Made by a program: the position numbers and the translations under genes
Source of the DNA: Dipteris shenzhenensis
Taxonomy: Eukaryota
Direction: 5' to 3' (one strand)
DNA length: 64,000 nucleotides
Assembly (NCBI GenBank): GCA_047967505.1
Contig: CM106538.1
Shown here: positions 1 to 64,000 of the stretch, one piece after another
How the letters are laid out: each line of letters starts with the position of its first letter
Numbering within the stretch: position 1 is the stretch's first letter
Notes under the pieces: generated by a model
Databases searched by the model: none
What the model saw: the letters and a program-made list of their open reading frames with translations, nothing else
What the model was told of the DNA's origin: nothing

Positions 1-419
1 TGAGTTCTCCAAATATTTAGCAATACATTTATGTAAGCGTCTATCATTATGTGTATGAATACTCATAATATTTTGACTTTCAAATAGATTGAGCATAAAA
101 AGAGAGTTTGTCATGACAAGGATTTTAACATTGGACCTACCAAAGAAAAAAGAAAGTTCAAGGTAAGTAATTGCTTTTAATTTCACTATAACTTTTTGGG
201 ATAATTATATTTTCAAATTTATTAACTATTGTTTTTTTCAACTAAAATAGGATTTAAATTAGCTTGAAAGCTCCACTTTGCAAATTAATGAGTTGACACA
301 TCCAAACAAGGTGACACATTCTTTTCTAGAGTTTTAAAAAGCTCTATTATGCTATTCGATACATTCATTTTTCATTAAGTGTATTCGATTTGGATTGATT
401 TATATTTTAATTGTTGCAG

Positions 420-671
420 GCAAGAGGTTGGAGTATAGTCAATCAAGAGACCATACTCATGAAATTCATTGGTGCTAAGACTATAGATGAAATGTATGGT
501 CAGCTAAAAATCATTTGGAATTCCATAAAGGGCAAGTCCAAGAGTTCACAAGAACAAGATCATCAATCCATGAGAGAGGGAGTGGTAGAGTGGCTTTTGC
601 AAGAAAGCAAAATAGCCATTAGAAATGGCGCATCAACAAATTTGAGCCTTGATGATGTGATAGTAACATAG
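420..671 (+). CDS. Terminal exon of a transposon accessory (TnpA-like, unknown family) gene; upstream exons run off the window start
   Basis: Acceptor ttgttgcag ends at 419. Peptide NQETILMKFIGAKTIDEMYGQLK...VVEWLLQE...LSLDD aligns with the last exon at 17933-18205 (NMETILLKYMGVHTIHDMYFSLK...IVHWLIES...LSLED). Confidence 0.7.
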   Translation, partial: ARGWSIVNQETILMKFIGAKTIDEMYGQLKIIWNSIKGKSKSSQEQDHQSMREGVVEWLLQESKIAIRNGASTNLSLDDVIVT

Positions 672-839
672 TTGTAACATTCAAACAATGTTTTCAGACA
701 ATCATTTGAAAATGCGAAACCAATATTTGCACGTCAAGTAATAGAAAAACTGCTTAGTTAGGCACATTGTGAATGAACGTTAATGCTCTGTCTTTCTAAC
801 AACATATATTTCTTTGATGTGGAGTTGAATTTGATTCAC

Positions 840-1125
840 AGTGATATAGGAAAGTTTCTATATGGGAAATGGATAGCAAGTTGATCTAGGAAAGTTCCTG
901 GATAGAGAAAAATTACTAAATAGATAATAAGTTTCTATATGGGAAATGGACAACAAGTTGATCTATATAGATAATAAGGCGTATATAGGAAATTTGACGG
1001 AAGAGATGCTAGTTGTTTTCCTAGGTATCTATCTAGAAAGTGTTCACTTTTTCCTAGTTAAGACTTTTCCTAGTTCTTCTCATTTGGAACTAGGAAAAGT
1101 TCTTTTTTTTCCTATGTAGAGAATG
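840..1125. repeat. (C/TA)TAGGAAA-rich degenerate repeat cluster, left of MYB
   Basis: Many ctaggaaa, tataggaa and ttcctag motifs in both orientations; direct repeat aagtttctatatgggaaatgga..caagttgatcta near 851 and 929. Confidence 0.75.
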
Positions 1126-1233
1126 GTTAGAAGTTCCTTTTGATCGTTCATAATCAGTGATCATGATATTGCAGCTCTGTATACGGTGTCCGTAAAAGTT
1201 CATATCTGAATTGGATCGTACGTAGTGGTAGTC

Positions 1234-2395
1234 ATGAGAGCTCATTGGTCACCGAAGAGGACGAGAAGCTGCTGACGGCCCTGGGCGAGCCGCAAATCCA
1301 TCAAACTTGGAGCGATATAGCTAGTAAAGCGGGTAAGAGCATGCTTGCTAAATTTATCTTATAATAGCTGGTTGCTTTCGAAATGGCTTACAGTTGTGAG
1401 GCTGAGCAGGTCTACAACGATGCGGAAAGAGCTGTAGGAGACGTTGGATGAACCACTTGAGACCAGGCATAAAGCGCGGAAAATTCTCGATGGAAGAAGC
1501 GATGCTTGTATGTGAGCTGCTGTGGTTCAATATGATGAGAGTCGATCTTCGGTAAGACAATGGTACATTAATTCCACTACTGGCTGACGACAATCGTTCT
1601 TCGATCAATGAATACTTAGTCTAGATCCCTTGTTCTTGCTGAAAACAGATGGACCAAGATAGCTGCGCATCTGGGAGGGAGAACAGACAACGATGTAAAG
1701 AACATGTGGCACATTTTCATGAGGAAGAGGCAACCGACCCCAAATCAAGAACAGCCGGCCACCATAATTAGCACTGAGAAAACAGAATCAGGAACGCGTG
1801 AAACTCCAGGCGCCGCGATTGCGAAAGAAGCTGATCAGCATGGCAGCAGAGGGACGTCGAAGCCTTTCGTTTGCCATTCGAAGAGGAGGGTACGTCTGGA
1901 GATCACTTGCTGATGTCGGAGCTGCACACCCCGAATATTTCGCAGGAGGCTCAAGCAATAAACTCAGCCTGCAATCAAACTGTCTCAATGGAGTCGACGG
2001 AATGGGCGATGTGGATCGATCGAATAACCGATGGAATTACAGTAGCAAGCCGCAACGATTCATCAACGAAGCAGGAGCAGCAGATTACAGCACCGGCAAG
2101 CGAGACGTTCTGCAGCAGCAGCATCGATACTATTAATGTCTGCGCACATGACTCCAAAGAAAAGACTATTGGAAGTAGGATGGTGGCAACCACAGGCACG
2201 CATGTCGAACAATATTCTGCAGCTGAAGCAGTAAACGATAATCCGATTAACGATTCGTGGATGATGATGCAGGAAGGGAACGAAGCAATCAAGCTCCCAC
2301 CGATTCATGAAGGCTGGAATGAACTTCTGGGCTACTTTCAGCTGCAATTAATTCACAAGGGACTTTGGCCCAATCCCTATTTAGGAAATTGCTAG
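1234..2395 (+). pseudogene. R2R3-MYB transcription factor, frameshifted (exons about 1234-1332, 1410-1551, 1649-2395)
   Basis: WSP/EEDEKLL...WSDIASKAG | [30 protein letters not shown]... | [26 protein letters not shown] introns 1333-1409 and 1552-1648 lie at the canonical plant R2R3-MYB positions. A 1-nt deletion sits near 1253, and there is a probable second frameshift near 1870-1910. Confidence 0.9.
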
Positions 2396-2760
2396 GTAAC
2401 TAGGAAATTTCATCATATTTCCTAGATAGGAAGAGGGATTTTATACTCTCTATCTAGGAAATTCTATTTCCTATATAGACCAGGTAGTGCTTTCTAGGGA
2501 ATTTGACTTTAATATGGAGAATCAATGTTATCTATATAGGAAATGAGGTGTTCTGTATATAGGAAATTATATTTCCTATATAGAACTCTAGGAAATGTCA
2601 CTTTCTATATGGTGAATGAAGTGGATTTTAAGTTTCCTATATAGGAAATGACGTCTTCTCTAATGTGAGTTTTTACTTGGAGAATCAAAGTATCCTATAT
2701 AGGTAATTAGCAAGAATGTATCTTTTCTATGTGGTGATTTCAATTACCTGCATAGAAATG
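2375..2760. repeat. (C/TA)TAGGAAA-rich degenerate repeat cluster, right of MYB
   Basis: Repeated taggaaat, ttcctatatag and tatataggaaat motifs, the same vocabulary as 840-1125 and 18510-18930. Confidence 0.75.
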
Positions 2761-3399
2761 AGTTGTTTAATATGCAAGAAAGAATATTGGATTATCCATG
2801 TAGAAAAAAGTTTTAATATTAAAAACGAGCATATATATAACAAGCTTGTTTAATTGTAATTTTAATAAGATACTCTACAGGCTAATTATAAATTTTCTAA
2901 TTTTAAAACTCTCCTATTATCCAAAAATTTCAAATGAATGTGAAATGAAGTTTTATCTATTCTAAGTGCAATATATAATATTATATCTATTTGTAAGTGC
3001 AAGATACAATATTGTCAATGTAAATTGTCAAATGTGTAAATAATAAAAAAATGGTATGTAATATCAAATTGATGTTTCAAATACAAGTGTCGATTAAAAG
3101 TAAATGCACAATGTGGAACTGATATTCAGACGAAAGTCTCAATTGTCTAAGGTTTTCAAAGAAAAAGGTTGCCAATAAAGGGCAAATAATTCCTTAAGCC
3201 ATGATAAAGCACAATGTGTCATGTTAAATGAAATGTTTTGGTATAAAAATTAGTTATCTAATGTTAATCTGAATGATACTCATAATAAATTCTCTTGAGT
3301 ATCAGATAAATATATTTTTCCAATAGATTTATTAAGTTGATTAAATTAATTGTGAATGAGATGTTGATATCCTCTAGTGCACAAATTTTCAATTGGGTC

Positions 3400-5100
3400 T
3401 CCACCCATCCCTATGTGGTACTAGGGAGTAGAGGCTCCTTGAAAAGATGGAGAAGCGATTCAACAGCCATCGAGTATGCGAAACCAATGAGTGTGGTGTG
3501 TGGTGAGGATGGAAGTACCTCGAAAGAGTTGGAGAGCAGTGCCACATGGTTGCTCGACGTGCCATGGAAGTTGCTACCAAAGGGTGGTACGAAGCAGGTC
3601 AGAAGCATGTTGCACATTGTGAGTTTCAAGTTGAAGACATTAGTGAGCAGTTGGCAAGAGGAAGTGCATACTTCTTCTTTAGAGGCAGACTACCAAATTT
3701 GGAGGAGCTCCAACAGTTCTTGGTTTTTGAATGTGATATTCCATCCTTGGCCTATATGGCAAAATTAATTGGTAAAGGCTTTTTTATTGTGCGATTTGTT
3801 CCAAGATCTCTTTGCAACAATACTTTGGGTAGGTCCTTCATGTTTGCTGGTGGTTCTGTGCTTATTATTCCTTGGAGTGTGACTTCTTTGTGGATGAATT
3901 TCTATACCACAACTGTCCAGTGTGGATGGATTTTGTGAATCTCCCACCTTGGTTGGGTGAGTCCATCGATAAGATTGCTACAACATTGGCGAAAGTGCTG
4001 CTTATTCCTTGGACTACATGTTCTCCTTTTGGTCATAAGAGGGCCTAGATCCTATGGGATCGTGCCCAGCCAGTTTTGTATTTTATTTAGGTTAAACACC
4101 CAAGTAGGCTTTTGTTTTCTCAACAAGTAAAATTTGTGCCATTCTCAGATCCTGCTTCATTTGTAAGTAGACAAGTCATTTCACCAAGGAGTGTCTGGAG
4201 AGGCCAACTAGCATGGCCCTCGCGCGAGCGGACAAGGTCTCTTCACCATCGGATTCATGCAAGAGGGTGCACCAATCCAATTGGCTTCTAATCATAGGCT
4301 TGGTTTTGAATTCTTTGCTAATTGTCCACATCGAGGTAAGGGGGGCACGACAACCTTGTTGCAGAGTAGCCTCAGCCCCAAGGAATCTACAGAGATAACA
4401 AAGGCTCAATTGTTGCAGTTGTTGCATGTAGGATGGCTTTGTGCTTAGGGTTGCTTCAGTGTATGGACCAAATTCTATGCAAGATAGGATCAATTGTTGG
4501 GAACGCTTGGAGGATTGCATGGTACTTGATTCACTGGATAGTCGAGCGGGATTGGAACTTCACAACCAATGAGCTAGATCAGTCTCACCCAACTTTGTCT
4601 ATCTCAAGTAAAAAAAGGGATGCATGGGAGCAGTTGGTGGAGTAAAGGCTTAGTGGATTGTGCCCAGCTAGATCCTGTGAATCCGAAGGAATTATTGTGG
4701 TCCAACCACAGAAAGGTGAAGAGTACAGGGCTACTAGACTGTATCAATTCTACACTTAGGAAGAGGGGTGGTGGCTAAGAGGCCCCATGCATGGTGAAAC
4801 TATTCTTAACTCGGGTCTATCTAATCATGTGCTAGGGGTCTAGACATTTGGTACCCTGCTAGTGGCAGGGAGATACTTGGATATCCCCTACACCAGTAAG
4901 AAGAGACTTTTAGAATCCCAAAGATTTTATAGAGAGATTAGGGAGTTATGGGTTGAGCATGGATCCGCCTTTTCTGACCTATGTAAGGAATGGGACGCCA
5001 CCTCTGGTAATGATGTCAATGGGACCCCTTGCCTTGTGAATGGGTTCATGGGTTTTAGACAAGCTATGGTCAAGAAGGTGGGATGAGATGGAGCTAAGAT
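3400..5100 (+). mobile_element. Degenerate L1-clade LINE remnant (ORF1 plus endonuclease)
   Basis: DUF4283-like LIGKGFFIVRF; zinc knuckle CFICK*TSHFTKEC near 4153-4195; APE-like GKGGTTTLL, VYGPNS, DWNF and LSNH motifs; many stops. Confidence 0.7.
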
Positions 5101-5894
5101 GAACATTGGCTAGTCCAAAATATCATAGAGCGTATTAGTGTCTATGTTAAGGACACTCCTCTTGCATAGTTACTTATGATCCTCTCTTCCATAGTAAAGA
5201 TGAATGATCCTCTCCCATGCATAAATATTATGATCGCCCTCCTAAGAGGGCCATATACAATTTTGTATCCTATATTATTATAGGGTTTAAACATCAAATC
5301 GGACTCCACATAACATTTTGTAAAGAGGTCAAGTTTAACAACTAAGATGTAAAGGAGAATTTCTCTTAATTGGAAATCTTATAATAATAAAACTGAGTTT
5401 TATTAGAAGGAGGAAATTATGGAGACTGGGCCAATTGAAAAAGGGCTTATAGCCTATCGGGGCTATGCTACTAAATAGCGTGGGGGTGGGGGGGGGGGAC
5501 TCAAGACAACCTAAAGTAGAACATTGCAGCCATCAACCGGAGTTTGCCACCTAGACGTTCGAAATGCTGCATGAGCTTTTCAACCATCACTAGGCAATTC
5601 ACCAAACCCATTGTGTAGGCAATTACCATTAAGAACACAAGAGGTCCTAAGACAAGAGGGGGGAGGGGGAAAGGGGGGGTTAGGTTTGTCGGTTGGGGGT
5701 TGGTTTGGGGGAGAGGTTTGGGTTTGGTTTGATGCTTGTGGGGGGAAACGCCAGCTCTTGCGCCAATAGCTGCTTGTCGATGCCATTTCATAATTACAAA
5801 CTTCACATTGATGTAGACATATCTCGGTCGGATCACATACATTTTATTGCAACCTGCACAGACATACCCGACGAACCCAACAAGCCCTCTTCGC

Positions 5895-6645
5895 ATTTGA
5901 GAGTACATCCTACAAAGTTTCGTTTTTGTTGATGCAGCTTTTTGCATTCGAGAGTACATCCTTGGATATTGTGTATATGCACTCAGACCATGGTTCATCA
6001 GTCTGTATGAGACCCCTAGCATAGTGCATATTGTGTATATGCACTCAGACCATGGTTCATCAGTCTGTATGAGACCCAAAGCCAAAGTTGTTGCAAGGAG
6101 TATAGTGGCATGTTGCGTTTTGCACAATAGTCTACTCGTAGTTGGGGATGTGCCATAACATGAAGATTGCTTTGACGGACCACATGATGAGGATGTATGC
6201 AAGGAAGCTAGGATTTATGAACTTATCAAATGATTCCACATTCTGGTAGGTCTATGCACAGGAAATTTGGGTGTATGGAAATCACATGAAGGTAAGTATT
6301 GCATGAACTTATCAAATGATCCCAAATTTTGGTGGTCTATGCAAGCTACATCTGGGTGTATGGTTCGATGACCTAAAGGTAAGTCCTGCATGAACTTATC
6401 GAATGATTCCACTATGGTGGATGCATGTAAGGAAGATGGGGTACATGATCTTAGTAAATGATCCCACTATTTGGTGTGTGGAAGTCATACCATTAGACTT
6501 ACATGATCCAACTTGAAGGGACTATGCAAGGGTCTATTTTGGTGTGTGGAAGGCATACCATCATACAAACCTTTTGTTTGGTGTATGCAAGGGACTTATC
6601 AAATGAACATTGAACCCATACATGAACTTATCAAATGATCCCACA
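5895..6645. repeat. Local tandem and dispersed repeats
   Basis: About 50-bp atattgtgtatatgcactcagaccatggttcatcagtctgtatgagaccc twice (near 5966 and 6029); atgaacttatc(a/g)aatgat at about 6217, 6303, 6390 and 6622. Confidence 0.8.
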
Positions 6646-9529
6646 ATATGCCTCTAGCCAACAATATACCCGCTAGATCAAAACAATGTAGCGGGACTTC
6701 CATTAGATAGCAAGTGAGTAGATCCAAATCCTTGAACTTTTACAAGATACTTGGGCAAGGTGCAAAGGCTCTTAGCGACCAAGGTTGATAAGCTTTGGTT
6801 GATCGAGGTTGAAAGGAAAACTCCACCAAATACCAAATGGAAGTTGAAGCTCAAATCTCATTTCCACAAACAAACCTTGATACTTAACACCACAAGGATG
6901 CCACCAACATCACCTTGTAGAGCCCCTTTCAAGGGTAGTTAATATCGACTATGGCAAGGAGCACAAAAGCAAAGTAGCAGCACTCGCATGCCAGATTATC
7001 TGTTGTTAGTCACCAAATCCAAAAACGGCATACACATAGCTTGAAAATTTTGGTTAAAATTTTGTATGAAGGTTGTAGATTTTGTATGGTTTGGAATATG
7101 ATGTAAACCGGTGGTTTTGCAATACAAATAATATAAAAGGCAGCGGATTTATATATATATTTGCAATGTCATACTGGAATTTTTAATGGGTTAATGTAAA
7201 GTCTAAGATTATGAGGTGTAAGTGCTATGGTGAATTGAAAGTGTTAACCTTAATTAAGTTAAAAAGGTTAATATTAAGGTTAATTAGGTTAATATTAATG
7301 TGAATTAAGTGCTTCAGGTTATGTTAATTGAGTCATCGTAGGAAGAATGACTAATTAATTAATAGAGTTTAGACTGGGAAGCCAATCCGAGAGAGAAAGA
7401 GAGAGAGTCCAATCCGAGAGCCTTTTGTGACAGTTGTTCATCTGCTCTTTTTGTTTAGGGAGAGAGAGAGAGGCTTTTCGCTTTCAAAGACTGCGACTTC
7501 TGTTATGTGTGAGAGAGAGAAGGATTTCTTCTCACTCACAGTTTCTCAAGGACTCCTAAGCTCAAGAATACTCAAAATTTGATGGGCACACAAGTAAGCT
7601 CAAGGGCACATACGGATCTTGTAGGTTGTTTTAGTTCTCTTTGCACTTAATGGATGTCAGAAGTTCTTTAGTACTTGTTGAACTAGCACCCTTTAGTCAT
7701 GCTACTTTGCCCTTGTTTGGGGTGCCTCTTATTTCCATCTCCTTTTGCATCTTTTGCATTTATAATCTATAAAGCTTAAATTATACTTTTTTGCATCTTT
7801 ATGTTTGCATCTCTCATCTATATAAAGCTTAAATTATATCTTTTGCATCTCTCATCTATAAAGCTTAAATTATACTTTTTTGCATCTTTATGTTTCATAT
7901 GAACTGGAAGTGGTTCTTGGTTAGCCACCTCGTTGTTTTAGTAATTGTAAGCGCAATTCTGTGGATGATGATGCATGGCAAAGTATTGATAGTCCTTGAA
8001 AACCATTTCATACCTCAGATTTCAAAGGACAAAAATGTCTCTAAAGGGCAAAATGCCACTTCATACCTCTGATTTCGAAAGACATAAGTGCCTATGGAGG
8101 GAAAATTTGGCTTGGCTAAGTGATATATTGGTAGATGAAATAGTGATTCTAGTAATGCTCCCAAAGATTTTGTCAAGCTTGCATTCGAGCACACATTCAA
8201 TAAGATCCTCACTATGGGGATATCTTTGAGTAACTCAAGTGTCATGTTGTCAAAATCATATTTAACATAGGCCATTCGACTTAGATAAGAATAGAAGTTA
8301 AGAAGCATGGAAGGTGCAAGCATGGAGCATGGAAGGTGCAAGGCCCAAAATTTTGAGAGGGGAGAGGGCCCAAAAATTTGAGAGGGAAGAGGAAAGAGGG
8401 AAGCGGGAAAATAGGGGAAAAGAGATTTCCCCCAAACCTATCTCTGACTCCCAAATGGCTCATTCTACATGGTATCCTCCTGCTCACCACTCACAACCGT
8501 AATAGCTAACCCCTACCTACTCACGACTCGAGGTTCCCATATCCCTTACCTCTTCATTCCCTGTACCTTCCTGAGCCGTCTCATCTCGCATCAATTGCAA
8601 GGTCCTCGATCAAAGCTGAAGTGAATCTGCGCGCAGTTTCGGAGTGATCATCGATCACTACTTAAGGTCCTCAATCAATCGACAAATTTAAAGCAGTAAT
8701 GCAATCTAGCGATTTGTAGTTGTCTCGTGGACTTCAGAAATCTGTACTGCGCCTGCATCCACCTTCATTCTCTCCTCGAATCTATGCATACCCTAGTCTT
8801 GCATATGCTCAGCCTATTATACGGTACTGTCTAGTCTCCTCGCTGCATCTATGCACCTCCTGAGTCCTACGCCATATATATTAATTTGCTGCTATACGAC
8901 GTCGACTGCTCGAGATACAGTACACTCAATTGGAGGCTTAATTAATTTGAAGGTAAGAAGTTATATATATCTAGACTAATTGCATTCGGCGTACGTCGGC
9001 AGAGCTAGTCGTTTAATTTTTCATCCACTAAGGCTAGTATACCGCATCGTCGACGTACTTACTATATTTGCTTCGATCTGCACGGCGCCCCAGTAGCTCT
9101 AATTTTAATTTCTGGCTAGTAGCTGCTACACTAGCTATAGCTTACACTGCGCCCAGCTAACTAGTACACCGCGCTAAGGGGCCAGCTCCGATCCGTTCGC
9201 CCTGTAACTGCAGCAGGCTGCAATAAAAGGTTGATATATCTGTACATGTGTATACTAGCTACTGCGCACCATTCGAAGCAGCTCGCGGCCGGGGCGTACG
9301 TTCGTATACAATCTCAAGTCAACTCCCAACAGGTCGATTGTGACACACCTTGGGCAGCAATTTCCAGGTTAGTATATAGTAATTCGATCCATTTACCAAG
9401 GAATTTTCCAGCATTAACCCCCATTTTAATTTCTATCCTAAAGTAATCCTATCTCTTAATATATATGCCTCCCATGCCACAAATCCTGTCAAAGATATCC
9501 TGTCAAAGATGTTGCCATAAATTTGTATA

Positions 9530-10900
9530 TGCCTACTCATGTTTTGCCTATGTGTATGCTTCTATATTTCTATAATATGCTTGTACTTTTTTATTCTTCT
9601 ATATTTATATAATTCTATATGCTTCTATATCTTTGCTTTATGTTTCTATATTTCTATAGGCTTCTATATCTTTATGTTTCTATTTAATGAATGCCATTGT
9701 GTGCCTTATTTTATGCTTGATGTTTATGCCTTATGCTTCTATGCTTTATGTTTCTATATGTGCTAGTCTATGCTTGCTTATGTCTCTACATGCTTTATGT
9801 GAATGCAAGTATATGCTTTATTTGAATGCCTATTAAGTTTATGCTTTATGTGAATGCCTATTTGCCTATGCTTCTTTAGTCTATGCTTCTATTGCTATTT
9901 AATGAATGCTTTATGTGAATGTCTATGTCTATGCATCTATGTTTATGTATGCCTATTTTATGCTTTATGCTTTATGGATCTTGTTTATGGATGCCTTCTT
10001 TATGCTTAATGCCTCTGATTTAAGTTTATATATGTCTATGCATCTATGTTCATGTATGCCTGTGTTGATGCTTCTATATGTCTATATGCCAATATGAATG
10101 CTTATATGCCTATGCTTGTTTGGAAATTATGCTTATGTGTAGGCATGCCTATGCTTCTATGCCTATCATGCTAAAGTAAACCTTTGCAATTACATGCATG
10201 CCTTTACTTTTCCTTAATTTAGTACCTATGTGAATGCCTATGCCTATTTGCCTATTTGCCTATGCCTATGCCTATGCCTATGTGAATGCCTATGCCTATT
10301 TGCCTATTTGCCTATGCCTATGCCTATTTGCCTATGCATATTTGCTTTATGCCTATTCTTTAAGTTTATGTATGCCTATGTCTATGCTTCTATATGTCTA
10401 TATGCTTATGTGAATGCCTACTTTATGCTTTATGCCTATTTGCCTATGCTTCTATATGTCTATATGCTTTATGTGAATGCCTATTTGCCTATGCTTCTAT
10501 TTGCTTTATGCTTTATGTGAATGCCATTGCCCATGCTTGCCTATGTTTCTATATGTGCTAGTCTACGCTTGCTTATGTCTCTACATGCTTTATGTGAATG
10601 CCTATTTGCCTATGCTTGCCTATGTTTCTATACGTGCTAGTCTATGCTTGCCTATTTGCCTATGTTTCTATACGTGCTAGCCTATGCTTGCCTATTTGCC
10701 TATGCTTCTATTTGCTTTATGCTTTATGTGAATTCCATTGCCTATGCATGTCTATGTTTCTATGCCAATGTGAATGCTTATATGCCTATGCTTGTCTGGA
10801 AATTATGCTTATGTGTAGGCATGCCTATGCTTCTATGCCTATCATGCTAAAGTAAACCTTTGCAATTACATGTGTGCCTTTATTTTTCCTTAATTTTAAA
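9530..10900 (+). repeat. Degenerate TATGC(C/T) simple-repeat tract
   Basis: Dense tatgcc, tatgct and tttgcc hexamers; a ~135-bp direct repeat at about 10087-10222 and 10763-10897. Confidence 0.9.
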
Positions 10901-11216
10901 GTAATTTTAAAATAGCCATGTATGCTAAGATTAGAAGAGTAGATTGGAACAAATTTAGTTTTAAAATGTATATAAATATAAAGCTCGTGTTTAATTCTAC
11001 GATTGTTACAATGCTTTTGTTTTTAAATGTATATTATAAAGCTCATGTTTAAAATCTTTATGCTTTTATTTATGCTTCTATGTGTTTTTATTTTAAGTGT
11101 GTTTATACATGTTTATAAATGCCATGTCTCTATGCTTGTGATGGACTTTGTTGAGCTTATGCAAGTGTTTCTTCTCTAGGGTGTTTTATTTATGATTTCA
11201 TGTGCCTTATTCCAGA

Positions 11217-14200
11217 TGGCAACAGATGATAGCCTACGGAGATGTAGATGCAATTATAGGTGTAGGCATTCGCCTCTTGGCTATCAAAATGTGAGCCGAA
11301 GGACGCATTATGTGCATTTGCAACAAGACTCCATTGGAAACTTACACGCATCAATTTTGAGGAATGTGAATGAGGAGAACTCTATTGACAATGATACTGT
11401 AGTGAATGAAGAACTCATTGAATCATCTAATCGACGGAGGTGGGTATGGTGTAGATGTGAAACTTATTGCCATGGTGGCCGCTTGGTCGCTCCATCAACT
11501 TATGCAAGGCATATGCAAGTTGATGAGCGATTTGAAACTATTGCAGAAAATCTTGGTTTGCATGCTCCACACTTTAGCTTTTCTGGACCTGAAGAAGAGG
11601 AGAATAATGAGCTTATGCATCAGATGGAAGGAAATGATGAATTTACTGATATGCATGAACAGGATAGGTTGGATGATGAAGAGGATAACATGGATGCTTT
11701 AGGAGAGGATAGGTTGGATGATGAAGAGGATAACATGGATGCTTTAGGAGAGGATAGCCATTTATCTCTCGCTGATAAAATCATACAAGGATTGATTGAG
11801 TTGCAAGTTCTTTGGGATGGACATCAAGCTTCAGTGGAGTTTCAAGATAGTATGCTTAAAATTCTATTTGGAGATATGGGTGGTCCTAGGTCTACAAAAC
11901 ATGAAGGTGCAAAAAGATCGAGTTCGAGTAAACTATTGGTCCAACTTCCAGAAACATGGGATGGAAGTCTAAATGGAATAACTGTTCCCACATGTTGGGA
12001 GCAATTAACTACTATGTTGACAAGGCTTGGAATGGTTGAATCAAAGAGATATAGAATATGTCAAGGAAAAGAGGATTCCATACATGCTCCAATACTCTAT
12101 TTACCAAGCAAAGAGGACGCTTATAGTGGTAACACTGTTGAATGCCAATGCAATAGAAATGTCACTGGAAAGAGAAAATTAATGCACGATTGTTTAACAT
12201 GTTGTGAGAAGTGTGAGAAATGTGAAGTGCCTAGAAAGGAAATGTTATGTTTTGACTACATTTCCATTGGTGAACAATTGAAACTACTTACTAAAAGTAG
12301 ATCTTTATGCCACGAATTATTGGAAATGTGGCAAAATAAAGACAAATGGTTGGTATCGGACAATTCTAATGAAAATACTAGAATTGATGAGTTTTGGGAT
12401 GGCAGTAAATGTAAAAGTGTTAAAGAGTTTTGGGATCCAGAATCGGAGTTTGAGTTGCCATTGGTATGTGAGAAGGGGTATTGCAAACAAGCTTATACAG
12501 CATGGCCATCTTCACTTAAATTGGAAGCACTTTTGGAGGGTTGGAAAGAACGTGAGAAAATTTACAAATTTGTTTGCAAGGCTTGTCGAGCTCTGATACA
12601 AGGTCCCCAAAGACTTTGTAAGGTAAATCTTCCTAATTTATACTATGTGTGGTTTCTAATTAATTTATGTTCGAGGATTACATGTAATGTTGTACTCTAA
12701 ATGTGTCTTTCTTTACATATACAGGGAGATCCATGCAATTTTTCTCTCTTATTGCATTGGGATGGGTTCCAGACATCAAGAACAACGCAGAGGAATTGTG
12801 GCATCATCGAGATAAAGGTTCTCAATTGTGGAAAGAAGTCCATAATTGGAGCAATACCAGTCTTGTTCATTCCATTTAGTTGCAAAAAAATTATAGGAAG
12901 CTCAAGCAAACTCTTTTATGTTTTTATGAAACCTTTGATAGATGAATTAGAAAGTTTGTTCATAGATGGAATTGATATAGATTTCAATTATCCAATGCCT
13001 TTAATTTTTGGGCGTGATAGCTCTTTTTCCCAAACCTTCAAAGCACGTGCTATGCTTATGATGGTGACTGGTGATCATCTAGCTCAATGTAAGATTGGAG
13101 CTTTTAAAGATGGTGGCCAAGCTTTTTGTCGTAGAGACAAACCTATAGCTACTTTAGAATGTGAAGGATCAAGTCGATACCTTTATGACGAAAATAGATT
13201 CCAATTCAAATATGCTCCAGCCAAGAGGTCGACAAAAGATATGTTGAGAGACTTGCTTCTTGCAGAGCGAGCAAGCACTCAAACGCAATGTGAAGACATT
13301 CTCAAAGAGGTTGGTCTTTTAGGTAGATCATGTCTATGGAGATTATATGATCTTTATGGGTTCGATTTATCTTTTGATCTTGTGTACGATTGTATGCACA
13401 TACTAGCATTTGAATATGTTTTCAAAGTACATGAGCTCTTTAATGAGAGATATCGATAATAGAGTGAAGAAAGAAATCGATGAAGCAACTCATAGAATGA
13501 CATTGGCCACACCTTATTCCATCCGATATGGTCGATGGCCAAGGTTTCCTAGCAAGCATTTTGAGAGTTACAAGGCAGAGGAAACACAAAAGTTCGTACA
13601 ATGGTGTCTTCCTTATGTCCTGAGTGAAGTCCAAGGTATTCCTTAGAAATTCTATGATTTGGGTCTCTTGATCATAGATATTGCTCATGCCTTTTATAAC
13701 TATACTAGAAGTAATGGCTGGTCTCAAGAAGACATAAACACTCTGAGGGTATTGCTTGCTTCTTGGAGAGTAAGATCAGAAGAGTGGATTGGAAGAAACT
13801 CAGCTCCATTAGAGCATGTTGCAGGTTTCAGAGAATTTCTTGATGATATTTTGTGACATGGCAGCCACGATGGGTTTTGGTGCTACATATATGAGCGTAT
13901 GGTCTCAACATATGCTAGCATCAAAACAAACAATAAGGACAATGAGATTTCATATGCAAACTATCATCGAAGGAGATTTTTCACATGGGTCTTTCTACAT
14001 AATCAAGAAGATGCTGATAGGTTGTTTCCTCATCAAAGGATGTTGAAAGAGTTTCATGGAGTTCTTTCAGTCCCAGATGGATATTTAGTGGATAAACATG
14101 GATGTTATGACTATCCTCAACGGCATTCATTAGGATTGATACATCTATCATCCATTGAAAAAGCGAAACATTTATGGAGTTTAGCTACATTGCATGCGAA

Positions 14201-15054
14201 AGACTATCCTTGCCAAAGAGTCATTGGCCAAAAGGGTATTGTAATAGCAAGAAAGAAGCCAAAAGTTAGATATGCAACAAGTGAGGAAAGAAGGTATGTA
14301 GAGCAAAATCTTCAATTTGGGATTTAGAGAGTAACATAATACAAGAAAATTATGTTCAAGGGTGAGGTTTATAAGATTGAAGATAAGGTTATCGTAAAGT
14401 CTGAAGAGGATGCAACATTAGTCTCTAGTGTGGGACACTAGAAAGCGTGTATAGCATCGTTTTTTTCCTTTCAGCAATAATGGCGACATGCAACTATTCT
14501 TTGGAGCACACTACTATAGGTAGCGCATTGTTGTTGAAAGAGGATATGAAAGATTAGATGTTGATGGCACCACTGGCATGAGTGTCCTACAAAATGCATA
14601 TTTGCCATACACCTGGAATTGTATAAGGCCAATTAGTTCTTTATTGCATAAGTTTATTCCTCTACAGCATGGAGGTGGTATCATTGCATATGAGACAAAA
14701 GATTTAGGATTGAGAACACGTTTAATCCAGCCTGGTTGCATTGGATGTATTCCTCCTTGGCTAGAGGAGAATGATATTGTTTTATTGAAGTCTTATCTTG
14801 ATACAATATGCTCACCAAATGATCTCAAGTATGCCATTGTCAGAGATGTGGATCACACGCTAAATCAAGTTAAAGTAGCATGGCTACAGCTGGTTCACTC
14901 TGAGGAAAAGAGACGGAAGGTCTCGATGGAAGACAACGAATGGAAGGATTGGTGGTTTTGTGTGTCTGTCAAAGAGACGTGGAAAGTTATGAAGACAAAG
15001 AACATGGTAGTTCAGGGCAAAGCCAAGATAGTTCCTATCATGTGGCAATCTTAG
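11217..15054 (+). pseudogene. CMC/EnSpm (CACTA)-superfamily DDE transposase, decayed; intron 12623-12724
   Basis: Motifs FDYISIGEQL, IDEFWDG, K|GDPCNFSLLLHWDGFQ, FMKPLIDELESL, MMVTGDHLAQCK, LYGFDLSFDLVYDCMHIL, YKAEE, FWCYIYERMV...IKTNNK. Frameshift near 13410; stops at 13644, 13854 (probable CGA>TGA) and 14325. Confidence 0.85.
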
Positions 15055-15218
15055 GCATGTAGCTAGGATACATGAAGTTAACATCATTCAAGGAATTCGA
15101 AAACAAATTTGGTATGTATTTGTATTTGATTTCCTTTTACATCTATTTCTATTTTGTGTGTTTTTATTTGATACTAACAATAACTTTACTTTTTTATGCT
15201 TATGTTGTGCATGCTCAA

Positions 15219-18205
15219 GATGGCTAGCAACAACATGGACATGGCGGCGCTACTAAAGAAAATGATGAGTGAAGATGCAAGTTTCCTTGGACTCATGGAT
15301 TCCATGGTTAGTTCAATTAAAGGTATGTCATTTTTTGTTGGATTTATGTTATGCATTTTGAGAAAGAAGGGGTTGAACATGTATGTTATGCTGATTTTGT
15401 AAGCATGTATGTTATGCATTTGGAGAAAAAAGGTGGCTGAATTTATAGCATGTATGTTTTTGCCTTTGGATGCAAGGGAGGGGGTTGAATATATGGGAGA
15501 AGGGGGCTGAATATATGGGAGAAGGGGGCTGAATTTATGGCATGTATGTTTATGCTTTTGGATGTAAGGGAGGGGGCTGAATTTATGCATTTGGATTTAA
15601 GGGAGAAGGTTGAATTTACGCATTTGGATTTAAGGGAGAAGGCTGAATTTTTGGGTGAAGAGAACTGTTTTATGAATTTATGGGCTGTATTCATTGCATT
15701 TAGAGAAAGAAGGGGCTGATTTGTAAGCATGTATGTTATACACTTGGAGAATCTAGGTGGCTGAATATATAGGGAAAATGCCTATGGGAGATGCATCAAA
15801 GGATGTGTCCTTCAAAGAGAACAAGGAGCGTCTCCCTTTGCAAGATAAATCTCAAGTTTCTGTTCCTCCGATCTCAGGGGCAAGTTTTACACCTACATAT
15901 GATGAGGTGTTTAAACCACCCAAAATGAATAGTAGGGATAAGAACAAGCTATATGGGAAAGAGCTCCTAGAAAAGTGCTTTAGAGGCCAGCATTCTCTAT
16001 TGTTAGAGAACTACTGTCGTGTACGAAGGTGGTTCGAGGGAATAGAGACTGTTATAGATCTACGGCATAAAAAGGAAGAACAACAACATATTAAAGGCAT
16101 CATCCATGAGCGTCATCATGAGATAGTGCCTCTAAAGTTTAGTGGAGTTGAATATAGCTGGAGAGAGGAAAAGATATACAGGTGGTGGATCTCCTCAAAG
16201 AAGTCTAGCAGGAAATACTCGAAGAAGAGGAGCCTTGTAAATAATGTGAGTTGGCCTTTCAATTATGTGATATTTTATAAAACTATATATTTGTAATATA
16301 GATATGATCTAGTCAATGTATTCTATTGTGTTTCAAAGGACGAAATGAGCAAAGTTCAGAGAAATCTAGAGCTTGAAGCAACTAGTCCTTGTATTGACAA
16401 GTCTCCACATAATTCAATTTTAAAGAAGGTATGTTCAATACATTTAATGGTTCTCTAGCATGAAGTAAAAATTTTGTATTTATTTGCATAATTTGTGCCA
16501 CTTCTTACTTGGATTATTTAACTCTTTAGCAGTCTATTAGAGATTCTATTTCTATTAGAGGGGAATTTCATGAACAAGGATATTCAACATCTCAGGTTGT
16601 TGACGCATTTGAAAGATATGTTTTTCTAAGAAAAATTAAGAATATCGTATACCAATTGAACTAAGTTCTCATTCCTTTGGATTTCAAAGTGATATATAAG
16701 AGTTTAATAAAATTTTGTATGTCTATTTGAAACTTTTTAGAGATATATGGAGCCTCAAGCAACTACTCCTTGTATTGACGAGTCTCCATGTAATCCGATT
16801 TCAGAGAAGGTATGCTTATATTAATACCTTGAATGGTTCTCTACTTTTAGTAAAAAATTATACTTTTTCGTGTAATTTATGTGACATCTTACTTGGATTA
16901 TTTAATTCATTGGCAGTCTATTGGAAATTCAGTTTCTATTGGAGGAGAATTTTATGGACAAGGATGTCCAACATCTGAGGTTGTTGAAGCATTTCCAATA
17001 AAAGATATGTTTTTAATTTTATAAAGAATATAAAATGTTTTCTTTAATAAAATCATATGTTCTTTTGTGTAGATAGATAAGTTCATGGCGAAGAGATTAG
17101 AAGGGTTTGAGTATTATCACTCTGATCAGGTGTGTAAGTTTCAATCATGAGTTTTCTTCTATTTTGAAAAAATATTATTAACCATTCAGTTATTCACAAT
17201 TCATCTATCTTGAATATTTTATATCAGGATTCTTATGGTGAAGCGAATGCTGATATGAATGAGATGACATTTTCTAAGATGCTTCATGGTGACATCACTA
17301 CAAATAAAGATAAGGTATGAATTGCCTTTATCTTTTAGATATGCTTATGATTGAAGCTATTTTCTTTGATTTAATTGTGATCAGCATCTTCTTTTTAGAC
17401 AAATTTTAATTTAATTTTGTCATATTTTTAGGATCCAATATCAAATGTGATTGATTCTACGAATGAAATGTCTAGAAAAAGTGAACGAAAGAGAAAGGTA
17501 AAAGTTTTCATTTATGCAATACCCTTTAAAAGTAAAGCAAGTACTTTGTATGCTTGTATTTTTACATAATTCTTTCCAATGGCATTAACACTACTTGTTG
17601 TTTATCATTCATAGGTGAGTGAAAAAATGAGAGATCACTTAGAACAGAAGATTGTGCAAAGAAGTGATAAATGCCAAGGAAAGAGATGCAAGGTATTCTT
17701 ATATTTAGAATTTATTTTCTATGATTTGAAGTCTTTATACCTTGATTTTAATCTCAATTTTTTATTTGAATTAGAACTTAAAAGATATTCAAGGTACAGA
17801 CATGGAGGTGACTACGATTTCAAGCGAGTATAAAAGAGTATGTAACAGCCTTTTACATTAGGCTTGATTATTTAAATCATTTGCTTCGAATTTGTTAATA
17901 TATTGTCACTTGTTATGTTATTATGCCCTCAGGTGGATGACATTTCAGAAGAAAATATGGAGACGATACTTTTGAAATACATGGGAGTCCACACAATTCA
18001 TGACATGTACTTTTCCTTAAAAAGTACATATGTGAAGCTTAAAAAGATGGAGAGTAGCTTCAAATAGTACTCTACAGACATCAAGAAACTAGCCAGTAAC
18101 ATTATGATAAGGGACATTGTGCATTGGCTTATTGAAAGTCAAAAAGTTAGATTCATGGAAAAATCTGATGTGCTTAGTTTAGAAGATATAGAGATTTTGA
18201 TATGA
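15219..18205 (+). pseudogene. Multi-exon second (accessory) gene of the CMC-like transposon
   Basis: ATG at 15219 with donor near 15322; large exon about 15757-16245; series of short GT-AG-bounded exons in AT-rich introns (about 16339, 16741, 17072, 17229, 17432, 17614); last exon 17933-18205 with one in-frame TAG. Paralogous to 420-671. Confidence 0.65.
15415..15770 (+). repeat. Intronic minisatellite (agaagggggctgaat..atg)
   Basis: About 8-9 degenerate copies of the agaagg(gg)gctgaat motif. Confidence 0.8.
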
Positions 18206-18280
18206 CATTTAACTTGATTCAAATAAGTCTTTAAAGATGTTATGTAGAGCTCTTCTAGCTCTCTTTGGTTGTCTTATATT

Positions 18281-18440
18281 TCTCTCGGGGGGGTCACTCA
18301 TCATATGTAACACTATCACGTGAGTTCAACAGAAGGATTTTTTTTATTTCTAAAATTTACAGAAATAAATATACATAAGGGACTATTTAAAACAGTTTTG
18401 GAAAAAATTTACGAAAAGGGGTACATTTTATTAATGAAAA
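18281..18440 (-). mobile_element. Partial inverted copy of the MITE at 20842-21092
   Basis: ctcgggggggtcactcatcatatgtaacactatcacgtgagttcaacagaagga... is the near-exact reverse complement of about 20925-21090. Confidence 0.85.
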
Positions 18441-18509
18441 CATATAAAAATGTGAAACATGAGTGCTTCATTTCTTAAATGATATAACTTACACAAAATC
18501 ACTTATTTC

Positions 18510-18930
18510 GCGTTCTCCCTATATAGGGAAATAGAAGATTCTCAATATTGTTTACTAGTTCATAACCAGGAAGTTTGCAAACTATGAAAAATGGGGCATT
18601 TTCTAGTTTGTCTTACAAAGAAAAAGAGGATTCTCTATATCATTTACTAGACTATAACTAGGAAGTGTGCAAACTAGGGAAAATGGAACATTTCCTAGTT
18701 AGACTATGTAGGGAATTACTAATGAATTTCATTATCTAGGAAAATTTTCCTATATGGTGAAATTCTCTAATGATTCCCTCCATTGACTTATACATAGGGA
18801 ATTTTTTGATTGATTCCCAAGATAAGGTAACTAGGAAGTGTTCCATTTTCTCTAGTTTGCACACTTACTAGTTATGTTCATTTCAAACTAGTAAATGATA
18901 TAGAGAATCCTCTTCTTTTCCTATACAGAG
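18510..18930. repeat. Foldback repeat cluster (subterminal repeats or MITE)
   Basis: ~95-bp unit in two direct copies (about 18515-18608 and 18610-18700) and one inverted copy (about 18829-18930). Confidence 0.75.
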
Positions 18931-19815
18931 GATGTCTCAAAGTTCCTTGTGCAAGAGCTTATATGACATAACATCTCATTCATCTTTCTCGTCAGCTTCA
19001 CCTTGATCAATGTTCATTTGCTTCGACCTTCATTTTCTTCGCCTCCTTCTACACTGTTCTGTATCTCCATGTTTCATCTTGATTTTCCGTCTCCCACTTC
19101 TTTTTCTCTTCTTCTTCATCATACCTCGTGACTATTATTTTGTGGCAAACCTCATTGCCTCTTTACCCCTGCTGTAAATATTCCTAAAAGCTAATGTCTA
19201 CAAAGTGTGTTTACACTCCTATTAAATTTACTTTTGCACTAGCTCCAATGATTCTCAAGAAAAGCCCACATGATTCCAAACATGTAAAAACTTTCCTCCA
19301 TACAAGATAGATTTAGATAATCATTTAGCGCGTTCTATGTGTCTTTTGGTGTCTCTTTCTATCTAGTGTGAGAGAGAGATTTCACCTCCCAAAAAAAGGT
19401 GTGATTAAAAAAAAAAGTGTGCAGTTTCACCAAAAAATGTGTGTGTGTGTGCGCGTGCCTTTTGTGCATGAGAAAGGTGTAGCAAAAATATTTTTGGATT
19501 ATGATCAGGTTACACTCAAAGGATTTCATTCGATTTTAGAGTTCAAAGACCATGGTTCTTCATTTGATCCACAATTACTTCTCTTGAGTTTACACATTAC
19601 GTCACCCATATGAAAGTATTTAATCATGAAATCAAGAAGGTTGGAACTTGGGGAGGGAGGAAGTGCTCAAGAGTTGAGGAATGACTAGGGTGATTGATGC
19701 GATGCGTGAAACTCATCTCAAAATTGTAGAATAAAGTTTACATGAATCAAAACATGACACCTAGCACATGATTTATGATTAGAAGTGTCATTCACAGGGA
19801 GAAAATAGCATGGAA

Positions 19816-20047
19816 CACTATATTAGGGAATTTTCAAATAGTTTGGGACTTCCGAATATGGTTAAGATTTGGCCACACGGTCAAATTTGAACCCATTACT
19901 TGAAAGTGTAGTCCATCCTAAGAACCATATTAGGGAATCCTCCCAAGTCCCACTTTCAAATAAGGTCACGTTTTGGCAACATCGTCAAATCTTAACCCTT
20001 TACTTGAAAGTGGGACTTGAGATATTTCCAAATTATCCAATATAGTG
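19816..20047. mobile_element. Small CACTA-ended foldback element (MITE)
   Basis: Ends CACTATATT...AATATAGTG; internal inverted repeat caagtcccactttcaa / ttgaaagtgggacttg; no clear TSD. Confidence 0.6.
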
Positions 20048-20841
20048 TTATGGATCTTGCATTGATTATATGAGAAAAAGTCATTTCATGAATCAAAGCC
20101 ATGATAGATCATGAAGGAATGTATTTTTAACACTAAAAAGGAAATGCATGTTAATCGTATGGACATGTCTCAAATAGTATTTGGGATAGGAGTCATGCAC
20201 TATGAAAGTAATTGTAAGCATGAAATCTAAAACACATGTTATATTAACTCAAAGGAATCTAGCATAGTAATTATGTGCATTGATTATGAAATGTTTTGCA
20301 TGAGGATTCAAATCACATATTATTTGTATGCGAAATTGTAAATGGATTTTATATAATGTCCATTTGAGACATATGAAAGTGCCTTTTTCATGCATATGAA
20401 TTTCTAGGTCTCTATAGATAATGTAAATAATCACTTTGGTTATTTGCATATGTTTTAAATTGCAAGATTGCAAATTGGAGGAGAATGGATCAAGAATGTC
20501 CAATAGCAACCAAGAAGAAGAAAAAGAGCAAGAGATAGTAGCTTGCAGAAAGAGGTATGGTAGCTTTTGTAAATGCCTTGACACAACATTGTAAAAAAGG
20601 AAAGATTCACGCAAAATGATTTTGCAATCATCTAGTGAAACAGTCTAATTAACTTCATACATAATGAGCTTCCATTTGAAAAAAAGAGAGAGGAAGAGAC
20701 AAGAAAACCTAGAAACACGACATAGAGATGGAAGTTAAACAGATTGATGCTAGAGGCATGTGGAGACAAGTTATATGCTTGAGACATCGATTAGGTCAAG
20801 GGTTTGGAAGGTGGTGATTCTCTCCGAATAAGCCCGTGAGC

Positions 20842-21092
20842 TATCTCGGGGGGTTCACTATGCATAAACCCTCTATATCACGTGCATTCAAGGCCTATAT
20901 TTAAAATCCCTTATATTGAAATTTTTCATTAATAAAATGTACCCCTTTTCTATACAAATCTGTAAATTTTTTCCAAAACTATTTAAAATAGTCCCTTATG
21001 TATATTTATTTCTGTAAATTTTAGAAATAAAAAATATCCTTCTGTTGAACTCACGTGATAGGGTTACATATGATGAGTGACCCCCCTGAGTG
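20842..21092. mobile_element. ~250-bp MITE with G6/C6 TIRs
   Basis: tatctcggggggttcact...agtgacccccctgagtg, flanked by agc on both sides; an empty-site paralog (ataagcccgtgagcttct) lies near 21248. Confidence 0.75.
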
Positions 21093-21779
21093 AGCTATTG
21101 TGGTTTTTTATACGTTGGTACTCCATGCCATTGTGTGAGTCGATTAGCATGGAAAATTATTGGATCCAATATTAGGTATCAATGCTTCCACATGGCTTAG
21201 GTCAAGATGTGTGGAGGGTGTGTGGCAGGTGGCAATTCTCTCTAAAATAAGCCCGTGAGCTTCTATGCTTTTTTATACATTGGTACTACTTACTATTGTG
21301 TGAGTCGATTAGCATGGAAGATTATTGGATCTAATATTAGGTATCAAAGCTTCCACAATGCGTTTCAAAACATCATTAACAGATTCTCCATGCCCCTATC
21401 ATGAATTAGGTTTTGATACCAAATAACCTTGTATTAATGGAAAATAACATGAAAGCTTTAATGCACTAAAGAAAGTAATTGTTGAAGGGCATGCATTAAA
21501 GATTTTTGACCTCCAAAAAGGGTCTAAAACTCACTTTTCGAGCACTTTTTTAAGAAACGAAGCCAAGTGGTAGTGTGGTAGGAGAAACTTTACTTCAAGA
21601 GGTATGGGCCTTGCCCCTACAGGGAACCCCTCAAGGGCCATATCATCAATTTTATTTTCTAAAAGTTAATTGTATTTTTCTAGATGTATCTCCATGCAAC
21701 CATCGTGGTGGGTTGTTGGAGCTATTTTAGCGCTATTTTGGTCCTAAACCAAGAAAAATGTAGTCCTACTTTACTAGAA

Positions 21780-24700
21780 TTTTAGTCCTTGTTGCAATAA
21801 ATCCTAAATGAGGGCAAAAGTATTCCAAGCCATGGTGGTGACTGGAGGCCCGGTGGTATCTACATCCAATAATAGGTTGTATAAAAATTAACAACAATTT
21901 ATATTGAGAGCTTCATGGAGCAAAAATTGAACAAAATATCTTACATTTATTAAAACTTAGCAATTATTGAGAGCCTTAGAGGCCAAAAGATTACATCTAG
22001 CGAGCATAACCACTCAACCATTGCTGAGTGGTTTATATAAAAATTAACAATAGTCTATATTGAGAGCCTCATGGAGAAAAAATTGAATAAAAGAGATTAC
22101 ATTTGTAAAAACTCAGCAATTGCTTAGAGCCTTAGAGGCCAAAAGATTACATCCAACCATTGCTGAGTAGTTATGAGCCTCGTTGAGCAAGAGGATATTT
22201 GTACAACTCAGTATTGCCGATTGTTGATAGCAAGAGGATATTTTTACAACTTTGCCACCAGCCCAGCTTGCTATATTTAAATTTTTTGGAGAGCCGATGG
22301 AGGAGACAATAGAGAGGTCGAAGACCGTGCACATTGCAAGACTCAGAATATGCCTCTCCCAATGAGACAAGAGAGCTCTGCTGTGAAAATCCTTAGCCCT
22401 TCTTCAACATCTCCAAGAAATCCATAAAGCACATCCATATAGAGGCCAGAGGTGTGCATGCCATTCAAAGGTCATAACATGTAGATGTGGGGGGAATCAT
22501 TCAAGGGAACGAAGAGATTCCACAAGTGCGAGTACAAGTGGTTTATATAAAAATTAACAATAGTCTATACAGAGAGCCTCATAAAGCAAAAATTGAACAA
22601 AAGAGATTACATTTATAAAAACTTGGAAATTGTTGAGAGCCTTAGAGGCCAAAAGATTGCATCCAGTGAACCAAAAGACTGCTAAGAGCCTTAGAGGCCA
22701 AGAGACTACATCTAGCCATTACTGAGTGGTTATGAGACTCGTTGAGCAAGAGGATATTTGTATATCTCAGTATTGCCAATTGTTGCTGATAGCAAGATCA
22801 TATTGGTATAACTCAGTATTGCCGCTAGCCCAACTTGCTACATTCAAATTTTTTGGGGAGCCAATGGAGGAGACGGTAGAGAGGCTGAAGATCGTGCACA
22901 TTGCACAAATGTAGGACTCAAATAAGGCCCCCCAACAAGACAAGAGTACTCTACTGTGAAAATCCTTAGCCCTTCATCAACGTCTCTAGGGAAACAATAG
23001 AGCACAACCATATAGAGGCCAGGGGTGTGCATTCCATTCAAGGTAGTGACATGCAAATGTGGGGGGAATCAATCAAGAGAACAGAGAGATTCCACAAGAG
23101 TGAGCATCTGAAGTCCTAATGAATGCAACACAATGACCTTATATATGAGAAGGCAGACAAGATTGGGATTGCGTTGCATCGAGGGGTGATAGTAGTAATA
23201 GGCATGGTGAAAAGAGTGGGTGAGTAGTGGAGCAAATGAGCAGGGAAGCAAATGATTGAATGAAAGTTGGTGTAGATGAGTGAATGAGAGTTGGAGAGGG
23301 GAGCGTGGAGCAAAGTAGGGCAAGGGCAGAAGAGAGCTAGAGGAGGGTGCGTGGAGAAAAGTAGCAAAGCAAGGAGGACGGATGAGAGCAAAGTAGCCAA
23401 ATGCCAAATACCATGGACCTTATATATATTACAAAGTTTGAGCCACTGTGGTGACTGGAGGCCTGGTGTGCCATCCAAATAATCATGAGCCATTTTAAAC
23501 CACCGCCTTAATTAATCAAAATTCAAGGAGGTTGCCATCCAAATAATCATGAGCCATTTTAAAGCAAAGTAGCCACATGCCAAATGCCATAGACCTTATA
23601 TTAATCAAAGTTTGAGCCACTGTGGTGACTAGAGGCCCGGTGTGCCATCCAAATAATCATGAGTCATTTTAAACCGCCGCCTTAATTAATCAAAATATGG
23701 GGAGGGTGCCATCCAAATTTAATCATGAGCCATTTTAATTGCAGGCCACTGCAATTGCTGGTAATTAACTGCTAGCCCAGTGAAATCTTAGGCATCACCC
23801 CAAATGCCACCTCGACACTGACGAGAGTGGCAATACATTACGACATGGCTGGTAATCATGAAGCAGATGCCACCATCCTGGTAATTGACTGTGGTAATTA
23901 ATTACTCTATTGAGCATGCAAGCTTGGTGATTGGTAATTAACTGCACTTTACTGATGATCATGCAAACCCCATGGTGGCAGTTGGAAGGTGAGTAATTGC
24001 ATGCCACTATGGTGTCTGGTAATTAACTGCCAGCCTGATGGAATCTTAGCCGCCACCACAGATGTGGCTAGTAATCTTAAATGCAACCTCGGAGCCACCA
24101 CCACTAGCAAGAGGTGGTAGTAATTAGCACAAACATAAATCATGAAGCCTAATCACCTCATTACCATGCAAGCCTAGTGGCTAATAATGAACTATACTCT
24201 ATTAATCATGCAAGCCTGGTGGTGGTAACTGGTGGGTGAGTAATTGTGGGCCACTACTGTGGCAGGTAATTAATTGCCATACTGGTGGAATCTTAGCCAC
24301 CACGATAGATGTGGTTGGTAATCTTAGACACCACCTCGGTGGAATCTTAAATGCCACCACTGATCACCACCACAAGTGGAAGGTGGCAGTAATTACCACA
24401 GATGTAAATCATGAAGCCTAATCACCTCTAATCACTCATTACCATGCAAGGTAGTACTGCTGCCTTGAATTAATCAAAATTCAGGCCAACCACCATGGTG
24501 GCTCTCACCTTGACAATTCCATTCCCTTCACTGTTTCATCTGATATCCATCCCACTGACTGTTTCTTTCTCCCTTGCAATTGGGCTACAAACTTAAGCCT
24601 TCACTATTCCATTCCCTTCACTATTTTGTCTTCTATCCCTCTTGACCATTTCTTTCTACTTGCACTCGGATTGCAAACTTAAGCCTCCACTATTCCATTT

Positions 24701-24870
24701 CCTTCACTTTTTTGTCTTCTATCCCTCTTGGCTATTTCTTTCTCCCTTACACTCTTCCTACAACTTCTATCCCCCCTCGTAATGGATCCCCCTAGACACA
24801 CCGAGCTCCAAAACAATTCTTCATCAACACCAAAACCTTTTGCCAATGCAGAGAAGAATGGTGGGTGATG
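21780..24870 (-). mobile_element. Copy A of an unclassified repeat element (internally duplicated, inverted relative to copy B)
   Basis: 21780-24500 is a diverged reverse complement of about 28620-29900, while 24510-24800 is a direct match to 29945-30140. Confidence 0.65.
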
Positions 24871-25756
24871 TGATATTCTCATGCTAGAATAGTGTGCCAT
24901 GAAGAAACATTGCCTCTACAATCTTCTCTTTTAAAAATTATTTGGGTAATATTTCCTCCTCAGGAGAAACATTTGGAATCTTTGAAAGATTTTGCATTAA
25001 AAAGGGCCCTTTTTAAAGACTTTTATAAGTGCTTCTCATGATAAAAGGAATTTCAAAAATGACCCAAAAAATCCATATTTCTCCAAACTCAAATAACAAA
25101 AACATTCCAGAAATGATATGATTTTTTAAAGAAAATAGATTCAACATAATCATGTATCCTAAATAAAAAGATCATTGTGCTATTATTGGAAGTAAGGATC
25201 AAAGACTATATTTTAAAATCAAACAAGCCATTGAAAAGTGAACGAGTTTTTTGATGCATTGAAAATATTGAATTTGATCTACAACTCTGTAGAAGAGGTC
25301 GGAATCTTAATCCATGATATACTAGATTGAAATTTAATTTACGTAATCTAAGTCTCCTCTTTGAGGAAAAAAGTAGTAGTCACTATTTTGATCATAACTT
25401 TTGATCCCAAAAAAATAGTTCTAATGAATTAGAAATATTGAATTGCTATTTAAAACTTTTTAGAAAAGGTCAAAATATAAGTCCATGATCTATTAGGCTG
25501 AAAATTTGATTTACGTAATAATCTAAGTCTCCTCTTCCAAGAAAAAAGTAGCATTCACTATTTTAATCATAACTTTTGCTCCCAAACTGCAGTTGGAGAT
25601 CTTTTTGATGCATTAGAAATCTTGGATTTCTATCCATATCTTCCTAGAAGAGGTAAAAAACTCAATCCATGATCTTTTAGGTTGAAATTGTGATTTACAC
25701 AATTTGAAGATGTGCTTTAGGGGATGTCCGTAAATGAAAATTAGGTGTGAAAGTAC

Positions 25757-27105
25757 CAAGTTAACCTCCAATTCGATATTTTGCATCGAGTTGGAGGTTA
25801 ACTTGATGCAAAGTGAAATAAAGTACTCTCACAATTGATTTTCACTTAAGGAGAGCTTTTTGCATGCCTTTTGCCATCCTCTTCTCCATTTTATTGCACC
25901 TCTTATCTGCACCATCTCCCTCTCCCCTAGCTACTCCATCCCATCCCTTGCTTGGATGTTACATCCCCTCTTATTTCATCCATCCCCTCATCACCCCTAT
26001 GCTAGCCCCTCCTTGCTATGCCTACTTGTCCCTGCCCCCTACATGCTTGCGCCCACTATGGCCCTGCTCGCCCTGCGCCCTCATGTCCCTACTCACCATG
26101 TGCCCCTAGGCCCCTGATCGCCCTGCGCCCTTGCACCCATACCCCCTGTGTCCCCTAGCTATGCCTTCCTCGCCACCTATCTACATCCCTCCGCCTCATA
26201 ATTACACCCCTTGGCTGTGCCACTAGTTTGATTAAAATATAAGCATAAAAAACTGATAATATCGCTTTGTAAATCAAATTTTGAAACAAAAATTACAATT
26301 GAATATTATGTTCATGCTCAAACTTGTGTTTGGACATAAAATTTAAGCACTAACTTGATGTTAAACATCAAATTCAATGTTTTACATGAAGCCTGGGCTT
26401 TAACTTGATGCAAAACATCAAATTGGACCTTGAACTTGATGTTTTACATCAAGTCTAAGCTTTGACGTGTTGCATCAATTTGAAGCTTCAACTCAATGCA
26501 ACAAGGGCATTTGAAGCTTCAACTCAATGCAACAAATCGAAGCCCTTGCACCCCTACTCGCCCCTATGCCCCATTTGCCCCTACACCCCTTGTGCCTCTA
26601 CTCATCATTTTGCCCCTACGCCCCCTGTACCCCTACACCCCCTAGTTGTGAAGCCGCTCAACCCTTGGATGCACCCCCCCACCGCCTAGTTGCACCCCCT
26701 AGCTGTGCAACTAGTTTGATTACAATATAACTAGGGAAACTCAGTAATATTTCCTTATAAATCAAATTAGATACAAAATTACAATTGAATATTAAGTTCA
26801 TTCTTGAACTTGACCTTAAACACTTTAACTTGATGTCACACATAAAATTCAATGTTTTACATCAAGTCTAGGCTTCAACTTGATTCGAATCATCAAATTG
26901 AACCTTCAACTTGATGCTTTACATCATGTTTAGACCTTAATTTGATGTTTTGCATCAGTCGAAGCTTTAATTCAATGCAAATCATAGAATTGAAGCTTCA
27001 ACTTGATGCAAATCATAGAATTGAATCTTTAACTTGATGCAAAACATTGAATTAAAGATTCAACTTGATGTAAAACATTTAATTGAAGATTTAAATTGAT
27101 GTTCA
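25757..27105. repeat. Hairpin plus ~30-bp palindromic AACTTGATG..CATCAA arrays, alternating with C-rich blocks
   Basis: caagttaacctccaa (25757-25771) / ttggaggttaacttg (25791-25805); arrays at about 26350-26540 and 26825-27105; ~475-bp higher-order duplication. Confidence 0.8.
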
Positions 27106-28619
27106 CCTTTTAAAGATGATATATCCAAAGAACCACCTAACCAACCTTTGGATGTTTAAGTTTGACTACTGATAAGATATTGGAGATAGTTCTTTTTTTG
27201 AAGTTGTGATTGTAATAAACATTTTTTGAGAAGCAGCTTTGTAGTATACTACTTTTGCATGGAACTCTTTTTCATCATTCTTTAGCTCTTTTAAAATTTC
27301 AATTTTAAGTGCCTTGAGTATCCATGTAATCTATATAGTATATTTTAGTTCAAGAAAATTTATTGAATAATGTGAAAACTTGCAAACATTGTTTTTGTTA
27401 CATGGTAGTTTATACATAATAATTTATCGGCATGTTTTTAATTTTGATTTTGATCTTTGGCATGGTCCTCTTCTTTCTGAGTTTTTATTTTGATCTTTTG
27501 GGTTACACTTAACATCTTGTTCAAAATGGCCTATAGCTTTAGTGAATTATAACATCCCACCAAGGCTGACAACGAAGAAGGGACACCTCGCTCATGCTTG
27601 TCCTCCTCATGCCAAGGAAGACAAAATTAACAGAGATTATGTTTCAAACTTAGATAAATTTAAATGAGATTATGTTTAATATGCAAGAGGAAATGTGACA
27701 ATTTCCATAACCCCTTCAAAAGAATGGCTTCTAATAGAGCTTCAAAGCACTTTTGAGGTCTTTTAAATTGTGTTTCTAGACACCATATGAACACCACTAA
27801 GGTTCATGACATGATGGTAGGTCACAAAAATAAGTGTACTATGGGAGATTTCGTGTGGCTTTTGATATTCACAACAAAGAAATTATCAATATTATTATTG
27901 TAGCTTTTATTATCAATACTATTATTGTAAATTTTAAAGCTATTAAGGTGTTTATGAATGTGGCCTAAGAGGGTTGCCACTCTATTAAGCTTGGAAGCTA
28001 TACTTTTTGAATGTCAATGTAGTTTAGAGCTAAGTCCGATGGTTGAAAGTAGAAGGCTAAGCTAGCCATTTGACAAATATGAAGGTTTAGTCAAACTTTT
28101 TATAACAATCAGGCTAGTTACAACCACCATGCATATAGGTTGTAGTCCAACTATTTACAAAAATCAAGCTAGCTACAACCACTATGCATGTAGGTGTAGT
28201 AAGATGCATACTTGCCAACTACACTAGCGATTGGAACATCAAGTTTTTTCGTCCTATTTAGATAGCCCACTGATTTAGGGACCATCTTAGTGGTCAAAAT
28301 AATGAGCTTGTTGGGTTGATGAATATGTTTCACATATGTATTGTGGATTTTCTTATACTAAAGTTAATTTTCTTAAGCTTGATAGTCCCATCTAGCTCAC
28401 CTCTTGATTTAGGGATTAGTTTGGTGGTAAAAACAATAATCTTACTAGATTGATGAATATATTTTGCATAATGGCAATACTGACATTTTTTGGACCAAAA
28501 ACTTACTAATAGATCTTGTAGCCAAGGCACAAAAAATTTTCTAAGGTCCTCAGTGCCGAATTGCTAGAAATAGATGGGTGTGTTGTAGTGATGCATGAAA
28601 TGCCTAGTTTTGGTCTTCC

Positions 28620-31600
28620 CTTATTGTATTGTCAAGCCATAATGGTTGGCCCAAATTTTGAATAATTCAAGGCGGCGGTACTGAGATTCCCAGCCACATC
28701 TGTGGTGGTGACTAAGATCCACCGAGCTATCAATTAATTACCAGTGATCGCAGTGGCCCACAATTACTCAGCTTCTAGTTACCACCACCGGGCTTGCATG
28801 CATGATTACTACGAGTGCAGTAAATTATGCTAATGAGGAATTAGAGGTGATTAGGCTTCATTATTTACCTTTGTGGGAATTAGTGCTTGATGGTGGTGGT
28901 TGTCATCATCAGCCATGTCTGTCATGGCTACAATTCCATCGTGCAACCCCTCACCTACCACTAGGCTTTAGCATGCATAATCATTATGAGTGCAATAAAA
29001 ATTAGCAGTCACCGAGATCGCATGCTTAGTAGAGAACTAGAGTGCATGGTAATGAGTGATTAGACATGGTAATGAGAATTACTACCCGGTGGTGGTGGCT
29101 CTCATCAGCCACATCTATTGTGGCTAAGCTAATTACCAGCCACTGAAGTGGCACCACATGGCATCTTCTTCATGATTACCAGCCCACTGTCTGGGGGATC
29201 CCACCGCAGTGGCCTACAATTAATATGGATGGAAGCCTAGCCTCCAGCCACCACGGTGGCTCGAACTTTATAATATATATAAGATATGTGGCATTTGGCA
29301 TTGTACTACATTCCTCTGATTCGCCTGCTACTTTGCTCCACACCCCTCCTCTATCCTCTATCTCTTCCTCTATCTCTTTTCTACCTCTGCTCTACTTTGC
29401 TCCACGCTCCCTCCTCCAACTCTCGTCACTGCATCTGCTCCCCTGCTCATCTTCCACTCATCTTCAACATGCCTAGTTGGTCCCTCCCTCGATGCTCTAT
29501 GATCCCAATAATATTTGCCTTCTCATATAAAGTGATTGCTTTGCACTCACGTGGAATAGAAATGCTCACACTAGTGGTGACCCTGCATTCCCACAGGCGA
29601 CTCCCCACACATCTGAGTGTCATCACCTTGGATAACATGCTCATAGAGGGCCTCTTTATGGTGACTGTGTTGTATGGGTTCCCCCTAGATGTCGACGAAG
29701 CCCTCAATATTTTCAGGGCAGAGTACTCTCGACTTGTTGGGGGGGTGATTAACTGAGTCCTAGCAATGTGCAAGGTCTTTGGCCTCTCCATCGTATCCTC
29801 CTTTGGCTCCCTAAAATTTTTTAATGCAACAAGCTAGACTGGCTAAAAACTGAGTTGTACAAATTTCCTCTTGCTCAGACGAGGCTCTCAGCAATGGCTG
29901 GATTCTCACCTGAATAGTAGTGGGCTACAACCACTGCTATGGCTCTCATCTTGACTGTGTAGTTGGCTATTCCATTCCCTTAACCGTTTCCTCTTATATC
30001 CCTCTCAAATGTTTCGTTCTCCCTTGCAATCTCAAGCCTCCACTATTCCATTTCCTTCACTACTTCATCTTCTATCCCTCTTGACCATTTCTTTCTTCCT
30101 TCACTCTTCCTACAACTTCTATCCCCTCTCGTAATGGACCCTGCATAGTCTGGGAGCTCCTCACACAATCTTTCCTCCCCCTCTGCAACATAGTGCCAGA
30201 GCCCCTCCTCCCCTCATCTTGAAATCATGACATATGGGAGCTCCTCTCTCGCTATTCAAAAGCCCAATTTGGATGCTCTCCAAAACTTCACCAGGATGGT
30301 GCAAGAGGTGAACGTGAAGGAGGGGCAACTAGTCTGTCAAGGTCACAAGATTACCATCAATGAAAGTGTGATTGAAAATGCTCTAGGAATTTCTGGAGGC
30401 AGTACACAAGCACACTTTTTTGAGAAGCAATGGAAGAGACAGGATATTCTAGACATATACCCCAATGCTCAGATTAGTAAAGATGGTGGAGTTAAGATTT
30501 CAAGCTTGCCAACATACCTCTAAGATGTACTGAAGAAGACAATTCACTTCTTTCCTGATACGAGAGGAACCTGCAAGTTTTGGCAGGTTCAAGCAACAGT
30601 AGAACAATTGAAAGGACGTGATGTATCTTTCTCAAGGGATCTCCAAGAGCGTGTTAATCAACCTAAAGAATTGCATGGATGGCAAATCCCAATTGTCATC
30701 TCAGTCCGCTAGAGTTACAATGCACTTGATGGCATCCACCCTCAAAGGGATTTTTGAGCAATATGAGAAGCTGATGTCTCAGAAGGTGACTTTTCTACAA
30801 GAGAAAGCCACTGATGCAGCAAAGGCAGCACAACTTGAGAAAAGTCACATGGAAGGTACAAAAGCCAAGGTAGAGGAGGCACAAGCAAGGGCCTTGTAGC
30901 AGGCACAAGAGCAAGCTGAGGCTGCCACAAAATTGGTTAACATGGAAAGGCATAGAAGAGAAGAAGCAGAGAAGCGCATGAAGGAGCTCCGAGATAGGCT
31001 CAAAGAAGTGAGAAATGACGGGGACATGGTAGACAAGGAGCTAGAAAAGATACGAAAGGACCTTGTAGATCAAAGAGCCAAAAGGAGGGTCTTTACAAAT
31101 GGCTCTACAACATGCAAAACTCATTGAACATTGAAAAAGACTAGATGATGGAGGAGCTGAAAAGGGAGAATGCAAAAACCAAAAAGGTGATGTAGGAACT
31201 GCGAGAGAGCTTTGAGGCTAGGAAGGATGGGGCAGAGAGTAGTCGGGGTGGAGAAGACAACAAGGTAGCTCCCCTAGCTAGGAAGGATACAGAAAGCAGC
31301 CACCACAGTGAAGCAAGTTCTAGCCACCGTGATGGAGAAATTTGCAGTAGCCCATGGTGAGGATTGTTTTTATGAAACACTATTGGAAGTCCAAAGAGCA
31401 ACCTACAATACCCTACAAGAAGATCATGATAGATGTTTCCACAAGCTTGTCATGGCTTTCAATAGTTATGAAAAGCAATCCGTTGCCCTGCAAGATTTTC
31501 AAACTAGAGTGGAAGTCTTGGAAACCACCCATGAAGAAGTTTTTCAGGAATTTATGAAAGTTCAACAGATGTTGAGGGATTTTGATGCAACTGTTGCACA

Positions 31601-32014
31601 GAGTGAGCAAAAAGTGGAGGAGATGAAGGAGAACATCCATAGCCTTAGGATGAGGGAGGAAGGAATCAAGAAGCAACTTCATCATGTACAAAGCAAGAAT
31701 GTGGTATTGACGACTGCACCCTGACCGCAATAGTTAAATCAGATGCCTATCCTGCTATGCAGCAGGATCTGAAATGTATGGTCTGCCATACCCCCATCAT
31801 AGATGACTGCTATATCCGATGGCCTGCATGCTACCACCCTGTGCACGTTTTTTGCTTTGGAGTGTGGGTGCATACAAAATCGCTATGTAGAGAATGCCAT
31901 TTGCCATTTCCCAGGTCATGGATAGATCAAATGTGCTGGTCGAGCCTGCAACCAGGATGCTCAAATCAAGGAAAGAGGAAGTGGCATGAAGGGAAGGAGT
32001 CTTTGAGATTGTAA
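28620..32014 (+). mobile_element. Copy B of the unclassified element (small ORF plus coiled-coil/RING gene)
   Basis: Homology to copy A; contains a small ORF at about 29470-29900 and a long decayed ORF at 30134-32014. Confidence 0.6.
30134..32014 (+). pseudogene. Intronless coiled-coil protein with C-terminal RING-H2 finger
   Basis: ATG 30134 is in frame with ORF 30227; long E/K/Q heptad-rich segments; CMVC-x12-CYHPVHVFC-x10-CREC gives C3H2C3 spacing; multiple stops and frameshifts. Confidence 0.75.
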
Positions 32015-32134
32015 TCTATGTAATCTATGTGTAATCTATTGAATTGTTAATCTTCTCCAGAGTTTACTTAGGCAATGTTTTCTTGAGTGACTAGATAGTG
32101 TCCTTTGATCCATGCTAGCGCAGTGATAAGAATG

Positions 32135-32300
32135 AGATGAAAGATTTTGATTTGACACGTAATACGAGACAAAAGATTTTGATTAGATCACTAATGTAAG
32201 AATGAAAGATTTTGATTAGTGAACTATTGTACCACGAAAGATTTCAATTAGACGACTAATGTGAGATGAAAGATTTATATTAGATAACTAACATGAGACT
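32135..32300 (+). repeat. ~32-bp minisatellite, 5 copies
   Basis: aaagattt(t)gattag core near 32141, 32172, 32205, 32237 and 32269. Confidence 0.8.
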
Positions 32301-32796
32301 GAAGAATGAGAAGGTCGGGCTCAATGAACTCTCTCCCTATTTAAGTGCAATGTAGACACAACTAAGAGCCCATTATGAAATCTAGCCCCAAAACTCTGTA
32401 CACCAATCCAAACTCTATACACCGATCCACCTACTGCAAATCGATGGCATACCCAAAAGGCTTTGGAATGCTTTTGTTCTATCTGAAAACGATGTTGGAT
32501 GGCATCCTCGTAGAAACAGACCCAGAGAAGAAGGAGAAAAATAGCTGCAAGGAGGACATGCTTCGGTGGTGGGTGTATTACTTGGAGTCGGCACAAACGG
32601 TGATTATTAATTTCCCTGGGCTATTGTTTTTTTTGCTCCTTTAAGGTACTTGTCAAGCTCATGATGTAGGTTTCTTTTGGTAGGATATGAAAGAGGCTCA
32701 AATATGTATAGAGCACAAAGAGCAGGATGAAGAGGACCCCATGTGGCACTCAATGATATGGTAGATGTTGATTGTGTTGATGATGTGGCAGTTCTT

Positions 32797-33556
32797 ACAT
32801 GGCGAAGGTCGCCTCTTTATAGCTATGAGGACGGTAGTCAGATCAATGTAGTCGGTGAAGCCAACCAGTCAACATGGGGTGTGTATGCAGCTAAAGTGAT
32901 GATATTTGGACTCACCAAGGTGCGTGCCACATTTCACCATAGGTTGAATTCATGCACAAGTCATCCAAGAAGACTTCTTTGAAGTCCCTTAGGTACTCCT
33001 TGAAGGCGGTGATCAACAATTGGAAGAAATGCAAGACCTATTTTTCTTTCATGAACATATGCACAAAGCGACTAAAGAATTAATGCCATGCAGCAATAAG
33101 GACCAGATGGCACTAAGTGGAAGCCTTGGTTTGAATTACTGCTACTGATGACACTTTTTAGTTCTGAATTGCTACTACTGATGATATATGGTGAAGGTCG
33201 CCTCTTTATAGCTATGAGGACGGTAGTCGGATCAACATAGTCGGTGAAGCCGACCAGTCAACCTGAGGTGTGTATGCGACCAAAGTGATGATATTTGGAC
33301 TCACCAAGGTGCATGCCACATTTCACCACAGGTTGAATTCATGCACAAGTCGTCCAAGAAGACTTCTATGAAGTCCCTTAGGTACTCCTTGAAGGCGGTG
33401 ATCAATAATTGGAAGAAATTATGCAAGACCTATTTTTCTTTCATGAACATACGCACAAAGCGACTAAAGAGTTAATGCCATGTAGCAATAAGGACCAGAT
33501 GGCACTGAGTGGAAGCCTTGGTCTGAATTGCTGCTACTGATGACCACTTTTAGTTC
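32797..33556 (+). repeat. ~390-bp tandem duplication
   Basis: gaaggtcgcctctttatagctatgaggacggtagtc... begins near 32804 and again near 33193; high identity. Confidence 0.9.
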
Positions 33557-33615
33557 TTGGTTCCATGAAGCTTTAAGGCTTAGGATTGTCCTTACCATGG
33601 AAGGTAACAATGCTT

Positions 33616-34224
33616 GGCTTTGATGCCACTAAAACTAGACCAAGAACCCAAGATAGATTTCGAATTTCCCAGATAGCATGGTAAAACAACACCTGATGGC
33701 TTCTCCTGATGGGGAGCAGCAGTAGATTTCTTCTGGGAAACAAAACAAGCTGAGAGAAGGGGGAGAAAAAATAGAGAACACACACACTAGGGCCCAAAAA
33801 TAAGGGTTGGAACCCCCCAAAGGTCTTTATTACAATAGAATAAGCTTTGTCCTATTGGCTCTGAGAAGAGCATTAGGCTGAGTACAACTCTTCCATGAAT
33901 CTCTTCTTTTATAGACTTGGCCTAGCAAAAAGCTAGACCTACTTTTCTAAAGCTACTTTTACAAAAGCTGAGCTTTCTTGCTTTTAGCCCACCTTGGGGT
34001 AGTTTTCTTGATCCTTTTTGAGAACCCCATGGGGCCTCCTTTATGGCGCCATCTTCTTGGTGCTTTTTGGCCTTGTGGGACCTACTTTTTGGCACTTGCT
34101 CCATCATTTGTGAGCCTTTTTGCACTCTTCCAAGTCCTATAAAAACATCAACCCTTCAACCCATTATATGTTAGCAAATTCCTAGTTCTTGGACTAATCC
34201 TAGTCCCTTGCGGGCATCCCCACA
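33616..34224 (-). mobile_element. LTR plus tRNA-Met-like PBS remnant
   Basis: Minus strand starts TGTGGGGATG at 34224, has ctataaaaag near 33910, and is followed by PBS-like TGGCATCAAAGCC (33616-33628). Confidence 0.6.
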
Positions 34225-36752
34225 GTTCCCTTTTAACAATGCAAAGAAGAAGTAAAAACAATAAAACTAATTCTAGTTAACCAAAGTCAACTTTCTCTGA
34301 CCGTAGTCAATCTCATAAAGAATCCTCATTATTTCTTGGGAGAAATACCAATTGGTGATAATATCAGTATTCAATGTCACCTCTGAGTTCTTGAACACAA
34401 GCTACAAATCTGTAGCTTCCCACAGTGACACCGGGGCACCATCGAACTAGCAGTAGCTAGGAGGGCCCGATGTGCAACCTCGACCTCCATCATCTAGCAC
34501 TGTTCGCTTTGCCTTTTGGGCCCATGAGCCTCCTCGAGTCCACAGCATGCAACTTAAGGAATCATGCCACCTATGTATTGCATTGTCGAACGGCTGTGCG
34601 TGTGCACTTGGCCGATCAGCTATATATATCTTACTATCTTGGAGTTTCAGCCTTGGGACTTAGGGTCTCAAATACCCATGCTTGGCAGTATACAGTGTGC
34701 CATGTGCATCTTCCAGCTACCATAGTGGCATGCTTTTTGCATGCACACACAAGAACTAGGCACCACTCCGAGTCCCGTTAGCACTGATCCATTGCACATG
34801 AGACTAGATAGACTATGCCTTTATTACATCCTAAGGAGCAAATTAACTAATCATATTAAAAAACATTTTAAGCATATATATATGACCAAAGAACCATAAT
34901 GAGATTAAAGAGAAGAACTACAAACAGTTCTTTTAAGTAATTTAAAAATCAAGCTCATTAAAGATATTAAACTAGAGGAACCTAAAATAATGTTGTAACT
35001 AAGAGAGATTAAAAAGTAAGGGAGACAAAATAGGTAACTATAGCAAGTAAAAAATAGGTACCTATCCTCTTGTTTAGTAAAAATTAGAAAGTTAAAAAGG
35101 AGCAACCCTTCATCATCTCTTAATAACATAAATTAAAGAAAATATATAAACATAAAGGAAAAAGTCAAGAAAGTGCATAGAAAGCTCAAGAGAAGAATTC
35201 AGTTGTAGGAGAAGAGACAAGAACTCGATAAAGAGAGCATTGAAGGTTGACCATGCAGTAGTTATCACTAAAAAAAGCAAACAGGGATGGTGATAAGAAC
35301 CGTAGAAGAAGGTAAGAGCATAGTAACCAGCACAAGCAAAGCTGCATACCAACCGGAAAACCAAAGGTGATGACCAGTCAATAGCACAGGGAGTCATGAC
35401 CCAATCGGGAAGGAAAGAGAATATAAGGCGAGCACAACTAAGAAGAGCTGCATAATCGAATCTGACCAAGAAGGCCTAGCCATGAGGAGTGGGTCAAGGA
35501 AGAGAAACTGTAAGATAGGAAGAGTGGCCAAACATGTCGGTGAGTGAGAAGCAAGCCAAAGCTTGTAAGTCAATGCAATTGTCGATCTAGTAGTCATAAG
35601 TGCTTTGCAAACAAGTTGGCCAACCGAACAATAGGAGCTCTTGTTAAAGAAGAGCAAGCAAGGGTGTTTCACGTAAGCTTGGAGCATGACAGATCAAAGT
35701 GAAAGAGTCATGAGACTTAAGAGTACCTGAGATTGCTGAGAGATCGTGAGGAAGCTAGCAACAAGGGATGCTTCATAGAGAAGAGGGGAGTTGTGAGGTA
35801 AAGTCCCAAAATGTCACCGGGTCATGAAAAGTCTTGGATATACGAAAAAAGCACCTGAGTATGATCAACGGAGTTGAAGGTAGATCCTAGAGATAGAGGA
35901 TATATAATTCTACAAGTTGAAGGTAGATCTAAGAGATCGAAGTTCTAAACTGGAACTATGCAACACACATCTTTGGAGAAGTGCCCAAGACTATGTGAGA
36001 AAGTAGGGGGTGAGAGGCTTCACTAAAGCTCTAGTGAGACCAAAAGCCAATGGAGAAGTAAAGTTGCGAACCAGTTGTTGAGTAAGATACATGAGAGAGG
36101 CAACAACATAATGCCATAAGAAAGTAAGGGTTCCAATGCTACAAAAATCTGTCAACTGTCGCTATGAAGTTTGACAGAAAGTCATGATTAAAGAAGCCAA
36201 GGGCTAGAACAAGAGAAGTTAAGTCAACCTTGAGGGGAGTTGGTGAGAAGGAAGTAGAGGTTGTGTACAATGAGTGTAAGAGGGAGCAAAGAGACGAACT
36301 TATAACAAGAGAGGAGACGTTACAAATCAGTGCAGCTCCCAAGCAAGGGCGAGAAGGTGAAAGGGAGAACGTGGGGTGGTGGGTAGGGGGAGGATTGGTT
36401 ACGGGGAGGGGAAGGTAAGGGGAGGGGAATGCTTTGTTAGGGAGAGATAGCAAAAATTTGAAAAAGTTAGGTTAGGGAGAGATCGGTTTTGGTTAGAGAG
36501 AGAAAAGGAATCGATGATATAAAGAATGATAAAATAAAGAATTAAAAAAAGAGGGGGATGGCGGGGCCGGGGGCAGTACTATTATGAAGTGAGAATTCAG
36601 TAACAATTATTAAAAAGTTAGAAATTGTAAATGAATTTTGGGTGACAGGGTCGGGGGGCCAGTACTAGGGACGACATGTGTAAACATCATGAGTGCAAGC
36701 AAGTATGAAACCAGGGTAGTGTATGTGTTTGTGTTTGTAAAAGTATAAGAAA

Positions 36753-36910
36753 ATGTGTGTGTGTGTGTGCGTGTGTGTTTGTGTGTGTGTGGAAATAAAA
36801 AATAATTGAAGACTAGGGGGGTTTGGGGTAACTCTAAAGCATAAAAGATAATATAGACTTTCACTCTTTAATTAAGATTTAGGGGGGACACGTGTGTGAG
36901 TGTGTGCATG

Positions 36911-36954
<44 letters not shown>

Positions 36955-37359
36955 TGTGTGTGTGTTTTATTAAACTTGCTTGCGGTAGCATGGTTTAATA
37001 AGGTTAAGAAAAAATTAAAGTAAGCTAAAAAGATAAGGCAGGGAAAATATTTTACAACACTAACTATTGAGGGGGGGAGAAAATTTACAACACTAACTAT
37101 TGAGGTAGGGAAAATATTTTACAACACTAACTATTGAGGGGGGGAGAAAGTTTTGCCACCATAAAATTAGTGAGTGAATAGGGGGGCAAAAGAGGGTGGG
37201 GGGGTTTGGGGGGTGGAGCAAGTAAATGGGAAAATGAAAGCGTGCGTGTTGATTGGATGGACATCATCTTACACGTTCTCTTAACTAGTGTGTGGGGGGG
37301 TAAGTGAAGGTGAGCAAGTGTGTGCACAGATCATGAGTTCAAGTAAGTAAGAGTAATGG

Positions 37360-37392
<33 letters not shown>

Positions 37393-37397
37393 CGCCC

Positions 37398-37433
<36 letters not shown>
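36753..37433. repeat. (GT)n tracts and compound (TG)n(CG)n(AG)n microsatellite
   Basis: Seen directly at about 36753-36790, 36915-36965 and 37360-37433; also three copies of tttacaacactaactattgagg at 37050-37140. Confidence 0.95.
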
Positions 37434-37437
<4 letters not shown>

Positions 37438-40400
37438 GAGCTCCCTCGACGACGAGCTATGGCTTTTTAAAGGTTCCTGTGCCCTCCCATCTAGGTTCCG
37501 ACTACCCACAGTAAACCTGCGCGAATAAGCTCATCAACTGCCGTCTCCTTGCTGCTTTGATTAAACTAATCCGGCTTAACCGCTCTAGTGTCGCCCCCCT
37601 TTTTTTGTTTCTTCCCCGTCCGACTCTTACTGGTTCCTTTTGCTTGGTTCAAGTCCTGTCTCTGCCCCGAGTGTATAATCCGTCTCAGCTCACTATCTGC
37701 ACTGACTGTGAATATACTATCCCGACTGTATAATCCGTCTCGGCTCACTATCTCCCTTGATTTTATCGCTTTTGATCCAACTGCACTTTTTCAGCGCAGA
37801 CTCTTTTCTATGTACCGACTATCTTCATTTCTACTTCAACATGGCAAAACCAAATAAGCATTTTGCAAAGAGGGCTTTCTCTCCAAAACCCAAAGACATT
37901 CAAGGGAGACTCTAACCCCCCTAGCCCCTTCGTCTGAAGATGCTTCCTATGTGTTTAACATGCTGAATGAGGAATTTCAGCAAAGTAGAAGAGAAATGGA
38001 TGATGCCTGCTCTGAAACTCAATTACAAAATGAAGTTGCCTTCCCTTGTGCATCCTCTGAAGAAGCTCTCCCAGACTGCAATCATCATCTTTTTCCCTAG
38101 GAAACTCCCTTCGGCAAATGATGTGGGACAGTGGGTTAATTCCCTATTAGGTGGCTGCTATGTGGAAGGAGTTTATTTTGCCTCTCGAGGACTCTATGAA
38201 GTTCATCTCTTGGATGCCTTGAAAAAACAAAAGATGCTTGATTTTTTGGCCGTCAGATGGTGCAGATAGACCAACCCCTCCTATTGTTGTGGAGATTAAG
38301 GGTGTTAATATGGGAAAGAAATATTTCACTTTGAAATGGGGGATTTTTGCTAGAGCTTGTTTCTCTTGTCACAAGTTTGGACACTTAGCTTCTGAGTGCC
38401 CCTCTATCCTTCATCCTCCTCCAGCTGCCATTCCTCAGCCATCTAATAGCTGCTATGTGGAAGGAGTTTATTTTGCCTCTCGAGGATTCTATGAAGTTCA
38501 TCTCTTGGATGCCTTGAAAAAACAAAAGATGCTTGATTTTTTGGCCGTCAGATGGTGCAGATAGACCAACCCCTCCTTATATTGTTGTGGAGATTAAGGG
38601 TGTTAATATGGGAAATAAATATTTCACTTTGAAATGGGGGATTTTTGCTAGAGCTTGTTTCTCTTGTCACAAGTTTGGACACTTAGCTTCTGAGTGCCCC
38701 TCTATCCTTCATCCTCCTCCACAGCTGCCATTCCTCAGCCATCTAATAAAGGAGGTCAGAAGACATATGTGGAAAAGACGGAAGCCAAAGAAAGCCTTCA
38801 GTTCATACAGGGAGTCCCGCCATTTCAGCTCAAAGTAAGGATAAAGGAAAGGGCAAGCAAGTGGAAAATAATTCATCTTCTCATGAGGGATGGCAGCCTG
38901 CCAAGAAGACAATGCCTCTCAAACATAGACCTCTGCAATCTCGTAATTGGGATGCCTGCTCCTTCTCCTGGTCAACCATCTACCTCTTCTGATAGCCCAA
39001 TCTCAAAGGCATGGGTCAATGCAGTCAAGAAGGGTATTCCACTTTGTGAAGAAGATGATCTTGTCAAGGAATCAGATTCTGAGGGTCAGCAAGACCCTGA
39101 GGCAATGGCAGAGGCTTGATGCCTCCTTTTCTTTCTGAGGTTTATTTATTCCTTGTACATATTTTCATGCGTGATTCTCTTAAATTTGTTTCTTATAATA
39201 TACAGGGCCTTTGCAACCCGAATAAATGGAGGCTTCTTTGGCACTATGTAAATACAACTCATCTAGATGTTGTGTGTTTGCAAGAGCATAATCAACATTC
39301 TTTTGCTGGCCAACATGGGTTTTTTTCATGATATGATATATTCTATGCAAGCTCTGATCAATTCTCTGGGGTGTGCATTTTAGCCAGACATGATTTGCAA
39401 CCCTGTGTAGCATATAATGATCTTTGTGGCAGATGGATGATTATCCAATGCATGATCGATGGACAAAATTTTGAAATTGGTTCCTTGTATGCCTCTCAAA
39501 CTTTAGCTTGTAGAGCTCAAATGTGGGATTCCATAAAGCAATATCCTTGGTCCACTAATGCTATACATTGTGGTGATTTCAATAATTCTCCTCAGTGGAA
39601 GGACAATACTACTCATAAATCTCATATGCTGCCCTCTGAAATTCTCTGAAACTCAATAATGGGAAGATTTGATTACATCACTTCATGTTGTAGATTTATG
39701 GATAGCAACTTACCCTTCGGTTTTGGGCTTTACATATTATCATAATGCTTTTACAGAGTATTGGGCCAGGCTTGACAGATTGTATCTTATTCATGCTCAG
39801 CAATATGATGATTATACATGTCAAATGTGGACGGACTATTCTTAACAATTGTCTGATCACACTCCTCTTTGGCTGAACTTTTCATTTGGTATGCCTCTAG
39901 ATGATATGCAGCTCTCTCCAAACACTTGCATGTCAATCAATTATATCTTTCTCATGAAAAATTCCAGCAAATGAAATGGCTTGCAGGCCATTGTTATCAC
40001 ATGCTTGGGAGGACATTGACTTTTCTTGGAACTCTTTTGTCCATCGCATTCAAAATGTCATTAAGGATTATGGAAGGTGGTACATGGCAGAAACCAGGCA
40101 TTAAATCCGATGGGCAAAATCACAAAAGTAGTCCTTGGTACAAATTAGCCATCAAAGGTCTCTTTCCTCTTCTGAATAGGGTTCATTGTCTTGTGCTTCT
40201 TCCATCATTGATGCCAATGATAAACGCAAGCTTTCCAAATGGCAGACAAGGGCTATAGTTAAGCCTTTGCTAGATAAGGACTGTTCATCAAAATATTTTT
40301 CCTGGAATTTGCATGCACAAAGACAAAGTCAATCTATCATGAGAGTCAGAAAACCAGATGGTACTTGGACCCAGACTTTATCTCAGCTTGAAAAACAATG

Positions 40401-43400
40401 TCTGGATGATTTTTAGCTTCTCTTTTCTCAGCCATCGTCTTCTACTCCTCAGGTTCAATTGGCTCGGAGCAAATTTATTGATCTTGTCTCTCCTATTGTT
40501 TCTTTGCAAAAAGCTTCATTGCTGGAAATGTCTTTTTTAGATATTGAATTGGATGATGCTCTCAAGCATTTGGGTAAACATAAATCCCCTGGCTGGGATG
40601 GTTTGACAGTTGAATTTTTTGTTTCCTTTTGGGCTGAATTGAAGGGTCCAATCTTGCAGCTCATTAATGTAGCCTAGCAGCATCAACATCTTCCTTCTGC
40701 TTGGAAGTATGGTTTGGTCAAGCTTGTGCCCAAAAAATTCCTCTGTGAGACTATGGCTGACTGGAGACCCGTCACTTTGATGCTTGTTATATATAAACTC
40801 AGGGATGCCCTCTTAGTGCTTTGCTCTATACTATTGCTTCTCATCCTTTGCTTCTTTATATGGATCATCTGGTTGATACTGGACAGCTTATGGGGCTACA
40901 GATTCCTGGCTCATGGCCTTTTATTGCACAAGCTTATGCAGATGATTATTTCTTCATGCCAAAGAATTGTCCTCTGGAGCTTTGCTTATTGATGGATACC
41001 CTTTCTGATTTTGGTTTGGCCCACTGGTCTAAATATTAATTTTCAGAAATCAAAACTCTTGCCTCTCAAGCTTTGTGACTGGCATGCTCTTCTTTGGCCA
41101 TGTCAGATTGTTCATCCTAAGCACATAGTAAGGCCTTTGGATTATCCAATTGGCTAGAAAATAAGCAATAAGCAACAAATGTCTTGGGTATTCAACAAAA
41201 TTCAGGACAAATTAGAATATTGGAAGATCTCCACTTGGCCTTTGCATGTTCGGTTGTCCAGTCCATTGTTTTGGCTTCTGTCTAGTTTTACTTGCCTTTA
41301 CTGCACTGGTCATCTCGAGATCTCTCTTCTTTTATGTCTGAAGCCATAGAGATTTTTTGGAAAACTAAGCTGCATAAAAAAGCTTTGAGGTTACTCAAAA
41401 TGGACCTGCTTTGCTCTCCAAAGATGCATGGAGGTTTGAATATTCTAAACATCAAATTTCATGTGTTGGCAAGAAAGCTCACTATGCTCAGCACGTTTTT
41501 TCAGCAAGAGCAGCCATGGTCTATTAGGTTGGCAGTTATGTGTGGCCAGATGCGCTCAAATGCTTATGGTCATTAACTCACTGATCCATGGGAAGTAGGC
41601 TTACTATGCTCAGGACGTTTTTTCAGCAAGAGCAGCCACGGTCTATTAGGTTGGCAGTTATGTGTGGCCAGATGCGCTCAAATGCTTATGGGCATTAACT
41701 CACTGATCCATGGGAAGTAGTACTTAGCAAGTTTTAAGGCAAAATACCTGGCTGTCCATTTTCTACTGCCTTGATTCAGGATTGCAAGCATGTGCTCTCT
41801 CGCATCAAATGGTCTCCCCATCCTTCTTCTATAGCTTCATCTCTTCGATTGGAAAGCCTTCATTGGAGTGCTATTTTTTACTCTCCTCTTGCTATACAAC
41901 AACCAATCAGGGCTTACAATCTCATGAAGTTGGGCATTCAGTTCATTGATGATGTGGTGGATATTCATGGGCATATTCTCTCTTTTTCGGCAACTTGTCA
42001 ACAATACAATCTTGGGATGCATCATAGACCCATATGGAAAGTTATTGCAGATCTCTTACTCCCTTTTGTTCCGATTCCACCATCGGCAGTAAGAGACAGG
42101 CTTCAAGATTGGCATCTTCAGTCTTTAAGTCCGGGCTTATCCTCTCAACCTTTGCATTTACTAACTTCCATATAGGCTTATAGATTGATTTTACCTCCTC
42201 CATGGATTGCTCATCATGCCAATTCTCTGTGGCATCTGAATAAGTCTTTATCCTGGTGGAAAGCAAACTTGAAATTAATTTTTTTTTGCGCAAAAACTAG
42301 TGCTAGTTATATTACTTGAAAGCGAGAGTACAAGAAGGCCTGAAGGCCAGCGGGCTGTAATCACAAAACGGAGTCAGCCCGAGAAGTCAAAAAGCTAAAT
42401 ACAAGCCTCCTAGGGCATAATCATCGGAGAGTGGACAAACAACCACGGTGGAGGGGCGTAATGCCACTGAAGACTCTGAGTGGAGTGCTGGAAGAATAAC
42501 TCCCGGTGGTCCCAGTCGCGAAGGAAACGTCGTCTCTTTTCCTTCCCTGCCCGGGACTCTCCCTGAATCTGATCCCACTGACCCTTGAGCATGTGAATGA
42601 TCGTGCTCCAGATATCTGCGAGGGTCTGGGTGGTAGAAGAAGTCTGAGCTCCTACAGTCTGCGCGCATCTGGAAGTCCAGATATGCCAGCCTGTGATGCT
42701 CCCTATGATCTCCCAAACTGGGTGCCGAGGCGTCGCTCCTGCATCTGTCTCTGTCAAATGCCACGGGAAGCTGTCCATGTATGCCCAAGTGGCCTGCATG
42801 ATGAAAAAGACGGGATCCTGTCTAGAGAACTCATAGGCCAAGTGATGTCCCGGCTCAATGCTGCACCAACAAACGGCTCCCCAAGTGATCGGTCCTAGCT
42901 CGGGTGTAGCCCTAGCTAAGATCCCCATGATTCCCTTCCAAACCGTCTGCGCGTGCGAGCAGCTCCAAAGGCAAACTTGAAATTAATATGGAAGCTGAAA
43001 ATGCCATTAAAGTAGAGACTCTTTTTCTTGAGATGCATTGTTGGTATTTTTCCAATGGGAGTGAAATTGGCTCAAAGAAGGATTGCCTCTCCTCTTTGTC
43101 CAAGATGTCATCATGCTCCTGAGAGTATTCAACACTCATTGTGGTTTTGTTCATATTCCAGAGACCATCTGGACAGGATCACCTATTTTTTATCTCTCAG
43201 ATTTCCGGTGCAGAGGTTCTTGAGGTTTTTCTAGATGTTTGGTAGATTACCAGGTCCTTTGTCCAAGTACTCTCTTCTCTTCCATTGGATCAGATACTGG
43301 GCATTGTGGACCCTCTGGCTTCAGCGAAATCATGCATTTCTGAATTCATCTCTTCAGCACCCTTATGAGTTCTTCTGGGCCTCATTGCGGTAGTCCTTAT

Positions 43401-43561
43401 ATGATGCCTTGCATGAGGAGGATTTGGATGTCTCTTGCATTGAGCTTTTCTTGTACTGTTTCTGATGGATAGGGCATTGGCTTTTTTCTGGAGCCCTGCC
43501 CTGTTGTAAAATGGTTGTTTCATAATATAATGTTCTTAGTTTCACGAAAAAAAAAAAAAAA
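37434..43561 (+). mobile_element. L1-clade LINE, near full length but decayed
   Basis: ORF1 about 37841-39119 with CFSCHKFGHLASEC knuckle (295-bp internal duplication). ORF2 from 39167: SYNIQGL, VVCLQEH, GDFN, KSPGWDG, WRPVTL, AYADD, CPRC..ESIQHSLWFC. RT core deletion near 40800; A15 tail at 43547-43561. Confidence 0.92.
42280..42970 (-). mobile_element. 5'-truncated LINE nested antisense in the L1
   Basis: 17-bp TSD gcaaacttgaaattaat (42263-42279 and 42971-42987); poly-T at 42280-42287; open 172-aa ORF2 C-terminus (WHIWTSRC). Confidence 0.9.
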
Positions 43562-44419
43562 GTGTGTGTTAACATTAGAAGAAACATCATTTAGGTCCAT
43601 GCAAGCAATGCTCAAATTCAACATTAATCACAATCTCGGGTTAATCACTGCAGGCCATGCTCAAATTCCACATTAAGCACAATCTCGTAGTCCAATGTTA
43701 CTTACAATGTTAATCTCTAGAAAGCTCAACCTATTTCACCAATAGTAGGAGAGCTGAATGTGTTTTTCTATTGTGTTTGGTGACTTGAAAAAGTGGGATC
43801 CTTATCAAGCTCCCTAGCCTCCAGTGCAATTACCTGATTTTAACACCATCTCTCATGCTAAGGAGTTTCCCTAGCATTGTCTTTTTGGAAGGTACAATAT
43901 ATTATTGATTGATTGGACGTTGGGGGGTGCTGAACTTGTCTTAGTGCAGTTATTTCTCATATGTTCATGTTGTCATTTATCAAATATTTTACATGGTTCA
44001 CTTTAATGATGATCTTGTAGCACAAATTTGATTTCGTACAACGTTCCAAAAGGCAAATGTGCAAATCAAACTCTAGTAAGCACCGCATACAAATAAAAAT
44101 TGGTGAGCTATAGTTTGAAAACCTCAGAACATTTTGAGGTCCACATTCATAGAAATTGCTGATTCATTTCTGAAAGCTTAAGATTCAGAATACTTAATAG
44201 TTGTTTTATGCCACACGGAAAGGCAACTTGCTATAACATAAACCATGATTTGACTCAATTTCATCCTCCTCTGAATACACCTCACCATTCTATCCATCAT
44301 TCGAGCAAAAAACTTTTCAAATAGGAGCTATTATAGATACGCTAGCGAGATGATAGTACTTAATAATACAAATTTTGACATGTATATGTGTTCCCTTGGG
44401 TGTATTGGGGCACAAAATG

Positions 44420-44812
44420 TGCCCACATAACCCATCTTTCTTTGCACCAATTGGTATGCCTTGTGACATCCAATGCAAATTTGGGGCATACCCTTTGTAT
44501 GTTTGTTTTTGCTTTCTGAATATCCTGTACTACCAACCAAAATGTAACACACAATCCCATCAAAGTCGGTTCAGACATCCATGCTTGTTCTTTTAGCCTC
44601 ACTCCTTGACCTTGTATTCCTTGACCTTGTCCTCTTCTTGCTGCATGTGAGCATCTGCATAGATGTTACACATCAAGACGTGGGTTGCAGCATCCTTTTC
44701 ATCCAAATGCACTGAATGTTCAAAGGCCAGTCTTCCAAGCTCCACCTTGCCCGACTTTCCACAAGAACCAAACACCATATGCAACACCACAAGATTAGGA
44801 TGGAAAGGCATC
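44420..44812 (-). repeat. Tandem duplicate of the PPR E-domain and 3' flank (~350-bp unit)
   Basis: MPFHPNLVV...ATHVLMCNIYADAHMQ repeats 44965-45162, together with the downstream non-coding sequence. Confidence 0.85.
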
Positions 44813-44964
44813 AATTGGTATGACTCATGACAACCAATGCAAATTTGGGGCATACCCTTTGTATGTTTATCTTTGCTTTGTGAATTTCCTGTATCACCGA
44901 CCAATATGAATTCACAATCCCATCAATGTCACTTCGAATTTGTCACATGCTTCTTCTTTCACCT

Positions 44965-47368
44965 TCATTCCTTGACCTTGTTCTCTTCCTCCTGCATGTG
45001 AGCATCTGCATAGATGTTAGACATCAAGACATATGTTGCAGCATCCTTTTCATCCAATTGCACAGCATGTTCAAAGGCCAGTCTTCCAAGCTCCACATTA
45101 CCCCACTTTCGACAAGAACCCAACACCATATGCCAGACCACAAGATTAGGATGAAAAGGCATATTCTTCAGCATCACTACTGCCTGGTCTAATTGGCCTG
45201 CGCGGCCAAGGAGATCAACCATGCCAGTGTGATGCTCAATAGTTGGAATGATGCCATAGTCTTTGCTCATGGTTTCAAAATACTTCTGCCCCTGATCCAC
45301 TAGACCCGTGTGACTGCATACAGTAATAACGATAGAGAAAGTAACCCCACCTGGCTTTACCCCTTCTGCTCTCATTCTCTCAAGCATATGGAAAACAGTT
45401 TCACTTTCTCCTCGCTGGGCATATCCTGTGATTAATGCATTCCATGAGACCTCATTTCGGATTGGCATCTTGTCAAACACTTCCTGTGCTTTTGCAAGCG
45501 AGCCACATTTGGCATACATATCCACCAAGGTGCTGCCAATAAAAATATCTCTTTCCAACCCCTTGTTCACGATTTCAGCGTGTATTTCTCTGCCCTTGTC
45601 TATAGCTCCCATAATCCCACAAGCTTTCAATCTGCAAACAAATGTAACAGCATCTGGAGAGAACCCCTCCAGTTGCATCTGTCCAAAACAGTTTAAAGCT
45701 TCCTCATCAAGCCCATGCTCAGCGTATCCTGCAATCAGTGCAGTCCACAAGACCTCATTTCGAATCAGCAGCTTGTCAAACTCTTCACGTGCTTTCACAA
45801 GCAAGCCACATTTGGCATACATATCCACCAAGGCATTACCAATTAAAAGATCTCTTTCGAGCCCCTTTCTCGCGATCTCCACATGTATTTCTTGGCCCTT
45901 GTATATGGCTCCAATGCTGCCACAACCTTTCAAGCTGCAAACAAATGTGGTAGCGTCTGGAGAGAGACCTTCTAGTTGCATCTGTTCAAAACAGCTCAGT
46001 GCTTCGTCACCAAGCCCATGCTCGGCATATCCTGCAATGAGTGCAGTCCATGAGACCTGGTTTCAAACTGGCAGCTTGTCAAATGCTTCCCGTGCTTTTG
46101 CAATCGAGCCACATTTGGCATACATATCCACCAAGGTGCTGCCAACAAAAACATCTCTTTCGAGTCCCTTCCCGGCAATCTCCACCTGTAATTCTTGGCC
46201 CTTGTCTATGGCTCCTATGCTGCCACAAGCTTTCAAGCCGCAAACAAAGGTGACACCACTTGGAGAGAGACCTTCTAGTTTCATCTGTTTAAAAAGATCC
46301 AGCGCTTCTTCATCAAGTCCGTGATCAGCATATCCTGCCCTTAATGCATTCCACGAGACCTCATTTCACACTGGCAACTTGTCAAAAGTTTCCTGTGCTT
46401 TTGCAAGCAAGCCACATTTGGCATACATGTCCACCAAGGTGCTGCCAACAAAAAGACCCATCTCTAATCCTTTTCTGGCAATCTCTGTGTGTATTTCTCG
46501 GCCTCTTTCTGCATCTTTCAGCCTACCACAAGCCTTCAATAGGGCCACGAAAGTATAACTGCTAGGACCTACAGAATCCTCTTGCATTTTCTGGTAAAGG
46601 TTGAGGGCATGCTGTGATTCCCCACATTCAATATAACCCATGATAAGAGAAGTCCAAGAATACACGTTCCGATCAACCAACTTATTAAAAACCCGCTGAG
46701 CATCACACAAGCTTCCAAGGTGGACAAGCATTGGGACGAGGTAGTTCCCAAGAAATCTGTGATCTTCCAGCCCCCTTTTACGAATGTAGGCATACAAGCG
46801 CTAGGTACACGCTAAATTTTTTTGGTTTTGCACTTAAGCAAGATGCATATAAGGTTCTCAACTGAAGGCAGCTGGGGCATCCGTTCCATAGACGTGAGTG
46901 CCTCCTCTAAGCTGATAGATCCCCAGCCAGTCTTCTCTCGCAGTTCTTGTGCCTTGAAAATATTCACCTGTACTCCAGACCGGGCCTTGCCACAGTCCTC
47001 GACCAAGCCATAGGCTTGGGCCTGACCAGTGGATGCTTTGGCCTTTTTCTGGAGCATGTCTTTATCCCAACCCGGATTGTACGAGACGTCTATGCGTCGC
47101 GACTCCTTGGTCATCGTAAGCTTGAAATCTGAAGATCTTGGATTTGTCTATCGTTAACATTCACAACAGAACCGTCAGACTAGCCAATGTACAGTTCTAC
47201 CTGTGCAAATCATTCAGTTCACACTCGTCGCACACTTACTTTGCCCTTCAGGTTGTCACAAAACGGGGAGGCATCCGTGAAGTAGCACCCTGTGCCTGAG
47301 CTACCTAACCACAATGAAAACCGTTTCAGAACTGCCACGACCGCTCGACTGTCCTTGGTGGAAGCCAT
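44965..47368 (-). pseudogene. PLS-class (E-type, no DYW) pentatricopeptide repeat gene, disrupted
   Basis: Repeated LVDMYAKCG / VSWNALI.GYA triplets; E1/E2 motifs (VVWHMVLGSCRKWGN, ATYVLMSNIYA). Probable exon 1 47368-47240 with intron 47239-47148. Frameshift in an A-run near 46820; stops near 46802, 46366 and 46063. Confidence 0.9.
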
Positions 47369-47739
47369 CTGAAAGCTAGGACTTGATAGCCTGCGCAGAT
47401 GAGCTGCCAACCAGTCGGCGTGTGGATCTCCGCAACGAAAAGCATGCGGCGTACGCACCAAAATAGGGCTGCATAGTTTCGTTGAGGTTGAATGGGATGC
47501 ATGACAAAGATCCCCGTCTTCTCCTCCTCCTCCTCCTCCTCCTGCTGTAAGCGAGTTCATCATCAACTTCGCGATAGCAAAGAGGGCAAAGATATCAATG
47601 GGCGTGTGTCGCAGAGTAGAAAGATTTGATGGTGAATTTCGGATTGGAAACAAAGGAGCATATCGTGGGCCTTTAATAGTGGAAACAAGGGAGCACATCG
47701 TGAGCAAGCTGTCGATGCATCGAATGTGCAAGAAATGGT

Positions 47740-49721
47740 GCCACCAGGTACTCCCACAGGTACATAATCAAGGGCAAATGATGGATCATCTATTGGTGGC
47801 AATGATGAGCCAAATGTGGTTGATATGCAGGCGGGACAGCAATCTGAAATGTCTTAAGAAGAACATCTAGAGTGTCTACACCTGAGAGATTTGTTCCAGG
47901 GGTAGACTATGTGATGCTTACTGATTGCGGGGAGTCTACACCTGAGAGATTTGTTCCAGGATCAACGCAAGTGGGAGTATGCTATGCAATCAGAGATGAG
48001 TTCACTCATAAAGAATAAGACTTGGGACTTGGTTTCTTTACCACATGGAAAGAAAGCATTGCCATGTAAATGGGTCTACAAGATGAAGGTCACAGGTGAT
48101 GACGTGCCTAAGTACAAGGCCCGTTTGGTTGCTAAAGGGTTCAAGCAAGAGAAGGGTGTGGACTTTGATGAGATATTCTCTCCAGTTGTGAAGATTACCA
48201 CACTTAGATGTGTACTTGGACTTGTGGCGATAGAGGATATGGAGCTTATGCAGATGGATGTCAAGACAGCTTTCTTGCATGGGGATTTGCATGAGGAAAT
48301 TTACATGGTACAGCTGGAAGACTTTGAAGAAAAGGGCAAAGAGCATTTGGTTTGCAAGCTGAAAAAGAGTCTCTATGGCCTTAAGCAAGCGCGTAGAGAA
48401 TGGTATCACAAGTTTGATGCTTTTATTCGATCCCAAGGTTTCACAAGAAGTGAGATTGACCACTGCCTCTACACTAAAAGGGCTAAGGATAATAGCCTCA
48501 TACTTCCGGCACTTTATGTGGATGATATGTTATTGGCTAGCAAGAACACTTATGAGCTTGATGCATTGAAGGCCAAGTTGCATGAGGCCTTTGACATAAA
48601 GGATTTGGGACCTACAAGTCATATTCTTGTTATACGCATCACGCGTGACCGGCGTAGGAAACTCCTTTGGCTTTCACAAAAGGAGTATGTTACAAAAGAG
48701 TTGTAGCGTTTCAATATGGAGGGGGGCAAGGCAGTAAGTACTCCATTGCCTCCATATGTGAAACTGAGTCAGGCAGATAGTCCCAAATCAGATGAGGAGA
48801 GGGCCATGATGGCCAAGGTTCCTTATGCATCAGCAGTTGGGAGTCTTATGCATGCTATGATAGCTACTAGAACGGACATTGCATTTGCACTAGGAGTTGT
48901 TAGCCGGTATATGGCTAATCTTGGAAAGAGGCATTGGGAGCAGTTAAGTGCATCATGAGGTACATGAAGGGTATCAAGGAGGTGTGTATTTGCTTTAGCA
49001 AAGGAGAGATGCGTGTATTTGGGTACACAAATTCAGACTATGCAAGGCATGTGGATAGCAGGAGATCCACTTCTGGTTATGTGTTCACCTTTGGAGGTGG
49101 TGGTGTCGTGGATGTCTCGCAAACAGAAGTGTGTTTCTTTGTCTACCACAGAGGCCGAGTATGTTGAGCCACAAAGGGTTGCAAGGAGGCTATATGGCTT
49201 GATCGGCTAGTGAGAGATTTGGGATTCATACAGGTGTACCGACATTGCATAGTGATTCCATGAGTGCTATTCAACTAGCACGGAATCCGGGGTCTTTCAT
49301 GCAAAGACCAAACACATTGAGGTCAGGTACCATTTTATCAAGGAGGTACTTGAGGACAAGCACATAGAGCTTGTCAAGGTTCATACAGATGATAACCCTG
49401 CAGATATGCTGACAAAGAGTCTACCTAGTCAACGGTTTGAGTATTGTCATGTATTAATGGGCATTGGATAGTATGCTCATTGGTTGTTTTCCCTTAAAGG
49501 CACATTGGCCTTTAAGTGGGAGGTTGTGGGGGTTAATTTAGGCCACTGTACCTTAATCTCGGTTAATTACAATACTCAAAACACATATATATATGGATGA
49601 CATAGAAGATTAGGGTGTTCCGCACCCACCAAAACTTGTATGACTCTCTCTTCTGGATCTCCCTCTCTCTCTCACCTTCTTCCATTCCACTTCCGTTGTT
49701 GAGATCTCTCAAAATCTAACA
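47740..49721 (+). mobile_element. 5'-truncated Ty1/Copia retrotransposon (RT, RNase H, PPT, 3' LTR 49525-49721)
   Basis: YKARLVAKGF, QMDVKTAFLHG, LKKSLYGLKQA, LYVDDML, KHIEVRYHF, NPADMLTK; PPT aagtgggagg; LTR TG...CA. Confidence 0.93.
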
Positions 49722-50099
49722 TAGAGGTAAGCCAAGGAAGGCAAAGGCACTTGGCCTTAGGCTCTTAACTTGTTGAGAAGCATGGGACATGGACAATCAT
49801 CAACTATTGGCACCCTTTGATCGAAGCTTAAGCACTTGACACTGTACATTGACATATATGGCAAAGAGCCACACCTTAGGGATGTGCCTTTGCACTTTGC
49901 AAAGATATTATATTGGCACTATGTGTAAGGACTCCAATATACTTCTCCTTATACATGGACAAACACATGAAGCCTCAGACAGATGTTGTATTAACACAGA
50001 AATTCTCTTAGTGTTTTGGTGGGAGCATAAGAGACAATGCAAGATCACATGGAGAAGCTTGTTGTGGTGGAAAACAAAGCATGTGTTAAGATCTAGTTC

Positions 50100-51504
50100 T
50101 TGCAAAGTTTAGTAATACGTGAAGCTACATGGAACACTGCTCTATAAGCAACATTGATAAGCTTAAGCAACATGAACACACGCTTAAGGCAAGTCCATGG
50201 AGGAAAGAGTCTCATTGCAAGCGCCACATTAGAGGATATAGAGATGGTAATATCTCACCATCCTTCACAGTAATTTGTTCTATGGGAGGCACTTCTAGAA
50301 AACAATGATGGTGCACTCATATGTCTTGCTATTGGGGAGTGGGAGAGTAGAAGTGCATCATGGAAAGAGGGAGTGGGAACCAAAGAGTGTATTCCCAAAC
50401 ATAATTCATCATCTAGACTCTAAGGATCATGCCAAAGATGCATGGGATGAGTTGAACACAGTGTTTGGTGCAAAAGCAAAGAACCAAGAAATTCATCTTA
50501 AGAGTGAATTATATGGTTTGCACATGAGCTTTCATGAATCCATGGCACAATTTATCAACAAGATCAAAAGAATTATGACCCAAGAAGGCATAAATGCAAA
50601 GCAAGGGAAAAGGAAGTGCAATCCTCCTTAAAAGCATTCTTGAAGAGTACAATGCACTGACAACCACCTTGAAGAATCTTCTAGATCCAAAGTTTGAGGA
50701 ATGTGTATCATCTCTTTTTGAGAAATAAAGAGATTTTAAGGCATCGGCATCGACATCGACATCTACATCAACACACATCAGCAATCATGAAGAACAAGCA
50801 TTATTCAGCAAAGCATCAGCAAAGTGTTACCATTGCGGAAGGATGGGTCACTACCAAAGTGATTGTGAATTGAAGAACAAACCAAAGTGTCACCATTGCA
50901 AGAAGCTGGGACACGAGGAAGAAGACTAGAGATTGAAGCAACAACAGGTCAACTACATGGAGTCATCATCAAGCCATGAGCAGAATGATAACAACAACAT
51001 GTATTGAAAAGCAAAATCCTTTCCACCTTTAACCTATATTCTTGTAATCAAACCTGACCACCTACAAGTAGCCATGCAAGCACTCAAGGGAGGTATTGAC
51101 ATGTAAAAACCACACTTGACCACCTTACGTAGCAAGGTATGTACTAAGGGGAGGTGATGGATTTGTAACTCACATCTGGCGCGATAGCCAATGGATCATG
51201 GCACCAAGGGGAGGTGTTGAGATATGGTGCCATGTGCACATAAATTAGAAGCTAAGGTATGGTGTAGAAAGAATTAAAGTAGCCACCCAAGGATGTGGAT
51301 GACATGATGTGAAGATGTGGAGCAAGGACTATCACTAGATGGTATGTGGATCAGAGGATCCCACATGGTTTGACTATTCTAAAGGATCTCTCTATATAAG
51401 AAGCCTTCTTGTATTTTTAATCACACATTTGCAATAGATTGAGTGTTTCCTATCTTATGTCTCTCTCATGGTGTTTTGATCCTCCTTGATCCCTCACTTT
51501 CACA
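50100..51504 (+). mobile_element. Gag-only Copia-like LTR element remnant (3' LTR about 51215-51504)
   Basis: AKDAWDELNTVFG and FINKIKRI; two CCHC knuckles (CYHCGRMGHYQSDC, CHHCKKLGHEEED*); PPT aaggggagg then TGTTGAGA; no pol between gag and LTR. Confidence 0.75.
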
Positions 51505-53579
51505 GAACTAGCTGAAGCTAAACCTGCATGGAAATGGTGGATGATGAGCAGTGCTAGTTGTGAATTCCTACATCCACCTGCCACCATGAGAATTTTGGCA
51601 CAGCTATGCTCCAACTTAGGTGCTAAAAGGAACTAGAGCCAATACACGTACATCCATACTACTACAAGGAACAAGCTACCAATAGATTGAGCTAGGAAGC
51701 TTGCATGTATTTATTGCAATCATGAAATGTTACCTAACTTAGGAGATGATAGATATGAGGAGAAAGCTCCAAAAGGGAAATATGATGTTGTTCTTGATCC
51801 CACTCTCATCCCACTTCTTGTGAAGTGGTTCCTCATATCATTGTGAATTTGGCATTGCAACCCAAAAAAATGAGGAGGATCGAGAGGTAGAACGTGATAC
51901 TCCTAATGAGGATGAGGAAAATCTTATTGGCATCCCAAACCATAGTGACGATAAGAAAGATGATGATGGTAATGGTTAGAGCCTTGATGATTTCATGATG
52001 ATAATTCTAATTGTTAGAGCCTTGACAATTGGGAAAATGCAACAAATTCTTTTACTCTTTTGACAAATGAGATAGATGTTTTGAAATTTTGCTTTTGGGC
52101 TTTTTTCTTTTTTTTGAAATTTTTTCTTTTGGGCTCAATTTTTTTGAAAGTCAAAACTTTAGATCTTACTTTTCAATATTTATTTGTTAAAGAGATATAT
52201 TATTTAACTAGCATGTTGTCCAATATCAAATTGATAATATTGTACACAAAATTGATAAATCCAACCTTGTGACTTGCAAATAGTATTTCAAAGACTTAAA
52301 TTCTCTCCTCTAGTGATGACGTGCACTAGATCAATGTTGTGTGCTTTTATGCATTGTTCATGGTCTAACATAAGCATGTATGTGTTAACATTTTCTCTAG
52401 TTTCTACACGTTTTGTTTAATGGTTCACTTCAAAAGGGTCTACTTCAATTGGTTTCTTCAATGAGTTTATTGAATCAATTGATTGCTTGAATGTTTTTCT
52501 TGAATGCACAATTGGATTAAGCTTGGGATTAAGCTTGGAATCCATTACATAGAAGATCCAATACTAAGAACTCAATAGTTAAGATGATTTTGCTAATTCC
52601 TAACTTCCCAAGTAAGTATTTAGATGATATATATTCAAATATTTGATGATTTTTAGTTTATATGACTCATGATCTTAGATCTAGTGTGGTAATAAGTCAC
52701 CAAGTCCTAACAATGATGGTGAAAACTCACAATTACAAATGGGCACAATCTACTTGCTTGTGCAAGCCAATGAGTGATAGTGTTGCTTCATCTTTTTCTT
52801 TCCAAGCTTCATTTTGTGCAGTGGGTATGTCTTCTTTTACAGTCTTCCAAAGAATCCTTCCCTAGTGAACTTCTCAAGTAGGGCATGTATTGCCATTGCA
52901 AAGGTCTTACCAATTGAAGAAACTTTCAAATATGGTAGTGTCTAATTGCATACAACACAACTGACTTGATAGGCGTGTAGAGCTCAGAAAACCAGTTATT
53001 TTTCCTTTTTGGAGTGCATGAAAGTTATTTTTGGATTGAAAGTTACGGCTTGTCAAAGTTTTTATGAAGAGAGAGTGGGCATGATGATGTGGCACAGGGA
53101 TTCACATCTAGCATTCAAAACTGTGCTTGGTAAGGACCTAGTGCTTAGGTGGCACTATGCCATGTGGCAGTCTTCTAACCAAACTGAGTTAACCAAGGCT
53201 AAATAAACTTAAGCATGATAAATTTTAATCTTGCCACGTGTCAATCAATGGGAACCTTTCAAAAGAAAAGAAGATTTGAAGATGAAGGCAGCGTAGTCTG
53301 TAGTCTGTGCACAGAGGCATAAAGAGCCGCAGGTCTTATCGGTTGAAGGTCGCGTTGCCTATGATGTCGCTGAATGTTGTGGAGGTGTAACTGCTTATAT
53401 TCTTGGCAGGTGTTGCTTGTATTCTTGGTAGTGGAGTGTCATGAGTGCAGGTTGTGGGAAGCCTGGTCAAGGCTGATGAGCTTCAGTTAGAAGTCAGCTA
53501 TGGCTATGGTCCGAGGCTGAGCTTCAATCAAAAGTCAGCTATGGCTATGGCACCTATAGTTACAGATGAAGGCGATCCA

Positions 53580-54320
53580 TGGAGGAAGCCGTTCATAGTA
53601 GATGCAAATGGAGTCACTTCCATCTCAGATTCACTTCTTTCTGCAAATAGAAGAACTTGCTGCTGTCCAAAAGACTGCAAACTGAAGCTACCTCTTTCTG
53701 TCCAAACACTGCATGGATCTTTGTGGTGAGACAGCCCACTTTGCTACAGATTTCTCCTCCGCACAGCTGGTCTTGGTAATCTCTTGGCTGAGTTGAATCA
53801 GACCCCTCATGTTGGTGAAGTGATCAACCCCTTAAGCACAATCTTAGCACAGTGTGTTTTGTGGCGTGCTAAGATCTGGCCCACCCTAACAAGCTTCTTG
53901 TAGACGTCCTTGGTCACTTCTCAAGTGAACTCAATTCACTTTGATACCATGTGTGTGTCACCCTGCACTTACACAAGATAACTGGAGCAATCCAAATTCA
54001 AGAGTAGTCTACACACATGAGAGCATGAACATGAACATGTAGATCTGAATAGATGCTACTGAAATAGGCTGGAGTAGAAGCTTCATTGATTCAACAAGTA
54101 GCTTCCATGCACCTTCCTGAGACGGGAAGGATGATGGACAACGTGATGTCCATGTGCTCACTGTGCTTGATCTCTCTACTAAAGTGATGATGACATGAGG
54201 CAAGATTGTGTGGAAAGGGGAGTCAAACCCTCTGCCTTATATAGACCTGGGAAGGCCCTAAGCACATAGAGCTATAATAGGCCATGGCCAATGTGCCACG
54301 TGTATTCGTGGATGGCCTCT
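53580..54320 (-). mobile_element. LTR plus PBS remnant, interrupted by the LINE
   Basis: ctttgatacca (53939-53949) reads TGGTATCAAAG, a Met PBS, on the minus strand next to ...CACA; ctatataag near 54240. Confidence 0.6.
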
Positions 54321-54334
54321 GCAATCCTCTCTCA

Positions 54335-57300
54335 GTGATCCAGACTGCCCGCATAGCAACTAGCTTCTATGCTGCTATGCGAGCAGTCTGGATTACCTCA
54401 CCCTTCTACAACAGGAGCATAGAAGGGAAGACATGACACGGGTAATGGCAATAAGGGAAGCAAGGAAATGGGCTGCCTATAGGGATGGCAAAGTGATTAT
54501 TCGAGAAAGAGCTGATAGAGGTGATAAGGGAGAAGGGGAGAAGGAAGAGGGGGAACTATGATGGTGTCAGAGTTGGGAGGGGAGAGCACAAAACAAGCTG
54601 AGTATGGCTATATGGAACTATAATGGTACCCTTTGGTTCAACCCCGGTGGCTTCTCGAAGACATACACAAGCAGAGACATCATCTTCTACACTGAGACAC
54701 ATGAGAGCCCAGAGAGAGGGCTGCCCACGGTGACAGGGTACATTTGGGAGTCTGTTCATAGGAGAGAAATGAGGAGAGATAGTGGAGTACGAGGCTTTGG
54801 TGGAGGTGTAGCCATCCTTTTCAAAACACACTTGAGACCACTCATATCTATAGTACGGAGAGAGGAACATGCACGTCACATGTGGATACGAGTGCAGCTA
54901 CTAGATGCCTGACGGATCTTCATTGCAGTGTGCTATTTCCCTCCACACATGTCATCATATGCCCATGATGTCACTACAGAGGGGCACAGTCCTTATGAGA
55001 CAATACATGATGATATCATAGAGTTCTCCAGAGAGGGAGACACCCTCCTTCTGGGGGATTTCAATGCAAGGACAAGGGATAAGCAAGTGGGCTTAATTGA
55101 CTTCACATATGAGAGAGACCCCCACATGATGCCAGAGTTGGATGCAGCAGAACTTGGGATTCGGAGACTTTCAGCAGATACTTCACATGTGATAGCATAT
55201 GGGCGACACCTGCTTGAGTTGGGAGTTGTCCATGACCTCATCATCTACAATGGCCTTCAGAGATGGCCATCATCTGTGGGGTTCACATGCTTCCCACATG
55301 GAGGCGGGACCAGCACAGTGGACTACCTACTGGGCCCATTGGCTTTTGTCACACGGATACATGACCTCACCATACCCCCCCCCCACTCATATCTGGCCTT
55401 CGATGTTCTTGCTACTACACCAGGCACATGGAGAGTTCCTACCACTACTCGGACCCAGACCCACTTTGACCGTGTCCTTGATCCGTGTATGTGTCACTTA
55501 GCCAAAGAGCTTCCGGCCTTAGTGGAGGCTGATTTAGACCTCACCCACGAGTGGCTTAGCCAGAGAGCTTCTGGCCTTAGTGGAGGTTGATTTAGACCTC
55601 GCCCATGCCTTAGCCACCCTTGTCATAGTGATACAGGATGCTGCCACCAGATCCTTTCCTACAACCCGATCTTCACGTGTATGAGATGGAAAGATACCTC
55701 AAATCCCTTGGTTTGATGATGAATGCAGAGAGATGCGAGCCCACCTCACATGGGAGAGTGAGCCTTGGTTCACTTGACGTCACATGAGGCACACATGATC
55801 TTTTAGCGGTTGACATGCTGCAAGAGACAAGCCTTCCTCACACATAGGATGGATGAGATCATCATATCATTTTGCGGAGGAGACCCAACCACAGGGCGGG
55901 GATTCCTCTCAGAGGGGAAGCCATGCATCCCCATTACGGATCCGGGCGTGTGGCACACTTATGCATGCTCCTTATATGTATGTCCTAAGGCAGACACCAG
56001 CAAACATGTCCTCTATGCCCAGGCCCACTACCTGTCATCTATTCACTACGCAGAATGTGTGGGCTGCACTTTGCTGACTCCACAACCGAAAAGCACAGGA
56101 TCATGAAGGCCTTCGGACAGAGCACTTCCTACATGGGCAGGAGGTTTTAGCACCGATCCTTGCACATATGTTTAACCTTGTAGTTTGTCACGGCTTCCCA
56201 CCAGCATGGAGCACCACTACTATCGTACCAATACACAAAGCAGGAGACCTCATGGACACTGCGAACTATCGCACCCTCATGATTGGCCACACACTAGCCA
56301 AGATCTATGGATTGGTACAAGAGAGAGAGATTAGCAATCATACAAAGGCACGAGGGCAGCAAACACTAGGGCAGGCAAGATTCAGGAGGCAGCACTCTAC
56401 TCTAGACCACATCTTCACTCTGAGGGCTATCATTGAGGAGGCGAGGCCTAGACATCAAAGAGTCTACACATGCTTTGTAGACTTTCGAAAAGCCTTCGAC
56501 ACTATTCGACGATCCCGCATGATCAAGAGACTACAAGAGATGTAGATCCCAGAGATGCTGATATGGGGTGTGATGAGCTTATATGAGTCAGTCAGAAGCA
56601 AGGTCCGTGCCCCAGGTCTATCGGATTGGGTCGAGAGCACCATTGGGGTGAAGCAGGGCTGCCCTCTCTCACTGACTCTCTTTGGACTCTACATTGATGA
56701 GATCGCATCTTTCATAGATCACCTAGGTGGCGAGGGCTCATTATTAGGGGATCTCCTCATACAGATATTGTTATATGTCGATGATATAGTCCTTATATTC
56801 TCTTCAGCGGAGGGGCTACAGAGAGATCTGGAGGCATTAGAGGTGTTTTGCAGAGAGAGAGATCTGACGGTCAACCTTGGGAAAAGTAAGGTCATGATCA
56901 ACACCTCATGAGCAGTGACTAACTGACTTACTTTCACCTATCATGGTGAACCAGTTGAGATAGTGTAGTCATACACATATTTGGGGGCAGTCTTCACAGG
57001 ACCCATCTTCACGATGAAACATGCAGCTTAGGCACGACTCACACGAGGGCATAGTGCTTTGGCTAGACTAGAGCGGCAGTGTTTCCAGGTGCACTTCCAG
57101 GATCCACTGACGAAGGGCTGGCTTTTCGACACACTAGTGCGGCCGACTGTCATGTATGCAACACCTTTCTGGGGGTCTGTATTGGGCTTTATTTGATGGA
57201 GATGCGGCGACACAAGGAGGCTCTTCTATGACAGATTAGAGAGAAACAAGGGATGGTCAGACCACTACAGGACATAGAGGGTGACCGGGCACAGTGGCAT

Positions 57301-57700
57301 GTCACAGACTTCTATACATTTGAGTCAACCCCCGGACACAATGGAGTGGAGGAAGAGGAGCTAGCCGATATGAGAGCAGTCTGGATGAGCAGCCAACACA
57401 GTATCACCGAGAGAGGGACGCAGAGGCCACATGTGCAACAGAGAGCCCCCAGAGTACACTCTATTGAGGTCCGACCTATCACAGCTTTCCTCAGGGGAGA
57501 CCGACAGAGACAAGGGGTCACTCTAGACATAGCCCAGAGAGTCCAGAGAGCGAGGAGACCGTGCCCCCCACCGTAGTACGAGACAGCTCGTCAGATGCAG
57601 ATACGAGACATTTTTGCAGCCCACCAGAGATCCATCACTATACCAGGCTTCGGTTTCGTCCCAATGCCTAGATAGATTGATTGATATGATTATGATTCTG
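54335..57700 (+). mobile_element. RTE/RTE-X-like single-ORF LINE, decayed, with an internal C-terminal deletion
   Basis: EN: IWNYNG, YTETHE, GGGVAILFK, LLGDFNART, STVDY. RT: NYRTL, CFVDFRKAFD, GVKQGCPLS, LLYVDDIVL. Deletion junction near 57175; short (GATT/GAT) tandem tail near 57670-57697. Confidence 0.88.
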
Positions 57701-57839
57701 TTAGCATAGACTAGTACTCAGTAGTACTCAGCAAGGGTCCTAGCGTACCCTTTGCTTCAACCCACTGAGGCTTGTATGAGTTCACTTTTTTGTGCACTTT
57801 GTCCCATAGGCCCGCGAGGTCTCTTGTGGACGTTAATAT

Positions 57840-59127
57840 TTCTTTCTTTCTCCTCCTCCACCCCACTGTGTCTTGGAGCTAACTCGAATGCATAAAAATC
57901 TGTGACATGCCACTATGTGTGGTCAACCTCTACATCCTGTGGTGTGATCGCCTCCTGCTGTTCTCTAATCTATCGTAGCAGGATGTCAGCACATCTCAAG
58001 CAGATACAGCCCAATATAGACCTGGTCATGGAATTGGATCAATCGTGATAGTGGGCCAAAGCCACTTCCATCCTGATAGAGACAGTGGTATCATCCCCGG
58101 ATCTCGTAGTAGGCTGGGTAGGTACAAAGAAAGTGTTCCTTTGTTTCAACCACTCCTAATGTGCATAGCGTGCATGTCCACTGCTCTCTAGGTATACATG
58201 TTGCTCTCCCTATCTCAATCCTCAGCTGATGGGATGAAACCCCTCAGTGCATGTGAGACTCTTCTGTCCTCGAGATATAGGGGTCTAATGATGAATCCCT
58301 CCTCTGAGACATTTAGGAAATGCTCACAGTAAAATTGTGTCTTGGTGGGGAGCTCCTAATCTCCCCCCCAAGCCCGAGACGCGTGGAGATGGAGAATATC
58401 TAATCGTATGATACGGTTAATCTCCTCTTGCGGGATCGACTCACGGGGTGCATCCAAACTATACTGAAAGAGGGGGAGCTTGTCCATCTGAATCCTATGC
58501 CTGGCAAACCATGTGGATACACGTGCATACCATGTGTTTGCCCCACCCTCAACTAGTTGTTTGGATGACTCTTGAGCCAGAGCCTCGGTAGTCTCCAATG
58601 AGATAAGTCCCAGACTCTATGGATGAAAGTCACTGTCTGAAAGATGGCATCAATCTGTAGTGGTGTCATGGAGAACTCTACCTGTACTATCTCATGCGGG
58701 ACTGAGGGATTTCTCCGAATCATCCTACATCCCATGGTCACTTGTAGCCACTCAAATCTCTTCCACACTGCTATCGGTAGATCACATTCCCAGAAGGGTG
58801 CTGCATACATGGCAGTCGGTCGCACTAGTGTATTGAAAAGCCAACACTTCGTCGGTGGATCTTGGAAGTGTGCCTGGAAACCCTGTCTCTCCAATTGGGC
58901 TAGAGCACCCCGTCCCCGCGTGAGTCGTGCCTGGGCTGCATGCATCATAGTGAAAAGGGATCCTGTGAAGACTGCTCCCAAATATGTGTAGGACTGTGCT
59001 ATCTCCACTAGCTCGGCTCGATAAGTGAAACTAAGTCGTCAAATTACTGCATGTGAGTTGTTGATGACCACAACCTTGGTCTGCCCAAGGTTGACCGTCA
59101 GGTCTCTCTCTCTACAGAATACCTCTA
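57840..59127 (-). mobile_element. Second copy of the same LINE family (RT end plus C-terminal zinc finger), inverted
   Basis: EVFCRERDLTVNLG and YTYLGAVFTG match 56840-57170; SSHQLRIEIGR..CTLC..ETKEHFL; truncated by the LTR at 59128. Confidence 0.85.
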
Positions 59128-60230
59128 TGTTAGAAACATGGTGTGAGGGAGAGAGAGAGAGATAGGCTAGGGAGTGAAGAAGTGATACTCAAATGGAAAC
59201 ATAATGAAGGCTTTCATTAATTCATCAAGTATGACAAGACAAGTGAAGTACAAGCCTTATATAGGCTACTCACTTACACACTAGCACTCAGTGCATATGG
59301 GATAAGTCCCATGATGACACATGGCACTCACACATGACTTAGACACATAGACTAGTACTAGATCACCTAGTACTACACACCAACACACTCTTTGACTATG
59401 ATATCTCCAACACCCCCCTTGAGAGCAAAAAGTGTGAGAGCCAACATGCAAGAGTAGACCGATCTCCCCTCCACCGCAATACTGCAAAGAGCAAGTCCAA
59501 CTGTCCAACACCTCCCGTGTGATAGTGACTTCTCAGTCAGCTTGCGACTGGCAAGGGCAAACCATCACTCTTCATGCCCCCTTACTTTGAACTAGGTGGT
59601 CAATACCCTCAACCAAAGTAAAAGACAATACATGCATTTTTGGGGGACAAATCCAGGGCAGAGTACCTCTTATTGACTCCAAATACATTCAATTTAGAGG
59701 GACAACTCAAGGCTGAGAACCTTTATTTGACTCAACACAAGCATATATAGAGCTAAGCATCATCTACCTTCTCAAAGAGGAATAGATCATGCAACATAGC
59801 AATTGAAGCTTCCTGCTCAGGTTCAGTAGATGTAGCATAAATATTCTTGAGCTTGTCTAGGTTCTCCTTAGCTGAAGTAGTGAGGTCAAGTTCGTGAAGC
59901 AATTTGTTGACCAACCTCACACCAAGATGGGCCAATGCTTTGTCATGCTTCTCAGCCCTAGATGCAAGTGCTGCTGATGAATCTTCACCACAAGGACTAG
60001 GCTCCATAGTAGCAAACTAAGGTAATAGATTTCACAGCAGCAAATGAAGAGCCAGCAATTAGGAGATCTTTGATAAAGCTTATTATGATATTTTGGATCA
60101 AGCATGCTGAAGAGACACAAGGGGTATGCTCATGAAGATGGGTTGAAATGAGGGATTGATGCCAAGAGCAGCCAATGCCCTTACCAGAAGACTATGGTAA
60201 ACCATTGAAAATGCTGACTTTTTTTGGGTT
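59128..60230 (-). mobile_element. Short LTR element remnant (LTR 59128-59412, PPT, gag fragment)
   Basis: LTR ends TGTT...AACA; PPT aagggggg at 59413-59420 on the minus strand; gag-like KALAHL...TTSAKENLDKLKNIY. Confidence 0.7.
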
Positions 60231-61127
60231 TTTTTTTTGAAATTTTGATTAATTTTAACAATTGTGTCTCTTGAGCACTTGGTCTTTCCTCGAGAATGAT
60301 TGAAGCAACCAATCGATGAAATTTTTAGCTCATTACACAAGATGCTGACTTTACGTTTACAAACTCGCATGGCTCCAGGCAAGTTTCTGGGGTCACCTTC
60401 CTAAATGTGATGGACAAGTGCAAGGTATGTGAGTATAGCAAAGGAAACAAAACTCACATGGAACCTTGGAAGTTTATGAGAATAAAGAAATTCGTATTTT
60501 GGCAAAGATTTGGTTTTAAATTTATACCCTTTGGAGTACGATAGATCCTCGTGAGATTCTAATGATGCCACGAATGATGTTTTGAAATCTTTAAGTATGC
60601 AACTGGATATAGCTAAGGATATGGTCCTATTGAGACTCAAAAACACTTAACACAGACATTTACTTCAAGGTTAAAAAGGTGGAGACAATATCCTTTCACA
60701 ATTATTTTGGATTATCTGAGCTTAGAAATTGAGTTTATCATGTTGAAAAGGGGATTTGAGCTCTATTCGTGATGCAAAATTTGTCTGGGAGTTTCAGCTT
60801 AGGATTAGACCATGAGGAAGTTTATTTTATAACCCTAGTACAACCGGTCATTGTTGATGGATGCCCACATGTAGACAAAGAAGCTTGCGAGAAAGTGGTG
60901 AAGGTGCAAAAGAGGTTATGGAAGTAGAAGTTAAAATGCAAATCCTTTTATCAAAGCATGCTGGCTGAAATTAAGAGTATAGTTACAAGGTTATTGGATC
61001 GTGGTGAGTTTATGGGAGGGCCCATTTAAAGAATAGTTGCTATTGTGGATGGCCTGGCGCATGAGGTAAATCTAAAGTTAATTAAACAAGTGAATACATT
61101 CCAGAGGCCTACCCTGGCAAACTGAAA

Positions 61128-61129
<2 letters not shown>

Positions 61130-61158
<29 letters not shown>

Positions 61159-61230
61159 ACAAGAAGCAGCTTAGAGAGAGAGAAGAAGAAGAAGAAAGAA
61201 GAAGAAGAGAGAGAGAGAGAAAGGGGGAGA
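61130..61230. repeat. (GA)n/(GAA)n microsatellite
   Basis: Seen directly. Confidence 0.95.
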
Positions 61231-63090
61231 AAATGATGGCCAAATTTTTGAAATTACTATAATCGGTTTTAGCTTCTTACAAAAATCCCCATCTCTAAGG
61301 CCTATAGGGGTAGGCCAACAAATGCTATTGTGTTTTTAGAGGATGAGTTTGGGCATGTTCCTGGATTCATCTAGATATATAAATATGTGACTCATATTAA
61401 GAAGGTTTCAAGAATATAGAACTCTCTTTGCTTGTAACTTGGGTCATCAATGGCAATTCACAACATGAATACCACTCACAAGGAAAAGCCTTTCTTTTCT
61501 GAAAATGTATGCTGGCTGTCTTGCAAATGATCTTCCAAATGAATATGTTAAAGGACTTGAGGACCACAAGATTGGAGTAGCACTTAAACGGTTATGCCCT
61601 AAATGATCCTCCAAATAAGGTAACCAAATCTTAACAAGCTGTGGTATTCAAGCCAGTGCAAGGATTTCTTCAGAAAGACCTTGTGCACTCAGTAGCTCAT
61701 TGTTGTGTTCATTGTCTTCTTGGTTCAAAAGAAGTAGTAGCCATTTGAGAAAATGTGCAATTGGGGCTTTATGGGGCCAGGGTTGTCTGACTCAATTCCC
61801 TTATGCCGCCCTTAGTTGGCCACTTTTAGGTGCCTATTTGGAGCCTCGTGAGGGCTACATACAGTGGACTTGAAGTCCATACTCCTATGGCCTAGTGCTT
61901 CCATTTGTAAATATTATTTGCTAAGGTATGCACTTTATATTCCATTATGGCTTCATTCTAGGCATGATTGTTTTCAAACGAGGCCTCTCGTATTGGGGAT
62001 TGTCTTGGGCAACTCTTTTTTTAAACATGGCACAGTGCTTGGTGGATAATAGTTTGTGCTAAACATTTAAGGGGTAGTAACTTGTTTCTTCACAAGATTG
62101 TATCTGGGATGGCTTTCAAGGCTTGTGAACTATTGTAAATCAATGCTAAATGAGAAAGAGTCAAGTGATCAAAGTTGGGAGCTCAAAGAGTGTTGCTCCT
62201 GTGAGACAGATTATCTGCCCTTGAAGGACAAAGGGTAGCAGTCACATGGTACTATTAAAATATTGGAGTTGAAAGAGGTTGTTTAAGTCCTCCAGAAAGA
62301 ACTTGTACAAGGGTCACGAAAACAATAAAGAACAAAGTGAAGTATCTTAATAGGCGCCATGTTGAGAATAGACAGTATCTTACATTTTTTCAGTTAACAA
62401 ACAAGACTTAAAGCCTGGCATGTCACATCAATCTGTGTTCATTTCTATGGAAAGCGAGGTCTGAGGGCCTTGCTCAGCATAAGTTACATCTCTTCCTACA
62501 TGTTTGTCCTGATAATGTGACAGTTTTTTTTATGTTTCTTCATGGGTAATTGTATTTCAAAATTAATGAGGAAAAATTATGTTCCAATTTGTTAAGTAGA
62601 GGTGTAAGTCTCAAACTTTTACCCTCAATTGCTTCTAATCGATCAATGATAAAGAATGCCCTCAACATTTTTATTATGGTTCTGTCAATTTGTACTCTCA
62701 TTAGCTCACTTGTCCCAATGGTTTTGGATGCAGATCCCTTTACAGACGATGGAAGCCCACAAAGATAAGGTATGGTCTGTGCACTTCTTCACAATATTGA
62801 TGTCCCCTTGTACTTGAAAGGAATAGCTTATCATTCCCATCATCACATAAGGTTCAAGCAGAATGATTGCTATCTGCTTCCTGAGCTCGTATGACTGCAA
62901 GGCCCACCCTTTCCACCTGCTTTCTGAGCTTGTATGAATGCAAGGCCCACCCTTTCCACTTGCTTGCCTCTTGATCTACTGTCTTTCCTTTGCATTGCTA
63001 TCTCCTTCTGCCCTGCTCCTACCCCCGCCTCTTGGCCCTCACTTCCTTCTCCTTTTCACTCGTATTCCTTATTCCACTGCCATTCCGTAG

Positions 63091-63097
<7 letters not shown>

Positions 63098-63139
<42 letters not shown>
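63098..63139. repeat. (CT)n microsatellite
   Basis: Seen directly. Confidence 0.95.
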
Positions 63140-63140
<1 letters not shown>

Positions 63141-63142
<2 letters not shown>

Positions 63143-64000
63143 TGAATTAAAGATTGCTTCCACTGATGTAGCCCACTCTTTTATTCATAGGTAGATGTGC
63201 GACAAGATAGACGACCTCCTACTCATGCTTACCAGCCTTGTTGCAGGCTCTACAAGCTATAGACTCAAAGACTGACTCATGTATGGATTCTAGAGAAAGA
63301 TGGACTTGCTTTGCGAGTCGCGACACACCACGAGCTACTCGAGAGTCGACTCTCATGAGCAATTCAACCTACCCAATCTGGGCCTGCGCAGGCCAAAAAG
63401 AAGCAACTAGACCGCCATCCTCCCGGTCTTGTAGGAGCCAACGTCCATTCGCATCATGAACAGTTGCATGCTTACCATGCAGGATCCAAATGGTAGCCAT
63501 GCATTGCCCAGCTGCCATGCCACATGATTCATGTACTACACAAGCCATTGAACACGTAGTAGAGCCGAATCTCCATGAGTCGATGATGTCTGCCAACTAA
63601 TGAGCCTAAGGGCCCTTCCACCCTTCCAATCATTTAGCCAATAAGACAAGCCCCCTGGAGCAGATTTCCTAACATTCCCCCCCAAATCTGAGTAGGGGAG
63701 AAACACCAAACAAGAACAATCTTGCGATATCAAACTTTAACCTGAAAAACTGAGCCACCGAAATCTTCTAAATAGACTAAAGGATGATCTACCCACGAAG
63801 AGCCAAGGCCAAATATAAACAATTGCATGCTTACGAAAGTTCTATAATGCCTTGTCATGATCATCAATTTGTGTTTCCAAAAGTCTTGCAGGTTCATTTG
63901 GATGTCCATCAACTATACACACCTTTTCTTTGGAGTTCCCAAGCTGCTTATCTTTCGATTGTTTGTAGAGAAACCATTCAGTATGGCCTTCCTTCCCACA
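63141..64000 (-). mobile_element. 3' end of an LTR retrotransposon (LTR about 63141-63674)
   Basis: On the minus strand, PPT ggggggaa is immediately followed by TGTTAGGAAA at 63674, and the LTR probably ends ...TCACA at 63141. Confidence 0.6.

Follow-up and report, generated by a model that had tools for sequence, protein, structure and literature searches.

Positions 11216-15054 on the + strand of the DNA analysed here (64,000 nt of contig CM106538.1 from Dipteris shenzhenensis, hereafter the window) contain what is, with a probability of roughly 0.75, the decayed transposase gene of a CACTA/EnSpm-kind element, an autonomous cut-and-paste DNA transposon, from a fern, liverwort and charophyte lineage in which the transposase carries a BAH-like tail. 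The gene starts with an ATG at 11216, not 11217, and all motifs quoted in an earlier sequence-only reading of the locus were present.

The features described below all lie on the + strand. Exon 1 (11216..12622) is an intact 469-codon frame, taken from the open reading frame list and its translation; it encodes two Cys/His modules, an acidic linker and two Cys clusters, and is 40-55% identical to fern proteins. We infer a 102-nt intron at 12623-12724 (GT..AG, in phase, with a TAA inside) because the protein models of relatives skip its 34 codons and read ...K|GDPRN... at this place. The first part of the DDE core follows (12725..13405, a weak Transposase_21 match) and ends at a first frameshift, from frame 2 to frame 0, which was placed at 13405..13410 from tblastn pieces and translations; the tblastn frame switch was seen in five of the five relatives that span 13405-13410. 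Beyond it lie a long insertion region with the candidate catalytic E (13410..14327), a BAH-like domain (14343..14736) and a small SH3/Tudor-like β-barrel (14746..14982), the last delimited from a predicted model and contained within an intact 176-codon frame at 14524-15054.

The window's copy is a pseudogene, a dead copy of the transposase gene. In addition to its one intron it has two frameshifts (near 13405-13410 and near 14457-14466) and six premature in-frame stops (at 13644, 13854, 14325, 14337, 14439 and 14521), and because of these lesions it is non-functional. The insertion region contains a TAG at 13644 and a TGA at 13854, where relatives have R. The stops at 14325 and 14337 directly precede the BAH-like domain, which is itself interrupted by TAG codons at 14439 (W in relatives) and 14521 (Q in a relative) and by the second frameshift. 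The protein of about 1200 amino acids that was to be rebuilt is therefore impossible to obtain from this copy, with its frame broken by stops and frameshifts, and the copy is of worth only as a pointer to its family.

Transposase_21 (PF02992) matched the window's open reading frame at 12701-13459 with an E value of 5.9e-4 and 19.5 bits, below the cut-off of 28.6, and the read-through protein (P0001) scored 17.1 bits. This was the sole Pfam family to recur among the members, matching 11 of the 19 in alignment A1 and, at E<=0.01, 19 of 43 further relatives, three of which were above the cut-off (P0051, 36.7 bits; P0098, 35.6 bits; P0089, 31.4 bits). No other transposase family appeared among the relatives' Pfam matches. 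Through the profile matches of its homologues, the window's gene belongs, if only weakly, to the Tnp2/Transposase_21 group (the CACTA/EnSpm kind), in agreement with the CMC/EnSpm-type transposase first proposed. Side matches in Pfam (Glyoxalase_2, Triabin, Baseplate_wedge and others) were weak and were treated as noise.

DDE transposases of the CMC (CACTA-Mirage-Chapaev) group are characterised by a D, D, E triad whose second D and E are separated by a long insertion, together with a C/DxxH motif. The family fits this description in its candidate triad, its long spacer and its DxxH motif. The segment LLLHWDGFQ, earlier named as a catalytic region, is present, with HWDGFQ at 12755-12772; the D within it (12761-12763) is the candidate first D and was D in 21 of 21 ungapped family rows. 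The candidate second D lies in TGDHLAQ (13073-13075; D in 19 of the 20 ungapped family rows of the TGDHPAQ column) and the candidate catalytic E in CYIYER (13893-13895; E in all 12 ungapped rows of the W...ER column), while the DxMH column is represented by DCMH (13388-13399; D..H in 20 of 20 ungapped family rows). The D/D/E residues, spaced as D307, D409 and E685 in the relative P0007, were assigned by column conservation and not from structure.

DUF4218 (PF13960) and DUF4216 (PF13952), which follow the core in angiosperm TnpD, were matched by no sequence in any of four scans: of 19 members (E<=10), 43 proteins (E<=0.01), 13 proteins (E<=0.1) and the window's pieces (E<=1). This absence is weak evidence, since HMMER's filters let few matches above about 0.1 through. 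The unlikeness to angiosperm TnpD put forward in the sequence-only reading was borne out in this respect, and likewise in that Transposase_21 in the window and Transpos_assoc in the relatives' N-termini were matched only below their cut-offs.

Both tandem N-terminal modules of the type CxC-x3-C...H that had been described were seen. Module 1, C-x-C-x3-C ... H-x2-H (CRCNYRC..HYVH, 11243..11317), aligned in 16 of 16 family sequences, and the cysteines of module 2, C-x-C-x3-C-H-GG ... H (CRCETYC..YARH, 11450..11512), in 12 of 16 aligned sequences; since both modules align in most of the 16 sequences, the motifs are beyond chance. In relatives, module 2 gave weak Transpos_assoc (PF13963) matches in 3 of the 13 proteins that bear an N-terminus (E 0.003-0.058), none of which reached the 27.7-bit cut-off, and the window's own N-terminus had no match. 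Exon 1 also contains a perfect 45-nt tandem duplication encoding an acidic repeat (DRLDDEEDNMDALGE twice, 11663..11752), which TRF reported as 11661-11757 with a period of 45, 2.2 copies and 100% matches. The acidic duplication noted earlier is thus a real tandem, but its unit is 15 amino acids, not 16; it was not found in the relatives' sequences inspected. The Cys-rich region (12143..12586; CxC...DCxxCxEKCxxC and CxxxxC...CxxC) is kept in the family consensus, and both of the Cys clusters previously pointed out fall within it, CQCNRN/DCLTCCEKCEKC at 12143-12223 and CEKGYC..CKAC at 12467-12586.

A word-index search returned 18 proteins at E<=1e-3, of which 13 were from Adiantum nelumboides, with a best identity of 55%; among cluster representatives there were 372 at E<=1e-3 and 66 at E<=1e-30. 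The named hosts of the relatives were Adiantum (fern), Riccia sorocarpa (liverwort) and Klebsormidium nitens (charophyte alga). Motifs of the gene had been thought closer to fungal, algal or animal transposases than to angiosperm TnpD; the named hosts, a charophyte alga among them, included no fungi and no animals. Adiantum proteins formed 28 distinct clusters. In metagenomes, a scan with alignment A4 gave 75 loci, 48 of them distinct, and a scan with P0164 alone found nothing; the largest metagenome DNA family had 23 distinct copies with a median identity of 88.4%, and is dispersed and multi-copy. A FastTree phylogeny of 63 core sequences placed the window's copy as sister to three Adiantum proteins. 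A search with the tail region found 4 proteins and one with a profile 36, the named ones among these 36 being all from Adiantum or Riccia, and both were limited by the word index, so that their silence on seed plants carries no weight. In an index of sequencing runs, a single DNA run shared 9% of the words, and the list contained no RNA run. As judged from these sequence comparisons, the window's gene appears to belong to a lineage of ferns, liverworts and a charophyte alga that is not of the angiosperm TnpD type. No BAH domain in a transposase was reported in the literature searched by full text, part of it represented by titles and the beginnings of abstracts, and on this ground only might the lineage be undescribed.

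An array of short direct repeats lies upstream of the gene (9826..10842). The window has 26 occurrences of the unit ATGCCTAT where 3.2 are expected; 23 of them fall within 9826-10842, all on the + strand, and TRF reported upstream arrays at 9483-10724. This array may constitute the subterminal repeats at the element's 5' end; neither an inverted counterpart nor a 3' array was found downstream of the gene in the window. Also downstream, at the TnpA position, tblastn located an exon of a second gene (15733..16191; 34-37% identity to the C-terminal parts of P0004 and P0008) and its last recognisable exon (17933..18172; 45% identity, P0004/P0024). This second gene gave no Transposase_24 or other Pfam match. 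Several fused gene models hint that it and the transposase may be spliced alternatively from a common transcript.

An inverted-repeat scan and motif searches of the window, which has only one decayed copy, detected no CACTA terminal inverted repeats and no 3-bp target duplication. CACTAC matched 28 times in the window versus 19.8 expected. The sole CACTA/TAGTG pair in the window agreed at 17/28 positions and had unequal flanks, and was not usable as element ends. Among the relatives' metagenome loci, a paired-motif search, run on those of the 75 that exceed 6 kb, showed no terminal inverted repeats, self-blast of 29 long loci gave low-complexity matches only and again no terminal inverted repeats, and 17 loci searched with a relaxed CAC..GTG motif yielded pairs at chance level only. 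Copy-to-copy boundary mapping revealed no sharp shared ends, the contigs ending first. The terminal inverted repeats and target-site duplication that an alignment of genomic copies had been proposed to reveal were found neither in the window nor in the relatives' loci, whose contigs may not extend to both ends.

Some domesticated genes typically combine a transposase core with a chromatin-reader domain, and the locus could on that account be a transposase-derived gene that serves its host. We consider this improbable in the extreme. For the window's copy, domestication is refuted because of the premature stops, six of them together with two frameshifts in its frame. Moreover, the 28 distinct Adiantum clusters and the 23 DNA copies in one metagenome family speak against domestication and for a multi-copy family, and the gene is accompanied by the second gene at the TnpA position and by the upstream repeat array.

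At the C-terminus, the motifs earlier likened to the start of a BAH domain were present (KGEVYKIEDKVIV at 14358-14396, KACIASFF at 14442-14465). The structure was modelled from the tail of P0024, the closest intact relative (57% identical to the window's tail), and not from the window's broken sequence, with a pLDDT of 78.4. In a Foldseek-independent structure search of 48,161 PDB representatives, ranks 1-12 were all BAH domains with Z scores of 8.1-11.7, and rank 13 was a PWWP domain (Z 7.6). The Z scores of the tail model were 11.7 with AIPP3, 11.2 with EBS and 9.5 with DNMT1 BAH1. A second look with VIA gave BAH proteins in 48 of 50 entries, with a top Z of 11.7 over 108 aligned residues. 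The matches listed by Foldseek for the P0024 tail were all BAH proteins (E 1e-3 to 4e-2, none below 0.001), and the first match in the ESM Atlas, a lead only, was a 'BAH domain-containing protein' (0.90, 159 shared features). At the sequence level, identity to solved BAH domains was 7-16%, a PDB sequence-profile search gave only five matches, all DNMT1 BAH1 regions at sub-significant E values of 0.47-1.2, and none of the 19 members matched the Pfam BAH profile (PF01426), even with the threshold at E<=10. The model thus points to a BAH fold for the P0024 tail, as the BAH-like C-terminus of the sequence-only reading had anticipated. As far as could be tested, neither outcome that had been named against that reading, nesting within ordinary angiosperm TnpD or a C-terminus lacking a BAH-like fold, came about, because the TnpD architecture was not seen and the model of the relative's tail has a BAH fold.

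The tail might have been picked up from the host by a single element, or might stem from chimeric gene models, several of which occur among the relatives: P0146 (ADH_N), P0086 (peroxidase), P0122 (gag_pre-integrs), P0169 (integrase domain) and P0021 (NB-ARC). However, the window's tail is on the same strand as the core and lies at most about 50 nt beyond the last core homology, the alignments of relatives run collinearly across the core-tail junction, and the same order is found in fern, liverwort, Klebsormidium and further contigs, leaving capture or artefact highly improbable.

The tail was present in 32 database proteins and in 20 of the 75 metagenome loci, and also in the distant P0093; in P0066 it is visible by eye. 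Its occurrence even in the most remote members points to a long-standing association with the transposase rather than to a recent acquisition. The tail may be this lineage's version of a general C-terminal domain of plant CACTA transposases (DUF4216), with a part in oligomerisation, DNA binding or folding instead of histone reading, and its BAH likeness would then be one of ancestry or fold only. BAH domains without a methyl-lysine pocket exist, and the tail of the most distant members that pass the Transposase_21 cut-off or group with those that do, such as P0093, is also in keeping with this explanation. An excerpt of PMC8978399 gives the order of angiosperm CACTA ORF1 as TAD, Transposase_21, DUF4218 and DUF4216, hence with a C-terminal domain of unknown function at the same place. 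Against this stand the lack of a DUF4216 or DUF4218 match in any member, a weak point given the HMMER filters, and the two positions matching a known methyl-lysine site, which are aromatic in 22 of 28 tails. A mere counterpart of DUF4216 is therefore possible, and in our estimation rather unlikely.

These two positions were identified through DNMT1, whose Y775 and W796 are given as H4K20me3-binding residues in a figure legend of a review. In the PDB profile alignment, a family W (hWKA) and a Y/W column align with Y775 and W796, and it is each of these columns that is aromatic in 22 of the 28 tails. In one fern subgroup the two positions are occupied by F or L and by C, and the DNMT1 site residues D802 and E819 have no conserved counterpart visible in the family alignment.

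The domain following the BAH-like domain was modelled from window:14704-15051 (pLDDT 75.7). Its best matches were Tudor domains (Z 7.6-8.0), among them that of PHF1 (Z 8.0, rmsd 2.2 over 58 residues), with KOW, PWWP, chromo-barrel and MazF at Z about 7. A wide search with the barrel gave a best Z of 7.6, none reaching 8, and similar scores for KOW, PWWP, UBE2O SH3-B and MazF. The best Foldseek match (E 0.036) was a chain of a ribosome entry, and Pfam gave a weak SH3-B_UBE2O match to the region (E 0.01). The predicted barrel is accordingly described as SH3/Tudor-like, with a generic fold match in which Tudor is no better than KOW, PWWP or MazF.

On the preferred reading, a CACTA/EnSpm-kind transposase with a BAH-like tail, intact members of the family would bind the element's ends or subterminal repeats through the N-terminal zinc-type modules, and cut and join DNA through the DDE core. 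The BAH-plus-barrel tail would tether the transposase to nucleosomes and so bias where or when the element moves. That the tethering uses a methylated histone lysine, probably held by the two conserved aromatics, and biases transposition is suggested by the model, and we put it at a little under even odds. More tentative still, and doubtful at present, is the broader proposal of a CACTA lineage reaching from charophytes to ferns in which a cassette of BAH and Tudor-like readers steers or licenses transposition by chromatin, with DUF4216 perhaps its degenerate descendant.

Few DNA transposons are as abundant in plants as CACTA elements, and we know of no role for the C-terminal part of their transposases. 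Conservation of a BAH fold across charophyte, liverwort and fern hosts offers the testable idea that the transposase senses chromatin. This bears on site choice by DNA transposons, on how silencing is escaped or exploited in the very large genomes of ferns, on the origin of DUF4216 in seed-plant elements and on possible tools for chromatin-directed integration.

In comparison with known systems, the family resembles angiosperm En/Spm TnpD in its Transposase_21 core, its N-terminal CxC..C..H module, which gives weak Transpos_assoc matches in relatives, its candidate D/D/E residues with a long spacer and its DxxH motif. A second downstream gene and an upstream short-repeat array, possible counterparts of those of En/Spm, are also present, and an extra C-terminal domain lies at the DUF4216 position, going by the domain order in the excerpt cited above. 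Unlike TnpD, the family has profile scores mostly below the cut-offs, an N-terminal module doubled in tandem, no DUF4218 or DUF4216 match, and a tail with a predicted BAH fold followed by a predicted SH3/Tudor-like barrel. It further differs from angiosperm CACTA elements in that no CACTA termini were found and in that its named hosts comprise a fern, a liverwort and a charophyte but no seed plant.

With the plant BAH readers AIPP3, EBS and SHL and with DNMT1 BAH1, the tail shares the predicted fold and the two DNMT1-aligned aromatic positions. It differs from them in its low identity (7-16%), in leaving the Pfam BAH profile unmatched, in having no PHD finger or methyltransferase context and in forming the end of a DDE transposase, where histone binding is a prediction.

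Histone-mark readers are found in enzymes of mobile elements, as a chromodomain in the integrases of Ty3/gypsy 'chromoviruses' and as a PHD finger in RAG2. These belong to other enzyme classes and have other reader folds. By analogy, the present family may likewise join a recombinase to a histone-mark reader that guides or licenses cleavage and integration, and the reader cassette, if true, would be the DNA-transposon counterpart of chromodomain targeting in chromoviruses.

The transposase gene runs along the + strand from an ATG at 11216, and all the motifs quoted in the sequence-only reading were found on that strand when their coordinates were checked in the window. Module 1, CRCNYRC...HYVH (11243-11317), and module 2, CRCETYC...YARH (11450-11512), precede an acidic duplication, Cys clusters at 12143-12223 and 12467-12586, HWDGFQ (12755-12772) and KGEVYKIEDKVIV...KACIASFF (14358-14465). 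The acidic duplication, at 11663-11752 (TRF, 11661-11757, 100% matches), is a perfect tandem of 45 nt that encodes DRLDDEEDNMDALGE twice, the unit being 15 residues rather than the 16 stated. It is absent from the relatives whose sequences were compared and is therefore probably a recent slippage in the window copy; the complete identity of its two copies, while the remaining gene has decayed, likewise suggests that slippage was recent.

The window copy is broken, which the sequence-only reading had missed. A 102-nt GT..AG intron is predicted at 12623-12724 (+ strand), since the corresponding 34 codons are missing from relatives, which read ...K|GDPRN... at this point. Frameshifts lie near 13405-13410 and near 14457-14466, where every relative spanning these points in tblastn switches frame, and six premature stops occur at 13644, 13854, 14325, 14337, 14439 and 14521. 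At three of the six, relatives carry R, W and Q, which is compatible with decay by C-to-T or G-to-A changes. Long open frames remain only over the first 469 codons and the last 176.

The match of the window to Transposase_21 is below threshold (Pfam, E 5.9e-4, 19.5 bits against a cut-off of 28.6). A word-index protein search gave 18 relatives, 13 of them from Adiantum nelumboides, the best showing 55% identity over 97% of the queried part. Of 1.84 billion cluster representatives scanned with HMMER, 372 matched at E<=1e-3, and 66 of them reached E<=1e-30. Named hosts comprise the fern A. nelumboides, the liverwort Riccia sorocarpa and the charophyte alga Klebsormidium nitens, a range that derives from the few database entries carrying organism names. 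Transposase_21 was the only Pfam family to recur among relatives, in 11 of the 19 aligned family members and, at E<=0.01, in 19 of 43 further relatives (three over the cut-off). Candidate catalytic residues were conserved in the ungapped rows of the alignment: D in HWDGFQ (21/21), D in TGDHPAQ (19/20) and E in W...ER (12/12), together with a DxMH motif (20/20); in P0007, a related database protein, the candidate residues are D307, D409 and E685. The gene is thus assigned to the Tnp2/CACTA kind through transitive homology and not on its own score. In a midpoint-rooted FastTree of 63 core sequences, three Adiantum proteins appear as sister to the window copy, and the clade around them holds Adiantum sequences among its members; the host is accordingly most likely a fern.

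From the N-terminus, intact members carry two Cys/His modules, then an acidic linker and a Cys-rich region, followed by a DDE core with a long insertion; a BAH fold and a small barrel complete the protein. Module 1 aligned in all 16 sequences having an N-terminus and the module 2 cysteines in 12 of these, with a single CPCxxC form in more distant members. Weak Transpos_assoc matches to module 2 were obtained for 3 of 13 relatives (E 0.003-0.058, all under the cut-off), and none for the window's own N-terminus (Pfam). We infer a tandem duplication of a zinc-type module.

Conservation extends beyond the core: a profile of the region that follows it matched 32 database proteins and 20 of 75 metagenome loci. 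This tail is present in Riccia, Klebsormidium and the distant relative P0093, and is visible by eye in P0066; the window tail is 57% identical to that of P0024, an Adiantum protein. A 60-residue tail piece was also observed at residues about 322-384 of P0021, an Adiantum NB-ARC gene model of 538 aa; either a fragment of the transposon lies within a resistance-gene-like locus, or the model is chimeric.

The sequence-only reading had proposed a BAH-like C-terminus. The Pfam BAH profile matched none of 19 family members, and the tail profile gave only five matches in the PDB, all DNMT1 BAH1 regions with non-significant E of 0.47-1.2; BAH membership is not established at the sequence level. The tail of P0024 was modelled with an alignment of 18 relatives (mean pLDDT 78.4, pTM 0.63). 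Among the Foldseek matches listed against the PDB, all were BAH-domain proteins (SHL, AIPP3, PBRM1, DNMT1, EBS, ASI1, ORC1, ZMET2, MET1, BAHCC1), with E of 1e-3 to 4e-2 and none below 0.001. A VIA second look placed BAH proteins in 48 of 50 entries, including AIPP3 (Z 11.7, 108 residues aligned, rmsd 5.3) and EBS (Z 11.2). In a Foldseek-independent search of 48,161 representatives, ranks 1-12 were all BAH (Z 8.1-11.7), the first other fold being a PWWP domain (Z 7.6). The predicted structure thus supports a BAH fold for the tail (14343-14736 in the window). Full-text searches of the literature turned up no description of a BAH domain in the transposase of a CACTA/EnSpm element or of another DNA transposon.

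Modelled on the open frame of the window itself (14704-15051), the last ~115 residues gave a small beta-barrel with mean pLDDT 75.7. Its best match was the PHF1 Tudor domain (Z 8.0, rmsd 2.2, 58 residues); in the wide search SMN and PHF19 Tudor scored Z 7.6 and nothing reached Z 8. Scores for KOW, PWWP, chromo-barrel, UBE2O SH3-B and MazF were nearly equal to Tudor, and the best Foldseek E, 0.036, was for one chain in a ribosome entry. The model indicates an SH3/Tudor-like barrel, a claim limited to fold.

A figure legend in the review PMC13109025 lists Y775, W796, D802 and E819 of DNMT1 as the H4K20me3-binding site. In the DNMT1 alignment from the PDB profile search, the family W in hWKA and the Y/W in the strand ...FFxxxY/W... 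align with Y775 and W796, and an aromatic residue occupies each of these two columns in 22 of 28 tails. The position matching D802 shows no conservation in the family tails, and one fern subgroup lacks the aromatics. These alignments are suggestive of a putative methyl-lysine pocket. In intact members, the zinc-type modules would bind subterminal repeats or the ends of the element, excision and insertion would fall to the DDE core, and the BAH-plus-barrel tail would keep the enzyme on nucleosomes bearing a particular mark, which could bias target choice or activity. We give histone reading by the tail a probability of roughly 0.45. The main rival, which we consider rather unlikely, equates the tail with DUF4216, the C-terminal domain that plant CACTA transposases share, in the form it takes in this lineage; its role would then be structural or in DNA binding. 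According to PMC8978399, DUF4218, DUF4216 and the Transposase-associated domain define angiosperm CACTA ORF1. Neither DUF4218 nor DUF4216 was matched in the window or any relatives scanned with Pfam.

A contig scan with a narrower family alignment yielded the 75 metagenome loci, which represent 48 distinct sequences in 20 DNA-level families. The largest family (L002-L054) has 35 loci and 23 distinct copies with a median pairwise identity of 88.4%, a dispersed-repeat pattern that points to a mobile family. Around the transposase gene its copies are alike for >2.5 kb on the upstream side and >3.8 kb on the downstream side, which makes an element length above 10 kb probable; at one apparent 3' break point, short repeats of TTAATTTCATTGCAAAGGA form recur close by. 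That the tail is captured sequence or a product of chimeric models is very improbable, and that the locus is a domesticated transposase slightly more so; both are hard to reconcile with the stops, with the copy numbers and with conservation that is collinear.

In the window, which is plant nuclear DNA of 31-49% GC, ATGCCTAT occurs 26 times against 3.2 expected, and 23 of the 26 copies, all on one strand, form an upstream array of short direct repeats at 9826-10842. Tandem repeats of 22, 33 and 48 nt (15403-15650, TRF) separate the transposase gene from the second gene. No convincing terminal inverted repeats or 3-bp duplication were found around this single decayed copy, and paired-motif, self-blast, copy-to-copy boundary mapping and relaxed searches found neither feature in the metagenome loci, whose contigs may end early. 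Directly 3' of the second gene's last exon, a 2.8-kb stretch (18276-21098) is bounded by long inverted repeats (18276-18412/20962-21098, 137 nt, 94% complementary) extended by 18413-18440/20923-20950 (28 nt, 100%). This stretch resembles a non-autonomous DNA transposon in its own right, which may have inserted into the CACTA element; its ends showed no clear target duplication. Further along, the - strand carries a PLS-class PPR gene with an E motif at 44965-46800, divided between two open frames. Reverse transcriptases occur at 47915-48706 (Ty1/copia; RVT_2, E 2e-66) and, as a LINE-like fragment, at 54913-56545 (RVT_1, E 7e-6, under the cut-off).

The zinc-type module is found once in angiosperm TnpD, whereas in the window family it is read as a tandem copy. 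The second gene, conserved in tblastn, lies downstream of the transposase gene (15733-16191 and 17933-18172). Gene models of P0004 and P0008, relatives matched by tblastn, and of P0024 join transposase exons to exons of this downstream gene, sometimes omitting the tail or part of the core, and may reflect alternative splicing of one transcript or a prediction artefact. En/Spm uses alternative splicing, which the fused two-gene models of the window family possibly parallel.
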